A stretch of 64,000 nt of DNA, from assembly GCA_017450205.1 (NCBI GenBank), contig JAFSVF010000001.1:75189-139188 (forward strand), in the 5' to 3' direction. The notes beneath the pieces were generated by a model, which saw only the letters and a list, made by a program, of their open reading frames with translations, did not search any database and was not told the origin of the DNA. The translations under genes were made by a program, and so were the position numbers. This DNA comes from Bacilli bacterium (GTDB lineage: Bacteria > Bacillota_I > Bacilli_A > RF39 > UBA660). Within the stretch, counting starts at the first letter, position 1. Every line of letters begins with the position of its first letter. Shown piece after piece: positions 1-64,000 of the stretch.

Positions 1-481
1 TCAAGTCGAAGAAAAACATGAAGTAAATAAAGAAGATCCATTCAACATGAATGCAACTCCAGTAGAAACATCACAAAATGTTGAAAATAATGAAAATAAT
101 GTTGAAAACTCTAATGATGTTAACAAAGCAATTGAAACATTAGATGAGTTATCAACACCTGCACCACAAGTTGACACATCAATTTTAGATAACAAAACGT
201 TAGAAGCACCTGCTGCTCCTGTAGTACAAGCAGAGCCTGTTGCAACTACTGAACAAGTGACACAACAACCACAAGTTGCTCCACAAAATGTTGTTACAGA
301 CTTACAAAATAATATAATTCAAACTATTGCATCTATGCCTGTTAAACCTGATGTAAGTCATGAAGTTGTAGAACCACCACAACAAGTTCAACCACAAGTA
401 CAAGAACCTGTACTTGAGAATTTACCAAAACCTGTTGTTAATGGATTTATGCAATCACCTCCTAGTGATGCTGTAGTTTAA
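1..481 (+). CDS. C-terminal part of a Pro/Gln/Val-rich low-complexity protein (5' end lies outside the window)
   Basis: Frame 2 is open from base 2 to the stop at 479-481. The product is PQV-rich and compositionally like the linkers of the 6274 and 7206 proteins. No catalytic motif seen. Confidence 0.4.
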   Translation, partial: QVEEKHEVNKEDPFNMNATPVETSQNVENNENNVENSNDVNKAIETLDELSTPAPQVDTSILDNKTLEAPAAPVVQAEPVATTEQVTQQPQVAPQNVVTDLQNNIIQTIASMPVKPDVSHEVVEPPQQVQPQVQEPVLENLPKPVVNGFMQSPPSDAVV

Positions 482-497
482 AAGAAAGGAGATATTT

Positions 498-1415
498 ATG
501 GATTATTCAGTTGAATTAACTCTGATAGCTTTAATCATAATATTTGTATGGGGTTACAGAGCAAGTAAAAATTCCGGTACTGGTGAAAGTGTATCAAAGT
601 TCTTATTTAACGGTTTTCAAAATATATATAATAAATATGCTCCTTATAGTTATCAAGAAGTACAAACAAAAGCTAAAGAATTAGGTTATGAATATACTAC
701 TCGTGAATACGCTGAACAAGTACTTTTATTTGGAGGAGGTGCAGTTGGAATTACTTATATGTACTTTTATAACATTCCAATTGCTCTTATCTATGGTTTT
801 ATAGCAACTATGGGTGTTCCATATTTAAAATATTTAAAAACAAATAAATTGTATTCGGAATACTTATTTGAATGTATTCAAGTTTATTGTACAAACGTAA
901 TTAATGAATTTACCACAACACAATCATTTGTTAAAGCACTTGAAGGTGTTAGAGATTCTGGTATCTTAGAAGAACCAGTATATACAGATGTATGTAAGAT
1001 GATAGATCAATCTTATGCTAATGGTACTATTGATGAAGCATTAGAGTGGTTCACTCAAAAATATCCATATTATATCGTTAAAAATATGCACCAATTATTT
1101 AATCAAATAACAAAAGAAGGTGCTAAAGATTCTGGTCAATCACTAGAAAACATGATGCTAGATATCGACCTTCTAGTTGAAGGTGTATATAGAGATAAAA
1201 TGGATAGAGATGTATCTCATAAGAAGTTTATTGGATTTGGATTAGCATTATACTTCTTAATTATATTAGTACAAATGTTAATAAACCTAGATACATATAA
1301 ACAAATGCTTAACGATTTTATTACTCAATTCTTACTTCATGCTGTAATTTTTATTAATACTTATTTCATTATAAGTGGTGAAAAATTCTATAATGAAGAT
1401 ACGGGGGTTGAATAA
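498..1415 (+). CDS. TadB-like type II secretion system F-domain membrane protein
   Basis: SD AAGGAG upstream. TM helices flank a soluble helical domain, as in T2SSF/TadB proteins. It is paired with a second, similar gene. Confidence 0.5.
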   Translation: MDYSVELTLIALIIIFVWGYRASKNSGTGESVSKFLFNGFQNIYNKYAPYSYQEVQTKAKELGYEYTTREYAEQVLLFGGGAVGITYMYFYNIPIALIYGFIATMGVPYLKYLKTNKLYSEYLFECIQVYCTNVINEFTTTQSFVKALEGVRDSGILEEPVYTDVCKMIDQSYANGTIDEALEWFTQKYPYYIVKNMHQLFNQITKEGAKDSGQSLENMMLDIDLLVEGVYRDKMDRDVSHKKFIGFGLALYFLIILVQMLINLDTYKQMLNDFITQFLLHAVIFINTYFIISGEKFYNEDTGVE

Positions 1416-1416
1416 T

Positions 1417-2226
1417 ATGTCTATAGCTACTAATATTTATTATGAAATTGTAATAATAGCATTTATAATCATATATGTACTTCAATATATTGGTGGATTT
1501 AGTATTAATAAATTCGTAGATGATAATGCTAGTTATTTTAGAAAGTTAAAAGAAAAAGATTTTGAATTCTATTTAAAAGCTAGACATGGTGATGCTGTAG
1601 ATATTGATGTATACTTTAATTCACGTTTAAAAAATGCTTTAATATATGCATTTGCAGTTATGCTATTTACTTTAAATAATTTCAATTATATGGCATTACT
1701 TGTTATGCTTGGTGCCTTTATTTTCGGATATAAAATGCCTTATTGGCAATTAAGATCTTATTATAAAAGCCACTTACATTTAATTGATACTCAATTACCA
1801 TATTATTTAAAAAATCTAGAAATCTTAATTCAACATTATACAGTTCCGGTTGCACTTGGTAAATCACTTGGAGATGCTCCAGAAATTTTCCAAGATGGAT
1901 TACATGACTTAGTTGAAAAGATTAATGCTGGTGATTCAAGTATCCAACCATATATGGATTTTGCTAAAGAGTATCCAGTAAGAGATTCAATGAGAATGAT
2001 GAGACTTCTTTATCGTTTAGGTTTAGGTAAACAAGAAAGAAAACAAGAACAATTACTTACATTCTCAAGAGATGTTTCAGCATTACAACAAAAAGCAAGA
2101 GAAGCTCGTTATAAAGCAAGACTTGATAAAATGGAATCTCAAACAATGAAGATGCTTGTTTGTACAGGTGGAGGAGTAATGGTTATTCTTGTACTTGCAA
2201 TCATGCAAACATTCACAGGATTTTAA
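1417..2226 (+). CDS. TadC-like type II secretion system F-domain membrane protein
   Basis: I chose the ATG at 1417 (GGGGG SD, 1 nt after the upstream stop) over 1375. N-terminal TM helices, a central soluble domain and a C-terminal TM match TadC/T2SSF architecture. Confidence 0.5.
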   Translation: MSIATNIYYEIVIIAFIIIYVLQYIGGFSINKFVDDNASYFRKLKEKDFEFYLKARHGDAVDIDVYFNSRLKNALIYAFAVMLFTLNNFNYMALLVMLGAFIFGYKMPYWQLRSYYKSHLHLIDTQLPYYLKNLEILIQHYTVPVALGKSLGDAPEIFQDGLHDLVEKINAGDSSIQPYMDFAKEYPVRDSMRMMRLLYRLGLGKQERKQEQLLTFSRDVSALQQKAREARYKARLDKMESQTMKMLVCTGGGVMVILVLAIMQTFTGF

Positions 2227-2251
2227 GATTGGTTTTACCAATCTTTTTTTT
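2225..2251 (+). terminator. Rho-independent terminator after the Tad-like genes
   Basis: AAGATTGGT / ACCAATCTT stem with a TTT loop, followed by a T-run. Confidence 0.7.
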
Positions 2252-2333
2252 AACTTTTAAGATTATTTTTCTTAAAAACTTTAAAATTATTTATATTTAG
2301 TTTATAATACATACTGAAAAAGGAGGAATTAGC

Positions 2334-3530
2334 ATGAATAGAGAAGACTTTCCAATATTAAAGAGTAATCCTAATTTAATTTATTTCGATAATGGAGCAA
2401 CTACTTTAAAACCAAAATGTATGATTGATAGAACAAAAGAATATTATGAATTATATTCTGCAAATGCCCATAGAGGAGACTATGGTATTAGCTTAAAAGT
2501 AGATATGGCATTTGAAGGTGTAAGAGAGTCTACTGCTAAATTTATTAATGCAGAAAAGAATGAAATAATTTTTACATCAGGATCAACAGAAAGTTTAAAT
2601 TTAATTGCATTCGGATACTTTAAAAATAGATTAAACTCTAATGATGAAATACTTATTAGTTATGCTGAACATGCAAGTAATGTTCTTCCTTGGTTTAGAA
2701 TTCAATCTGAAATCGGATGTAAAGTAAACTTTATTCCGTTAGATAATTCAGAACATATTACATTAGAAAATGTAAAAAAATCTATAACTGAAAATACTAA
2801 AGTAATTAGTCTTGCTCATATTACAAATGTTATTGGTGATATTAGACCAATTAAAGAAATAGTTGAATATGCTCATTCTAAAAATATTTTAGTAGTAGTA
2901 GATGGAGCTCAAAGTGTTCCTCATATAAAAACTGATGTTAAAGATTTAGATATAGACTTTCTTGCATTTAGTGCTCATAAAATGATGGGACCAACAGGAG
3001 TAGGTGTTCTTTATGGTAAATATAATTTACTAAAAGGAATGGTTCCTTTAATGTATGGTGGTGGAATGAATGAAAGATTTGATTCACCTGAATGTGTAGA
3101 ATTAAAAGATGTTCCAACTAGATTTGAAGCAGGAACTCCTAATATTGCTGGTGTAATTGGCTTTGGAGCAGTATTAGATTATATTAATTCAATTGGAATA
3201 GATAATATTTATAAACATGAAGTAGAACTTAAGGATTATATGATTGAAAAATTAAAAGAAATATCTCATGTAAATATTATTAGTAATAGTGATTCAGGAA
3301 TAGTTACATTTAATGTAGAAGGAATATTTCCTCAAGATGTAGCAGTTTACTTAGATAAATATAATATTTGTGTAAGAGCAGGTAACCACTGTGCAAAAAT
3401 ATTAAAGAATGAAACTAAAGTAAATAATACAGTAAGAGCATCTCTATATATGTATAATACAAAAGAAGAAATAGATAAATTTGTTGATTTATTAAGAGAT
3501 AAAGATAAAATAATTAGGGAGATGATTTAA
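2334..3530 (+). CDS. sufS: Cysteine desulfurase SufS (class V aminotransferase)
   Basis: PLP-lysine motif SAHKMMGPTG and active-site RAGNHCA near the C-terminus. Its stop overlaps the start of a SufU-like gene. Confidence 0.85.
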   Translation: MNREDFPILKSNPNLIYFDNGATTLKPKCMIDRTKEYYELYSANAHRGDYGISLKVDMAFEGVRESTAKFINAEKNEIIFTSGSTESLNLIAFGYFKNRLNSNDEILISYAEHASNVLPWFRIQSEIGCKVNFIPLDNSEHITLENVKKSITENTKVISLAHITNVIGDIRPIKEIVEYAHSKNILVVVDGAQSVPHIKTDVKDLDIDFLAFSAHKMMGPTGVGVLYGKYNLLKGMVPLMYGGGMNERFDSPECVELKDVPTRFEAGTPNIAGVIGFGAVLDYINSIGIDNIYKHEVELKDYMIEKLKEISHVNIISNSDSGIVTFNVEGIFPQDVAVYLDKYNICVRAGNHCAKILKNETKVNNTVRASLYMYNTKEEIDKFVDLLRDKDKIIREMI

Positions 3531-3964
3531 TGAATAGTTTAACTAAAAGAGAAATAATCTTAGATAATTATTCAAATCCTTTTAATAAAGTAGCTGAAGA
3601 AGTTCCTGGATATATTAAAGAAAACTCAAGAAACGAATCATGTATAGACAATATAGATTTATATATTGATATTAAAGATAATATTATTAAAGATATTAAG
3701 TTTAGTGGGGAAGCATGTGCAATAAGCACTGCATCTACTTCAATTATGATTAAAAATTTAATTGGTAAATCAATTGAAGAAGCACTTAACTATATGACTG
3801 AATTTGATAATATGTTAGAAGAAAAAGAATATAATTCAGATATAGTAGGAGAAGCAAAAGTATTCGATGAAACTTATAAACAAATTAATAGAAGAACTTG
3901 TGTAATTCTTCCATATAAAGGAATTAAGAGAGCACTAAAAGAATACTTGACTAAGAATAATTAA
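3530..3964 (+). CDS. sufU: Fe-S cluster assembly sulfur-acceptor SufU/IscU-like
   Basis: NifU/SufU motifs NPFN, CID and GEACAISTASTS. Translationally coupled to sufS. Confidence 0.8.
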   Translation: MNSLTKREIILDNYSNPFNKVAEEVPGYIKENSRNESCIDNIDLYIDIKDNIIKDIKFSGEACAISTASTSIMIKNLIGKSIEEALNYMTEFDNMLEEKEYNSDIVGEAKVFDETYKQINRRTCVILPYKGIKRALKEYLTKNN

Positions 3965-3989
3965 TTATATATAATTTTACGTATAAAGC

Positions 3990-4191
3990 GATTATATAGG
4001 ACTAGTAATAAATGAAAGTCGTTTAGAGAAAGCTTGGTTGGTGAAAAAGCTAAGATGGAAATTTATGAATCTACCTATTAGTGATATAAAAGTATCCGGA
4101 TAAACCCGTTAAAGTTAATTAAGTTAAATAAAGAGATGGCACCGTGCACTATGCACTTTCTTATGTGTTATCTCTTTTTTATTTTTTTTTT
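3990..4191 (+). promoter_or_regulatory. T-box riboswitch leader, predicted Ser (UCU) specifier
   Basis: Stem I base ATAGG (3996-4000) pairs with CCTAT (4074-4078). AGTA is on the 5' side and GAA-UCU-A at 4067-4073. Distal motifs are AGAGA (4025-4029) and GGTTGGTG (4036-4043). The T-box core AGAGATGGCACCGTGC is at 4132-4147. A terminator arm and long T-run end near 4191. Confidence 0.8.
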
Positions 4192-4201
4192 GGAGGTGTT
4201 T

Positions 4202-4921
4202 ATGAATCAAGTTAGAGTTGGAGTTGCAGTAATTATTAGAGATGGTAATAAGATTCTTTTAGGTCATAGATGTAAAGATAAAAAAGACACTGGTGGAATT
4301 ATTGGTAGAAATACTTGGACATTACCTGGTGGTAAACAAGAATTTGATGAAACTATTTATGATTGTGCAATCAGAGAAACAAAAGAAGAATGTAATTTAG
4401 ATGTTAAAGATGTTCAAATACTTACAGCTTGTGATGATATTGATGTGGATAGACACTTTGTTACTATTACTACAATTGCTAATGTTTATTCTGGTGATAT
4501 AAAAGTAATGGAACCTGAAAAAGAAGATGAATGGAAATGGTTTGATATAAACGATTTACCAAGTAATTTATATCCACCATCCGAAAATAGTTTAATTAAA
4601 TATAAGGAGTATTTATTTATGAAACAAATTTTCGAAAGAGGAGACATAGTTCAACATTTTAAAAGAGAAACTGTCTCGGAAGAAGAATTAAAAACTAATC
4701 CAAATAAATATTTATATGAAATAATAGGTACTGCAAGACATACAGAAAATGGTGAAGAAATGATGATTTATAAACCATTATATGAAACTGAATGTGTAGA
4801 GGGTGTTGATTATACTGCAAGACCTTTAGACATGTTTAATTCAGAAGTCGACCACGAAAAGTATCCTAAAATTAAACAAAAAATGAGATTTGAAATTTAT
4901 AAAAAGAAAGGTGATAAATAA
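4202..4921 (+). CDS. NUDIX hydrolase fused to a DUF1653-like C-terminal domain
   Basis: Start moved to the ATG at 4202 (GGAGGTG SD), because the 4136 start lies inside the T-box terminator. Nudix box GGKQEFDETIYDCAIRETKEEC. The C-terminal half (GDIVQHFKRE..YLYEIIGTARHTENGEEMMIYKPLY..ARPLDMF) resembles DUF1653. Confidence 0.7.
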   Translation: MNQVRVGVAVIIRDGNKILLGHRCKDKKDTGGIIGRNTWTLPGGKQEFDETIYDCAIRETKEECNLDVKDVQILTACDDIDVDRHFVTITTIANVYSGDIKVMEPEKEDEWKWFDINDLPSNLYPPSENSLIKYKEYLFMKQIFERGDIVQHFKRETVSEEELKTNPNKYLYEIIGTARHTENGEEMMIYKPLYETECVEGVDYTARPLDMFNSEVDHEKYPKIKQKMRFEIYKKKGDK

Positions 4922-6210
4922 TGATAGATATTAAATTAATAAGAGAAAATAGAGATTTAGTAAAAGAAAATATTAAAAAGAAATTTCAAGACGAAAAATT
5001 ACCATTAGTAGACGAAGTTTATGAAATGGATATTAAAGTTAGAGAAGCACAACTTGCTGCTGATAACTTAAAAGCTGAAAAGAATAAACTTAGTGGTGAA
5101 ATTGGAAAACTAATGAAAGATAAAAAGATTGATGAAGCAAATGAAATAAAAGCTAAGATTCAAGAAATGGCTGAAGAAATCACTAAGAATGAAAATGTAA
5201 AAGCTGAATTAGATGAAGAAATTAAAAAGAGAATGATGGTTATTCCAAACATTATTGATGAATCTGTTCCAATTGGAAAAGATGATTCAGAAAATGTTGA
5301 AGTAGAAAAATTCGGAGAACCAGTAGTACCTAACTATGAAATTCCATATCATGCTGATATTATTGCTAACTTTAATGGTTTAGATAAAGAATCAGCTGGT
5401 AGAACAAGTGGTGAAGGTTTCTATTACTTAATTGGAGACATCGCAAGACTTCATGAAGCAATGATAGCATGTGCTAGAGACTTTATGATTGATGCAGGAT
5501 TTACTTATGCAATTCCTCCATTCATGATTAGAAGTGATGTAGTTACTGGTGTTATGTCTTTTGCTGAAATGGAAGCAATGATGTATAAAATTGAAGGTGA
5601 AGATCTTTACTTAATTGGTACATCTGAACATTCAATGATTGGTAAATTCAAAGGACAAATGTTAAAGAAAGAAGAACTTCCAATTCAAATGACTTCATAC
5701 TCACCATGCTTTAGAAAAGAAGGTGGAGCTCACGGCCTAGAAGAAAGAGGACTTTATAGAGTTCATCAATTTGAAAAACAAGAAATGATTTGTTTATGCG
5801 AACCAGAGGATTCAATGAATCTTTATAACAAGATGTGGAAACTAACTGTAGATTTATTTAGAAGTTGGGATGTTCCAGTAAGACAACTTGAATGTTGTTC
5901 AGGAGATTTAGCAGACCTTAAAGTTAAATCATGTGATATTGAAGCTTGGAGTCCAAGACAACAAAAATACTTCGAAGTTGGTTCATGTTCTACTTTAGGA
6001 GATGCACAAGCAAGACGTCTTGGTATTAGAGTTAAAGGAGAAAAAGGAAACTATTATCCACATACTTTAAATAATACAGTTGTAGCAACTCCAAGAGGAT
6101 TAATTGCCCTTCTTGAAAATAACTACCAAGAAGATGGAAGAGTATTAATTCCAAAAGTATTACAACCATACATGGGTGGTAAAACTGAATTAATTCCAGT
6201 AAGAAAATAG
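4921..6210 (+). CDS. serS: Seryl-tRNA synthetase
   Basis: N-terminal coiled-coil arm plus class II core motifs (FRKEGG, RVHQFEKQE, TLNNTVVATPR). The ATG overlaps the upstream TAA by 1 nt. Confidence 0.95.
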   Translation: MIDIKLIRENRDLVKENIKKKFQDEKLPLVDEVYEMDIKVREAQLAADNLKAEKNKLSGEIGKLMKDKKIDEANEIKAKIQEMAEEITKNENVKAELDEEIKKRMMVIPNIIDESVPIGKDDSENVEVEKFGEPVVPNYEIPYHADIIANFNGLDKESAGRTSGEGFYYLIGDIARLHEAMIACARDFMIDAGFTYAIPPFMIRSDVVTGVMSFAEMEAMMYKIEGEDLYLIGTSEHSMIGKFKGQMLKKEELPIQMTSYSPCFRKEGGAHGLEERGLYRVHQFEKQEMICLCEPEDSMNLYNKMWKLTVDLFRSWDVPVRQLECCSGDLADLKVKSCDIEAWSPRQQKYFEVGSCSTLGDAQARRLGIRVKGEKGNYYPHTLNNTVVATPRGLIALLENNYQEDGRVLIPKVLQPYMGGKTELIPVRK

Positions 6211-6227
6211 ATTTTCTATTTTCTTTT
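6200..6227 (+). repeat. 28-nt direct repeat, copy 1 (TAAGAAAATAGATTTTCTATTTTCTTTT)
   Basis: Matches 13022-13049 at 27 of 28 positions; the single difference is in the hairpin loop. Confidence 0.9.
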
Positions 6228-6231
6228 TTTT
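6202..6231 (+). terminator. Rho-independent terminator of serS
   Basis: AGAAAATAGA / TCTATTTTCT stem with a TTT loop and a T-run. It overlaps the serS stop codon. Confidence 0.75.
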
Positions 6232-6273
6232 ATAGATACAATATAATTATAAATAGAATGGGAGAGATAAAAA

Positions 6274-7197
6274 ATGAAATGTTTAAAATGTGGAACAGAA
6301 AATGCAGAAGGTTCCTTATTTTGTATTAAATGTGGAGCTAATCTAAAAGATACAGAAAATGTAACTCAAGAAGCACAAGCATCAATTGAAAATAATCAAA
6401 ATGAAAGTGTACAAGAAGCTGTAATACCAGTTCAAGTAGCACCTGTACAAGAAGCTGCACCTGTTCAAGCAGCAGCACCAGTTGCTCAACAACCAGTTGT
6501 TAATACACAACAAACACAAACTAGTGTTAATACTAGTCCATTAAATTATTTAATGTTTATTATTGCTATTATCTTAAAACCATTTAAAAGTTTTAAAGAT
6601 GAAGAATCTAAATTAACTAATCCAAAAACTTCTTTAATATTTACTTTAATTATTACTGGAGCAATGACTGTTATAAATCTTATTACAACAGTATTTAATG
6701 CAGTTCATGTTAAATCATTCTTAGGAGAAACATCTTGGGTTTGGGATAATTTAAAAAATATTAAATGGTTAGAAGTTATTGGAAAGAATTTCTTAATTTA
6801 TGTTGGAGTTATTTTTGCTATTACTGTAGTATTCTATCTTGGAGGTTTAGTTGCTAAGAAACAAGTTAACTTTATTAAAACTTTATCTATTACAACTACT
6901 TCTGTAATACCTGCTGTAATTTGTTCATTTATTTTAGCTCCAATTGGAGGATTAATTTGGAGTTATTTAAGTGTATTCTTTAGTATCACAGGAATAGTTT
7001 ATTCATTAACTATTTTTACTACTTTAATTAATGAAGAATTAAAATTAACTGAAGATATGAAAGTTTATTTCTTTACTGCTTGTTTTGCAATTTTATGTTG
7101 TGGTGCTTATTTTGCAGTTATGAAATTTATTGAAAGTTATTTAACTAGTTCATTAACTAGCAGTTTCGGTAGTTTATTTAGTAGTTATTTAGGATAG
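6274..7197 (+). CDS. Zinc-ribbon-anchored polytopic membrane protein
   Basis: N-terminal CxxC-x12-CxxC ribbon (MKCLKCGTENAEGSLFCIKCGANL), an APVQ-rich linker, then several TM helices. Confidence 0.6.
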   Translation: MKCLKCGTENAEGSLFCIKCGANLKDTENVTQEAQASIENNQNESVQEAVIPVQVAPVQEAAPVQAAAPVAQQPVVNTQQTQTSVNTSPLNYLMFIIAIILKPFKSFKDEESKLTNPKTSLIFTLIITGAMTVINLITTVFNAVHVKSFLGETSWVWDNLKNIKWLEVIGKNFLIYVGVIFAITVVFYLGGLVAKKQVNFIKTLSITTTSVIPAVICSFILAPIGGLIWSYLSVFFSITGIVYSLTIFTTLINEELKLTEDMKVYFFTACFAILCCGAYFAVMKFIESYLTSSLTSSFGSLFSSYLG

Positions 7198-7205
7198 ATA
7201 GTATT

Positions 7206-8969
7206 ATGGAAGAGAATAATTTAAATAATAATGTTAATAAAGATAATAATTTAAATACAGTTGATAATACTACAAATGATCAAAATAATGTAGTTAATAA
7301 TGACTTAAGTGCTTTTCAAAATCCAACTGTAGTTAATAATTTTAATATTAAAAATAATGATGAAGGAACTCCAGTTGAAGGTGCTCCGATAGAAATGCCA
7401 GCACCAGGAACTCCAGATGTTGTCCCAGCTGAGAATCTTTCACCTGTAGTTGAACCAGTTCAAACAAATTCTGTTCAAGAACTAGTTCAAGTGGCACCTG
7501 TTCAAGAAGAAGCACCAGTTGTTCAACAACCTGTTGTTAATGATCAAACTCAAAAAAAGAGTTTAGTAGATATAATTAGAAAGAATAAAATACCATTTAT
7601 TATTGTTGGTGCTATTGTATTAGTATTAATTCTAGTTTTGGTTGGTAAGAATTTTTTCGGTAAAAGTAATGAAGATAAAATGTTAGAAGCTTTATTTAAT
7701 GAAGATGCTCCAATTCAAATTAAACAAGATGGTAAATATGGTTTTATAGATACTGATGGTAAAATTATAATTCAACCAGAATTTTCATATGCGTCAGATT
7801 TTTATGGAAATTATGCCATTGTAGGTAATAGTGAAGATGCTTACAAGAAAGATGATGCTTTTAAAATTATAGATAAAAAAGGTAATGTAAAAATGACTTC
7901 ATCATCTGTTTCTCGTATTGAATATATTCCAGAATATAGTGTATGGGTTATAGATTCTCATTTATACAATAGTAATTTATCTTTAATTACCAATGAAGAT
8001 GTAAAAGTAGAATATGAAGATTATGGTTATCTTTCATGGATAAATGATAAAGCTAAATCTGCAGGTATTATGACTACTTTTGGTGAAGTTACATATACTT
8101 ATAAATTTAATAATGATGAAACTTACCTTAGTATTAAAGTATCAGATAACGATTTATCTTTAAAATCTCGTTATTGTATTATTAATGTTGAAAATGAAAA
8201 AAATGCGGTTGTAAATTGTGATTCAGGTAAAGTTGTTGTTGATTTTACTGATAAGTATATTACTGATGAAGATGATAATATTTTTGAAATTAATGATAAA
8301 GATACTTTTGATACTGAAAAGGTTATTTATATTCAAAATGATAAAATTGCTTTAGAAATGAATGGTGATGACATAGAGTTTAGATATAATTCTAATGGTT
8401 ATATTACTATTTATGACGAATCTAAAGATTATGGAGAAAAATATTCATATTATGATTTAGCAACTGGCAAGACAAGTACTGATGAGCCATCTGGTAGTTC
8501 TTCTAGTTATTCTTCATATATTTCTGAATTTGAAGAATTCTCTAAATTGAAAAAATTTAGTTGTGATGAAGGTTATGGAATTAAGAATGGAGAGGAAATT
8601 GTAGTTCCTTGTGGGTGGAATAGTATTGATTTCTTTGATGTTTATCTTTATAAATATTTAGTTTCTAAAGATAAAAATTATTTTATTGGTTATAAAGATG
8701 ATAAAACTTATATTTATGATATAAATAAGAAAAAAGTTGTAATAGAATTAAACACTAAATATGTTAGTTCTTATAGTAGTTCTGTTTTAATTAGTTATAA
8801 AGATAAAGAAACTAATAAGACTATTATTTTAAATTTACTTACTTTAAAATCTGAATCATTTGATTCAAGTCTTGATGTAGATGTAGAAACTAATTATTTT
8901 ACTGTTACTGAAAATGGTAAAAAGAATTATTACAATTTAAGTTTTAAAAAGATTTATACAGAAGGGTAA
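7206..8969 (+). CDS. Membrane-anchored WG-repeat (KWG-like) protein with an N/PVQ-rich N-terminal region
   Basis: The APVQEEAPVVQQPVVN linker is homologous to that of the 6274 protein. One TM helix. WG-type repeat DGKYGFIDTDGKIIIQPEFSYASDFYGNYAIV. Confidence 0.55.
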   Translation: MEENNLNNNVNKDNNLNTVDNTTNDQNNVVNNDLSAFQNPTVVNNFNIKNNDEGTPVEGAPIEMPAPGTPDVVPAENLSPVVEPVQTNSVQELVQVAPVQEEAPVVQQPVVNDQTQKKSLVDIIRKNKIPFIIVGAIVLVLILVLVGKNFFGKSNEDKMLEALFNEDAPIQIKQDGKYGFIDTDGKIIIQPEFSYASDFYGNYAIVGNSEDAYKKDDAFKIIDKKGNVKMTSSSVSRIEYIPEYSVWVIDSHLYNSNLSLITNEDVKVEYEDYGYLSWINDKAKSAGIMTTFGEVTYTYKFNNDETYLSIKVSDNDLSLKSRYCIINVENEKNAVVNCDSGKVVVDFTDKYITDEDDNIFEINDKDTFDTEKVIYIQNDKIALEMNGDDIEFRYNSNGYITIYDESKDYGEKYSYYDLATGKTSTDEPSGSSSSYSSYISEFEEFSKLKKFSCDEGYGIKNGEEIVVPCGWNSIDFFDVYLYKYLVSKDKNYFIGYKDDKTYIYDINKKKVVIELNTKYVSSYSSSVLISYKDKETNKTIILNLLTLKSESFDSSLDVDVETNYFTVTENGKKNYYNLSFKKIYTEG

Positions 8970-8972
8970 TTT

Positions 8973-8999
8973 AGACAACTATTTATAGTTGTCTTTTCT
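8973..8999 (+). terminator. Rho-independent terminator
   Basis: AGACAACTA / TAGTTGTCT stem followed by a T-rich tail. Confidence 0.6.
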
Positions 9000-9016
9000 C
9001 AAGAAAGGGGTATTTT

Positions 9017-11887
9017 ATGTTTTGTCCTAAATGTGGTACAAATTTACCAGAAAATTCTGATTTTTGTTCTCATTGTGGTGCTAATTTAAAAGAGTTTTTT
9101 TTACCAACTAATGAAGAAGAAACTCCAAGTAGTGAAGTAGCAACTCCAGTTGTTAATGAGAATAATACCAATTCTAATCAAGCTACAACTACTGAAATGT
9201 TATCAAAAAAGAGTAAAGAATTTTTTGAACCTAAGATAGAAAAAATAAAAGAATTTATAAAGAAGAATAAAAAACAATTAATAATTGGATTAAGTTGTTT
9301 TGTTGTAATATTACTTATAGCTATTGTTTATAATTCTTTATTTGGATTCGATAGGTTTAATTGGAATAAAGAATATAAAGATTTAAATTTAAATTACGTT
9401 ACTCAAAATAAAGTTCGATTAGCTATAAATTTTTCTGATGAAAATAAATTGGATAAAATTAAGTATAAAACTACATGTGGTAAACATGATGTTAGTGGAA
9501 AAGAAATTGAATGGGATTTAACGGATTCATTAGGCGAATGTGAAGTAGAAGTTACTTATAAGTTAAGAAAATTAAAAAAGAAATATATAGTTATTGATGA
9601 TTTTGTTAAAGAACATGATTTATATTTAGATCCTACTCAAATCGATTATGACTCTGATGAAGATTTAGACTATGATAAATTAACTAATAAACAAGAAAAA
9701 GAATTAAAGACTGATCCAATTCTTGCTGATACAGATATGGATGGTTTAGATGATGGTTACGAAGTTAATACTAGTAAAACAGATCCATTAAAGAAAGATT
9801 CAGATGATGATGGTTTATCTGATTATGATGAAATTGAATTAGGATCAGATCCATTAAAGAGTGATTCAAAAGGTGATGGAGTTAAAGATGGAGAAAGAAC
9901 TTTAACTTATTCAATTTCTAATGAAGATTTAGGTATAACTATTAATTTAACTGGTAAAGGTAATATTGCTAGTACTTCAATTAGTTCATTTAAGAATAAT
10001 ACATTTAAAGATATAGATGGACTTATGGATACTGTTTATAATTTTTATACAGATGGTACTGTTGAAAAAGCAGAAGTTGTTATTCCTTATACATTAGAAG
10101 AAATAACTAAAAAAGGTTTAGATGAAGACAATTTAGTTTTATATTACTTTAATGATGATACTAAAGAATTAGAAGCTATGCCTACAGTTGTAGATAAAGA
10201 GGCTAAAAAGATTACTGTTACTCTTAAACATTTTTCTAAATATGTTTTAGGAGATAAGAATGTAGTAATACAAAATAATAAAACTCAAATAATGATAGTT
10301 ATTGATAATTCAATATCAATGTATACTTATAAACAATTAGAAGATAAAGGTTACTCTGTTAGTGGAGCTGAAGGAAATGATAGTACATTTAAAAGATTAA
10401 CATTAACTAATAAGTTAATTGATATGTTTACTGGTAATTATCATTTTGGTATTGCTGAATTTGCAGGTTATTATGTTAATTTAAACAAGTTTACAGATAA
10501 TAAAGAAACATCAAAGAATTCAGTTGATTCTATTAAATATGATATTGATAATGTCGGTGATGGAACTAACATTGTAAATGCTCTTAATAAAGGTATTTCC
10601 GAATTCAGTAAAGATGAAGATAATCATTATTTAATACTTCTAACAGATGGTAAAGATACAAACAATTATACTACACTTGAAGATAGTAAAAAATCAATTA
10701 TTTCAAGTGCAAAAGAAAAAGACATTAAAGTATGTGTTATTGGTTTAGGTAGTAAAATTGATAGTGAAGATTTAGATGAAATTGCTGAAGGCACTGGATG
10801 TGATTATTATAATGCTAATGATGCAAATGCTTTAGAGGAAATTTATGCTCTTATTGCTGCAGATATTAATTATAATTTAGTTGATACTAATAAAGATGGA
10901 GTTGTTGATAGTACTGTAATAGCTGATAGTGGATTTATCGTTACTAGAGATGGTTTCTCATTTAATAATTATGCTTCAAGTTTATCAGGTGGTCATTGTT
11001 ATGGTATGGCATTGTTTGCTGAGCTTTATTATACAAAGAAACTTCCTATGAATTTTGGAGCAAGAAAAACTACTAGAGAGAATGAGAATTTAGATTTATA
11101 TTTAGAAATGAATTCTTATGCATATGATTTATATAGTACATATTTTTATAGTTATAGTAATTTATATGATTATAAATTAAAAACTAATTCTTTAAAGCAT
11201 TTATTTGGTTATGAGCACTTTGGTGAAGAGACTCCAAAAAATTTATATTCCATTAAAGATAAACTTTTAGTATACGATGAAGATATTAAAAATGAGGCTC
11301 TTAATTCTGGCTTATATGATTTAGTTACTGCTGAATCTCATTTAAGTAAAGAAAGACGTATTGAAAAACATGGGGCATATTATGAAAATTATGAAGATTT
11401 ATTGTTAAATGAAGACAAAATGCAAAGTAGTTCAGTTCTTGATAATAATGATAAACAACTATTAAATGCTCTTAGTTCATTCTTAATTAAACAACTTGCT
11501 ACAGATTTCTATTCTTCATCATTTAGTTTTGAAAATTGGGTTTTTGATAAACTTACAGATCAAAACTTTGATAGAATACATTCTGCTGCATTTATAGAAC
11601 TTTTAAAATCTAGAATTGAGAGTGGAGATGCACCAGTTATTGGTGGTGATTTTGATGGCGGAGATCATGCAGTTAATGCAATAAGTTTAGCTCAACATAT
11701 TGATAATCCTAATCATTATTCAATTGGTGTTTATGATAATAATTATCCTGGAGAAAAAAGATATGTTGATATAGTTTGTAATAAGCTAGTTTGTGTAACT
11801 AAAGAAGGTGCTTATTATAGTAATTCAAATAAAGCTATAAATATAAGTAAATCATTAGATGATGATTTAGCTTATTTTAAAAATTAA
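9017..11887 (+). CDS. Zinc-ribbon-anchored giant surface protein with TSP3-type Ca-binding repeats, a vWA domain and a C-terminal Cys/His peptidase-like domain
   Basis: Ribbon MFCPKCGTNLPENSDFCSHCGANL. One TM. DxDxDGLxDxxE repeats (DTDMDGLDDGYE, DSDDDGLSDYDE). vWA MIDAS IVIDNSISM with LLTDGKDT. C-terminal GGHCYGMA ... GGDHAVNA ... YDNNYPG. Confidence 0.65.
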   Translation: MFCPKCGTNLPENSDFCSHCGANLKEFFLPTNEEETPSSEVATPVVNENNTNSNQATTTEMLSKKSKEFFEPKIEKIKEFIKKNKKQLIIGLSCFVVILLIAIVYNSLFGFDRFNWNKEYKDLNLNYVTQNKVRLAINFSDENKLDKIKYKTTCGKHDVSGKEIEWDLTDSLGECEVEVTYKLRKLKKKYIVIDDFVKEHDLYLDPTQIDYDSDEDLDYDKLTNKQEKELKTDPILADTDMDGLDDGYEVNTSKTDPLKKDSDDDGLSDYDEIELGSDPLKSDSKGDGVKDGERTLTYSISNEDLGITINLTGKGNIASTSISSFKNNTFKDIDGLMDTVYNFYTDGTVEKAEVVIPYTLEEITKKGLDEDNLVLYYFNDDTKELEAMPTVVDKEAKKITVTLKHFSKYVLGDKNVVIQNNKTQIMIVIDNSISMYTYKQLEDKGYSVSGAEGNDSTFKRLTLTNKLIDMFTGNYHFGIAEFAGYYVNLNKFTDNKETSKNSVDSIKYDIDNVGDGTNIVNALNKGISEFSKDEDNHYLILLTDGKDTNNYTTLEDSKKSIISSAKEKDIKVCVIGLGSKIDSEDLDEIAEGTGCDYYNANDANALEEIYALIAADINYNLVDTNKDGVVDSTVIADSGFIVTRDGFSFNNYASSLSGGHCYGMALFAELYYTKKLPMNFGARKTTRENENLDLYLEMNSYAYDLYSTYFYSYSNLYDYKLKTNSLKHLFGYEHFGEETPKNLYSIKDKLLVYDEDIKNEALNSGLYDLVTAESHLSKERRIEKHGAYYENYEDLLLNEDKMQSSSVLDNNDKQLLNALSSFLIKQLATDFYSSSFSFENWVFDKLTDQNFDRIHSAAFIELLKSRIESGDAPVIGGDFDGGDHAVNAISLAQHIDNPNHYSIGVYDNNYPGEKRYVDIVCNKLVCVTKEGAYYSNSNKAINISKSLDDDLAYFKN

Positions 11888-11899
11888 GGAGATGATTAT

Positions 11900-13020
11900 A
11901 TAAAATGTCCAAATTGTGGATATGAAAATACTGAAGGAGTTAATACTTGTTCAGCTTGTGGTGGTAATTTAAATACTGCCACAAGTACTACTGAATCTAA
12001 TGATTCAAATTCTGTTAAAATGTCTGAAGTTATGAACGTGACTACAGATGATAATAAAGTTAATGTATCTTTTGATAAAGATAAAATGGAAGGACTTATT
12101 GAAGGAACTACTAAATTAGATGAAAATACTAATCTTGGTAAAGATATAATTGGAATGTTTGTTCCAAAAGATAAAGTTGATGAAGTATATAATAATGCTC
12201 AAGACGCATATAAAAAGAAACAACTTGAAAATCAAAGTCAACCAGTTACTCCTAAAAAAGAAAAGAAACATATGACTTTCAATAAAATTAGAGGCATAGT
12301 TCTAATAATAGTTTTAATATTAGCATTTATAGTTGCTTATTTACAATATAATGGGTGGTAGCTCTAATAGTAGTACTTCAAAAGTTACTACAACAACAAC
12401 TACAAAAAATGAAACAATTACAACAATCATAAATGAAGAATATGATAAAACTGGTGATTTCCTATTAGGAGTAGAAGATGTATTTACAATTAGTGGTAAA
12501 GGAACTGCGGCTTTAGGTAAAATCGAAAAGAAAATTAATGATATTAAGGATGATATTCAAATAATTGGCTTAAATCATGAGACAATAACAACTACTGTAG
12601 TTGGTATTCTTGAAAAAAAATCAAATTAATAAAGATGTAGCAGAAGCTGGTGAAACAGTTACTTTAATTCTAAAAGATATATCAACAGATGACGTTGAAA
12701 GAGGACAAATTTTAGCTAAACCAGGTTCAATTACTCAACACACAAAATTTAAATGTTCTGTATATGTATTAAAAACAGAAGAAGGTGGAAGACATACTCC
12801 ATTCTTCACAAATTTAAGACCACAATTCTATTTTAGAACTAGTGACGTTACTGGTGTTATTGAATTACCAGAAGGTGTAGAAATGGTTAATCCGGGTGAT
12901 AACGTTGAATTCGACGTTGAATTAACTACTTCTGTAGCACTTGAAAAAGGAACTAGATTCGATGTTCGCGAAGGTGGTAGAATAATTGGAAAAGGAATAG
13001 TTACAGACATTATTAGTTAA
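11900..13020 (+). pseudogene. Zinc ribbon-TM-Thr-rich linker-EF-Tu domain II/III fusion, disrupted (ATA start and two +1 frame breaks)
   Basis: The in-frame ribbon IKCPNCGYENTEGVNTCSACGGNL begins at ATA 11900, 8 nt after AAGGAG. The frame breaks at GGG 12353-12355 and at A8 12613-12620. The downstream frames encode the EF-Tu motifs [59 protein letters not shown] and [10 protein letters not shown]. Neither internal piece has an SD. Confidence 0.6.
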
Positions 13021-13021
13021 T

Positions 13022-13049
13022 TAAGAAAATAGAATTTCTATTTTCTTTT
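13022..13049 (+). repeat. 28-nt direct repeat, copy 2 (TAAGAAAATAGAATTTCTATTTTCTTTT)
   Basis: Matches 6200-6227 at 27 of 28 positions. Confidence 0.9.
13024..13049 (+). terminator. Rho-independent terminator after the EF-Tu-like gene
   Basis: Same stem as the serS terminator (AGAAAATAGA / TCTATTTTCT) followed by a T-run. Confidence 0.7.
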
Positions 13050-13094
13050 ATTCTTAGTTAATATATAATTAATAGTAGATTGGAGAATGATAAT

Positions 13095-14057
13095 ATGATA
13101 TGCCCAAATTGTGGAAAAGAAAATGTTGAAGGAGCAGGTTTTTGCGCGGGTTGTGGAAATAATTTAACAGTAGCGAATAATAATAATAATAATAATACAC
13201 TTGTTAATGATGAAACAAATAATGTTGTCTCTAATAGTATGTCAACTGATAATGTAGTTAATAATACTAATACGAATATAGATAATAAGAAAAATAATAA
13301 TAGTAAAGTAATAGTTATTATATGTATTTTATTAATATTAATTATTATTTTATTTTTAGTATTTGGATTAAATAAAGGTAAAAAATTAAATTCTAATGAA
13401 ACAACTGTAACTTCAACAACTACTGTTGTTGAAAATACAAAGTGTACTTCGTTTTCAACAGATTTCGAAGATGAACAAGTAATTAAAATATTAGATCTTG
13501 ATTATATATATCATGCTAATGCTAGTTATCCAGTTGCTCAACATACAGTTCTTAATAATTTTATAGATTATGAGAATGACATTATTGATAATAATCAATT
13601 TAAGGTTGAATTTGAACTTAATGGTAAAAAATATTATTTTTCATCTGATGTTGAAGGTAATAATGTAGATACTAATTTATTAAAGAATGAAAATGAAAAT
13701 TCTTATTATCCTAATGAAAATAATCCAAAAATTGATTTGATTAAAATTGAAGGAAAAGAAAGAATAAATATTAGTCATCTTGTTAGTGATGGTGATTTTA
13801 AATTTGGCAATCTTGTTTTAAGAAAAGATGAAAAAGGCATTTATAGATTTACAAATGATAAATATAATCTAGATCAAGCAAGTTCGGAAGCTCATTTCTT
13901 TGATAAAACTGGATGTAGATATGCGAAAGTGTCTTTTGTATGGAACACAGATGATAAAAGAAGTTTTAAAAAGTTACGTTTTAGTACATTTGTTGATGGA
14001 AGTGATAATTTATATTCTTCTGATACTGCTTTTCAATCAGTTGCTTATTCATATTAG
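13095..14057 (+). CDS. Zinc-ribbon-anchored single-pass membrane protein with an unknown ectodomain
   Basis: ATG at 13095 after the TTGGAGA SD. Ribbon MICPNCGKENVEGAGFCAGCGNNL, an Asn-rich spacer, one TM, then a Thr-rich linker (ETTVTSTTTVV). Confidence 0.6.
   Translation: MICPNCGKENVEGAGFCAGCGNNLTVANNNNNNNTLVNDETNNVVSNSMSTDNVVNNTNTNIDNKKNNNSKVIVIICILLILIIILFLVFGLNKGKKLNSNETTVTSTTTVVENTKCTSFSTDFEDEQVIKILDLDYIYHANASYPVAQHTVLNNFIDYENDIIDNNQFKVEFELNGKKYYFSSDVEGNNVDTNLLKNENENSYYPNENNPKIDLIKIEGKERINISHLVSDGDFKFGNLVLRKDEKGIYRFTNDKYNLDQASSEAHFFDKTGCRYAKVSFVWNTDDKRSFKKLRFSTFVDGSDNLYSSDTAFQSVAYSY
13176..13196 (+). repeat. (AAT)7 trinucleotide microsatellite inside a CDS (poly-Asn)
   Basis: Seven perfect in-frame AAT units. 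Confidence 0.9.
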
Positions 14058-14147
14058 GAAAGATTTATCTTTCCTTTTTACGTTAAATAAATCAATTAAA
14101 CTATTAAGTTTACTTGTTTGATAGTATAATTGTATTAGGGTGATAAT

Positions 14148-16421
14148 ATGGCCAAAAGAGGAAGAAGAAAGAAAAAGAATAGTGTTAATGCTGGTATTCT
14201 TGGAGTAATATTTGTACTTATTGGTGTAATCGGACTTGGTGTCTTTGGTCCAGTAGGTACAGCAATAAAAGCAGGAGCAGTATTTTTCTTTGGAAACTAC
14301 TTTAATATTTTAATAATTGAACTTATTGCATTAGGTATTTATATGATAGTACAAGGTACTACACCTAACTTCTTAAGTACTAGATTAGTAGGTTTATATT
14401 TAATAGTTACATCATTTTTGGTATTTATGAATATTAAATATTTAAATATGCAATTGGATTTTTCACATCAATTTGAAAACTTTATAACTACATTTAATTC
14501 AGTTACAAGTAATACTTTTACTGGTATTAGTGAAACTGGAAGTGGAGCATTTGGTCTACTTGTATCATTTGGCTTAGTTAAAGCATTAAGTGTTGCAGGT
14601 ACTTATGCATTACTAGTGGTATTTATGTTATTTGCAATTATGTTTATATTTGATTTTTCAATTGCAGACTTAGTAGACGTAATTAAAAATAGTTTATCTG
14701 AATCAGAAGAAGAAAGAGCAGAACGTTTAGATAAGAAACGTAAAGCCAAAGAAGAAAAAGAAGAAAGACGTTTAGAAAAGATGAAAGAAAAAGAAGAAAA
14801 ACGTCTATCTAAGATGATTCCTGAAGAAGATGATGAAGAAGATAATGGAATAGTAATAAATAGTGCTGAAGACTTAAAGAAATTCCACAATGATCAACAA
14901 GCAAATGTTCCTCAAACACCAGTTGAAGAAGTTCCATTAATTAATATAAATTCTAATTATAAACTTCCTGAACTTGATGAAGTATTAAGTAAAGTAAGTA
15001 CTAAGAAGAATGGAGAAAACCCAGAAGTATTAAAACAAACTTCTAAGAATTTAGTTAATGTATTAGCAGACTTCCAAGTTGAAGCACAAGTTGTAAATAT
15101 GAATATTGGACCTACTGTTACTCAATTTGAGTTACATGTTAAAAATGGTACAAAGATTTCTAAAATAACAGGACTTTCAAAAGAAATAGCTTTAGCACTT
15201 GGAGCTAAAGATGTAAGAATTGAAGCACCAATTCCTGGTAAAACATCAGTAGGTATAGAAATACCTAATAAAAATCCAGTTGGAGTTCCAATCAGAGAAG
15301 TAATTGAAAGACGTAGAAAAGAAATGATTGATCCTAATATGAAACTTCCAGTTTCTTTAGGAAAAGATATAAATGGTGTTCCAATGATATTTGACCTTTC
15401 AAAAACACCACACTTGCTTGTTGCTGGTTCTACTGGTTCAGGAAAATCAGTTTGTATCAACTCATTTATAGCAAGTTTACTTATTAATAAGAGACCAGAT
15501 GAAGTAAAACTTATATTAGTAGACCCTAAAAAGGTAGAGTTATCAAACTATAATGGAGTACCTCATCTTTATTGTCCAGTTGTAACTGATCCTAAGAAAG
15601 CATCAGTTGCTTTACAAAATGTAGTTAAAGAAATGGAAAATAGATATTTAACTTTTGAAGAAGAAAAAGTTAAGAATATAACTGGTTATAATGAAAAAAT
15701 TGAAAAATTAATGAAATCTAATCCAGAAGAAAATTATCATAAAATGCCTTATTGGCTAGTAATTATTGATGAGTTAGCAGATTTAATGCTTGTTGCTTCA
15801 AAAGAAGTAGAAGATTCAATCATGAGAATTACACAAATGGCCCGTGCTGCAGGTATTCACTTAATTGTTGCAACACAAAGACCATCTACAGATGTAATTA
15901 CTGGTGTAGTTAAAGCAAATATTCCATCACGTATCTCATTTGCAGTAGCATCTCAAATAGACTCAAGAACAATCCTTGATTGTGGTGGAGCTGAAAAACT
16001 TCTTGGTAAAGGTGATATGTTATTTAAACCAATGGGTCAAAATAATCCAACTCGTATTCAAGGTAACTTCATTAGTGATGAAGAAATCGAAAGAGTTATC
16101 TCTTATGTAACTAAACAACAAAAAGTACAATATAATGAAAACTTTACAACAGCATCATCTGCTGGAGGATTTGGAGTTAGCAGTGGTGGTTCTGCTTCAG
16201 GTGGAGCTGAAGATGATGATCCACTATATAATGAAATCGTAGATTATTGTATCCAAACAGGTAAAGTAAGTGCATCACTACTTCAAAGAAAGTTTAGACT
16301 TGGTTATAACCGAGCAGCAAGAATAGTTGATATTCTAGAAGAAAGAGGTATAATTGGACCACCAAATGGTTCTAAACCTCGTGAAGTTTTAATAAAACTA
16401 AAACCAGATGAAGAAGAATAG
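14148..16421 (+). CDS. ftsK: DNA translocase FtsK/SpoIIIE
   Basis: N-terminal TM helices, a charged linker, Walker A GSTGSGKS, Walker B LVIIDELADL, and a C-terminal gamma winged-helix (LLQRKFRLGYNRAARIVDILEERGI). Confidence 0.9.
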   Translation: MAKRGRRKKKNSVNAGILGVIFVLIGVIGLGVFGPVGTAIKAGAVFFFGNYFNILIIELIALGIYMIVQGTTPNFLSTRLVGLYLIVTSFLVFMNIKYLNMQLDFSHQFENFITTFNSVTSNTFTGISETGSGAFGLLVSFGLVKALSVAGTYALLVVFMLFAIMFIFDFSIADLVDVIKNSLSESEEERAERLDKKRKAKEEKEERRLEKMKEKEEKRLSKMIPEEDDEEDNGIVINSAEDLKKFHNDQQANVPQTPVEEVPLININSNYKLPELDEVLSKVSTKKNGENPEVLKQTSKNLVNVLADFQVEAQVVNMNIGPTVTQFELHVKNGTKISKITGLSKEIALALGAKDVRIEAPIPGKTSVGIEIPNKNPVGVPIREVIERRRKEMIDPNMKLPVSLGKDINGVPMIFDLSKTPHLLVAGSTGSGKSVCINSFIASLLINKRPDEVKLILVDPKKVELSNYNGVPHLYCPVVTDPKKASVALQNVVKEMENRYLTFEEEKVKNITGYNEKIEKLMKSNPEENYHKMPYWLVIIDELADLMLVASKEVEDSIMRITQMARAAGIHLIVATQRPSTDVITGVVKANIPSRISFAVASQIDSRTILDCGGAEKLLGKGDMLFKPMGQNNPTRIQGNFISDEEIERVISYVTKQQKVQYNENFTTASSAGGFGVSSGGSASGGAEDDDPLYNEIVDYCIQTGKVSASLLQRKFRLGYNRAARIVDILEERGIIGPPNGSKPREVLIKLKPDEEE

Positions 16422-16545
16422 GATATTATAATAGACCAAAAGGCTTAGAATTCTATGGACTATCTTTGTTCTCAATGCTTAGTCATGATATAGTAATTGC
16501 AATAGTAGTTTTTCCAAACGTAAAATATTAATTAAATAATTTGAT

Positions 16546-16578
16546 AAAAAACCAGAGAAATCTGGTTTTTTCTTTTTT
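16546..16578 (+). terminator. Rho-independent terminator about 125 nt downstream of ftsK
   Basis: AAAAACCAGA / TCTGGTTTTT stem with a GAAA loop and a T-run. Confidence 0.7.
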
Positions 16579-16617
16579 AATTTATACATTATGATATAAT
16601 TAAAATAGGGAGTGCAT

Positions 16618-19041
16618 ATGAAAAAGATAGAAATTATTTTAATATTTTTTTTATTTGTAATAGTATCAATAGGAATGTTTTTAAAAAAATCATATGCTTC
16701 AAATGATACAATTACATCTACTACATATGAGATTAAAGATTCAACTATTTATGCAAAACCAACATCTAACGACTTATCAGTTGGTGAATTACTTGAAAAT
16801 CTAACTTTTTCTGAAGTAATAGATATTTATGATAGTAATAATAAAACTGTTGATGAAGATAAAAAGGTTGGTACTGATTTTAAAGTAAAAGTATCAAATA
16901 AAACTTATAAAGTAGTTGTTTTAGGAGATGTAACTGGAGAAGGAGTTATTAATTTAGGAGATGTTTCTAGAGTATATAATCACTACAAGAAAAAGACATC
17001 TTTAAACGGATCTTTTTTAACAGCAGGTAAAGTTACTGGTAATACTAGTATTTCATTTGGAGATGTTTCTAAATTATATAATTTCTATAAAGGTAAAAGT
17101 CCGTTTAGTTATTTTAGTAAAGATTATCCTGATGGTATTACTAATACAGTAAATAAAACTGTTAATACTATTAGTGATTTAAGAGCATATAATGCAAGTG
17201 TAGGTAAAGTAGTTAAAACAAAAGGATATTCATCAGCAAATGATGGTGGTGAAGCTAAGTATCAAATTGTAAAGAAAAGCAATCAAGTAATTGATAATGG
17301 TTTATATATTTTACTTGATAATGGAAATGTTGCTCAATTAATTATTGGAAGACAAACTGTTAATGTTAAACAATTTGGTGCTAAAGGTGATGGAACAACA
17401 AATGATTCAATAGCATTTAATAATGCAATAAATTCAGGCGCTGTAACTATAAAGATTCCTGATGGTACTTATAATATGAATAATACATTATTTACTTTAA
17501 CTAAATTTATGAGATTTGTTGGTAATGGTGAAACTAAGACAACAGTTAAGAATGGAACAATTAAAGCACCATATGGAGTAAGTGCTGAAGATATTACTTT
17601 TGATGGTGGATATACTCAAAACGTAGAATTCACAGGTGTTGGTCATGAAAAAAACGGGTCGGTAATTTTTGATGTAACTCCAACTGGTATTAGAGATGTT
17701 AGTTACAAAAATTGTACATTCAAAAATGTAACAGTAGCTTCTTATGCGAGACATGGAAGTGATATTGAAACTGATAAAACAAGATTAAGAAATGATACAG
17801 CAAAGGATTGTACTTTTACTAATCTTAGAAGAGTTGGTATATATCATACTGTACCTTTAAGTAATGGTACTTATCTAAATAATAGTTTTACTAATCTTGG
17901 TGGCTCAGATATGTTAAGAGGTATTATAAGTGGAATATTCCTTGGTGATGTAACAAATAATACATATTTCCAAGCTGATAATATACTTATCAAAGGAAAT
18001 ACATTTGATAATTTAGTTACAAAAGATAATTTTTTACCATCAAATGAACAAGAACATTGGACAAATTCTAATTTTATTGCAATCAGAGGATATAATGCAT
18101 TAATTGATAATAATACATTTACTAACTTAGTAGGTTATGGAAATGACCGTGAAGGTGTATATACGAAGATTCAAAACTTAACTATATCTAATAATACATT
18201 AATTAACGCTGGATTTGGCGAAGGTTATATATGTGCTAAAGCTCATGATGGTGAAGCAGTATTCAATGTAATTAATAATAATATTAGTGGTAGAGCAGGA
18301 ACTGGAATTAGAACATATGGTCCTGGAGATATAACTGGAAATACTATTAATATAGAAAATACTCCAGTAGCTATTCTTGCAACTACAAGTGGTACAGTTG
18401 GAGTAGGAAATACTCCACTAAACGTTAGTGGAAATACTATTACTTCAGGAACTGAGGTAGGAATAAATGTTAATGGGACTGATGTAAGTGATTATAGTGA
18501 TGATAATAAAATGGTATCACTTGTTAATGTACAAACACCTATAATATTAAATAATAATACTATTAGACCAACTACAAGTTTTAAAACTTATATTTCTATT
18601 ATAAATCCATATGATGATGTTACTATTGATAGTAATAAAATCTATCTTAGTAGTAATGAAGGAAATGATAAAGCGATTACTATAACAAATTCTAATGATG
18701 TTTATGATACATGTTTAAATAATACTACAACTATATCTGGTAATTATTTTGAATCATCAGGTAACACTAATGTGTTTGCTAGAGTCTCTTATTATCAAAG
18801 TAGTGGAAAAACAACAGGAAGAAAAATATATTTAAAAAATAATAATTTTAATTATACAGGTAGTCATGAATCATTTTATCCATTTAAATATGTAACTGGT
18901 TCTGCAAATAATGATAAATTATTTATTGAAGGTAATACTACTAATACTCCAAAGTCTAACACTTGGTTGTCAATTGATCCTAAAGAATATAGTATTGATA
19001 ATCCAGATTTTGCCCGAATATCCTATAGTTATAATTATTAG
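16618..19041 (+). CDS. Secreted right-handed beta-helix (pectate-lyase-3-like) protein with a dockerin-like EF-hand pair
   Basis: Signal or anchor peptide. GDVTGEGVINLGDVSRVYNHY followed by the degenerate second segment KVTGNTSISFGDVSKLYNFY. VNVKQFGAKGDGTTNDSIAFNNAI is typical of Pectate_lyase_3/tailspike-like beta-helices. Many NxxxGN-type helix rungs. Confidence 0.6.
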   Translation: MKKIEIILIFFLFVIVSIGMFLKKSYASNDTITSTTYEIKDSTIYAKPTSNDLSVGELLENLTFSEVIDIYDSNNKTVDEDKKVGTDFKVKVSNKTYKVVVLGDVTGEGVINLGDVSRVYNHYKKKTSLNGSFLTAGKVTGNTSISFGDVSKLYNFYKGKSPFSYFSKDYPDGITNTVNKTVNTISDLRAYNASVGKVVKTKGYSSANDGGEAKYQIVKKSNQVIDNGLYILLDNGNVAQLIIGRQTVNVKQFGAKGDGTTNDSIAFNNAINSGAVTIKIPDGTYNMNNTLFTLTKFMRFVGNGETKTTVKNGTIKAPYGVSAEDITFDGGYTQNVEFTGVGHEKNGSVIFDVTPTGIRDVSYKNCTFKNVTVASYARHGSDIETDKTRLRNDTAKDCTFTNLRRVGIYHTVPLSNGTYLNNSFTNLGGSDMLRGIISGIFLGDVTNNTYFQADNILIKGNTFDNLVTKDNFLPSNEQEHWTNSNFIAIRGYNALIDNNTFTNLVGYGNDREGVYTKIQNLTISNNTLINAGFGEGYICAKAHDGEAVFNVINNNISGRAGTGIRTYGPGDITGNTINIENTPVAILATTSGTVGVGNTPLNVSGNTITSGTEVGINVNGTDVSDYSDDNKMVSLVNVQTPIILNNNTIRPTTSFKTYISIINPYDDVTIDSNKIYLSSNEGNDKAITITNSNDVYDTCLNNTTTISGNYFESSGNTNVFARVSYYQSSGKTTGRKIYLKNNNFNYTGSHESFYPFKYVTGSANNDKLFIEGNTTNTPKSNTWLSIDPKEYSIDNPDFARISYSYNY

Positions 19042-19140
19042 AAGATATGATTTATTATGATAATAAAACTTTTTCTTGAAATATTTAAATTTTAAATGTA
19101 AAATATATGAACAAAGATTGTTTATATAGGGTTGGGTCAT

Positions 19141-19169
19141 TTGACGGTACTTATATTAAATGTTATAAT
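19141..19169 (+). promoter_or_regulatory. Near-consensus sigma-A promoter
   Basis: TTGACG, a 17-nt spacer ending in TGT (extended -10), then TATAAT. It lies about 33 nt upstream of the 19203 ATG. Confidence 0.6.
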
Positions 19170-19202
19170 TTAAATGTAATTAGGGAATAAGGGGGACGTT
19201 TT

Positions 19203-19628
19203 ATGAAAGGATTTATTCTAGATTACATCAATGAAAATGAGTTCCGTAAGTTGGAAAGAGCATTAAAGAAATATAATATGCTTGCATACAAAAAGCTAAA
19301 TTTCGATTACTATCCATCTTTACGTAGTGGTAAATTCCTTGGCGAATTAGTTAGTTCTGATTCTGTAAATAAAACAGAAACTTATGAACTAAAATTACCA
19401 AGTGATTTGTTGTTCACTCAAGTTCATGGTGAAGTTAAGTTAAAATATATTGTTTATAAAGATCAAAACGTTGTTATGTTAGAAACAATCATGCCAACAG
19501 ATATCTTACTTGAAGGTCATGTTGCAGAGCTTTCTACATACAAGGGTGTAATGATTTCTAAACAAAATGCTGAAAAAGATAAATTCATGATAAATCTATT
19601 CAGTGCATTAGATAATAATAAAAAGTAG
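19203..19628 (+). CDS. Hypothetical protein
   Basis: Strong SD (AAGGGGGA), its own promoter and its own terminator. No motif recognised. Confidence 0.5.
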   Translation: MKGFILDYINENEFRKLERALKKYNMLAYKKLNFDYYPSLRSGKFLGELVSSDSVNKTETYELKLPSDLLFTQVHGEVKLKYIVYKDQNVVMLETIMPTDILLEGHVAELSTYKGVMISKQNAEKDKFMINLFSALDNNKK

Positions 19629-19648
19629 AACATAGTTCTACTTTTTTT
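19625..19648 (+). terminator. Rho-independent terminator
   Basis: GTAGAAC / GTTCTAC stem followed by T7. It overlaps the stop codon. Confidence 0.7.
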
Positions 19649-19729
19649 GTATATATGTGTAAAATTTAATAGACTTGCCTTAAGTTATACTTATTAAATT
19701 GATATAATAATGAACTGGAGGCGAAATTT

Positions 19730-20089
19730 ATGATATTTTTCAACAAAGAAAAGAAACAACAAGATACTATCGATGGAATAAACGTTGTATACAACAATGA
19801 ATTAGGCTGTGTAGACGAGAAGGTAGAAAATATTATTGAAATAGTCTCAGCTGATGTTTATGATGAAAACGGAAACAAGTTTTATCAAAATTTTTCATCG
19901 TTAAATGAAGCTAATTATGCACTATGTGAATTAGCAGATAGAGGAGTAGTCGCTATAATTGGACCAAAGGGACCAATTAAAGATTATACAACTGGTAATT
20001 ATATTCCAAATCCAAATGAAGACGACATTGGAGTATATATTGTTTCTAATCTCTATAAAATGAAAAGAAAAGTAAGAGAAAAAAAGTAG
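19730..20089 (+). CDS. Hypothetical protein
   Basis: SD TGGAGG. No motif recognised. Confidence 0.5.
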   Translation: MIFFNKEKKQQDTIDGINVVYNNELGCVDEKVENIIEIVSADVYDENGNKFYQNFSSLNEANYALCELADRGVVAIIGPKGPIKDYTTGNYIPNPNEDDIGVYIVSNLYKMKRKVREKK

Positions 20090-20120
20090 TTTATTAATCG
20101 TAAACTACTTTTTATTTTTC
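20084..20120. terminator. Bidirectional terminator between convergent genes
   Basis: AAGTAGTTTA / TAAACTACTT stem flanked by an A-run and a T-run. Confidence 0.6.
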
Positions 20121-20809
20121 TTATATAATAATTTTTCTTTTGATTTTTGTATATGTTCTTTTTCAATAGCATCTATTTGTTTTTCTATAATATTAATGTA
20201 TCTTTTATCTTCAGTAATAGTTTTTTCGATATCTTCTTTACTATCTACTTTAATAAAAGAATCTCTAAGTTGACTATAACAATCAGAAATTGGTTCTAGT
20301 GTATTAGGGTCTACTACGAATAATAATTTTTGATTACCAATTTTAAAAGAGTTTATTTCTTTTTCTACATATAATTTAGTATCATTAAGATTTTCATTAG
20401 AATTATATATTTTTATAAATGTTCCATCTAACCAGTTTGCATTATTTAACATTGTATTATCTTTAATTGAATAAATACCAGATGAACGGTAAGGACCAGA
20501 GTTACCCCAATAAGAGAATAGAATTCTATCATCTGTAATAAAAGAGAAACAATTAAATGACTTAGAAAATATATTAATAGGTTGTGAATTTACCATTTTG
20601 TATCTTATAATTTCAAAATCATCAAAATTAACTCTTTTAAAAACTAAAAATTCATCATTAGTTACTTGTTCAATTCCAATAATATGATTTAAAAAATAAG
20701 TATTATTATATTTCTTATCTATAAGTTTATATGAATGGTAATTCTTATTATCTATTTCAATAATATCCCATCTATCATTATTGATTTTTGTACCATACAA
20801 TCTACTCAT
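20105..20809 (-). CDS. Hypothetical protein
   Basis: SD AGGAGG upstream of the ATG at 20809. No motif recognised. Confidence 0.5.
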   Translation of the reverse strand: MSRLYGTKINNDRWDIIEIDNKNYHSYKLIDKKYNNTYFLNHIIGIEQVTNDEFLVFKRVNFDDFEIIRYKMVNSQPINIFSKSFNCFSFITDDRILFSYWGNSGPYRSSGIYSIKDNTMLNNANWLDGTFIKIYNSNENLNDTKLYVEKEINSFKIGNQKLLFVVDPNTLEPISDCYSQLRDSFIKVDSKEDIEKTITEDKRYINIIEKQIDAIEKEHIQKSKEKLLYKKNKK

Positions 20810-20848
20810 AATAACCTCCTATAATTAGAAATTATTATAACATAAATT

Positions 20849-20881
20849 AAAAAAAAAAATCAATTCTATTTAGAATTGATT
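20849..20881 (-). terminator. Orphan minus-strand rho-independent terminator
   Basis: ATCAATTCTA / AGAATTGAT stem followed on the minus strand by T11. No annotated minus-strand gene ends here. Confidence 0.6.
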
Positions 20882-21075
20882 AATTTACTTAATGGTGCCT
20901 TGATTGATTATGTACACAACCAACATTAATTCGTATAATATAGAACCATCTAAATATATTATATCATATAAAAATAATAAAATATATTTTATTTTTCATA
21001 TTGTAAAATTAATTTAATGATTTATATAATAATTCTTATTTTAAATTATTTTATAATTTAAAATAGGTGATCAGG

Positions 21076-21288
21076 ATGAAAGAAACAATTACAAAATTTA
21101 TTATATTCTTTGGTTTATTCTTTTTATTAGTTAATGCTATTGGTTATATTTTCAATATAAACTCTTTTGTTACTGTATTAAAGAATCCAAATGGTTATGG
21201 GGGTTTTTCTAAAAGTAATATTCCAACCATTTTAAGTTTTTTATTAACAACATTTGTTATTATGATAAGAAAGTTCAAGAATAAATGA
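21076..21288 (+). CDS. Small two-TM membrane protein
   Basis: ATG at 21076 after the AGGTGA SD. The product is about 70 aa with two hydrophobic helices. Confidence 0.4.
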   Translation: MKETITKFIIFFGLFFLLVNAIGYIFNINSFVTVLKNPNGYGGFSKSNIPTILSFLLTTFVIMIRKFKNK

Positions 21289-21658
21289 GGTTATTTATGA
21301 TTATTTTAAGAAATGTGGAGAAAAAAATAATAATTTAGAAATATTAAAAATGTTAATTTGTGTTTACCGTCACATGGATTGGTTTTAATTAGGTGAATCA
21401 ATGGTTCGGTTAAAATTACTTTATTAAATATAATTAGTGCTTTAGATAAAGCAACTTCTGGTAATTTTTCATTTTCATTTCCTCCTTTGATAAAACAAAG
21501 AAACATTAAAATATATTATAGTCACACTTATTGTAGTTTTTACAATAAAACTGGAATTTCAAAATATAATTCACGTTTTTTACAAAATATAAATAATTAA
21601 TATTTTTTATGAATTATTTTTATGATATAATTCTTTTTAAGAAAAGGTGTGTGTAAAT

Positions 21659-22108
21659 ATGAAAATTTTTAAATATTGTTTTTTATTTTTTATCTTGTGT
21701 TTGATTTTAACAATAGAATCAGCAATAGCTGCAAGATATAGTTCAACTGGTATTGTAGGAATTTTTTATGAAATAAAAGCTAGAAAAACAGTTGATACTG
21801 GTGAAGAGTGGACTAAGAAACAAGGTAGTGTTCAATCATATAATTTCCAAAAAGCATGGACAACTTTGACTGATCCATGTAATAATTGTCATTTTAAAGT
21901 TAATCTTTATATGGGCAATGTGTTGTATGGATATACTGATGGTTATATTGGTGATAATATTTATTTAGATAATAAACTATTAAATCAATCTGCTCAATTA
22001 GGTAATTATAAAATAAAAATTAATAGAATTGATAATACTTTATTAACTACTTGGCATGTTGGTGATTGGTATATTGATAAGACGAATCCAAATGCTGTAT
22101 ATAAGTAA
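21659..22108 (+). CDS. Small secreted protein (Sec signal peptide, about 125-aa mature form)
   Basis: ATG at 21659. The signal peptide ends ESAIA/ARY. The mature part is Trp/Tyr/Gly-rich with a single CNNC pair. First gene of the AT-rich ABC cluster. Confidence 0.55.
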   Translation: MKIFKYCFLFFILCLILTIESAIAARYSSTGIVGIFYEIKARKTVDTGEEWTKKQGSVQSYNFQKAWTTLTDPCNNCHFKVNLYMGNVLYGYTDGYIGDNIYLDNKLLNQSAQLGNYKIKINRIDNTLLTTWHVGDWYIDKTNPNAVYK

Positions 22109-22117
22109 GAGGCGTGT

Positions 22118-22987
22118 ATGTTTTTTAAAAAAAATATACTTAATGTTTTATTCTTGATTTGTATTTTAGCTATTTTTTTAAATAATTTTATTATAGCAAA
22201 TCGTGATTATAAATTAATACTATTAAATAATAATAAAAAAAATGAATATTGTCTTCGTTTGAATGGTGAATATAACAATGAAGATGAAGAGAATATGTGT
22301 GAATTTTATTTATCCGACGATTATAATATTAGTTTTTTAGATGTATTTTTAAATTTGTCGTTCAACGGATTTCAATTACATTTTTTGATTATAATAATGA
22401 TTATTATTTTGTGTATTTGTTATTATAATAATTCAATTATTAAAAATGGTGTTTATTCATTTTTTTTGAGTAGAATATCATATTATAAATTTTTGAAAAA
22501 ATTAATTTTTAGAAGTTATTTACCTTGTTTTATATATGTCTTTGTTTTAACTTTTTTTTATATTTTGTATTTTGTTAGATTTGGCTCGTTTAGTGATTTA
22601 AGTAAATTAATTGGTAATTATTCAATCTTATTATTTGTTATAACTAGTATTATTGTAACTCTATTAAATTTTATGGGTTATGCTAATATATGTTTAATTG
22701 TAATGAGAAAGAAAATGAATTATTTCTTAACTTGTATAATTTCTTTTGTTATTATTATGCTAAGTGATTTATTTTTTGAGGTGATTTTTGATACTTTTTT
22801 AAATATTGCTTTTAAATTTGACAGTTCGTATATGTTTGGAAACATATTAGCAAGAGATTATATAAATGAAAGTATTCCATTTGTTAGAAATATTTTTATT
22901 CCTATTATTTTTTTTGTTATATCATTTATTATAATGATAAAAGAGTATAGTTCAAAAGAAAAAATGTTTATTGATTTAAATGATTGA
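22118..22987 (+). CDS. Polytopic membrane protein, ABC-2-type permease-like
   Basis: N-terminal TM, an extracytoplasmic loop, then about 5 TM helices. Immediately precedes the ABC ATPase. Confidence 0.5.
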   Translation: MFFKKNILNVLFLICILAIFLNNFIIANRDYKLILLNNNKKNEYCLRLNGEYNNEDEENMCEFYLSDDYNISFLDVFLNLSFNGFQLHFLIIIMIIILCICYYNNSIIKNGVYSFFLSRISYYKFLKKLIFRSYLPCFIYVFVLTFFYILYFVRFGSFSDLSKLIGNYSILLFVITSIIVTLLNFMGYANICLIVMRKKMNYFLTCIISFVIIMLSDLFFEVIFDTFLNIAFKFDSSYMFGNILARDYINESIPFVRNIFIPIIFFVISFIIMIKEYSSKEKMFIDLND

Positions 22988-22997
22988 TGGTGATTTT

Positions 22998-23639
22998 ATG
23001 AAAATTAATGTTAATAATATTTATAAAAAATTTGGAGATAACGTCGTTTTGGATAATGTTAATGTGTCATTTGAATCTGGTAAAATATATGGATTGGTTG
23101 GTAGAAATGGGTCGGGTAAGTCGGTCTTTTTGAAAATTTTATGTGGATTTTATAAACCAAATAGTGGAAATGTTTTATTTGATAATTATGATTATATAGA
23201 TAATAATAAGTACCCAACTATGTTAAGAGCATTGGTTGAAAAACCACAGTTTTTCCCTGAACTTAGTGGTTTTACTAATTTAAAAATTTTAGCTGAAATT
23301 CAAAAAAAAATTGGGGAGGACCAAATTAATTATGCTTTAGATATTGTTAATTTAAAAGAAGAAAAAAACAAGAAAGTTTATAAATATTCCTTAGGTATGA
23401 AACAAAAATTAGGAATTGCTCAAGCAATTATGGAAAATCCTGATATTATTGTACTTGACGAACCTTTTAACGGAATTGAAAGAGATAGTGTAAATAAAAT
23501 AAAAAATTACTTATTAAAGTTAAAAAAAGAAGATAAACTAATAATTATTAGTACACATATTAAAGAAGACATTATAGATTTAGCAGATTCTATTTATGAA
23601 TTTGATTCTGGGAAAATTAATGAAGTTAAAATTGTTTAA
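22998..23639 (+). CDS. ABC transporter ATP-binding protein
   Basis: Walker A GRNGSGKS, signature YSLGMKQKL, Walker B IIVLDEP, H-loop STH. Confidence 0.85.
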   Translation: MKINVNNIYKKFGDNVVLDNVNVSFESGKIYGLVGRNGSGKSVFLKILCGFYKPNSGNVLFDNYDYIDNNKYPTMLRALVEKPQFFPELSGFTNLKILAEIQKKIGEDQINYALDIVNLKEEKNKKVYKYSLGMKQKLGIAQAIMENPDIIVLDEPFNGIERDSVNKIKNYLLKLKKEDKLIIISTHIKEDIIDLADSIYEFDSGKINEVKIV

Positions 23640-24339
23640 ATATCCCTTAATTAATTATAGTTTACTTCTTATAAAAAAATTTTTTTCAAGAGATAAATGT
23701 GTAGTTATATTTTTATTATTGTTTTTTTTGGAACTAATGAAATGTTTTTTGTATAGACCATTGTTCAATTTTTGGTATAACATTCATTTTTCACTTTCGT
23801 GTGGCTTTTTAACTATTATTTATTTTTTTATAGTTATTATATCTATATTACGTTTTTTAAAAATACTTTCTATTAATGAAATATATAATAGGGTTGGAAC
23901 AATGAAAGAAATTATTTATATAATTTTATTTTCTTCGTTTTTTTTGTGCACTGTTATATTTGTTTCTTACTTTATTCTTAATATCAGTTTTTCATTATTG
24001 TTTTCTTTTAATAATTTTGATTTTAATTCTTTACCATTTAATTTGAATGGAATTATATATATTTTTTTTGAAACTATTAGATATTATATATATTCTATAT
24101 TATTTTCGCTATTATTTACTATTATTTTCTTTTTTGTTGAAAATAGGGTGTTTTATTTTATAATTGTTTTATTAATTGAATTTTTTATTACATATTATTT
24201 TTGGAATGAAATTAATTTTGTTTCATTATTAATTGAAAGGCAGTTTTCAAGTTTTATGTTAGAATTAGTTTATTCTTTGATTTGTATGTTTTTGATGATT
24301 TTAAATTTAAAAATTGTTCTTGAGATTATAAAAAAGTGA
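23620..24339 (+). CDS. Polytopic membrane protein (putative permease subunit)
   Basis: Multiple TM helices with extreme F/I/L/Y content. The start is uncertain (23596 or 23620) and overlaps the ATPase stop. Confidence 0.45.
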   Translation: MKLKLFKYPLINYSLLLIKKFFSRDKCVVIFLLLFFLELMKCFLYRPLFNFWYNIHFSLSCGFLTIIYFFIVIISILRFLKILSINEIYNRVGTMKEIIYIILFSSFFLCTVIFVSYFILNISFSLLFSFNNFDFNSLPFNLNGIIYIFFETIRYYIYSILFSLLFTIIFFFVENRVFYFIIVLLIEFFITYYFWNEINFVSLLIERQFSSFMLELVYSLICMFLMILNLKIVLEIIKK

Positions 24340-24351
24340 AAGAAGGTAAAT

Positions 24352-24984
24352 ATGTTTTTGTGGTTTTTGACTATTATTCAAAGTTATAAAAAAAATTTTT
24401 TCCTTTGGATCTTTTTTTACTTTATTCTTGTTTTGGATTTTTTTAGATTCAAATCTATTTATATTAGTAATGAATATAATTTTATGAAATTAATGAGTTT
24501 ATTTACAATTGATTATAGCAATATTCAATCTTCTTTTCTTTGTTTATTGTTTTTTTTAATTAATATAATTTTTTTTATTTTTCTTTTTGATTATATAAAA
24601 GAAAAATGTTTTGAAAATATTATTTTACGATTTGATTCATGTATGTATTTTATATATTCAATAATAGTTTTTGAATTAGTTATTTTATTAAATTATACTT
24701 TTTGTTTTATGTTTTTGTGTTATTTATATGGATTTTATGTAATTATAATTATTAGAGTTTTAATTTTAATTTTAAATACCAGTTTAATTATGTTAGTATT
24801 ATATTCTCTATTTATTATTAATTATAAAAGTATTATATATTATATTATTCCGTTTATTATTGTTATTTTAATTTTTTTTAATAATATGATTTTAAAACTT
24901 ATCGGGTTTATAATCATATTAATTTTTGATTTATTTTTATACAAAAAATTTTTGAATAATAAATTGAAAGTTGATAACGACTAA
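24352..24984 (+). CDS. Polytopic membrane protein (putative permease subunit)
   Basis: Multiple TM helices. SD GAAGG upstream. Confidence 0.45.
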   Translation: MFLWFLTIIQSYKKNFFLWIFFYFILVLDFFRFKSIYISNEYNFMKLMSLFTIDYSNIQSSFLCLLFFLINIIFFIFLFDYIKEKCFENIILRFDSCMYFIYSIIVFELVILLNYTFCFMFLCYLYGFYVIIIIRVLILILNTSLIMLVLYSLFIINYKSIIYYIIPFIIVILIFFNNMILKLIGFIIILIFDLFLYKKFLNNKLKVDND

Positions 24985-25005
24985 GAGATATAGTCGTTTT
25001 CTTTT
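24976..25005. terminator. Hairpin at the convergent junction of the ABC operon and the mob gene
   Basis: AACGACTA / TAGTCGTT stem with a T-rich 3' flank. It overlaps both stop codons. Confidence 0.5.
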
Positions 25006-26414
25006 GCTCTAGACATTTCTTTAACTCTTTCTTGTTTATAGTATTCTGCTTCATCTTCCATCTCTTGATTAATCTTATGAAGTGCTTGATTAATTTGTGA
25101 TTTTGATATACCAAATATAGGTTTTAATATTACTCTGTGTTCAGCTTCAGAAATAAGTCCGTTTTCTTTAAACTTCTTACTTACTTGTTTATATGTATTA
25201 GCTGTATAATAATCTTTATGATTAGCACCTTTAACTAATTGTTCAACTAAATCCATATGTTGCTTATCAATAACACTTTTTAAAAAATCTTGAGCATTTA
25301 AATCACTTTTATGTTGTTTCTCAAACTTTTGGTTTGATTTTATCAATTTATCATTTTCTTTTTGAAGATCATAATTTCTTTTTATTAAATATTTTGCTTT
25401 ATCTTTTATTCTTAATAAATCAGGATAGATATATCTTAATTCTTCAAATTCTTTTGCCATTTCTTTTGCTTCGTTTGTTAACTCAAGAAATTTATTAAAT
25501 TGTTTTTCAGTAAATGTATAATTACCAAATTTATCTTTTTCTACATTTAAAAGTATATCTACATATTCATCATCATATTTACCAATATTTTTTGAAATAT
25601 TAGATATTCTTTCCATACTTTCTTTTTTTGCTTCAGTTTGTTTAACTAATTCTACATAGTTTTCCATATCTTTTAAATGGATATTAAATGTTCTACCTTT
25701 TTGCTTATCTTTAAGTTCCATTTTATTATCTTCATCAAGTTCATATATTTCATTATATTCATTTATACATTTTTCTCTCATGTAGTCTTGTATCTTTTCT
25801 AATTTATCTTTAGTAAAGACTGAAGACTTACTAACTTGAACTGATAAACCTCTAGAACAATTATATTTAATTGGTACACCAACAATATGCATATGAGGTG
25901 ATCCTTCATCTAAATGAACTACAGCAGAGCATATTTTAAAGTCCGGAACTTTAGTTTCTAAATCTTTTAATTGCAGATTAAATACTTTAACCATCTTTTG
26001 TTTATGTTCTAATGTTTGTTGGTTCCAAAATTCTAGATTTCCAAGTTCAATAATAATTTCACAAGCCAAATCTTTTTGTTCATTATCTGATACATGCTTA
26101 AAATAATCATCTATCATTCTACTAGGTCTTGATTGTTTAGAGTTGTATTCTAATCTAGATTTTTCAAACATATCTAAATAGAGTTCTTTTACATCTTCAA
26201 CAACATCTCCAGATCCACGAAGTCCATAAATATATTCTGTATCTCCATTATACTTTCTAAAATCATGATTATTAACCTTTGATAATTGTCTTGCATTTTG
26301 AATTGCATTATTTGCATATGAGGTTGTTCCACTTAAATTATTTTTACTTTTTGCTTTTGCTTTTTTAGACTTGTTTCCATCATTACCAAGATGAAACGAA
26401 TAAGCTAATTCCAA
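24981..26414 (-). CDS. mob: MobV-family (Mob/Pre) relaxase
   Basis: Motif III HxDExxPHxH is present as VVHLDEGSPHMHIVGVP, and an HxxR-like NNHDFRKY lies upstream. Long coiled-coil C-terminus. TTG start 8 nt after AAGGAGG. Confidence 0.8.
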   Translation of the reverse strand: MELAYSFHLGNDGNKSKKAKAKSKNNLSGTTSYANNAIQNARQLSKVNNHDFRKYNGDTEYIYGLRGSGDVVEDVKELYLDMFEKSRLEYNSKQSRPSRMIDDYFKHVSDNEQKDLACEIIIELGNLEFWNQQTLEHKQKMVKVFNLQLKDLETKVPDFKICSAVVHLDEGSPHMHIVGVPIKYNCSRGLSVQVSKSSVFTKDKLEKIQDYMREKCINEYNEIYELDEDNKMELKDKQKGRTFNIHLKDMENYVELVKQTEAKKESMERISNISKNIGKYDDEYVDILLNVEKDKFGNYTFTEKQFNKFLELTNEAKEMAKEFEELRYIYPDLLRIKDKAKYLIKRNYDLQKENDKLIKSNQKFEKQHKSDLNAQDFLKSVIDKQHMDLVEQLVKGANHKDYYTANTYKQVSKKFKENGLISEAEHRVILKPIFGISKSQINQALHKINQEMEDEAEYYKQERVKEMSRAKENDYIS

Positions 26415-26438
26415 AAAATATTCCTCCTTAAATATGGA

Positions 26439-26511
26439 TTGAAAGCTTCCACTTCGAAGCTGTCAAACTATTTAACCCTCTAAGAAGATTGTACGCAAGC
26501 ATACATTCTTC
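26439..26511 (-). promoter_or_regulatory. Candidate oriT and mob promoter region (two imperfect palindromes)
   Basis: IR-A at 26484-26511 is a 13-bp-arm palindrome centred on GCTTGC (minus strand). IR-B at 26439-26466 (TTGACAGCTTC..GAAGCTTTCAA on the minus strand) contains a TTGACA -35 box. Confidence 0.4.
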
Positions 26512-26516
26512 ACGGG

Positions 26517-26780
26517 CTAAGGATTCTCCTTAGAAACCTTTTTCTTAGCATCATCTTTTAACAACTCTAACTTAATTGGCTTAACTGGAACTTCATCTAA
26601 ACTTAAATATGGATTAAATTCATCTACATCAGCTGGGATATATTTAAATAACTTATCAATATTTTTTTTATCTTTGTAGATTTCAATCTTATCTGGTTCA
26701 ATATAAATAATACCCATTTTAGCTTCTTCAACTATTTCTTTATCTCCATAATCCTCTAGCGGGAAAACTCTAACTACCAT
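26517..26780 (-). CDS. Hypothetical small acidic protein
   Basis: An ORF between the recombinase and mob genes. No obvious SD and no motif. Confidence 0.35.
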   Translation of the reverse strand: MVVRVFPLEDYGDKEIVEEAKMGIIYIEPDKIEIYKDKKNIDKLFKYIPADVDEFNPYLSLDEVPVKPIKLELLKDDAKKKVSKENP

Positions 26781-26842
26781 TAGATTTTTTGTTATGTTAT
26801 CAATATGTAATACTTTATCTCTTATATAGAATGTTGATTCTC

Positions 26843-28468
<1,626 letters not shown>

Positions 28469-28487
28469 TTATCTCAACTCCTTTTAC

Positions 28488-28539
28488 AAAAAAAGAGGAG
28501 ACAGTAGTGCATATAAGTCTATGTACTACTGACTCCTCT
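28488..28539 (-). terminator. Strong rho-independent terminator immediately upstream of the recombinase SD
   Basis: On the minus strand, AGAGGAGTCAGTAGTACATA / TATGCACTACTGTCTCCTCT pairs at 18 of 20 positions, followed by T7. Confidence 0.7.
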
Positions 28540-28590
28540 ATATAAATCAATATTATAAATTTTAAATTTGAATTTTTTGTTCAAATCCAT
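28519..28590 (-). CDS. Candidate 23-codon leader ORF (MDLNKKFKFKIYNIDLYRGVSST)
   Basis: Strong SD AAAGGAGGTG lies 4 nt before the ATG at 28590. The last 7 codons and the TAG stop form the 5' arm of the terminator hairpin. Confidence 0.3.
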   Translation of the reverse strand: MDLNKKFKFKIYNIDLYRGVSST

Positions 28591-28635
28591 GATGCACCTC
28601 CTTTTTCTAGAAAGTACTTCTTTCATTGGTTATTT

Positions 28636-28663
28636 ATAATATCACAGTTATTTTTAAAGTCAA
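28636..28663 (-). promoter_or_regulatory. Candidate promoter for the leader ORF and recombinase
   Basis: On the minus strand: TTGACT, a 16-nt spacer ending in TGA, then TATTAT. Confidence 0.45.
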
Positions 28664-28667
28664 TAGT

Positions 28668-28940
28668 TTATAGGCTTTTAATATATTCTTGAAATTCACT
28701 AAACTTAAGCTTCTTTTCTAGATTTCTAACAAATATATCTCTTGAATGATTAAAAGCAAAGAATATAGTATTTTTAATAATTATCATGTTTGGCTCAATA
28801 TAGCATAAGTTAGTCTTATCAATAGAATGAATAAATCCATTTTTGATAATACATTTAATATTGAGATACTTACAAGCAAATTCAATTCTTTCTTTTAATT
28901 CATCTTCAATAGGAACTTCTGTAGTTATAATGTTTAACAT
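28668..28940 (-). CDS. Hypothetical protein (90 aa)
   Basis: Trimmed to the Met at 28940, because the longer ORF runs through the tRNA terminators and into tRNA-Leu. No motif recognised. Confidence 0.35.
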   Translation of the reverse strand: MLNIITTEVPIEDELKERIEFACKYLNIKCIIKNGFIHSIDKTNLCYIEPNMIIIKNTIFFAFNHSRDIFVRNLEKKLKFSEFQEYIKSL

Positions 28941-29005
28941 AAAAACACCATCCTTTCTAGAAGATGGTGCTATATCACAAAAAAACTTATGATTTCTCAT
29001 AAGTT
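28941..29005 (-). terminator. Two tandem rho-independent terminators downstream of the tRNA pair
   Basis: On the minus strand: AACTTATGA / TCATAAGTT followed by T7 (28979-29005), then CACCATC / GATGGTG followed by T5 (28941-28970). Confidence 0.6.
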
Positions 29006-29048
29006 CTATATAGTTAACATTCAGAAAAGTTCCGAATGTATTTAACCC

Positions 29049-29133
29049 TGGTGCGGGTAACAGGAGTTGAACCTGCACGGAGTAATCCACTAGATCCTAA
29101 GTCTAGCGCGTCTGCCAATTTCGCCATACCCGC
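29049..29133 (-). tRNA. tRNA-Leu (anticodon TAG)
   Basis: Folded by hand. Acceptor GCGGGTA/TACCCGC, anticodon loop CTTAGGA, long variable arm, encoded CCA. Confidence 0.9.
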
Positions 29134-29138
29134 AGTCA

Positions 29139-29215
29139 TGGTGGATCTTCGGGGACTCGAACCCAGGACCGCCCGGTTATGAGCCGGATGCTCTAACCAA
29201 CTGAGCTAAAGATCC
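29139..29215 (-). tRNA. tRNA with CAT anticodon (elongator Met or lysidine-dependent Ile2)
   Basis: Acceptor GGATCTT/AAGATCC, anticodon loop CTCATAA, encoded CCA. It is not initiator-like: there is no 1:72 mismatch and no GGG/CCC anticodon stem. Confidence 0.9.
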
Positions 29216-29226
29216 ATGACTACTTA

Positions 29227-29255
29227 AATATATCATATTTATTTTTGGGGTGCAA
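29227..29255 (-). promoter_or_regulatory. Candidate promoter of the tRNA pair
   Basis: On the minus strand: TTGCAC, a 17-nt spacer ending in TGA, then TATATT, about 11 nt before the tRNA 5' end. Confidence 0.5.
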
Positions 29256-29366
29256 TAAAAAGTTAATTGAAATAATCAATTTTCCTTTATATATAAGGAT
29301 TGCCAAAAAATTTGCATTTTTTTAAAAAAGTGCTATAATAGGTCACATCTCAAGGGGGAAAAGGTT

Positions 29367-30986
29367 ATGAGAAGAGTAAAATCAATTATATTCGCAATGT
29401 TAATTGCAATCGTAATTGGATTTGCTGGATTAGGATCTGTACTAGCAGCAACTAATTTACCAAGTTCAATTAAAACTGCTGACTTAACTGGTAACGGTAA
29501 GTATAAGACAGTTAACTACATCAATGCTACTGCAGCTGATGGAAAGAAATATACATATCCTATCATTGTTAAGAAAACAACTGAAGGAAAATATGTATAT
29601 TGTATGGAATTAGATTCCACATTTAGTTACAACTTAGATTTTAAAAAGACAGGAAAAGTTGATGATGGATTTATTTCAATTATCAATGCAAATCTTAATA
29701 CCGGAGATGCTAATAAAGATTTCTATATCAAACAATTAGCAGTTTGGTATTATATGGACTATGTAAATGGTAATAATGCAAACTTAGAACCAAGTTTAAA
29801 AAATTATATCATTTATCATTCAAAAGACAGTAAAAGAGAAAACTATGATGTATGTAAAAAAGTAATTGATCTATTAAATGGAGCAATTAGTTACAAACAA
29901 GCAACTGGCTCAATTGATTTAGTTGCTGACCATGTTACTTTCTCAATTGTTGATGGATACTATGTATCTTCAGAAATAGTTGTTAAAGCTAACAATGTTA
30001 AAAATATTAAATATTCTTTAACAAATACTCCAAAAGGAAGCCAAGTTGTTAAAAGTACAAATGGTGTTAAAGTAAAAGTTCCAGTATCTGCTATTGCAGC
30101 TGGACAAAAATTAACATTTAAATTAAATGTTAAAGCTGATTCTACTAAAGAAACAGCATACTATTATTTCCATTCTGCTAAATATCAAAAATTACTTTAT
30201 AGCGAAACTGAAACTTCAACTATAAATCATAATGATGAATTAGAAATGGTAATAGCAAATGTTAACTATACAGTTAATATTAGTAAAACTGATGTAACTC
30301 AAGCTAAAGAAGTTGCTGGAGCTACATTAGAAGTTAAAGATGAAAAGGGAACATTAATTGAAAAATGGATATCTACTAATGAAACTCATAAAATCACTTT
30401 ACAACCTGGTAAATATTCATTAACTGAAACTATTGCACCAGCTGGATACAAATTAAGTAAAACTACTATTAACTTCATGATTGATGTTACTGGTAAAATT
30501 TATGTTAAAGATTCAAATGGTGTTTATACTAAAGTTGATAAAGTAGTTATGATTAACGAATTAGAAGATCAAGTTTCAATTGCAAAATTAGATAGTGAAA
30601 CTGGAAAACAAATAGCTGGTGCTAAACTAGTTATTAAAGATTCTAACGGATATGTAGTATCTGAATTCACATCTACTGATAAAATGTATTCAATTACATT
30701 AAAGAGTGGTGTATATACTTTATACGAAGTAGAAGCTCCACAAGGTTACCAATTAAGTAAGGACGTTGTTACATTCAAATTATTAGACGATGGAACAGTT
30801 CAAGTTCTTAACGGAAATGGTAAATATGAAGATGTAGTATATGTTTCTTTCTACAATACAAAGAAACCTACAGAAGAAGTAGAAGTTCCTTCAACAGGCA
30901 AAAACGCAACATTATTATTAATTAGTGGTCTTGCATTATTAATTGGTGGAGCAATCTATGTTAAGAAATCTATCAAAGAATGCTAA
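29367..30986 (+). CDS. Cell-wall-anchored adhesin with a thioester (TQXA/TED-like) domain, CnaB/SpaA-type repeats and a VPSTG sorting signal
   Basis: Signal peptide. YVYCMELD Cys motif and KQLAVW (compare TQxA[IV]W). Two SpaA-like repeats (AGATLEVKDEKG..YSLTETIAPAGYKL and AGAKLVIKDSNG..YTLYEVEAPQGYQL). C-terminal VPSTG, a hydrophobic stretch and a KKSIKEC tail. Confidence 0.75.
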   Translation: MRRVKSIIFAMLIAIVIGFAGLGSVLAATNLPSSIKTADLTGNGKYKTVNYINATAADGKKYTYPIIVKKTTEGKYVYCMELDSTFSYNLDFKKTGKVDDGFISIINANLNTGDANKDFYIKQLAVWYYMDYVNGNNANLEPSLKNYIIYHSKDSKRENYDVCKKVIDLLNGAISYKQATGSIDLVADHVTFSIVDGYYVSSEIVVKANNVKNIKYSLTNTPKGSQVVKSTNGVKVKVPVSAIAAGQKLTFKLNVKADSTKETAYYYFHSAKYQKLLYSETETSTINHNDELEMVIANVNYTVNISKTDVTQAKEVAGATLEVKDEKGTLIEKWISTNETHKITLQPGKYSLTETIAPAGYKLSKTTINFMIDVTGKIYVKDSNGVYTKVDKVVMINELEDQVSIAKLDSETGKQIAGAKLVIKDSNGYVVSEFTSTDKMYSITLKSGVYTLYEVEAPQGYQLSKDVVTFKLLDDGTVQVLNGNGKYEDVVYVSFYNTKKPTEEVEVPSTGKNATLLLISGLALLIGGAIYVKKSIKEC

Positions 30987-31593
30987 GATAACAATTAGCG
31001 TTCTTTTTGCTTTTATGGGGTTGTGCTTAATATGTTTTACTTACTTTGATTCAATGAAGGTTAAAGTTTTTGATAATAAAAACAGAAGTCTAGTTGAGCA
31101 AGTAGTAGAATTTGATGAAGATGCTGGTCAAGAATTATCTTTAAGTGAAGATGAAGAAGAAGCTCCTGTTACTGCTGGTAATGGAAGATATGATTACATT
31201 GGATACTTAAAAATTAGTGAAATTAACTTAGATAAAGGATTTACATCACTTGATAATCCATATAACTATGTTAATTACAATGTTCAATTGATTAAAGGTT
31301 CTGATATGCCTAACGTAAAAAATGGTAATTTAATACTAGCAGGGCATAACGGAACATCTTCAGTTGGTTACTTTAATAAGTTACACACATTAAATTTAGG
31401 TGCAACTGCACAAGTTGTGTATAATAATAAAACTTATACATATAAATTAGTTGATATATATAATGTTGTGAAAGATGGAACTGTAGAAATTACTAGAGAT
31501 CCTAGAGTAAAAACATTAACTTTAATTACATGTACATTCCAAAGTAACACTGAACAAACAGTATTTGTATTTGAGTTAATAAATGAAGGATAA
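30958..31593 (+). CDS. Sortase-family transpeptidase
   Basis: ATG at 30958 after the GGTGGAG SD, overlapping the adhesin 3' end. N-terminal TM, His motif LILAGHNGT, Cys motif TLITC. There is no Arg downstream of the Cys. Confidence 0.7.
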   Translation: MLRNLSKNAKITISVLFAFMGLCLICFTYFDSMKVKVFDNKNRSLVEQVVEFDEDAGQELSLSEDEEEAPVTAGNGRYDYIGYLKISEINLDKGFTSLDNPYNYVNYNVQLIKGSDMPNVKNGNLILAGHNGTSSVGYFNKLHTLNLGATAQVVYNNKTYTYKLVDIYNVVKDGTVEITRDPRVKTLTLITCTFQSNTEQTVFVFELINEG

Positions 31594-31622
31594 AAAGGGA
31601 ATATAATAAATGGGGGTTTATT

Positions 31623-32303
31623 ATGAAAGAATTATCAATATTAGAAATTATTAGTACTGCATTTAATGCAGCTAAAGATTCAAAAGTACTAGTTCTAATT
31701 GGATTAGAAATACTTATATTACTAATTCATTTAGGATTTAGTAAATTAATAGATAAGAAGTTAAATAATAGAGTATGCTTAGCATCTAGTTTATTATTAC
31801 TTGGTTTCTATTTAGTTAATTATATTAATACAATCTTAGTTTTTGTTAATAATGTATCTGCTAAAGTTATAGAGTTAATTTATTTTCCTACAACTTTAGA
31901 GTTCATAGTTGTGATGATTCTTTCAATTATCATAAGCTTATATACATTATTAAAATCTAAAAAAACAGGTTTAAAAATAATTAATGTATTAGTACCATCT
32001 ATTATTTCATTCTTATTCTTCTGTATCATTGAGAATGTAAATTCTCTTGGTATAGACTTTAACGAATTTAGTGTATTTACTGATTCAACTTTAATGAGTT
32101 TTCATGAACTTGCAATGGGATTGTTTATCTCATGGTTAGTAGGATTAGTTCTTTATAGAATTGATACATACTTAATTAATAAAGCAGTTAGTGAAGTATA
32201 TGATATCGATTACAAATATTCAACTGTTAATTCATTAACAATTGATGAAGTAAATAACGAAGTTGAAGAAGATTTAGATATGCCTAAATTAAAAACAAAC
32301 TAA
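31623..32303 (+). CDS. Polytopic membrane protein, unknown function
   Basis: About 6 TM helices and an acidic C-terminus. Confidence 0.45.
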   Translation: MKELSILEIISTAFNAAKDSKVLVLIGLEILILLIHLGFSKLIDKKLNNRVCLASSLLLLGFYLVNYINTILVFVNNVSAKVIELIYFPTTLEFIVVMILSIIISLYTLLKSKKTGLKIINVLVPSIISFLFFCIIENVNSLGIDFNEFSVFTDSTLMSFHELAMGLFISWLVGLVLYRIDTYLINKAVSEVYDIDYKYSTVNSLTIDEVNNEVEEDLDMPKLKTN

Positions 32304-32330
32304 AATGGATTTAAAAAAATCCATTTTTTT
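32302..32330 (+). terminator. Rho-independent terminator
   Basis: AAAATGGAT / ATCCATTTT stem followed by a T-run. Confidence 0.6.
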
Positions 32331-32394
32331 ATGTAAAGTATTTAATTTTTTATTGTTTATTGATATACTTATACTAGAATAGGAGATGTGTAAT

Positions 32395-33246
32395 ATGAAT
32401 AATGACACAACTAATATAGTTCCTGGAACTCCAACAGAACCAGTAACACCAGATGCAATTTCAACTCCAGTTGAAACTGCTATTCAAGAACAACCATCAA
32501 TTTCATTTGATAGTCCAGTTGAAGCACCAAAAGAGGAACTAGTAAAAAATGAAGAAGTTAAAGATGAAACACCAGTTGAACCTGTTGTAGAAGCAGCTCC
32601 AGTTGTAGAACAACCAGTTGATGAAACACCAGTTGAACCTGTTACTCCAATATCTGAAGAAACTCCAGTAGCAATTGAAGAACCAGTTGCATCACCTACA
32701 GCTCCAGTTGTAGAAGATGTTCCTGTAGCTGAAGAAGTTCCTACACCAATTGAAGAAGGAGCACCAGTAGTAGAAGCTCCAAGTGCAGTAGAGGAAACAA
32801 CACCAGTTGTAGAACCAACTCCAATAGTAGATATTTCACCTGTAGTTATGGAAGAAAATGAACCTACTGTAGAAGCAGCTCAACCAGTTGAAACTCAAGC
32901 TACTGCTCTAGCAGCACCTATAGCTCCAGTTGAAAGTACTCCAATTGTTGATGCACCAGCATCACAACCAATGGAAGTACCAGCACCACAACCAATAGAA
33001 GCACCAGCTCCTATAACAGATGGACAAAATTTAGTTGATAATAATACGCCAGCTCCAATTGCAGAGACTCCAGCACCAGTAACACAAGAAATAACTCCTG
33101 CTGATCCAACTGCAACACAAGCTACATTAAATTCAGAAGTAAATGTTAAACCAAATAATACTACAAAATATATTTTAATTGGAATAATTATTCTTGGTAT
33201 TATTGCATGTGCGGCTGTGTTAATTTCAACAATTCTAGGAAAATAA
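32395..33246 (+). CDS. Acidic Pro/Val/Glu-rich repeat protein with a single C-terminal TM helix
   Basis: ATG at 32395 after AGGAGA. No signal peptide. ETPVEPV-type repeats, including a duplicated 24-nt unit at about 32563 and 32617. The C-terminus ends ILIGIIILGIIACAAVLISTILGK. Confidence 0.5.
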   Translation: MNNDTTNIVPGTPTEPVTPDAISTPVETAIQEQPSISFDSPVEAPKEELVKNEEVKDETPVEPVVEAAPVVEQPVDETPVEPVTPISEETPVAIEEPVASPTAPVVEDVPVAEEVPTPIEEGAPVVEAPSAVEETTPVVEPTPIVDISPVVMEENEPTVEAAQPVETQATALAAPIAPVESTPIVDAPASQPMEVPAPQPIEAPAPITDGQNLVDNNTPAPIAETPAPVTQEITPADPTATQATLNSEVNVKPNNTTKYILIGIIILGIIACAAVLISTILGK

Positions 33247-33299
33247 TAAAGAAATAATTTAACAAAAAAATAAGGATTTAGTTTAAAACTAAATCCTTT

Positions 33300-34934
33300 T
33301 TATTCTTTAATTTGAACAGCGTGTAGAACAACTCTATCAGATGTACCAACACAAGAAGACAAAGTAATTATTCTATCACTAGCATTTACATTAGTATTAA
33401 AGTTATATATACTTCTTGATTTAACCATATTTACAAAATCAGTAAATTCTTGATCAGAATCAAAATTAGTTGTTAAGTAGTCATTAGTTGGAGTAGTTCT
33501 ATAAATTGAGAATACTTTCCATGTTGTAGATTCATCTTTAGTATTAAAACTAATTATATAATTATTTTCATTCTTATACCAAGAAGGAGATAGAGTATTC
33601 TTTAAAGTACCAAACATAATTCCTGATCTAACATTATGTCCATAAATAATGGTATTTTTATCTAAACTTGTTGGATTATTTCTATAATCCATAAATATCC
33701 AACCCATAGTATTATGCCATTTTTTATAATCGTGTTCTAGATAATAATTATTATCTTTACTTTGTACAACTGGATAATCAATCTTTGTATTGTTAACTTT
33801 AACCCAACCAACTGTTTCATTATTAATCTTTAATAAATCTTTAATTACTCTAGAATAATCAGCGTAGTAAGTAGCCCAGTACTTTTCTTTTCTAATAGCA
33901 CTTGAACTAAAATCATCTTTATCTAAGAAATTAATATCATGTTCATTATCATCGATAGTTGGTTCATTATTTATATTAATTAAATTATTAATATTATCTA
34001 ATTGATCATTTATATTTTGTTCATCAATATATTGATTATAAGTTGTTATTCCAGCATATATTCCAATTAATGAAAGAACAATAAATAATATAGTACAAAC
34101 AAGTTTTATATTTATTTCCTTTAAGAAATTTAATACTTTATATTCTTTAGAATATTCTAATCTAAAAGTAATATTATTCTTTTCAATATATTTTTTATAT
34201 TGTTTCTTAATATAACTAATTACTTGGAATATTTCGTTAGTATCATTATCTTTTTCATTAATATATATTCTTATATTTTTTTCATCATTTTTCTTTAAGT
34301 ATTCTAAGATAGTAAGTAGTGTTTCATTAGAATACTTAATAATTCTTATTTGTTTTAACTTATTATTAATTGATAAGAAAAAGTCTATATCATTAATAAC
34401 TTGATTATCCATCTCAACACTAATAATAAGTTCTTTTTTATAATAGAAGTCTGTATATGAATTTAAATGATTATCAGTTAAGAATACATTACTTTTCTTA
34501 ATTGTATGTCTTGTAAGAATTTTAATATTCTTTTTATCCAGAAGTTCAATTATATATCTTGGACATTCAAAGCAATCAATTTTTTTAAGATTCTTAAATG
34601 ATAATAGTTTTTCTAGTATTTCTGGAGTTATTAGACAATCATCAATAAAGTTAATCTTTTCGATTGTATTAAAGTTTTTAACTAAATCTAGATATATTAA
34701 ATCCATATCAGTATCTTTAATAACACATGATTTAACTTGATACTTAAGTACAATTAAATTTAAAAAGTTAAGTACAATATCATAGTTTTTTCTTATATAT
34801 GAAAAAGAAAATACAAGATCATCTGCAGTAATAACATTAGTGTTATTTAACTTCTTTTCATCTACAGTTTTTTGTACTTTTGAAACATATAAAATTTTAC
34901 TTATAATTTTAAATTTTATGTTGTAGTTCATCAT
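33300..34934 (-). CDS. Class-B-like sortase with a long N-terminal cytoplasmic extension
   Basis: The C-terminal half carries VGWVKVNNTKIDYPVVQSKDNNYYLEHD, TIIYGHNVRSGIMFG, TLSSC and DRVVLHA. One TM lies near residues 275-300. The preceding ~275 aa are a leucine-rich region of unknown type. Confidence 0.7.
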   Translation of the reverse strand: MMNYNIKFKIISKILYVSKVQKTVDEKKLNNTNVITADDLVFSFSYIRKNYDIVLNFLNLIVLKYQVKSCVIKDTDMDLIYLDLVKNFNTIEKINFIDDCLITPEILEKLLSFKNLKKIDCFECPRYIIELLDKKNIKILTRHTIKKSNVFLTDNHLNSYTDFYYKKELIISVEMDNQVINDIDFFLSINNKLKQIRIIKYSNETLLTILEYLKKNDEKNIRIYINEKDNDTNEIFQVISYIKKQYKKYIEKNNITFRLEYSKEYKVLNFLKEINIKLVCTILFIVLSLIGIYAGITTYNQYIDEQNINDQLDNINNLININNEPTIDDNEHDINFLDKDDFSSSAIRKEKYWATYYADYSRVIKDLLKINNETVGWVKVNNTKIDYPVVQSKDNNYYLEHDYKKWHNTMGWIFMDYRNNPTSLDKNTIIYGHNVRSGIMFGTLKNTLSPSWYKNENNYIISFNTKDESTTWKVFSIYRTTPTNDYLTTNFDSDQEFTDFVNMVKSRSIYNFNTNVNASDRIITLSSCVGTSDRVVLHAVQIKE

Positions 34935-35048
34935 ATACTCCTATTATATATTTAATATTATCATGATTAAAAATTTATTTAAAGATTTTAGAAATAATTT
35001 TTATTCTATATGCTATAATTAAAGCAATAAGAAGATAAGGTGATCAGG

Positions 35049-36851
35049 GTGTTTGAAACAGTAAGAAATAATTTTAACGAAGTATTTGTAAAAAGCAAAG
35101 TAACTCTTCCATATGTATATGCTAAATTTAGTGTTAGCTCTTTAAATGAATTTTTTGAATTCTTATCAAAATATATAAATGATGACTTTGAATATATAAT
35201 TTCAAATGAAGAATATTTTAAGAATATAAACTATTTAATTTTAGATATATTAAATAAAACAAATAATAAGGAAGATATGTATGCTTTAAGATCTTTAATT
35301 AATAATATTATTAAAACTTGTAAGAATTATTTAAAGCCATACAATAAAAAAGAAAAGAAAAAAGATGCCTTATTTTCTAAATGTAATAATTTAAAAGATA
35401 TATTAACTTTTGATTTAGAACAAATAGATTTTATACTTAATGATGAAGAAGAAAAAAATATGAATCTAAAAGTAATTAAAGGACTTATTTTTGATATTAA
35501 ATATCCTGATTATTTATTTAGATTAGTTCAATTAAATCCTAATATTGTTAATATGATTAATAGTGATGGAGTATCTTTATTTAAATCTGTTTGTGATTAT
35601 TATCTAGATAATATTTATACAATGTCTAATGAAGATATTAAATACTTTAAAAGAGTAATTACTTTATTCTTAGAAAGTGATTTATTAACAATTAAAAATG
35701 ATGAATTAAAAAGTATTATTGATAGATGTAATACATTAAATAAAATAAAACCTAATAATAGTATTGATTTTCTAAATAAATCTTTAAAAAGACATTTTCC
35801 TAATTTAGCAGGTACAGATAAATATAATTGTTTATCTTATACCAAAATGAAAACACCAATTGATATAGTTACTAAAGAAAGTGGTTCAAGAATAGATTTA
35901 AGAGATGTATTTACTATAACAATTGATGGATTAAGAAATAAAAGATTAGATAATATGCTTTTTGATGATTGTTTTTCAATTACTGGTAGTGGTAATGATT
36001 TACATATTTTGGTAAGTGTACCAGATGTAGATTTAATTATTGATAGAGATTCTGAAATTGATAATTTTATGAGATCTCTAGGTCAATCTGTATATCAAAA
36101 AGGTTATAAAAAAGCTTTACTTGATTATAAGTTTGCTAAATCGGTTTCTCTAGAAAAAGGGAAAGACAGAAATGCTTTAACTTTTGATATTAATGTTGAT
36201 AGTGAAGGTAATATTAAAGGAATAGACTTTTATGAAAGTATTGTAAAAGTAAATTATAATTTGGTTAAAGATGATGCAGATACATACATTAAATATGGTA
36301 CTAATGATGAAAGACTTAAAGTACTTAATAAAATGAATGACTTAGCAAGAAAACTATGTCATAACAGAAAAGAAACATATGGAGGAAAAACTCCTGGTAA
36401 ACTAATTATGGATGAATTTAACATCCTACCTAATTTACAAACAGCAAAATTCTGCGAAGAAAATGGAATACTTTTCCCATATAAGAATTTCCTTGGTGAG
36501 TTAAAGAAAAATTCTAGAAAACATATAATAAAAGTAAAAGAATTTAAAGAAAAAAATGAGTTAGACGAAGAGTCAAATGAATTGTTAAATTCTATCTTTT
36601 ATATTTATAACAGAATATTCTATGATACAATTAATTATGGAAATAATTTATATCATAATGCTCCATATGGAAGTGTTGGTAATCCAATGAGAGAATACAT
36701 GTCTCTTGAAACAGATAGACTTATTAAAGACATCATAATTCATTGTATTAACCAAGAATATTGGCAAGAAAGAATTGAAAGAGACTGTATTGAATATACT
36801 GAAACAAGCGCAAAAATAAAGGAACTTTATGATATTAAAAGGGGTAGATAA
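35049..36851 (+). CDS. Divergent RNB-domain (RNase II/R-like) paralog
   Basis: GTG at 35049 after AAGGTGA. FTITIDGLRNKRLDNMLFDDCFSI aligns with FTIDPETCKDMDDAISI of the adjacent RNase R, LVSVPDV with VHIADV, and NPMREYMSLETD with SPIRRFPDLLNH. Confidence 0.5.
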   Translation: MFETVRNNFNEVFVKSKVTLPYVYAKFSVSSLNEFFEFLSKYINDDFEYIISNEEYFKNINYLILDILNKTNNKEDMYALRSLINNIIKTCKNYLKPYNKKEKKKDALFSKCNNLKDILTFDLEQIDFILNDEEEKNMNLKVIKGLIFDIKYPDYLFRLVQLNPNIVNMINSDGVSLFKSVCDYYLDNIYTMSNEDIKYFKRVITLFLESDLLTIKNDELKSIIDRCNTLNKIKPNNSIDFLNKSLKRHFPNLAGTDKYNCLSYTKMKTPIDIVTKESGSRIDLRDVFTITIDGLRNKRLDNMLFDDCFSITGSGNDLHILVSVPDVDLIIDRDSEIDNFMRSLGQSVYQKGYKKALLDYKFAKSVSLEKGKDRNALTFDINVDSEGNIKGIDFYESIVKVNYNLVKDDADTYIKYGTNDERLKVLNKMNDLARKLCHNRKETYGGKTPGKLIMDEFNILPNLQTAKFCEENGILFPYKNFLGELKKNSRKHIIKVKEFKEKNELDEESNELLNSIFYIYNRIFYDTINYGNNLYHNAPYGSVGNPMREYMSLETDRLIKDIIIHCINQEYWQERIERDCIEYTETSAKIKELYDIKRGR

Positions 36852-36853
36852 TA

Positions 36854-37363
36854 ATGCGTATATTCATAGGAATTGTTGTTTTATTAATTATCTTAGTTGT
36901 AGGTTTTAATGCTGTAGTTAAATCAGGGAAAAAGAATCATGAAGTAATTGAAGAAGAAAAGAAAGCTTATGCTAATAGAATAAGACTTCCATCTCAAGCT
37001 CAAGTATATCCTGGTGATTTAGTTAAGATAGTTGAAGATGACATGACTCGTAATACACCAAGAAAATATACATTTTATTATAAACTTGAACCTCATACAA
37101 TTGGTTTAGGTTTATACAATAAAAAGTATGTTTTTATTGTAGATAATAATGCATATGCTACATTTGCAGATGTAATGGGACATGCAACAGTACATAATAG
37201 TAGATTTGCTGGTATTAGTTCAAAGCTTACTATTACTGAGGTTGTAGATCAAACTACAAATAAAAAAATTAAAGTTGAAGATATCGAAGCTTTTAAAGAT
37301 CATATAGTAGAAGATACATCAGTTCACTATAATGATCAAGTAGAATATAAAGAAGAAAATTGA
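36854..37363 (+). CDS. Membrane-anchored hypothetical protein
   Basis: N-terminal TM. Coupled to the upstream gene by a 2-nt gap. Confidence 0.45.
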   Translation: MRIFIGIVVLLIILVVGFNAVVKSGKKNHEVIEEEKKAYANRIRLPSQAQVYPGDLVKIVEDDMTRNTPRKYTFYYKLEPHTIGLGLYNKKYVFIVDNNAYATFADVMGHATVHNSRFAGISSKLTITEVVDQTTNKKIKVEDIEAFKDHIVEDTSVHYNDQVEYKEEN

Positions 37364-37394
37364 CAATCAAAATATTTAGTGTTAATATAATTGC

Positions 37395-37590
37395 GAAATC
37401 GATGAAGAAAGACATGATTTGATAGGATAATTTCAAGAGAGTTCACGGTTGGTGTGAGTGAATAAGGACTTATTAGATTACTACTTTCTGAGAGAATTAA
37501 TAAATTCCGGGAGAAACCCGTTATAACAAATTAAGTGAAATAAGGGATGGTACCGTGCTTATGCACTCCTATGGTATCATCCTTTTTTTA
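37395..37590 (+). promoter_or_regulatory. T-box riboswitch leader, predicted Thr (ACU) specifier
   Basis: Stem I base AGAAAG (37406-37411) pairs with CTTTCT (37484-37489). ACU-A is at 37480-37483. Distal motifs are AGAGA (37436-37440) and GGTTGGTG (37447-37454). The T-box core AGGGATGGTACCGTGC is at 37543-37558. The terminator arm GGTATCATCC and T7 run to 37589. Confidence 0.8.
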
Positions 37591-37604
37591 TTTCTGGAGG
37601 TTTT

Positions 37605-39875
37605 ATGGTTAATTATGAGGAACTAGTAAAGAATTACTTTAAAGGAAAGAATATCGGACTAACACTTAAAGAAGTAGGTAAAAGATTAAATGTTCCATAT
37701 GAAGATATGGATGATTTAGCTACTGCAATTTATTTGTTAGAAGTAAATGGTTATCTCTATAAAATAGATGATACTTATTTTAGATGCCCTAAAGATTTTA
37801 TTTATAAAACTGGTACCATTGAAAAATCTACAAAGGGTAATTATTATATTTCTCTTTCAAAAGGAGAAAAAGTATTATTCAATGCAAAAGAAATAAACAA
37901 AAATAAACTCCAAGAAGGAGATATTATTCGTTTTAGTATGATTCAAGACCCTCGTTATAAACATAAATTTTCCGGTGAATTTGTTAGCAAAATAGAAAAA
38001 AATAATGCATATTGTAATAATTTCTTAGCAAAAGGCGTTATTCAAAAGAATAAGGGTAATGATACTTATTTTGTAATTGTTAACGATGTAAGATATGATT
38101 TACCAAGTGATAAACTAAGTGGAGCATATATTGGTGATGAAGTTACAGTTGAGTGTGTTAAATCACTTAAGTCAAATACTTGTTCTGTTAAACAAATAAT
38201 AACTAGAAAGAATAATGAACATGTATTTAAAGTAGTACAAAAGATGGAAGAAAAATATTTAGTACCTCTTAATACAAACAATACTAAGTTTAATTATTTA
38301 TTCGATTTCACAAATTTTAACGCTGGTGATATTCTTTTACTTAATGTTGATGAATTTAATAATTGTAGTTTAATTAAAACAATAGAAAATGATAATTCAT
38401 TATATGGAAAGACCAAATTAATGGCAATGGATTATGGCTTCTCAGTAGATTTTGATAATTTAGTTTTAGAAGAAGTAAATAATATTAAGTGCATAACCGA
38501 TAAGGATTATGAAGAAAGAAAAGATAATGATTTTAGAAATCTTATTACTTTTACAATTGATCCTGAAACCTGTAAAGATATGGATGATGCAATATCTATT
38601 GAAAAGTTAGAAAATGGATACCGTTTATATGTACATATCGCAGATGTTTCTCATTACGTTAAACCCGGAACTAAAACATTTAAAGAGGCTTCAATTAGAA
38701 CTACCTCACGTTATCCAGCTAATTATTGTATTCCTATGCTACCGACAAAATTATCTAATGATATATGTTCATTAAATCAAGGTGTTGATAGACTTACTAA
38801 AACAGTAGTGATGGATATAGATAATAATGGTATGGTTATCAGTTATGATTTAGTTAATTCTATAATTAATAGTAATAAGAAAATGACTTATCAAAAAGTA
38901 AATGAAGCACTAGAAGATATTAATAGTCATCCAGATTATAAACCATATATTGAATCTTTAAAAATCTTAAAAGAATTATCTGATAAATTAGATATTGATA
39001 GAGTTAAAAGAGGAAACATAAGATTATCATCAATTGAAAATAAATTTGAATTTAATAATGATGATTCAGTTAAAAACGTTAGTCGTGATGATCATGGAGT
39101 ATCAGGAACAATCATAGAAAATTGTATGTTACTTGCAAATGAATACGTTGCATTAACAGCACTTAACTTTGATTTACCATTTGTTTATAGAGTACATTTA
39201 AAACCCGAAATATCAAAACTAGAAAATTTAAAACTTGAATTAAAGCAAGCACATAAGTTTATGCATAGCCTAGAAAGAGCAGATAATCCTAGGACATTCC
39301 AAAAGATATATAATTCAATTATTAAAGGATTAAGTTCTGAAGAAGTAATATATATTTCTCGATTATTTTTAAGAGCAATGACCTCAGCTAGATATGATGT
39401 TAAGAATCAAGGTCATTTTGCACTAGCGTTAAATCAATATGCTACTTTTACATCGCCAATTAGAAGATTTCCAGATTTATTAAATCATTTAACAATCGAA
39501 GCATATATTAAAGGTGATATTGAAAGCATGAATAATTTATTTAATGCATATGCTGAATACTCTGAAAATTGTAGTATAAGTGAAAGAGATACAAAAGATT
39601 TTGAAAATAGTGTTGATACTATGCTATTAAAAGAATATATTGATAATATAGATAACGAGATTGAATCTAAAGTAGACTTTATTGTTGAAAATAAAGTATA
39701 TGTTAGAAATGATCTTGGCTTATATGGTTATTTTATTGCTAATAAAAATGAAATAGATGAGCTTAAGAAAGATACAACTGTCATACTTAAAGTACAACAA
39801 CTAGATGAATCAACCAATGAAGTTATTTATGACAAAGCTAAAATAAAGAAATTAAAGAAGGAGAAGAGAAAATGA
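37605..39875 (+). CDS. rnr: Ribonuclease R
   Basis: N-terminal HTH, cold-shock-like region, RNB motifs (FTIDPETCKDMDDAISI, HIADVSHYV, FTSPIRRFPDLLNH), an S1-like C-terminus and a Lys-rich tail. Confidence 0.85.
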   Translation: MVNYEELVKNYFKGKNIGLTLKEVGKRLNVPYEDMDDLATAIYLLEVNGYLYKIDDTYFRCPKDFIYKTGTIEKSTKGNYYISLSKGEKVLFNAKEINKNKLQEGDIIRFSMIQDPRYKHKFSGEFVSKIEKNNAYCNNFLAKGVIQKNKGNDTYFVIVNDVRYDLPSDKLSGAYIGDEVTVECVKSLKSNTCSVKQIITRKNNEHVFKVVQKMEEKYLVPLNTNNTKFNYLFDFTNFNAGDILLLNVDEFNNCSLIKTIENDNSLYGKTKLMAMDYGFSVDFDNLVLEEVNNIKCITDKDYEERKDNDFRNLITFTIDPETCKDMDDAISIEKLENGYRLYVHIADVSHYVKPGTKTFKEASIRTTSRYPANYCIPMLPTKLSNDICSLNQGVDRLTKTVVMDIDNNGMVISYDLVNSIINSNKKMTYQKVNEALEDINSHPDYKPYIESLKILKELSDKLDIDRVKRGNIRLSSIENKFEFNNDDSVKNVSRDDHGVSGTIIENCMLLANEYVALTALNFDLPFVYRVHLKPEISKLENLKLELKQAHKFMHSLERADNPRTFQKIYNSIIKGLSSEEVIYISRLFLRAMTSARYDVKNQGHFALALNQYATFTSPIRRFPDLLNHLTIEAYIKGDIESMNNLFNAYAEYSENCSISERDTKDFENSVDTMLLKEYIDNIDNEIESKVDFIVENKVYVRNDLGLYGYFIANKNEIDELKKDTTVILKVQQLDESTNEVIYDKAKIKKLKKEKRK

Positions 39876-41632
39876 TAAATTTTAAAGAAAATGAAAAATT
39901 ATATAATTTAAACCATTCATGTGCTCACATGATGGCTCAAGCAATCAAACATATTTGGCCTAATGCTAAATTTTGGGTAGGACCTGTTATTGAAACTGGA
40001 TTCTATTATGATGTTGATCTTGGAGATAAAGTTATTACTGAAGAAGATATTCCAGTAATTGAAAAAGAAATGAAAAAACTAGCTAAAGATGGTAAAAGAA
40101 TAGTTAGACATGAAATTTCTAAAGCAGAAGCCTTAGAAATGTTTAAAGATGATCCATATAAAATTGATTTAATTGAAAGAATGGATGAAGAAGAAACAGT
40201 TATTTCATGTTATTCACAAGGAGACTTTACTGACTTATGTAGAGGTGGACATGTTGATACATTAAAAGAATGTAAAAACTTTAAACTACTTAAATTTAGT
40301 GGAGCTTATTGGAAAGGTGATACTAATAATAAAGTGTTACAAAGAATATATGGAGTATGTCTTCCAACTGAAGAAGAATTAAATGCATACTTACAAGAAC
40401 TTGAAGAAGCTAAAGAAAGAGACCATAGAAAAATAGGTAAAGACTTAGGTATCTATATGTTATCTGATCTTGTTGGAAAAGGTCTTCCAATGTACTTACC
40501 AAATGGATTTACTTTATGGAATTTACTTGAGAATTATATTAGAAATAAAGAAATTGAAAGAGGATACGTACATGTACAAACTCCTCCACTAGGAAATGTA
40601 AACCTTTATAAGACTTCAGGTCACTTAGAACATTATAAAGATTCAATGTTTCCTATCATGCAAGTAGAAGATGAAGAATATGTTTTAAGACCAATGAACT
40701 GTCCTCATCATATGGTTATGTATGGTAATGACATTCATTCATACAGAGATTTACCTATAAGAATTGCTGAAATCGCAAGAGACTGTAGATATGAATCAAG
40801 TGGTTCACTAAAAGGAATTGAAAGAGTTAGAACATTCTGTCAAAATGACTGTCATATCTTCTGTACTCCTGAACAAATCGAAGATGAATTTAAAGGAGTT
40901 ATTGATTTAATTCTTGAAGTATATAAAGAATTAGGAATTAAGAATTATAGATTTGAGCTTTCACTTAGAGATCCTGAAGATAAAGTTAAATATCATCAAG
41001 ATGATGAAATGTGGAATAAAGCTGAAGATGCTTTAAGAAAAATTATGGATGATTTAAAAATCCCATATGTTGAAAAAATTGGTGAAGCTGCATTCTACGG
41101 ACCTAAGTGTGATGTTCAAGTTCAACCAGCTGTAGGTAATGAAATTACTTTATCTACTTGCCAAATCGATTTCTGCTTACCAATGAAATTTGATCTAAAC
41201 TATGTTGATTCGGATGGATCTAAAAAGACTCCAGTTGTTCTTCATAGAGCAATTCTTGGTTCACTTGATAGAGCAATTGCTTTCTATCTAGAAGAAACTA
41301 AAGGTAACTTACCATTATGGTTAGCACCAAACCAAGTAACTGTACTTCCAGTAAATAATGAATATCATTTAGAATATGCTAATGAAGTATTTAATGAACT
41401 TAAAAAACTTGGAATTAGATGTAGATTAAATGATTCAAATGAAAAATTATCTTACAGAATGAGAGAAGAACAAATCAAGAAAGTACCAATTATGTTAGTA
41501 CTTGGTAACAATGAAAGAGATGAAAGAACTGTAACATTAAGATTACATGGTAATGAACAAAAGAATATGTATCTAGAAGAATTCTTATCTTATGTTAAAG
41601 AAAAGAATGATTCAAAAGCATTAGACCTTTAA
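39872..41632 (+). CDS. thrS: Threonyl-tRNA synthetase (no N-terminal TGS domain)
   Basis: Editing-domain motif HSCAHMMAQAI starts at residue 15. Class II motifs are present (RPMNCPHH, GIERVRTFCQNDCHIF, HRAILGS). The ATG overlaps the rnr stop (ATGA). Confidence 0.95.
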   Translation: MINFKENEKLYNLNHSCAHMMAQAIKHIWPNAKFWVGPVIETGFYYDVDLGDKVITEEDIPVIEKEMKKLAKDGKRIVRHEISKAEALEMFKDDPYKIDLIERMDEEETVISCYSQGDFTDLCRGGHVDTLKECKNFKLLKFSGAYWKGDTNNKVLQRIYGVCLPTEEELNAYLQELEEAKERDHRKIGKDLGIYMLSDLVGKGLPMYLPNGFTLWNLLENYIRNKEIERGYVHVQTPPLGNVNLYKTSGHLEHYKDSMFPIMQVEDEEYVLRPMNCPHHMVMYGNDIHSYRDLPIRIAEIARDCRYESSGSLKGIERVRTFCQNDCHIFCTPEQIEDEFKGVIDLILEVYKELGIKNYRFELSLRDPEDKVKYHQDDEMWNKAEDALRKIMDDLKIPYVEKIGEAAFYGPKCDVQVQPAVGNEITLSTCQIDFCLPMKFDLNYVDSDGSKKTPVVLHRAILGSLDRAIAFYLEETKGNLPLWLAPNQVTVLPVNNEYHLEYANEVFNELKKLGIRCRLNDSNEKLSYRMREEQIKKVPIMLVLGNNERDERTVTLRLHGNEQKNMYLEEFLSYVKEKNDSKALDL

Positions 41633-41659
41633 GAGCAAGAATTTGCTCTTTTTCTTTTT
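41632..41659 (+). terminator. Rho-independent terminator of thrS
   Basis: AGAGCAA / TTGCTCT stem followed by a T-rich run. Confidence 0.7.
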
Positions 41660-41696
41660 GTTTAGTATAATAAACCACATAAAAAAGGGGAAAATC

Positions 41697-42488
41697 ATAA
41701 AAAAGAATAGAAGGGAATTGCAAAAAAAAGTGAGAGAAAGAGATTATATTTTATCAAAACAAAATGATAGTGATGGACCAGAAACAATATATATTCAAAA
41801 TAAAAATTCAATTATTACATTTGATAATGCCGTTCAAATTAAAACTTCGCATTCTTTTAGAAAACCATCTCAAATATATAAAGTTGGAGATAAAATAATA
41901 AAAAGATATAAAGATGGAGAAGACGATTATGTAAGATTTCAAAAAGAAGTATTTGATATTCTCAAAAAATCTAATCTACCAGCATTCATGAAACTTAGAG
42001 ATGTATATACAGAGGATGTTCAACTTTTTGTTGATGATGACTTTAAGGAAATGATTACTGCTTATTCATATGATTACATTGAAACAATAAATAAAAAGAT
42101 GATAGATCTACCTATGGAATATACATTAAGTAGTATGTGTGAACTTAAAAAACTTGTTGAATTTTTAAATAACAATAATGTTTTAATCGGTGACTCAAGT
42201 GCAGCTAATTGTTTAGTGACTGAGGATAATCTTGTAGTAATTGATCCAGATTATTTTGAAATAAATGATAAATGTGAAGAAGAAAATTTAAAAGAAATAA
42301 ATCATTATATAAGTGACCTATGGTGTGAAGAGTACGGTCTTAATTCAATGGATGATATAAGACTAATTTCTAAACAATTTTATGATAAAAATATCGATTT
42401 ATATCTTTATAAAATGAATATGAGATTAACTGAAGAAACACCAAGAGAGTTTATAACTAAAACACTTCAAAAGAATAGAAGAATCTAA
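41697..42488 (+). CDS. Protein-kinase-like / APH-fold phosphotransferase candidate (start codon uncertain)
   Basis: YKVGDKIIKRYK (beta3-Lys-like) and NVLIGDSSAANCLVTEDNLVVIDPDYF (catalytic-loop/DFG-like). There is no in-frame ATG upstream of these motifs. Candidate starts are ATA 41697 (5 nt after AGGGGA) and GTG 41730. Confidence 0.35.
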   Translation: MKKNRRELQKKVRERDYILSKQNDSDGPETIYIQNKNSIITFDNAVQIKTSHSFRKPSQIYKVGDKIIKRYKDGEDDYVRFQKEVFDILKKSNLPAFMKLRDVYTEDVQLFVDDDFKEMITAYSYDYIETINKKMIDLPMEYTLSSMCELKKLVEFLNNNNVLIGDSSAANCLVTEDNLVVIDPDYFEINDKCEEENLKEINHYISDLWCEEYGLNSMDDIRLISKQFYDKNIDLYLYKMNMRLTEETPREFITKTLQKNRRI

Positions 42489-42606
42489 GAGACTATGATA
42501 AATAGTCTTTTTTGTTTGTGTACATTCTTTGTAAATTCAAATGTCGATTTACATTATCTTGTTGTCATTAATTTACATCAAGAATATACTTATAATAGGT
42601 GAGGAT

Positions 42607-43287
42607 ATGAAAAACGGAGCATTAAGAGGCATTATACAATTTATTCTTGCAATTGCAGTTGTAATCTTTCTTGAAAAGTTTTACTTCATGCTATTAGGAA
42701 AAGTAAATATTCATCCAACTGGTAGTAGTTATCAAGTAGCAAATTTTATTAAAGTAATATTAGAATTTGTCACAGTAGTAATCATATATCATGGTGAAAT
42801 ATTTGCAGGTAAGAGTAGATTTAATAAGTCTTTATTATCTAGTTCAATAATAGCTTTGGTTACTTTTATAGTAATGGTAGTATTTACCCTAATACTAGAA
42901 AAAGTCTTACATGGATTTGGTATAAAAGCTAGTCAAAACTTTATTAACTACTTTGCTTCAAAAATGACATTTGAAAGTGCACTTGAAATGATCATTAATT
43001 GTATTTTAAATCCTTGCTTGTATACATCAATATTTGTACTAGGAATATCTAATATTATTAGTAAAGAATACTTAGGAATGCTTGTTTCTGGAATAGTTTA
43101 TGGAGTATTTATTCTATTTATGATGAATAATCTTCATTTAAATTCATTCCTATCAATAATTATTCCAATGGTAAATATAATAGCATTAAGTTATCTATAT
43201 AAATCAACAGGTAACATATATACATGCTTTATAACATTTATTCTTTACAATCTATGTGGAGGGCTATTACTTAGTTACATATTCTAA
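42607..43287 (+). CDS. Polytopic membrane protein (possible degenerate CPBP paralog)
   Basis: ATG at 42607 after AGGTGAGG. About 6 TM helices. It lacks the EExxxR motif. Its stop overlaps the start of the CPBP gene. Confidence 0.4.
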   Translation: MKNGALRGIIQFILAIAVVIFLEKFYFMLLGKVNIHPTGSSYQVANFIKVILEFVTVVIIYHGEIFAGKSRFNKSLLSSSIIALVTFIVMVVFTLILEKVLHGFGIKASQNFINYFASKMTFESALEMIINCILNPCLYTSIFVLGISNIISKEYLGMLVSGIVYGVFILFMMNNLHLNSFLSIIIPMVNIIALSYLYKSTGNIYTCFITFILYNLCGGLLLSYIF

Positions 43288-44120
43288 TGAAAGATAGATT
43301 AAAATTTTTAAGTATATATTACATATGGATGCTAATAGGTATTCCATTAGGTTTAATTTTTAAATCATTAAATATTGATGTTAACTCTAACTTTAATTTA
43401 GCAATTTTAAATTTTGTTTCTGAATTAATAATATTTACAATTTTATTTATTATTTATAGAAAATATTTTGTAAAAGACTTTAAAGAAATTAAAAAAACAA
43501 AAGGCTATATTAAAGAAGTATTAAAAATTTATGTTGGTGAGTTAGTTGTTGCTATAAGCGCAGGTATTGTAATGGTTAGTCTTGCAGGAATTGCCGGAGT
43601 AGAATTACTTGGATCAGATAACAATAACTTAGCTAGAAACTTGCTTAAAAGTGCACCTATTTTCATGGCTATGGGAATAGTATTTTTAGGACCAGTCTAT
43701 GAAGAAGGAATAATGAGACTTGGTTTAAGAAAAGGGATAAAGAATAAAGGGGTATTCGCCATTGTTAGTGGGTTTATCTTTGGTATTATGCATGTCGTAG
43801 ATAATTTATTTATTGTTTTGACACTTCCATTACTAGGATTCCTACTAGATTATATTATGGAGAAAAAGAAAAAGAATAAATATCTAATATCTGCGACTAG
43901 CATAGTTACCTATGTATGTTTAATTTTAGGTGGATATTATTTAGTACATCATAATATTAGTTCTCTAATAAGTGTTAGTGAACTAATATATTCAATAACT
44001 TATATAAGCATTGGAGTATATTTTGCAATCATATATTTAAAGAAAAAGAATATATTCTATACCATCGGAACACATATGCTTGTAAACACGATTGCAACAA
44101 TATTTTTGTTTTTTATATAA
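43287..44120 (+). CDS. CPBP-family (CAAX-protease-like) intramembrane metalloprotease
   Basis: Motifs YEEGIMRLG (EExxxR), FGIMH (FxxxH) and GTHMLVN. Confidence 0.7.
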   Translation: MKDRLKFLSIYYIWMLIGIPLGLIFKSLNIDVNSNFNLAILNFVSELIIFTILFIIYRKYFVKDFKEIKKTKGYIKEVLKIYVGELVVAISAGIVMVSLAGIAGVELLGSDNNNLARNLLKSAPIFMAMGIVFLGPVYEEGIMRLGLRKGIKNKGVFAIVSGFIFGIMHVVDNLFIVLTLPLLGFLLDYIMEKKKKNKYLISATSIVTYVCLILGGYYLVHHNISSLISVSELIYSITYISIGVYFAIIYLKKKNIFYTIGTHMLVNTIATIFLFFI

Positions 44121-44157
44121 ATGTGTATTATAATATATCGCAAAGAAGTGTGATGAT

Positions 44158-44604
44158 ATGAATTATAGTGATATATTTTATATATTTTTCATTATTCTAT
44201 CTATAATCTTTGCTATATATTTGCTTAGTAAGTTAAATATTAAGGAGAAATATATGGAGACAGTGAGTAAGGCTAATAGAGATATGTTAGATTTAGAAAA
44301 GATTAGTAAAAATATAGAATCTGAGTATAAACCAGAACCAATTGAATTAACTAGTTATGAACAAGAACAAGAAGATAATGCTATTATTAGTTATGAAGAA
44401 CTACTTAATAATAAAGATTCTGGATATTCTTATGATGAAAATTATAAATCTGATGAAGATGTAAAAGTTAAGAAATTAGATTTAGATAAAATAACTAATC
44501 AAATCGAAGGACCAAAAGAACATATTCAAGTTAAAATGATGAGTTATGATAAAGAAGAAGCTTTCCTTGCTGCATTAAAACAACTTCAAAAAGAATTAAA
44601 TTAA
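44158..44604 (+). CDS. Membrane-anchored hypothetical protein
   Basis: N-terminal TM with an acidic cytoplasmic or extracellular tail. Confidence 0.45.
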   Translation: MNYSDIFYIFFIILSIIFAIYLLSKLNIKEKYMETVSKANRDMLDLEKISKNIESEYKPEPIELTSYEQEQEDNAIISYEELLNNKDSGYSYDENYKSDEDVKVKKLDLDKITNQIEGPKEHIQVKMMSYDKEEAFLAALKQLQKELN

Positions 44605-44667
44605 ACGTAAACTTTGTATTTACGTTTTTTTTATGTTAAAATACTCATGTTTGAAAGGAGATTTCTT

Positions 44668-45939
44668 ATGAAACTTTGTATTAAAACTTTAGGATGTAAA
44701 GTAAACGCTTATGAATCAGAATGTATTGAAGAAGATTTTAAAAATCATGGATATGAAGTAGTTAATGATTTTGAATCAGCTGATGTTATTGTTATAAATA
44801 CATGTACTGTTACTAATCAAGCAGATGCTAAATCAAGAAAACTTATTAGACAAGCAAGAAAGAATGATAAAGCATGTTTAGTAGTATGTGGTTGCTCATC
44901 ACAACAACATAAAGATTCACTATTTGATCTAGGAGTAGATGTTCTTTTAGGTACAACTGGTAAAACGAGAATTTATTCATTAGTTGAAAATTTCTTAGAA
45001 ACTCATGAAAAAATAAGTTTATTTAATGACGTTAGATATGAAGAGTTTGAAGAATCCTCTATTAAAGATATGGATGGTAAAACAAGAGCATTCGTAAAAA
45101 TTCAAGATGGATGTAATAACTTCTGTAGTTATTGTATTATTCCTTTTGTAAGAGGAAGAGTTAGAAGTAAAGATTTAAATCTAGCTGTTAAAGAAATAAA
45201 TGATCTTGCAAATAATGGATATAAAGAAGTAGTATTAACAGGTATTCATACTGGTGCTTATGGTGAAGATAAAGATTATGATTTAACTGATTTAATTAGA
45301 GAAATCTCTAAAAATGATAATCTACTTAGAATAAGAATATCTAGTATTGAAATAACTCAATTAGATGAAAAATTCATGGAAGAATTTAAAACTAATAAAA
45401 AGATTTGTTCTCATATTCATGTACCTGTTCAATGTCCTAATGATGAAATATTAAAGGGTATGAATAGAAAATATACTTTAGATGAATATAAGAAAAAAAT
45501 AAAAGAATTAAGAGATGCACGTGAAGATATTAATATAACTACAGATTTAATAGTAGGTTTCCCAGGTGAAACAGATGAAATCTTTGATTCAATGTTAGAT
45601 GAATGTGTTAATATAGGATTTTCTAAAATACATACTTTCCCATATTCAATTAGAAAAGGTACTAAAGCATCTATCATGAAACAAGTAAAAGATAGTGATA
45701 AAACAGATAGAGTAGATAAAATGTTAAGACTATCTGATATGTTAGAAAATAAGTACTATAATGAATATTTAGGAAAAGTAGTTACAGTATTAGTAGAAAA
45801 AAATAATACTGGATTTACTAGTAATTATATTAAAGTTCATATTAATAGTGATGTTAATGAAGGAGACATGTGTGATGTAAAAATCATTAAAGTTGACGGA
45901 ATTAATGTATATGGTGAACTTATAAGTGTAAATAAATAG
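44668..45939 (+). CDS. mtaB: Radical-SAM tRNA methylthiotransferase, MtaB-like
   Basis: ATG at 44668 after AAAGGAG. N-terminal TLGCKVNAYE, radical-SAM CNNFCSYCIIP, and a C-terminal TRAM-like domain. Confidence 0.75.
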   Translation: MKLCIKTLGCKVNAYESECIEEDFKNHGYEVVNDFESADVIVINTCTVTNQADAKSRKLIRQARKNDKACLVVCGCSSQQHKDSLFDLGVDVLLGTTGKTRIYSLVENFLETHEKISLFNDVRYEEFEESSIKDMDGKTRAFVKIQDGCNNFCSYCIIPFVRGRVRSKDLNLAVKEINDLANNGYKEVVLTGIHTGAYGEDKDYDLTDLIREISKNDNLLRIRISSIEITQLDEKFMEEFKTNKKICSHIHVPVQCPNDEILKGMNRKYTLDEYKKKIKELRDAREDINITTDLIVGFPGETDEIFDSMLDECVNIGFSKIHTFPYSIRKGTKASIMKQVKDSDKTDRVDKMLRLSDMLENKYYNEYLGKVVTVLVEKNNTGFTSNYIKVHINSDVNEGDMCDVKIIKVDGINVYGELISVNK

Positions 45940-45993
45940 ACAAGATAAACAAATCTTGTCTTATTTGTTTTATAATTATATTGGGTGAAGAGT

Positions 45994-46860
45994 ATGAAAA
46001 ATAATGACGAATTACAATATATGCCACTTATGCATGGTAAAGTAGGTTATACTAATGATGAATTTAAAACAACTAATATTAAAAACCATGGTGTTAAAAA
46101 AGGAACAGTAAGATGGAACTATAAGAAAATGGTTACAACAATGATTATAACAGGTTCTTTATTTACAGTTGCAACAGTAGGTGGAATTCATGCTTTTAAT
46201 ACAATGAAGGGTGCTCCTAAAGAAACAACAACTGTTATTGGTGAAGATATACTTAAAGGTAATAATACTTCTATGAGCGATGAAGAAATAATTAGTGAAG
46301 CAATAACACCAACTCAAAATCCAGAAGATGTTTCTATTTCAGAAATTCCTACTCCAAATGATAGAACAACAGTAGACTACCTAGTTAAAAGTGGAGATAC
46401 TCTTGATGGAATCATTTATAAATATACTAGTAATGCAACAGAAAAAGATTTTTACAAGAATTATGTTAAATTCTACAATGATCTTGGTGAAATTCTTCAA
46501 GCTGGACAAGTTATTACTTTAGTTGGTGTGCCTTATAAATATGCAGATGATTTAAATACTGGTTATAATGAGTCATATGATAAAGATAGTGAGATCAGTA
46601 GAGAATTAAATGGTGCAGTTAATGAATTATTAGAAGAATATGGTAATGACTACGCTAAAGGATCACTAGTTGATACTATTGTTAATGAACTTGCAGTATT
46701 TAATAGTACTACTAATGGAAAAACACGTACATATTTAGCGCAAACTATGGTTCAACAAATTGATAGTGTTAGAAAATATGGTAATAGTGATTACGTTTCA
46801 AAAGCAGAATCAGATTTAGAAGCTGTAACTAATGCAGTCAATAGTGGTAAATCTAGATAA
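45994..46860 (+). CDS. Membrane-anchored LysM-domain protein
   Basis: One TM and the LysM-like segment YLVKSGDTLDGIIYKY. Confidence 0.55.
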   Translation: MKNNDELQYMPLMHGKVGYTNDEFKTTNIKNHGVKKGTVRWNYKKMVTTMIITGSLFTVATVGGIHAFNTMKGAPKETTTVIGEDILKGNNTSMSDEEIISEAITPTQNPEDVSISEIPTPNDRTTVDYLVKSGDTLDGIIYKYTSNATEKDFYKNYVKFYNDLGEILQAGQVITLVGVPYKYADDLNTGYNESYDKDSEISRELNGAVNELLEEYGNDYAKGSLVDTIVNELAVFNSTTNGKTRTYLAQTMVQQIDSVRKYGNSDYVSKAESDLEAVTNAVNSGKSR

Positions 46861-47318
46861 TGAAAATTAATGATTTATTAAAAACAAAAACATTATATTT
46901 TGCAATTACACTTTTAATAGTAATAGTTTTAAGTGTATCTTCTTCATATGCTTTTGTTAATAAAAATAATACAAAACTAGATAATGGTTTAATAGTTGAA
47001 TATAAAGAAACTAATTCTAATTATCTATATGTTGAAAAAAGTATTAATGTTAAAAATACTAAAAATACAGCAAATGAATTTAATATATATGTTAGTTCAT
47101 TAGATAGTGATTCAACAATTAGTTTAGATAAAATAGTATATAAGATTAATGATGGAGTAGAATCAAACTTAAAAAATAAGAATAATACTTCAATATATAC
47201 TGGTAAACTAAATAGTAATGAAGAAATAAATTTAACATTAAAGTTTTGGGTTTCTTATGATTTATTAGAAAACTCAGATCAAGGTAAAAGTTTATCAATA
47301 GATATTAATGTACAATAA
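46860..47318 (+). CDS. Small exported or anchored hypothetical protein
   Basis: N-terminal hydrophobic segment ending SSSYAF. The remainder is beta-rich and Asn/Ser-rich. Confidence 0.4.
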   Translation: MKINDLLKTKTLYFAITLLIVIVLSVSSSYAFVNKNNTKLDNGLIVEYKETNSNYLYVEKSINVKNTKNTANEFNIYVSSLDSDSTISLDKIVYKINDGVESNLKNKNNTSIYTGKLNSNEEINLTLKFWVSYDLLENSDQGKSLSIDINVQ

Positions 47319-47340
47319 AAGAGAAGTTAAAACTTCTCTT

Positions 47341-47892
47341 TTAAATTTCTCTCATTGAATCTTTTCCTTTGAAAGGATTCTTTGGATCGATTCTATCAGT
47401 AAATAAAATACCATTTAAGTGATCTAATTCGTGTTGGAAAGCAATTGCTATATCTTCTCTAACACGAATAGTATATTCATCGCCATTTTCATCAAATGCT
47501 TTAAATGTAGCTCTAGCATATCTAGGTACTATTCCAGTAGTAGGTCTATTAATACTTAGACATCCTTCACCTTCGCCAACATAAATTTTTTCTTCAGAAT
47601 GACTAATCATTTCAGGATTTATAACAACATATCTACCAAAAGTACCATCGCCATAGTCTTCTGAAACCACGAAAATTCTTTTCATAATTCCAATTTGACA
47701 GAATGATAATCCCATTCCTGGTCTTAAGTCATATTTTTCAGCAATTTCTTCATCTTGACTATATTCTAGATATGTTAAAGCATCATCTATAAGTTTCTTT
47801 GTTTCATCATCTAATGGAAATGTAACAGGTTTACTTATTTGATGTAATCTTTTATCTTTTTCATCTAAAATAACTATTTTAGGTATTTTCAT
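47341..47892 (-). CDS. def: Peptide deformylase
   Basis: Start trimmed to the ATG at 47892 (AGGGGTGA SD). Motifs GxGLSxxQ-like GMGLSFCQIG, EGCLS and QHELDHL. Confidence 0.9.
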   Translation of the reverse strand: MKIPKIVILDEKDKRLHQISKPVTFPLDDETKKLIDDALTYLEYSQDEEIAEKYDLRPGMGLSFCQIGIMKRIFVVSEDYGDGTFGRYVVINPEMISHSEEKIYVGEGEGCLSINRPTTGIVPRYARATFKAFDENGDEYTIRVREDIAIAFQHELDHLNGILFTDRIDPKNPFKGKDSMREI

Positions 47893-47984
47893 GAGTTTCA
47901 CCCCTTTAACGCAAGTTATTATAGCAAAAAACATTAAAAAAATAAAGTTTTTGGGTTATAATACGTTTATGAATGAGGGATAGT

Positions 47985-48839
47985 ATGAAAATAATATGTG
48001 TTGTTGGTCCAACCGGAGTTGGAAAGACTAAATTAAGTGTAATGCTTGCTAAGAAATATGATGCAGTTATTCTTAATGCTGATTCTATGCAAGTATATAA
48101 ATATTTAAACATTGGTACTGCTAAACCAACTGAAGAAGAAAAAGAAAATGTTCCACATTATCTTTTTGATATAGTAGACCCAAAAGATATGTATACAGTT
48201 TATGATTACCAAAGAGATTTAAGAGCCAAACTTGAAGAATTTAAAGATAAGAATATAGTTATCGTAGGTGGTACTGGATTATATTTAAAGAGTGCACTTT
48301 ATAATTATGAATTTGATGAAGAAACAAAGCTTAATACTTTTGATGATAAAACTAATGAAGAACTATTCGAAGAAGTAAAGAAAAAATTCCCTGAACTTGA
48401 TATTCATGTTAATAATAGAAAAAGACTTATAAGAGCACTTAATAGAGATTCTATTAAATCTCATAAAGATGAACTTTTATATCCAGCTATCTTTATAGGT
48501 TTAACTACTGATAGAGAAACTCTATATGAAAGAATAAATTTAAGAGTAGATAAAATGGTTAAAGAAGGACTTCTAGAAGAGGTTAAACACTTTTATGATC
48601 AAGGCTTAAGAAGTAAAGCTATAATGACAGGAATTGGTTATAAAGAATTATATGATTATTTTGATAAAAAGTGTACTTTAGAGGAAGCGTTAGACTTAAT
48701 AAAACAAAGAAGTAGAAAGTATGCTAAAAGACAATATACTTGGTTTAAAAATCAAATGGATGTTAATTGGATAAATGTAGATTTTAAAGACTTCAATAAT
48801 ACTTTTAATGAAGCAATAAATATAATAGAAAATAAATAA
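47985..48839 (+). CDS. miaA: tRNA dimethylallyltransferase
   Basis: P-loop GPTGVGKT, ILNADSMQVYKYLNIGTAKP, and YAKRQYTWFKNQ near the C-terminus. Confidence 0.9.
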   Translation: MKIICVVGPTGVGKTKLSVMLAKKYDAVILNADSMQVYKYLNIGTAKPTEEEKENVPHYLFDIVDPKDMYTVYDYQRDLRAKLEEFKDKNIVIVGGTGLYLKSALYNYEFDEETKLNTFDDKTNEELFEEVKKKFPELDIHVNNRKRLIRALNRDSIKSHKDELLYPAIFIGLTTDRETLYERINLRVDKMVKEGLLEEVKHFYDQGLRSKAIMTGIGYKELYDYFDKKCTLEEALDLIKQRSRKYAKRQYTWFKNQMDVNWINVDFKDFNNTFNEAINIIENK

Positions 48840-48902
48840 TTTATTCTCTTTATTTATTGTGATAAATTATAAAATGATTTATATTTATCATAGGTGAGTA
48901 GA

Positions 48903-51341
48903 ATGAAAAAACATAAAGGTTTTACACTAGTAGAATTACTTGCAGTAATAGTAATTTTAGCAATTATTATGTTAATTGCAATACCTGCTGTATTATCAAC
49001 ACTAGCTACAGCTCGTAGAAAAGGTTTTATTGAATATGTTGATAAAATCTATTTAACAACTCAAAAACAAGTATTAGAAGAAGAAACATTAGGAAAACCA
49101 ATTACAGGTTGTAAAACATTTTATATTAAAAAAGATTTAGGATTAAACAATACTGGATCCTATGATGGATTTGTATTAGTAAAAAATGATGGTTTTAGTG
49201 ATATTCAATATTACATAACACTACATGATGATGAATATAAGATTGATTCTTATTTATATGATGGTTCACTTGATATAGATAATTTAGAATCATTTATTGA
49301 TGGAGAAGAAATAGATTCTTCAACTGTATGTTCTAAAGTTGGATGTAGTACGTGTTCAGTTGAAGATACTTTAACAGGTGAACAAGTATGTAGTTATTTA
49401 ACTCAAGTAACTGATTCAACACCTGGTACATTTGATGGAAGTGGAAATGAAAATGATCCATTTAAAATTGAATCAATTGAAGATTTAGTGGCTTTGTCTG
49501 TTGGAACTAATGATGGTTCATTAGGAAGTAATAAGTATTATAAATTGATGCTTGATTTAAGCTTTGATTGTGATAAATCATATGTTGATCCAAATGGAAC
49601 TAATTTTGGTGATATAAATGAAGATGGTACCGTTAGTGGATTAAAGACTGAATTAACTACTGGTAGTGGTTTTGTTCCTATTGGTAAAGATTATTCTACT
49701 GCTTTTAGTTCATTATTTGATGGAAATAATAAAAAGATTTATGGATTATATATCAATAGACCTTCAACTGATAATGTTGGTTTATTTGGACACGGAAAGA
49801 CAGAGATAGACAGTTATAATGTTAAGAGTTTAAGTGTTCTAGATGCTGATGTTACTGGGGGATCTAAAACTGGTATAGTTATTGGTTATGTACATTTTGG
49901 TAGTAATGGATTTATAAGTGATTTAATTAGCTCTGGTACAGTAAATGGATCATATTATGTCGGTGGAATTGTAGGAGAGATTGTTGCTAATAATAGTTAT
50001 TCTCCATATGTAGAAAATCTTGTAAATAGAGCATCTATAATTGGGAATCGTAATGTTGGTGGAGTATCTGGTGAAATTGATTATACAAAATGTAATAATT
50101 TAACAAATTATGGTAATGTTGCTTCTAATGGTGGTTATAGCGGTGGAGTATCTGGTGCTGTTGCATATGCACAAACTTCAGTTAGTAATTTTAAAAATTA
50201 TGGAAAATTAACTGTAAATAATGATCACGTTATATCCGGTGGAGTATTTGGTTTTGTTTGCGATGTAGAGATTAGTGATGTTTATAATTATGGTGAAGTT
50301 ATTGGTACAGGTAATGGATTTATAGCTGGAGCAATTGGTGAATTAATGAAAAATTCTTATAGTAATACTGCTGGCTATAATATTTATAATTACGGTAAAG
50401 TAAAAAGTGTTACAGAATATGTTGCTGGAGCAATTGGATATTTAGTATATGTTAATGCATATAATGTATATAATTATGGCTCAATAGAAGCACCTGAATC
50501 AGATAGATATAGATCTTATGTCGGTGGTCTTGTATCTCAAGTTAACTATAGTTCAGGTTTATACAATGGTGGAAATCATGGAAATATTACATGTAATGGG
50601 AACGGTTATATTGGTGGTGTCTCATCATATGGATACGGTATTGTAAAAAATGTTTATAATTATGGAAATATTAATGTTACTAATAATACAACTAATTCTG
50701 TAATTGTGGGATGTCTTTCTGGTGAAGGTAATGCATATAATTCATATTCAAATTGTGATATTACTGTTTCATCTCATCCTAGTGATTCTAATTATGATTT
50801 TGTAGGATTAGGAATTGGTCATGTATATCAAAGTTCTAATACTGGAAATATATATTCTTTAGGAAGTATTAAAGCTAATAATAAAAATAAGTATTATGTA
50901 GGTGCTTTATTTGGTGATTATTATTATGGTTATTATGATACAGGTACATATAGTAATTTCTATGCTAAAGGTAATATTTTAGGATATGATAGTATTAATA
51001 TCTTTGCCGGAAGAAATCAAAACAATGGTACAATTCAAAACTCTTATACTAATATATATACAGATGCTACTGATATAGATGATAAAAGAGAAGATAGTTT
51101 TTCAAATAATTTTAGTAAATATTATTATAGTTTAAATGATTCTCCTAATAAGAAAACACTATCTATTGCTCAAGAATATGATTTTTCACAAGTAAATGGT
51201 ATGTGGTTTAGAGATACATTAAAATTAGGAAATAATTGGCAATATTCTAATGGATATTATCCAAAATTATATAAAGTATTACCTAATGGTAGTGTTTCAA
51301 GTGAATTAGTTGAAGGACAAAAAGATATACCAATTAAATAA
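48903..51341 (+). CDS. Large modular type IV pilin / pseudopilin with GLUG-type repeats
   Basis: Class III signal peptide MKKHKG/FTLVELLAVIVILAIIML with Glu at +5. A pilin-like globular head. Then more than 8 repeats of the GG[VI][VS]G ... N.GN type (VGGIVGE, VGGVSGE, SGGVSGA, SGGVFGF, AGAIGE, VGGLVSQ, IGGVSSY). Confidence 0.7.
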   Translation: MKKHKGFTLVELLAVIVILAIIMLIAIPAVLSTLATARRKGFIEYVDKIYLTTQKQVLEEETLGKPITGCKTFYIKKDLGLNNTGSYDGFVLVKNDGFSDIQYYITLHDDEYKIDSYLYDGSLDIDNLESFIDGEEIDSSTVCSKVGCSTCSVEDTLTGEQVCSYLTQVTDSTPGTFDGSGNENDPFKIESIEDLVALSVGTNDGSLGSNKYYKLMLDLSFDCDKSYVDPNGTNFGDINEDGTVSGLKTELTTGSGFVPIGKDYSTAFSSLFDGNNKKIYGLYINRPSTDNVGLFGHGKTEIDSYNVKSLSVLDADVTGGSKTGIVIGYVHFGSNGFISDLISSGTVNGSYYVGGIVGEIVANNSYSPYVENLVNRASIIGNRNVGGVSGEIDYTKCNNLTNYGNVASNGGYSGGVSGAVAYAQTSVSNFKNYGKLTVNNDHVISGGVFGFVCDVEISDVYNYGEVIGTGNGFIAGAIGELMKNSYSNTAGYNIYNYGKVKSVTEYVAGAIGYLVYVNAYNVYNYGSIEAPESDRYRSYVGGLVSQVNYSSGLYNGGNHGNITCNGNGYIGGVSSYGYGIVKNVYNYGNINVTNNTTNSVIVGCLSGEGNAYNSYSNCDITVSSHPSDSNYDFVGLGIGHVYQSSNTGNIYSLGSIKANNKNKYYVGALFGDYYYGYYDTGTYSNFYAKGNILGYDSINIFAGRNQNNGTIQNSYTNIYTDATDIDDKREDSFSNNFSKYYYSLNDSPNKKTLSIAQEYDFSQVNGMWFRDTLKLGNNWQYSNGYYPKLYKVLPNGSVSSELVEGQKDIPIK

Positions 51342-51364
51342 AGGAAGATATTCTTCCTTTTTTT
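51341..51364 (+). terminator. Rho-independent terminator after the pilin gene
   Basis: AAGGAAGA / TCTTCCTT stem followed by T5. Confidence 0.75.
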
Positions 51365-51405
51365 ATATATTTTTTATATAATATTTATAGGATTATGGTG
51401 ATAAT

Positions 51406-51954
51406 ATGAAAAATATTAAATGGATAAGTATAACTTCATGTATATCTATATTTTTACTTACATTAGCACTTCTAACTATTAATAATACTTTTTCTTTTAG
51501 TAGTGTAGAAGGAAAGTGGGATGTTCACTTTGAAAGTACTAATGAATCAGTTATTATAGATGATACTAGAATAGATTTTTATAATACTTTAAAAGTAGGA
51601 GAAACTTATAAATTAGATGTAGACGTAGTAAACAAAGGAAACTATAATGCAGAAATCTATAAAGTAATACCTGCTGATTTAAAAAATTATAAACTAGAAG
51701 ATAGTGATTATACGTTAGATGACTTCTTAAGTTATTCATATAATTATGAAGAAGATAATAATATTAATTCAATAAAATCTTCAAGCAAAGTATCTACATT
51801 TGATATTTTAAAAGCTAATACAAAGAATAAAATAGCAATCGAAGTCAAATATGATATTACTAAACTAAATAATGAAAAGTTAGAATATCTTAAAAATCAT
51901 GATAATAAATTGAATTTTAGTTTATATCTACAATTGAATTATAAACAAATGTAA
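51406..51954 (+). CDS. Small exported or anchored hypothetical protein
   Basis: N-terminal hydrophobic segment ending NNTFSFSS, which is faintly TasA/camelysin-type-signal-like. Beta-rich. Confidence 0.4.
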   Translation: MKNIKWISITSCISIFLLTLALLTINNTFSFSSVEGKWDVHFESTNESVIIDDTRIDFYNTLKVGETYKLDVDVVNKGNYNAEIYKVIPADLKNYKLEDSDYTLDDFLSYSYNYEEDNNINSIKSSSKVSTFDILKANTKNKIAIEVKYDITKLNNEKLEYLKNHDNKLNFSLYLQLNYKQM

Positions 51955-51975
51955 TAAAAAGGGTTGAGTGATACT

Positions 51976-53001
51976 ATGAGTAAGAATAAAAAAATAGCCT
52001 ATAGTATAATTATATTTATATTATTTGTTCTATTTTGTTTAACAAGTTATTTACTTATTTATTTCTTTAGTAATAGAAATGTATCTATTACTAAAGAATA
52101 TATTAATGTAATAGATTCGGATTCTATTAATTATACTATTAAACTAAAAGATAATGATTATATTACAGATTCATCTAAAGTAGATGCTTATGCTAGTGAT
52201 TTAATTGATTACTTAAATATTTATTATAAGTACAATTCTAAATTTAGTGATCAAATTAAAGGTGAAATAAAAGTAAATGCTAAAGGTACTTTAATAGGTA
52301 CTTCAAAGACTGATTCATCAATCGTACTTTATAATGAATTCTATAAAAATGAAGATGTTGATTATGATATAAATGGAGAAATAATTAACTATAATGATGA
52401 ATATAGATTAAACTTTAGTGAGATAAAAAAGATCTATGATTCATTTGTTGATATTAATAAAGTAGATTTAAATGGAGTAGTTAAATTTGATGTAACTTTT
52501 GATTATGATGTATATAATGAATTAATAAATGATTTTGTTAATAATTCAGTTACTCTTAGTATTAATATTCCACTAGAAAATGAAACTAAAATTGATATGT
52601 CTAAGACATATGAAAGAAATAAAAACTATTATGCTAAAATGCCAGATGAACAAAAACCATTATATTTAGCAATTTGTTTAGAGTTATTTGGTGCATTAGT
52701 ATTATTTGTAATAATATTTATTTTACTTATTAATCAAATGAGAGATTCTTATAGTAAATATGAAAAGAAATTAGATAAAATACTAAGAAGTAACAAAAGA
52801 AGAATAGTAAGATTAAAATCAGTTCCAGATTTAACAAATAGAAATGTTGTATTAGTTAAATCATTTGAAGAACTATGCAAGGTTTCTACATATAGAAATA
52901 TTAATTATGTAGAAATAATACCAAATAAATTATCAATATTCTTTATTACTGATAGAGATATTACATACGTATATAATTTTGATGCTAAGAAGGTGAAGTA
53001 A
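51976..53001 (+). CDS. Two-TM membrane protein with a large extracytoplasmic domain
   Basis: ATG at 51976. TM helices near residues 10-30 and 230-255. Confidence 0.4.
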   Translation: MSKNKKIAYSIIIFILFVLFCLTSYLLIYFFSNRNVSITKEYINVIDSDSINYTIKLKDNDYITDSSKVDAYASDLIDYLNIYYKYNSKFSDQIKGEIKVNAKGTLIGTSKTDSSIVLYNEFYKNEDVDYDINGEIINYNDEYRLNFSEIKKIYDSFVDINKVDLNGVVKFDVTFDYDVYNELINDFVNNSVTLSINIPLENETKIDMSKTYERNKNYYAKMPDEQKPLYLAICLELFGALVLFVIIFILLINQMRDSYSKYEKKLDKILRSNKRRIVRLKSVPDLTNRNVVLVKSFEELCKVSTYRNINYVEIIPNKLSIFFITDRDITYVYNFDAKKVK

Positions 53002-53522
53002 TGAAAAATATTATATTTCATGATGAAGTAAAAAATCTTGAGGAATTAGTTAATAGAATATCTTCATTAGATAACCCTCCACAACTTAATGATGTTAAGA
53101 TTGGAGTAATATGCTTTATCTTTGATAAAGATGGTAAAGTAATATTAAATAGAAGAGGAGCAGGTGCTAGAGATGATGTAGGAAAACTTCAAGCTCTAGG
53201 TGGTTCAATTAATGATAATGACCCTGACTTTAGAGAATCAATGAAAAGAGAACTTAAAGAAGAAGCTGGTGTTGATGATATCGAAATTGGTGAATTCGTG
53301 GGTGCAATCATAGATTCTAAATATGATAAGAATGCTATGAAAGTAATTGATTGGATAATACTTGCTTATATTGGTCATGCAGGAAATCAAGAAATAAGAA
53401 ATATGGAACCTGAAAGATGTATTGGTATTGAACACTTAAATATTGATGAAGTTGATTATAATGATTTGGGGGAAACTGCTGCTTCATTCTTAGATTATAT
53501 TAAAAGTAAAGGAATCAGATAA
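53001..53522 (+). CDS. NUDIX hydrolase
   Basis: Nudix-box-like GGSINDNDPDFRESMKRELKEEAGV. Confidence 0.7.
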   Translation: MKNIIFHDEVKNLEELVNRISSLDNPPQLNDVKIGVICFIFDKDGKVILNRRGAGARDDVGKLQALGGSINDNDPDFRESMKRELKEEAGVDDIEIGEFVGAIIDSKYDKNAMKVIDWIILAYIGHAGNQEIRNMEPERCIGIEHLNIDEVDYNDLGETAASFLDYIKSKGIR

Positions 53523-54541
53523 TGAAACTTTTTAAAAAAGAAGATGGAACAATAAACACATCTAAAGCATGTATATTTAGTTTTGTTATAACTTGTATTA
53601 TTTTGGGTTTAATTAGTATGCCAATGTTTTTACAAGATAAAGCAGTAGAAACAAAACAATCTGGTAATACTACAACTACTACTCAAGTAGGTGGTCTACT
53701 TTTATGTAAAGAATGTAATATAGAATTCTATAATAAAGAGATAAACCTAGAATTTGGCGAAAATATCAAAATAAAAGATATCTTAGATATTAAAGATGTT
53801 CCAATTGCAAATATAAAATTTACTTTAGATAGTGAATACTTAGAAAAGAAGAAAACTGATAATGAATATTATATAACAACTACAAATAGTGTTGGAGAAA
53901 CTACTATAAAGGCAGAATATGATAAGTATTCAACTACATTAAAAGTTAATATAACTGCATCTTCTCTTAAAGAAGCATCGTTTGCTAAAAAGGTTTATTA
54001 TATAAATACAACTGATGCTACAGAGTTAGAACTTATTACATTACCTAAAAAGATAGATTTAAAATATATTAAGTTTACATCTAGTGATGAATCTGTTGCT
54101 AAATTTGGTAATAATAATTCAATTAAGGGAATACAAGCTGGAAAGACTACTGTAAAATTAGTAAGTGATTCGATTGAAGACACTGCAACAGTATATGTAA
54201 TGAATACTCCATTTACATTAAAACTAAAAGATGATGGTCATTATGAAGAAATGGAAGAATATACTTATAAGAGTAATAATCCAACTCAAAATCTTTATAT
54301 TGCACTTAAGATGGAAGGTAATAGTAACTATACTGAAAATGATATAACTGTAAAAGATGAATCAAAGGGTTCAATATCAACAACAACTACGTTTGATTCT
54401 ATTTATAGTGCAGATAATATGTCACTAATTTATAAAGTTGTTTTAACTTATGATCCTACTTTAAATGCTGAAGAAAACGTTAGTGTTATTACCTTTACAC
54501 TTCCAGACAATTCGGAAAAGTATATTAAAATCGTTAGATAA
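53522..54541 (+). CDS. Membrane-anchored protein with bacterial Ig-like (Big_2-type) domains
   Basis: N-terminal TM. KFTSSDESVAKFGNNNSIKGIQAGKTTVKL is typical of Big_2. Confidence 0.5.
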   Translation: MKLFKKEDGTINTSKACIFSFVITCIILGLISMPMFLQDKAVETKQSGNTTTTTQVGGLLLCKECNIEFYNKEINLEFGENIKIKDILDIKDVPIANIKFTLDSEYLEKKKTDNEYYITTTNSVGETTIKAEYDKYSTTLKVNITASSLKEASFAKKVYYINTTDATELELITLPKKIDLKYIKFTSSDESVAKFGNNNSIKGIQAGKTTVKLVSDSIEDTATVYVMNTPFTLKLKDDGHYEEMEEYTYKSNNPTQNLYIALKMEGNSNYTENDITVKDESKGSISTTTTFDSIYSADNMSLIYKVVLTYDPTLNAEENVSVITFTLPDNSEKYIKIVR

Positions 54542-54686
54542 TATCGATTAACAATAAAAAGAAACGGAAAAACGTTGAAAAGTGAGCATTTATTGCTCAT
54601 TTTTCTTGAAAAAATGTAAATTAAATGGTACATTTTATATGTAGGGTACAGCTCTACTTACTAATACTATAGGGAGGTATAAAATT

Positions 54687-54959
54687 ATGTCAAAAACTGA
54701 ATTAGTAGAATTCGTTGCTGAACAAGCTAACGTATCAAAAGCTGAAGCTTCTAGAGTAGTTGACGCTGTTTTAGCTGGAATTACTGAAGGACTTAAAAAA
54801 GAAGGAAAGGTTGCTTTCGTAGGATTCGGAACTTTCACAAGCAAGAAAAGACCTGCTAGAGAAGGAATCAATCCATTAACTAAGAAACCAATGAAAATTC
54901 CTGCAAAGAATGTTATTTCATTCAAAGCTGGTGCTAAATTAAAAGCTTCTGTAAATTAA
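54687..54959 (+). CDS. hup: DNA-binding protein HU
   Basis: 90 aa with MSKTELV, VGFGTF and RPAREGINPLTKKPMKIPA. Confidence 0.9.
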   Translation: MSKTELVEFVAEQANVSKAEASRVVDAVLAGITEGLKKEGKVAFVGFGTFTSKKRPAREGINPLTKKPMKIPAKNVISFKAGAKLKASVN

Positions 54960-54967
54960 TTTAGATT

Positions 54968-54997
54968 AGAACTCATTTTTATGAGTTCTTTTTTTTT
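54968..54997 (+). terminator. Rho-independent terminator of hup
   Basis: AGAACTCAT / ATGAGTTCT stem followed by T8. Confidence 0.8.
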
Positions 54998-55025
54998 GTT
55001 GTGATATAATGATATTGAGGATAAT

Positions 55026-56030
55026 ATGAAGAAGAAAAAGAAAAGAAAATTAAAATCAAGTGTTAAAGTATTTTTAATTCTAGTAGTAGTTTTATGCATT
55101 GCTTTTAATATTGGTAAAACTAAATATGAAGAGTATTTATATAAGAAAACTAGTGATTATGCTATTCTTCAATTAGGTTACTCAGAAGAAGATTTAAAAC
55201 TTATGAATGAAAAATTATCTGATAGTGATAAATGGCATATTGCAAATGATATAGGTAATAATGAATTCATAATGAATTTTATTAAATGTGATTATTTTCT
55301 ATCTAAAAATATTGATTCATATTTAAGTTTAACAGTAACGAAAGACGAAGACTTTTGGCATTATAAAAAACCTGATTACTATAATTATGATGAACTTGTA
55401 GCTAAAGTAAATGTTAAAGTTAATAATGAATATTATACTGAAACTAAAGAAACTGATATGTCAAAAGGATATGGAATACTAGTTAATAAATATCATTATT
55501 TACCAGAAAACTATGCACCAGAAGATTTAGTTAACATTGATTGGAAATATAGATTTGGTGGTAAGAACGATACAATTAAAGTAAGAGAAGAAGTCTATAA
55601 TCAATTTTTAAAGATGTGGCAAGGTGCAAATGAAGCAGGATTTTATTTAATGGCTTATTCAGGATATCGTAGTATTGATCATCAAAAAAGAATCTATAAT
55701 GATTATGCTAATAAGAATGGTATAAGTTATGCTGATTCAATTGCTGCAAGACCAGGGTTTTCTGAACACTCAACTGGACTTGCTTTAGATATTTATTCTA
55801 AGACGTGTAGTCAAGCTAATTTATTTAAAGATACTGAAGTATATAAATGGTTATTAAATAATAGTTATAAATATGGATTTATATTAAGATATCCAGAAGG
55901 TAAGAGTAAACTTACAGGTTATAATTTTGAGTCATGGCATTATAGATATGTCGGTGAAGAATTGGCTGAAAAAGTATATAACTCAGGTCTTACATATGAT
56001 GAGTATTATGCTTTTTATTTAGATAATTAG
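55026..56030 (+). CDS. M15-family D-alanyl-D-alanine carboxypeptidase (VanY-like), membrane-anchored
   Basis: SGYRSIDHQ, SEHSTGLALD (SxHxxGxAxD) and ESWHYRYVG (ExxH). Confidence 0.75.
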   Translation: MKKKKKRKLKSSVKVFLILVVVLCIAFNIGKTKYEEYLYKKTSDYAILQLGYSEEDLKLMNEKLSDSDKWHIANDIGNNEFIMNFIKCDYFLSKNIDSYLSLTVTKDEDFWHYKKPDYYNYDELVAKVNVKVNNEYYTETKETDMSKGYGILVNKYHYLPENYAPEDLVNIDWKYRFGGKNDTIKVREEVYNQFLKMWQGANEAGFYLMAYSGYRSIDHQKRIYNDYANKNGISYADSIAARPGFSEHSTGLALDIYSKTCSQANLFKDTEVYKWLLNNSYKYGFILRYPEGKSKLTGYNFESWHYRYVGEELAEKVYNSGLTYDEYYAFYLDN

Positions 56031-56044
56031 AAAGGAGAAAAAAT

Positions 56045-56479
56045 ATGAAGAAATCAACAAAGAAAGTAGTAGTAAAAGAAGAACATAAGGGGATTAAATT
56101 ATTTGGAGCACTTATTAATTTATTTGGGTTAGCAGGATATGCGGTTGCTAATACAGTTGTTGCTATTAATTCAGTTGCACGTGTACGTATGGAAGCAACT
56201 AATCTAACTTTTGATCAAGTAATTGAAAGAGTAACAAAAGCATCTCTATTAGAGTCATCTCTAATATTTGGAACTATTTGTTTATTTGAATTTATTAATT
56301 ACTATTTATATTTAAATAAGAAAAAAGATATTCTTTTAGCTTTTATTGCATTTAATATCATGGCATTCATGGTTGCAGCTTATAAGTTTGGATTTACTTA
56401 TATATTCTCATATATTATTTTACTTCCAGCACTTACTGGTTTTATTAACTATTATATTTTAGTAAGTGATGGAAAATAA
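56045..56479 (+). CDS. Membrane protein, unknown function
   Basis: 4 predicted TM helices. Confidence 0.4.
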   Translation: MKKSTKKVVVKEEHKGIKLFGALINLFGLAGYAVANTVVAINSVARVRMEATNLTFDQVIERVTKASLLESSLIFGTICLFEFINYYLYLNKKKDILLAFIAFNIMAFMVAAYKFGFTYIFSYIILLPALTGFINYYILVSDGK

Positions 56480-56557
56480 ATTTCTTTACATATGAATACA
56501 CGTAAATACGTGTATTTTTTTCATTTTATTATATAATAATGTATAGAGGTGAAACAC

Positions 56558-57637
56558 ATGAAAGTTGTTATTACTGCTGGAGGTACAGGAGGACACATTT
56601 ATCCTGCACTTGCAATCATAGATAAAATAAAAGAAAAAGAACCTGATTCAGAATTTATTTATATTGGTACACATAATAGAATGGAAAAAGATATTGTACC
56701 AAGTCATGGTATTAGATATGAAGCAATAAAGATTTATGGTTTTAATAAATCCTTAAGTAGATTAAAAGAAGATTTAGAAGACATTTATCTTATTCCTGCT
56801 GCTATTATAAAAGTAAAAAAGATTTTAAAAGAATTCAAACCAGATATTGTTATTGGAGTAGGAGGCTATGTAACTTACCCAGTTATTAAAGCTGCTCACT
56901 CTTTAAAAATAAAAACATTTATTCATGAACAAAATAGTATTCCAGGTAAATCTAATTTAGCACTTCAAAGAATCGTTGATTTAGTAGGTGTAAGTTTCCC
57001 TGATTCAAAAAAATATTTTAATAAAACAAAAGCAATAGTTACAGGTAATCCATGTGCAACTAACGCTTTAAAGGTTAAAAAGATAAGTAAAACTGATTAT
57101 GGTGCTAAAAGAAATTCTAAAACTGTCTTAGTTGTTAATGGATCACTTGGTAGTAAAGCAATAAATACTAAGATGGTCCCATTCTTAAAATCAATTAAGA
57201 ATGAATCATATGAAGTTATTTATGTAACAGGTAAGAACTATTATGATGAATATAAAGAAAATAAATTCCCTGAAAATGTTCATTTAGTTCCATTTGTTGA
57301 TAACTTATCAGGACTTATGAAAGACATTGATGTTATTGTAACTAGAAGTGGTGCATCAACAGTTTCAGAGATTGAAGCACTACAAGTACCACCAATCTTT
57401 ATTCCAAGTCCATATGTAGCTAACAATCATCAATACTATAATGCTTTATCAATTCTTAATTCTAAAGCAGGTCTTATGATTGAAGAAAAAGACTTAAATG
57501 AAACAATTTTAAACGATTTAATTAAATCAATTATCGAAGATGAAGAAACAACTAAATTATTTAAAGATAATTTAGCAAAATTAGCACACTTAGATTCTGC
57601 TGATATAATTTATGAAGAAATAAAAAAGATAATATAA
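56558..57637 (+). CDS. murG: UDP-N-acetylglucosamine--lipid I GlcNAc transferase MurG
   Basis: ATG at 56558 after GAGGTGA. GGTGGHIYPALAI, HEQNSIPG and TRSGASTVSEI. Confidence 0.85.
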   Translation: MKVVITAGGTGGHIYPALAIIDKIKEKEPDSEFIYIGTHNRMEKDIVPSHGIRYEAIKIYGFNKSLSRLKEDLEDIYLIPAAIIKVKKILKEFKPDIVIGVGGYVTYPVIKAAHSLKIKTFIHEQNSIPGKSNLALQRIVDLVGVSFPDSKKYFNKTKAIVTGNPCATNALKVKKISKTDYGAKRNSKTVLVVNGSLGSKAINTKMVPFLKSIKNESYEVIYVTGKNYYDEYKENKFPENVHLVPFVDNLSGLMKDIDVIVTRSGASTVSEIEALQVPPIFIPSPYVANNHQYYNALSILNSKAGLMIEEKDLNETILNDLIKSIIEDEETTKLFKDNLAKLAHLDSADIIYEEIKKII

Positions 57638-57651
57638 AAAGGAGGTAAAGA

Positions 57652-58389
57652 ATGAAAACTAAAAAAAGTAAGAAGAAATTAAAACTTAATATTCCGAGAA
57701 CTATAGTTTTCGTTCTTTTTATCTATATTGTTTTTTATACATGTTATGGTTTATATAATCAAAAAGTAGTTCATTATAATATCGAAGGTAATACTCTTTA
57801 TAGTGATGCTGAAATTTTAAGAACAATAAACCTTACAGATTATCCTCCAATTCTTTCTATTAATCGTCATCAAATAAAAAAGACACTAGAAAGCGATCCT
57901 GTTATTAGTAAAGTAGAAGTAAATTATGGATGGCACTTTTATTTAAATATTAAGATTACAGAAAATAAACCAATGTTTTTATTAAAATCTTCTGGACAAG
58001 CAGTTCTTCAAGATGGTACATTAGTTGATAATAAAAATTATTTAGGGATACCAACTCTTTTAAATGACACTCCAGTTGAAGTAAGAAACTTACTTGCAGA
58101 GCGTTTATCAAAAGTTGATAGTGGAATACTTTATTTAATTAGTGAAATAAAATATGATCCAAGTTATGATTCAACTAATAAAATAATTGATGAAAACAGA
58201 TTTCTTCTTTATATGAATGATACTAATACAGTTTATATAACTGCAAGAAAAGCTAATACTTTAAATTACTATTTAACAATTATTGCTAATAATGAAATCA
58301 ATGAAGCTGGTACTCTATATCTTGATGGAGATGAAAATAATTATACATTTAAATTATATTCATCAGTAGTAAAGAAAGAAGAAGAGTAA
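57652..58389 (+). CDS. Cell division protein DivIB/FtsQ-like (POTRA)
   Basis: Basic N-terminus, one TM, then a POTRA-like I.G(N).LYSDAEIL segment. Positioned right after murG. Confidence 0.6.
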   Translation: MKTKKSKKKLKLNIPRTIVFVLFIYIVFYTCYGLYNQKVVHYNIEGNTLYSDAEILRTINLTDYPPILSINRHQIKKTLESDPVISKVEVNYGWHFYLNIKITENKPMFLLKSSGQAVLQDGTLVDNKNYLGIPTLLNDTPVEVRNLLAERLSKVDSGILYLISEIKYDPSYDSTNKIIDENRFLLYMNDTNTVYITARKANTLNYYLTIIANNEINEAGTLYLDGDENNYTFKLYSSVVKKEEE

Positions 58390-58390
58390 T

Positions 58391-59011
58391 ATGATTAATG
58401 AAAAAATAAATTATGATAAATTAATGATGGATGAAATAAACTCACTTAATGGTGAAAGAAAAAGTGTTCTTTTGCATACTTGCTGTGGACCATGTTCATC
58501 AGCTTGTATTGAAAGATTAAGAGAGTATCTAGATGTAACAGTTTACTTTTATAATCCTAATGTTGAACCTTATGAAGAATATCTAAAAAGAAAAGAAACA
58601 CAAATAAAACTTTTAGAAGATTTAGATATTCCCTATATAGATGCAGATTATGATAATGATTATTATCGCTCACAAGTAAAAGGATTAGAAAGTGAACGTG
58701 AAGGAGGAGCAAGATGTCCAGTATGTTTTAAGATAAGACTTAAAAAGACTGCTCAAATTGCTAAAGAAAATAATTTTGATTATTTTTGTACATCCCTAAC
58801 TGTATCTCCTCATAAAAATAGTGATATAATTAATAAAATAGGACATGCAATCGGTGAAAGTATAGGTATTAATTTTTTATATTCTGACTTTAAAAAGAGA
58901 GAAGGATATAAAAGAAGTATAGAACTTTCTAAAGAATATGAATTATATAGACAAGATTATTGTGGATGCCTATTTGCAAAAGATTGGAGTGAGTTAAATG
59001 AAAAAAAATAA
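58391..59011 (+). CDS. queH: Epoxyqueuosine reductase QueH (DUF208)
   Basis: LLHTCCGPCS, CPVCF and DYCGC cysteine motifs. Confidence 0.85.
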   Translation: MINEKINYDKLMMDEINSLNGERKSVLLHTCCGPCSSACIERLREYLDVTVYFYNPNVEPYEEYLKRKETQIKLLEDLDIPYIDADYDNDYYRSQVKGLESEREGGARCPVCFKIRLKKTAQIAKENNFDYFCTSLTVSPHKNSDIINKIGHAIGESIGINFLYSDFKKREGYKRSIELSKEYELYRQDYCGCLFAKDWSELNEKK

Positions 59012-59510
59012 AGCTTTTACATTAGCAGAACTTTTAGTAATTATTGTTATTATTGGACTATTAATTAGCTTAACAGGTATGGTAATGACAAGAGTTATGA
59101 AAGGTACTAAAGAAAATATAAAAGAACAAGAATTAAAAACATTAGTAGATGCAGCTAGTAGTTATATGACTGATGTTGTAAATGATAAAAATGTTTACGG
59201 TTTTGAAGATAGAAACTTTTCAGGATATGATTTCCTAAGTAATTTAGTTGATAAATGTGAAGATTATACAGCTAAGACTTGTAGTTTTATAGAAAAAGAT
59301 ACTACAAATGGAATTTATAAGGTAAAATTATTTGTTAATCCAAGTAATTTAAAGGATTATGTAGATATGTCAAAATATATTGTAGGTAATTGTGGTTTAG
59401 ATGCTTATATAGATATATCAACTAATTCAAAAGGATATTATATTCTAGAAAAACTAGAAGTAAAACCAGGAGAAAAAACTAAAGCAAAAACATGTGTTGT
59501 TAGCGAATGA
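58998..59510 (+). CDS. Type IV pilin-like / pseudopilin protein
   Basis: MKKNKA/FTLAELLVIIVIIGLLISL prepilin-type N-terminus (Ala at -1, Glu at +5) and a small Cys-containing globular domain. Confidence 0.6.
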   Translation: MKKNKAFTLAELLVIIVIIGLLISLTGMVMTRVMKGTKENIKEQELKTLVDAASSYMTDVVNDKNVYGFEDRNFSGYDFLSNLVDKCEDYTAKTCSFIEKDTTNGIYKVKLFVNPSNLKDYVDMSKYIVGNCGLDAYIDISTNSKGYYILEKLEVKPGEKTKAKTCVVSE

Positions 59511-59589
59511 TATAGATTTTTTCTATATCTTTTGTTTTTTATGATATACTACTATTGTTAGAGAATTATGAAAGGTTTTGGTGATAAAA

Positions 59590-60861
59590 ATGGGTTTATT
59601 CCAAAAGTTTAAAGATATGTTTTCTTCTAAGAAACAAAGAGAAGAAGAATTAGAAGAAATATTAGAACAAGAAGAATCGAATGAAGATATCGAAGAAGAA
59701 ATAGATAAAGTAGAAGAAACTCCTGAAGAAGAATTAGAAGAGATCGAAGAAACTCCTGAAGAAGAATCAGTAGAAGAAACTAATGAAGATGCTTCTAATG
59801 AAGAAGAGGATAATGAAAAAGAAATAACTGAAGAGGAACATGAAGAAGTTGAGGAAGAACCTGAAACAGTTAAGGAAGAATCTAAAAAAGAAAAGAAGAA
59901 AAAAGGATTCTTTGGATTTAAATTAACTGAAAAAGATAAAGATTTACTTGTATATGATAAAGGTTTAGAAAAATCAAGAAAAGAATTTGTATCAGAGTTA
60001 TCGCTATTAGGTAAAAAGTTTACAAGAGTAAACGAAGAATACTATGAAGAACTTGAACAACTTCTTATAAGTGCAGATATTGGTATTAATACAGTGTTTA
60101 AATTTATGGATAGATTAAGAGATAGAGTTAAACATGAAAATATTACTGATACTAATTACTTAACTGAAGTTATTGTTGATGAACTTTTAATGATTTATGT
60201 TGAAGGTTCATCTCTAACTGATAAGATTAACATGGCTGAAAGTGGACCAACAGTAATTCTTATGGTTGGAGTAAATGGAGTAGGTAAAACTACTACTATT
60301 GGAAAACTTGCTCATAAGTATATTAAAGAAGGTAAGAAAGTAATGTTAATTGCTGGAGATACCTTTAGGGCAGGTGCTGTTCCTCAACTTGAAGAATGGG
60401 CTAATCGTACCGGTGCTGAATTCTTTGGTAAAGAAAATTCTGATCCTGCTGGAGTTATATTTGATGGTTTAGTTAAAGCAAAAGAACTTAATGTAGATAT
60501 TGTTTTAATAGATACTGCTGGTAGACTTCAAAATAAAGTTAATTTAATGAATGAGTTAGAAAAAATTAATAAAGTTATTGGAAGACATGTACCAAATGCA
60601 CCACATGAAACATTATTAATAATTGATGCAACTACTGGTCAAAATGGCATTAGTCAAGCAGAAAGCTTCAAAGAAATTACTAACGTAACAGGTATTGTAT
60701 TAACTAAACTAGATGGTACTGCTAAGGGTGGTATTGTACTAGCTATTAAAGAAAATGTGGGTATTCCAGTTAAGTTCATAGGTTTGGGTGAACAAATGGA
60801 AGACTTAAGAACATTTGATATTGAAGATTATATTTATGGATTATTTAAGGATATGATGTAA
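59590..60861 (+). CDS. ftsY: Signal recognition particle receptor FtsY
   Basis: Acidic A-domain, then an NG domain with GVNGVGKTTT, DTAGR and TKLDGTAKGG. Confidence 0.9.
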   Translation: MGLFQKFKDMFSSKKQREEELEEILEQEESNEDIEEEIDKVEETPEEELEEIEETPEEESVEETNEDASNEEEDNEKEITEEEHEEVEEEPETVKEESKKEKKKKGFFGFKLTEKDKDLLVYDKGLEKSRKEFVSELSLLGKKFTRVNEEYYEELEQLLISADIGINTVFKFMDRLRDRVKHENITDTNYLTEVIVDELLMIYVEGSSLTDKINMAESGPTVILMVGVNGVGKTTTIGKLAHKYIKEGKKVMLIAGDTFRAGAVPQLEEWANRTGAEFFGKENSDPAGVIFDGLVKAKELNVDIVLIDTAGRLQNKVNLMNELEKINKVIGRHVPNAPHETLLIIDATTGQNGISQAESFKEITNVTGIVLTKLDGTAKGGIVLAIKENVGIPVKFIGLGEQMEDLRTFDIEDYIYGLFKDMM

Positions 60862-60862
60862 T

Positions 60863-61144
60863 ATGGAAGAAACTTTATATATAACTAATCTTTATGAGTA
60901 CTATAAAGAACTACTAACTGAAAAAGAAAAAAGTTACTTTGAAGATTATTACTATGAAAATTTAACAATGGAAGAAATTGCAGATAATAATGAAATATCT
61001 AAAAATGCTATTTCAAAAACACTTAAAGAAGTTAAAAATAAGCTTAATGATTATGAATCGAAATTAAATTTAAAGTCTAATTACGATACTATTAAAAAAA
61101 TATTAAGTATTGAAGATTTTAGTAAAATAGAAAAATATATATAA
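60863..61144 (+). CDS. ylxM: YlxM/UPF0122 helix-turn-helix protein
   Basis: LYEYYKELLTEKEKSYFEDYYYENLTMEEIA matches the YlxM pattern. Confidence 0.7.
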   Translation: MEETLYITNLYEYYKELLTEKEKSYFEDYYYENLTMEEIADNNEISKNAISKTLKEVKNKLNDYESKLNLKSNYDTIKKILSIEDFSKIEKYI

Positions 61145-61220
61145 TTTTTATCTACTATCTATGTTATAATATTTAATATAGAAAATAGTTTAATCGATTA
61201 AGAAAAATATGAGGTATTGT

Positions 61221-62375
61221 ATGAAAAAAATTAACTTATTAATTATTGCTTTTATAAGTTTATTCATTTTTACTGGTAATGTTTTTGCTGATGCATCTAT
61301 TGAATGTACTGGCGGAGGCGTTACATGTAAATTTACTAGTAAAGGTGGCTCTTTAAATGGTACTTGTAAGAATGGTAGTGGAGTATCTTATTCTGCTATG
61401 AACTTAAATGGACATTTAGATAGTAAACAAAACTTATCTGATATGATAAACAATTATTCTTATCAAGATGTATCAAGTTGCCCAGGAATTATGATCGTTG
61501 ATGATTCTTCAAAGAATGTAATATTTGCTAAGGGTGATGGCAATTATTTCGTGTCTTGTCCTTATGCTACTGAAGTTTTAGGTAAAACTGGTTTGACATG
61601 TGATTCATATGAACCTAATTTACCACTTGTTTCCTCAACAATTGGACAAACTGTTGATTATATCAATTTAGTTGGTTCTCAACTTGGTATTGGTACAAAT
61701 TTTAAAAGTTATAGTGTTACTACTGTTTCTTCTGAAGTTGGAGAAGACTGCGATTCTCAATTACAACTTTTATATGATAAAGTTGTTGATAAACAAACAG
61801 ATGTTAAGAATGCTAATTGTGCTTATAATTCAAATAAAAGTAATTGTGAAAGTTTATTAAGTGCTTGGAAAAATGAAATAGAAAATGCTAAAAAATCTTC
61901 TTCAGAATTATTGAATAAAGGTGTTTGTACAAAATCTCAAGTTGATACTTTTAATAAAAGAATTAGTGAAGAAATTGAAGATTATTCTAATATAGTCACT
62001 ACTGAAAAAACTACTGGTACAAACCCATATTACACTAATAGTGGAAATGTAGGAGATAATTTTTGCTCTGAACCTTCAGTAAAACAAGTTCTTAAATTCT
62101 TTGGAATATTAATATTGATCTTAAAAATTGCAGTTCCACTAATAATCATTGTAAAAGGAATGTTCTTATTCTATAATGCAGTTATTAAAGGTGAATCATC
62201 AGATTTACAAAAGAATGCAAAAGAATTTGGTATGAAAGTATTTTTAGGATTATTAGTATTCCTTATTCCAGGTTTAGTAGATGGTATTTGGGACTTATTT
62301 GATAGTTTTGATTCAGTTGAATCAGATTATACAAATTGTGAACAATGTTTACTTGATCCAGAAAATTGTAGCTAA
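61221..62375 (+). CDS. Cys-rich secreted protein with a C-terminal two-TM hairpin
   Basis: Signal peptide ends NVFA/DAS. There are more than 15 Cys. The C-terminus has two hydrophobic helices separated by KGESSDLQKNAKEF, then CEQCLLDPENCS. Confidence 0.45.
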   Translation: MKKINLLIIAFISLFIFTGNVFADASIECTGGGVTCKFTSKGGSLNGTCKNGSGVSYSAMNLNGHLDSKQNLSDMINNYSYQDVSSCPGIMIVDDSSKNVIFAKGDGNYFVSCPYATEVLGKTGLTCDSYEPNLPLVSSTIGQTVDYINLVGSQLGIGTNFKSYSVTTVSSEVGEDCDSQLQLLYDKVVDKQTDVKNANCAYNSNKSNCESLLSAWKNEIENAKKSSSELLNKGVCTKSQVDTFNKRISEEIEDYSNIVTTEKTTGTNPYYTNSGNVGDNFCSEPSVKQVLKFFGILILILKIAVPLIIIVKGMFLFYNAVIKGESSDLQKNAKEFGMKVFLGLLVFLIPGLVDGIWDLFDSFDSVESDYTNCEQCLLDPENCS

Positions 62376-62389
62376 TAAAAAACTCATCA

Positions 62390-62605
62390 TTATTGATGAG
62401 TTTTATTTTGTAATTTATTATTTATAGAAATATAAGTATATATTGAATTTATGAGTGCTGTTAATATTCCAAAAACTAATAGAGTAGTAGAATGTATTAA
62501 CTTATACTTTGGATTACTATTTAGAATAGATGAAACTATTATAAATGGTATTAATCCAATTATAAAAGAAATAATTGTATATTTAATTTTAATTACATTC
62601 CTCAT
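62390..62605 (-). CDS. Small two-TM membrane protein (weakly supported)
   Basis: The ORF has two hydrophobic helices and shares a bidirectional hairpin with the upstream gene. No clear SD. Confidence 0.3.
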   Translation of the reverse strand: MRNVIKIKYTIISFIIGLIPFIIVSSILNSNPKYKLIHSTTLLVFGILTALINSIYTYISINNKLQNKTHQ

Positions 62606-62663
62606 ATTATTTATTTCCTATCCTAATAAAATAATATCAAATAAAATGTAATATGTCTAATAA

Positions 62664-62692
62664 AAATAAAAAAGCAATCAATTGATTGCTTT
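62664..62692 (-). terminator. Rho-independent terminator of tRNA-Ala
   Basis: On the minus strand: AAAGCAATCA / TGATTGCTTT stem followed by a T-run. Confidence 0.6.
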
Positions 62693-62702
62693 AATGTCTA
62701 AA

Positions 62703-62779
62703 TGGTGGAGGACACGGGACTCGAACCCGCGACCCTCTGCGTGCAGGGCAGATGCTCTAGCCAACTGAGCTAATCCCCC
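62703..62779 (-). tRNA. tRNA-Ala (anticodon TGC) with C at position 33
   Basis: Folded by hand. Acceptor GGGGGAT/GTCCTCC with a G3:U70 wobble. Anticodon stem TCTGC/GCAGA with loop CCTGCAC. Encoded CCA. Confidence 0.85.
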
Positions 62780-62792
62780 ATCGACAAAATAA

Positions 62793-62821
62793 ATAATACC
62801 ATAAAATTTCGATGTATGCAA
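62793..62821 (-). promoter_or_regulatory. Candidate promoter of tRNA-Ala
   Basis: On the minus strand: TTGCAT, a 17-nt spacer ending in TGG, then TATTAT, 13 nt before the tRNA 5' end. Confidence 0.5.
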
Positions 62822-62922
62822 GTATTTTTTTTATTTTATTTTGATAAAAAAATATTTTTAAATTATTGTTATTTATTTTCATTTATTTTATACTATATAT
62901 GATAGGAAAGTAGGGAGCTAAT

Positions 62923-64000
62923 ATGCAATGTAATCATTGTGGTAAGTTTGTACCGTCCACATCAAAAACATGTATGTTTTGTAATCAAGTAATTGATCCT
63001 AATGCACGTTATATTCCACCAGAAGAAGACTTAGGTTCAATTGAAAACACAGACTATGATACAAAACTAAATATTAAAGTTGTTAATGACTACATTAAAA
63101 ATCCTAAATATAAGAAGTATTTAATTATGGGAGTTGCATTTGTAGTACTTTTTATAGCTCTTATAATAGGATTTGCTATTAGTGGAGTAGGTAGTAAAAA
63201 AGCATCTAGTGATATTTTTATTAAAGTTACCGATTCACTCTATGATTATGTAGATGATAATATACTAAGTAAAAATGGTCATTCAGGAACTGCTACTCTA
63301 GAAATAAAATACACTGGTAAATCATCCAATGTAATAAACTATCAATTTACTGGTGATTATGTATTTGATCCATTAAATAAGTATTATTCATATACTGCTT
63401 CATTAGATGGTAAATACAGTAGTCAAGATATAAAAGTAGATAGTAAAATACTTCCTATTAATATTCTATTTAGAGATAATACAATTTATCTTAATAGTAG
63501 TGAATTAAATGAAAAGGCATTAAGTGGTGATATCTCATTCCTAGGTGATTACCTTAATTTAAAAGATTATGAGTTTGATAAATTATCAACTTCAACTAGG
63601 GACGCTCTTAAAGATACTTTAAAAGAATTAAATTATAAATACAATAGTGAATCTATTAACTATCGTGGTGAAAAAGTAGTAGCTGATAAAACTTCACTTG
63701 TTCTTGATAGTAAAGGTATGTATGATTTTTATGAAAAACTATTTAAAAACTTAATGGCTTCAACAAAATTTGTAAATCAATTTGGTGCAATCAGAGGAAT
63801 GGATAAAGAAAGAGTTAAGGAATACTTTGATGATTTACTAAAAAAATTTGAATATAAATATAATGATTCAAACAAAGATGTAGTTACTATAAATATTTAT
63901 AGTGATTCTAAAAAAGTATATCAAATTAATTATATTTATAAATCAAATGAAGAACATAATTATCAATTAGTAATAAAAGATGGAAGTTACTTCTTTGATT
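62923..64000 (+). CDS. Zinc-ribbon-anchored single-pass membrane protein (3' end lies outside the window)
   Basis: ATG at 62923 after the AGGGAG SD. Ribbon MQCNHCGKFVPSTSKTCMFCNQ, then TM IMGVAFVVLFIALIIGFAI. The frame stays open to the end of the window. This ORF is not in the supplied track. Confidence 0.6.
   Translation, partial: MQCNHCGKFVPSTSKTCMFCNQVIDPNARYIPPEEDLGSIENTDYDTKLNIKVVNDYIKNPKYKKYLIMGVAFVVLFIALIIGFAISGVGSKKASSDIFIKVTDSLYDYVDDNILSKNGHSGTATLEIKYTGKSSNVINYQFTGDYVFDPLNKYYSYTASLDGKYSSQDIKVDSKILPINILFRDNTIYLNSSELNEKALSGDISFLGDYLNLKDYEFDKLSTSTRDALKDTLKELNYKYNSESINYRGEKVVADKTSLVLDSKGMYDFYEKLFKNLMASTKFVNQFGAIRGMDKERVKEYFDDLLKKFEYKYNDSNKDVVTINIYSDSKKVYQINYIYKSNEEHNYQLVIKDGSYFFD

Follow-up and report, generated by a model that had tools for sequence, protein, structure and literature searches.

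A probable pseudogene of a Bacilli bacterium points to a putative family of membrane-anchored EF-Tu domain 2–3 proteins

Reading frames and domain architecture

Is a gene that joins two domains of the translation factor EF-Tu to a membrane anchor, and that is broken at three sites, a dead fragment, an artefact or a member of a protein family? The question is raised by positions 11900–13020 of the DNA analysed here (64,000 nt of contig JAFSVF010000001.1, assembly GCA_017450205.1, from a Bacilli bacterium), which we call the window and for which a preliminary description had been made from the letters alone. Three consecutive frames cover the region on the forward strand: A (11900–12361), B (12333–12629) and C (12601–13020). 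When one G is removed from the GGG at 12353–12355 and one A from the A8 run at 12613–12620, a reconstructed protein of 372 aa is obtained. From the N- to the C-terminus it consists of a zinc ribbon, a TM helix, a Thr-rich linker and EF-Tu domains 2 and 3 (D2 and D3; Table 1). This reading across two frame breaks had been proposed before; its frames, its coordinates and all motifs quoted for it could be reproduced, and the TM helix IVLIIVLILAFIVAYL was found in the reconstructed protein as it had been quoted.

In Pfam, the reconstructed protein matches GTP_EFTU_D3 (PF03143) with E = 1.2e-32 and 112.8 bits against a cut-off of 27. It also belongs to Zn_Ribbon_1 (PF13240), with 27.0 bits against a cut-off of 25 and the CxxC...CxxC knuckles in place. 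The match to GTP_EFTU_D2 (PF03144) is weak in the window copy (22.2 bits, below the cut-off of 30.3), unlike in the intact relatives L050 and P0002, where this domain is clear. No match to GTP_EFTU (PF00009) was found on the reconstructed protein, and the G1 motif is absent as well. With D3 and the zinc ribbon above cut-off and no GTP_EFTU match, Pfam bears out the earlier claim of an EF-Tu derivative that has no GTPase domain.

Domains 2 and 3 are homologous to and co-linear with those of EF-Tu (TIGR00485; GTP_EFTU + D2 + D3), which places the protein among its relatives, and the D2/D3 junction is in register with EF-Tu in the alignment. The window protein differs from EF-Tu in that the G domain is missing and zinc ribbon, TM helix and stalk stand in its place, with the D2–D3 module predicted to lie outside the membrane. 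As judged from its sequence, a protein of this kind is expected to be incapable of acting in translation. The cytoplasmic part is lineage-specific: a query with the N-terminal half brought up the closest alleles and otherwise nothing but zinc-ribbon noise. One cytoplasmic segment (VDISVDK...VGKDIIGMFVPKDKVDEVY), which MAFFT aligned to G3–G4 of EF-Tu, was considered as a relic of the G domain and was rejected at an hhalign probability of 0.2.

In an AlphaFold model of the intact homolog P0001, pLDDT is 95–98 over residues 190–379, and the TM helix corresponds to residues 127–150. About 190 residues of the model superimpose on EF-Tu D2+D3 with an rmsd of about 1 Å (Foldseek E = 2e-25), and the TM-score of the model against the isolated D2–D3 fragment in 5i4q is 0.94. 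The similarity to EF-Tu D2+D3 is far above chance.

Table 1. Features of the EF-Tu-like locus and its surroundings (positions in the window)
Feature	Position	Strand	Basis or remark
Variable surface-protein island, 7.8 kb, between serS and ftsK	6274–14057	+	Pfam
ZnR-Yip1 protein	6274–7197	+	island member, Pfam
WG-repeat protein	7206–8969	+	island member, Pfam
ZnR-TSP3-VWA protein	9017–11887	+	island member, Pfam
EF-Tu-like gene, probable pseudogene	11900–13020	+	island member
ZnR-TM protein	13080–14057	+	island member, Pfam
Ribosome-binding site AAGGAG, intact	11886–11891	+	8 nt before mutated start; same in intact L002
Lesion 1, ATA start codon	11900–11902	+	ATG in L001, L002 and L003; ATA in L052–L056
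Zinc ribbon CxxC...CxxC, predicted cytoplasmic	11903–11962	+	PF13240; pLDDT ~91 in P0001 model
Region of ~110 aa, predicted cytoplasmic, with conserved helix segment DIIGMFVPxDKVDEVY and K/R-rich end KKEKKHMTFNKIR	11963–12292	+	alignment
Single TM helix GIVLIIVLILAFIVAYL, predicted signal anchor, N-in/C-out	12293–12343	+	hydropathy, charge rule, P0001 model
Ser/Thr-rich low-complexity linker, contains recombination joint	12344–12440	+	blastn break, sliding-window identity
Lesion 2, extra G (GGG vs GG), breaks frame	12353–12355	+	AAT/AGT-GGT-GGT in L002/L003; GGG in L052–L056
EF-Tu domain 2 homolog, family signature YDxxG, VQIIGL, LKD	12441–12690	+	old divergence from tuf
In-frame scramble, EKKINDIKDD vs ERGIVKINDE in intact allele	12525–12554	+	alignment
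Lesion 3, A8 with one extra base, second frame break	12613–12620	+	L001 intact; A8 in L052–L055
EF-Tu domain 3 homolog	12691–13017	+	PF03143, structure match
Probable tuf conversion tract, ~96 codons, DVERGQ to REGG	12691–12978	+	dS, codon identity
Tyr to Leu in TNYRPQ	12814–12816	+	Tyr >=90% conserved in family, invariant in EF-Tu

Intact orthologs and the surface-protein island

Three unbroken proteins of the same architecture were retrieved when the repaired protein was used as a homology query: P0001 (379 aa), P0002 (376 aa) and P0003, the last truncated at the end of its contig. Intact orthologs lie in the same serS–ftsK island on three contigs of the same species (L001, L002 and L003) and also in L050, from a sister species. 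The three conspecific contigs are syntenic with the window, with a big VWA protein, the EF-Tu-like gene, a zinc-ribbon protein and ftsK. The gene order of the island recurs even around distant family members (L062–L065), so that the window locus belongs to a recurrent type of surface-protein cluster. However, this location is not universal in the family, as in L066 the gene sits after secA. The whole island is missing from L049, the closest GTDB species representative that was found. The island thus appears to be dispensable and under diversifying selection, a situation in which one strain could lose its EF-Tu-like gene.

The lesions

The three lesions that had been described are real, for intact, near-identical genes possess ATG, GGT and an in-frame A-tract at these sites. 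In the reading frame of the window no ATG, GTG or TTG occurs after the upstream stop. The frame opens with ATA-AAA-TGT, and the sole ATG in the vicinity (11892) lies in another frame and reads into a TAA. In the DNA alignments, AAT-GGT-GGT of L002 corresponds to AATGGGTGGT in the window, and GAAAATAAT of L001 to GAAAAAAAAT. Frame A is closed by a TAG at 12359–12361, shortly after the GGG, and frame B by a TAA at 12627–12629, shortly after the A8 run. The window gene thereby departs, by its ATA start and two frameshifts, from the intact frame of the anchored D2–D3 family. In addition, the scramble in D2, a 9-nt loss combined with a 9-nt tandem gain, deletes the near-invariant Arg and the invariant Gly of the xRG turn (R160/G161 in the family alignments). 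Taken together, the lesions, the scramble and the exchange of Tyr for Leu in D3 point to a pseudogene under relaxed constraint.

The 109-aa fragment ORF of the window (P0121) was also detected on five separately assembled contigs, two of them from Logan runs and three from ENA samples. Over 521–1164 nt these contigs (L052–L056) match the window with 100% identity. All five carry the ATA and the GGG and four carry the A8, the fifth, L056, ending before that site. Including the window, six copies of the broken allele are thus available; they derive from a single cohort or from two, and possibly represent a single clone. Among these six assembled sequences no variation of tract length was seen (G3 in all six; A8 in the window and L052–L055).

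Two ways of explaining the breaks away have to be weighed against decay. An artefact, that is, sequencing errors in homopolymers or a chimeric assembly of a surface-protein gene with tuf, might be suspected, as two of the lesions are single-base insertions in homopolymers and the DNA of D3 is 89–90% identical to that of tuf; yet the probability of an artefact is close to nil. The five separately assembled contigs that are identical to the window carry the same ATA and GGG and, in the four that reach that site, the same A8, and the change from ATG to ATA is a G-to-A substitution, which excludes the sequencing error admitted as an option in the preliminary description. A chimera fails as well: 10–11% of the D3 bases differ from tuf, L001 has the same D3 in an intact gene with a matching downstream flank, and a junction that is in register with EF-Tu also speaks against it. 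Furthermore, the remainder of the 64 kb is densely filled with long intact ORFs, so that assembly quality is not the cause of the lesions. That the gene is still functional, either through initiation at ATA and two +1 recoding events or through on/off switching at the homopolymers (phase variation), is very improbable, too. It is true that the ribosome-binding site is intact and that each of the two breaks consists of a +1 insertion into a run. Each site is soon followed by an in-frame stop, and the wild-type peptide would be restored at either site by +1 slippage, of tRNA-Gly from GGG onto GGU at the first and of tRNA-Lys inside the A8 at the second. However, three independent low-efficiency steps would be needed, and a G3 is too short for a contingency tract. 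A phase-variable contingency gene should vary in tract length among close genomes, and the six assembled sequences do not. The homologs are all single ORFs and none of them requires recoding, so that the locus does not resemble a programmed frameshift of the prfB/dnaX type. Finally, the invariant Arg-Gly and the conserved Tyr are lost as well, as relaxed constraint predicts. Phase variation and slippage, which had also been proposed, therefore find no support, and recent decay, the remaining proposal, fits the lesions best. The gene at 11900–13020 is best described as a probable pseudogene allele of the ordinary kind, recently inactivated and apparently fixed in one circulating strain.

A family of anchored EF-Tu D2–D3 proteins

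When 1.84 billion representatives were scored with a profile built from the intact proteins, 6565 of them matched at E <= 1e-3. Among the best 150 matches, at least 48 combine a TM or lipobox anchor with a complete D2 and D3 and have no G1 motif. These proteins are 250–365 aa long and occasionally carry D2+D3 in tandem. A second search with a family profile added about 65 further 90%-identity clusters, with 'hypothetical protein [Bacilli bacterium]' as the only source name. More than 100 predicted proteins combine an anchored D2–D3 module with the lack of a GTPase domain, mostly in MAGs of uncultured gut Bacilli/"Tenericutes". Database hits with D2/D3, an N-terminal zinc ribbon or TM helix and no GTP_EFTU, which the preliminary description had regarded as worth searching for, are therefore numerous. 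With so many intact homologs of the same architecture, the window gene is no dead, one-off fragment of tuf, an outcome which that description had also considered.

A hand-made, family-specific DNA motif, searched against the GTDB species genomes, gave 21 loci, 16 of which encode anchored D2–D3 proteins. Most are in MAGs labelled as uncultured Bacilli, Bacillales or Tenericutes, and four are labelled Lachnospiraceae, Clostridia, Agathobacter and Actinomycetes; human (Hadza), rabbit, goat and pig gut are among the source names.

Three kinds of N-terminus occur in the family: a zinc ribbon, a Q/N-rich tail with DPxTGQP, or a lipoprotein signal. The members have in common a number of residues in which they differ from all EF-Tus, namely YDxxGxFL at the start, VQIIGL, LKD, KPNSIKA, NPGD, AMEVGTEF and the end GxGxVTK. 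These shared residues suggest a single origin of the family by duplication of tuf. The window protein follows the family design, with an N-in anchor (a lipobox in other members), a low-complexity stalk and a complete C-terminal D2+D3. It bears the family signature in D2, in NPGD and at the C-terminal end; the rest of its D3 is tuf-like owing to conversion (see below).

Neither NCBIfam r20 nor Pfam contains a model for such proteins. The family members match EF-Tu models with roughly half of the score demanded by the cut-off. Against the EF-Tu models of NCBIfam, P0001 reaches 255–263 bits where the cut-offs are 449–522, and so is not counted as an EF-Tu (TIGR00485/NF000766). No account of exported paralogs built from EF-Tu domains turned up in full-text searches of the literature. 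The anchored D2–D3 paralogs therefore probably form a sizeable, undescribed family, which often is located in a Yip1 / WG-repeat / VWA cluster.

In some lineages the family gene is preceded by a partner gene, which encodes the same tail and TM helix followed by an EF-Tu G domain fused to D3. Examples are L063:6749–7984 as well as L162, L164 and L166, with the motifs GHVDHGKS, DMPGH and SKCD. Judged by their domain content, lineages with both genes would display all three EF-Tu domains, in the form of G+D3 together with D2+D3.

Recombination and gene conversion

Over the housekeeping backbone the window and L001 are 96–99% identical and thus belong to the same species. In the VWA gene, as in the 5' half of the EF-Tu-like gene, identity is just 55–80%; in a sliding window it rises to about 95% near 12450, inside the Thr linker. 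Compared with L002 the pattern is reversed, with 97% identity up to 12465 and unalignable sequence beyond. The blastn break between the L002-like and the L001-like part falls at about 12405–12465. From these opposite identity patterns, the window allele is seen to be a recombinant of two allele types, with an L002-like 5' half, an L001-like 3' half and the joint in the Thr linker.

Two strongly different types of D2–D3 are present in this one species. P0002 matches the family consensus, and alleles 2 and 3 at the window locus retain a family-type D3. In the type represented by the window and P0001, D2 is family-like, whereas D3 shows 82–83% identity to EF-Tu from a single Bacilli subclade and shares private residues with it. 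This was followed up by a Nei-Gojobori comparison with the tuf gene on L058, which stems from the same cohort but may not be from the same genome. The D3 of L001 differs from this tuf by a dS of 0.14 and a dN of 0.09, with 92% identical codons among identical residues, whereas its D2 shows a dS of 1.70, a dN of 0.54 and 39% identical codons. For the window, the dS in D3 is 0.18 with again 92% identical codons among identical residues, and in D2 45% of the codons are identical. The boundary is sharp at DVERGQ, and the final ~12 codons are divergent again. These values argue for a D3 that was overwritten by about 96 tuf codons through gene conversion and that evolved thereafter at a dN/dS of about 0.6. 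The alignment to tuf, which the preliminary description had hoped would date the duplication, thus separates a converted D3 (dS 0.14–0.18) from an old divergence in D2. The better conservation of D3, correctly noted there, is a consequence of conversion by tuf, not of stronger constraint.

Concerted evolution of tufA and tufB through gene conversion is known in enterobacteria. As in that case, sequence would here move between tuf-derived paralogs of one genome. Unlike there, the recipient is truncated, membrane-anchored and of a different predicted function, and only D3 would have been converted, to evolve further at the dN/dS given above. A housekeeping gene, tuf, could then donate sequence to a hypervariable surface-protein gene by gene conversion.

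All this is in favor of a recently pseudogenised, recombinant and tuf-converted allele of an anchored D2–D3 surface-protein family, a joint reading that we hold to be quite probable. In such a course of events, tuf would have been duplicated and a copy without the G domain would have been fused to a zinc ribbon/TM anchor or a lipobox, the duplication freeing the anchored D2–D3 module from the constraints of translation. Two allele types would have recombined in the Thr linker to give the window allele, and about 96 codons of the host tuf would have been copied into the D3 of the allele. The window allele would have been inactivated by the ATA start, the extra G and the extra A and become fixed in one strain. 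The window copy, being dead, matters only as an entry point to the family; it leads to what seems to be a family, so far undescribed, of exported proteins with EF-Tu domains, as well as to an apparently clear case of tuf-to-paralog gene conversion. The family itself may serve as a textbook example of how a gene escapes from adaptive conflict.

Membrane topology and possible function

In the mean over the family, the net charge of the TM flanks is +2.76 on the N side (15 residues) and +0.11 on the C side. The N flank is the more positive one in 80 of 90 members and the less positive one in 0 of 90. This result was decisive for net charge with extended helix boundaries and equivocal for a K/R-only count in a fixed 19-aa window. 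Several relatives are lipoproteins with a canonical lipobox ahead of the D2–D3 module, and island neighbors with the same anchor bear VWA/TSP3 or WG-repeat ectodomains. Zinc ribbons with four Cys are usually cytoplasmic. Flank charge, lipoprotein variants and zinc ribbon all place D2–D3 outside the membrane, so that a type-II (N-in, C-out) protein with an extracytoplasmic D2–D3 is predicted, in agreement with what the preliminary description had expected.

What could such a module do? EF-Tu has been reported from the surface of dozens of bacteria (PMC6822514). In Lactobacillus, Mycoplasma, Staphylococcus and others, the ligands reported for it include mucin, fibronectin and plasminogen; the protein concerned is the full-length cytosolic EF-Tu, which has no export signal and the release route of which is disputed (PMC6822514; PMC5593925). 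Surface EF-Tu is still debated because an export signal is absent and the function in translation must be kept (PMC6822514). The predicted proteins resemble moonlighting EF-Tu in that EF-Tu surfaces are found outside low-GC Gram-positive or Mollicute-like, host-associated bacteria. They differ from it in being encoded by a separate gene, with a signal anchor or lipobox and only D2–D3 (G+D3 in the partner), and in being free to diverge. The window gene thus does not encode the polypeptide of cytosolic EF-Tu, and it does encode a predicted TM anchor. The moonlighting EF-Tu adhesin for mucin or fibronectin of related low-GC bacteria nevertheless appears to be the closest precedent. Another likeness is to the zinc-ribbon/TM surface proteins of Firmicutes (PF13240 + TM + variable ectodomain), with which the anchor design is identical and the cluster shared; here, however, the ectodomain comes from a core translation factor and not from VWA, TSP3 or WG repeats.

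On the grounds of its architecture, its neighbors and the literature on EF-Tu moonlighting (PMC6822514), the intact protein most likely is a putative surface ligand-binding (adhesin-like) module. The anchor and stalk, the VWA/TSP3/WG-repeat neighbors, the allelic diversity and the dispensability of the island fit such a role. A duplicated gene that lost its GTPase domain and was joined to a membrane anchor or lipobox would constitute a designed route by which EF-Tu domains get to the outside, and the presence of EF-Tu parts at the cell surface could be genetically hard-wired. The family would also supply concrete constructs for finding out what EF-Tu surfaces bind extracellularly.

In comparison with EF-Tu, the alleles at the window locus have lost the EMFRK motif and the residues of the pocket for the aa-tRNA 3'-end; GGRHT is only partly retained across the family. 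This makes a translation-like role unlikely. The NAG of AGDNAGVLL, which we take to be part of the aa-tRNA/thiopeptide pocket, is replaced in the window protein, P0001, P0002 and the L050 protein; the wider family largely keeps it, with the consensus AGDnVGLlL. A decoy for EF-Tu-targeting thiopeptides is hence unlikely in the case of the window gene, since the NAG of the D2 pocket is replaced in all alleles of this locus.

Two further readings of the intact protein compete with an exposed, adhesin-like module. The topology could be reversed (N-out, C-in), with EF-Tu domains tethered inside the cell, for instance to localise tRNA or translation components. This would make sense of the largely intact G1 and G3 motifs of the partner (GHVDHGKS, DMPGH), useful where GTP is available, and of the GGRHT retained in many family members. 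The charge rule, which never favors that orientation, the cytoplasmic preference of four-Cys zinc ribbons, the lipobox before the module in several members, the VWA/TSP3 ectodomains on island neighbors with the same anchor and the poor conservation of the tRNA 3'-end pocket in the window-locus alleles leave it with a very small probability. Less far-fetched, though still rather unlikely, is a surface decoy that mimics the own EF-Tu of the cell and traps EF-Tu-binding molecules such as interbacterial toxins, phage proteins or host antibodies before the genuine target is reached or recognised. Such mimicry is suggested, as a weaker alternative to the adhesin-like role, by the display of the G domain, so that in some lineages two adjacent anchored proteins present all three EF-Tu domains, and by the conversion from tuf to the paralog, which resets D3 to the host sequence. 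It is also suggested by solved complexes of toxins with EF-Tu, CdiA-CT with D2–D3 alone (5i4q, 7vmc) and Tse6 (4zv4), and the alleles within one species are hypervariable. However, the known EF-Tu-dependent toxins act in the cytoplasm, surface residues diverge from EF-Tu in most members (the NAG being replaced in the alleles of the window locus and largely kept in the wider family), and the conversion is possibly a neutral by-product of sequence similarity.

Of the two roles suggested in the preliminary description, adhesin and decoy, we prefer the former, as a putative adhesin-like surface module. A more elaborate version of the decoy, which we regard as doubtful to the same degree as the simple one, would be that uncultured gut Bacilli of one clade possess a dedicated, Sec-exported 'surface EF-Tu', split between anchored D2–D3 and G–D3 proteins, re-synchronised with tuf from time to time by conversion and used as a decoy or lure for EF-Tu-recognising factors of host, phage or competitor, with its alleles in an arms race. 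If this were true, strains would gain, swap and lose alleles, and the strain of the window would be one that has lost its copy.

Predicted exported EF-Tu domains in related loci

Several loci related to the feature under study carry, ahead of the gene for EF-Tu domains 2 and 3 (D2-D3), a partner protein in which the EF-Tu G domain (GHVDHGKS, DMPGH, SKCD) is joined straight to D3, without D2. The cytoplasmic tail and TM helix of these G+D3 proteins are those of the neighbouring D2-D3 gene's product, and their GTPase domain apparently lies on the outer side of the membrane. The tails of many D2-D3 family members have in common a short motif, (I)IGYD(P/S)(M/Q)TGQP(I/V), placed inside Q/N-rich sequence, which is also found in the tails of the G+D3 partners. 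In the family members bearing it, this motif replaces the zinc ribbon (ZnR). Two further D2-D3 proteins, P0249 and P0127, are of the lipoprotein type, with the canonical lipoboxes AIAGC and LLSAC. Since their sequences are in addition of a high-GC style, the exported architecture may have a separate origin beyond the low-GC Bacilli.

The searches also returned two full-length EF-Tu proteins, P0004 (486 aa) and P0005 (522 aa), in which part of D2/D3 or the G-D2 junction is tandemly duplicated internally. Rather than real genes, they are more probably the product of misassembly at tufA/tufB-like repeats.

Genomic surroundings

L049, the closest GTDB species representative found, with an FtsK 94% identical to that of the window, lacks the entire island of ZnR surface proteins that lies between serS and ftsK. 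The version in the sister species L050 is shorter, without the WG-repeat gene and the last ZnR gene. Within the island, the ZnR-TSP3-VWA protein continues beyond its VWA domain with a conserved stretch, the C-terminal ~350 aa, for which Pfam gave no match. It contains GGHCYGMA ... GGDHAVNAIS ... YDNNYPGEKRYVD and, judged from these motifs, looks like a putative Cys/His peptidase-type catalytic pair. A second variable surface locus is located just downstream of ftsK: where the window encodes a beta-helix protein, L001 from the same species has an unrelated 388-aa gene.

Further downstream follows an ~8-kb insertion, missing in L001, L049 and L050 and adjoining tRNA-Leu/tRNA-Met, which is probably an integrated mobilisable element. 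Judging from the SpaA-type pilin and sortase genes, the organism is walled, with sortase-assembled pili, and not a wall-less Mollicute despite its 26% GC.

Location of features in the window and in related loci
Feature	Location	Remark
ZnR island	window 6274-14057	corresponds to L049:9462-9554
ZnR-TSP3-VWA protein	window 9017-11887	
Beta-helix protein	window 16433-19055	secreted, 809 aa, pectate-lyase-like (PF12708)
Insertion	window 20898-29035	
ABC ATPase	window 22980-23639	within insertion
Mob_Pre relaxase	window 24981-26414	within insertion
Large serine recombinase	window 26843-28468	within insertion
tRNA-Leu/tRNA-Met	window 29049-29215	
SpaA-type pilin, then sortase	window 29367-31593	pilin 539 aa
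G+D3 protein, membrane-anchored	L063:6749-7984	also L162, L164 (411 aa), L166 (326 aa)
D2-D3 protein with motif tail	L063:7992-8930	further examples P0136, P0171
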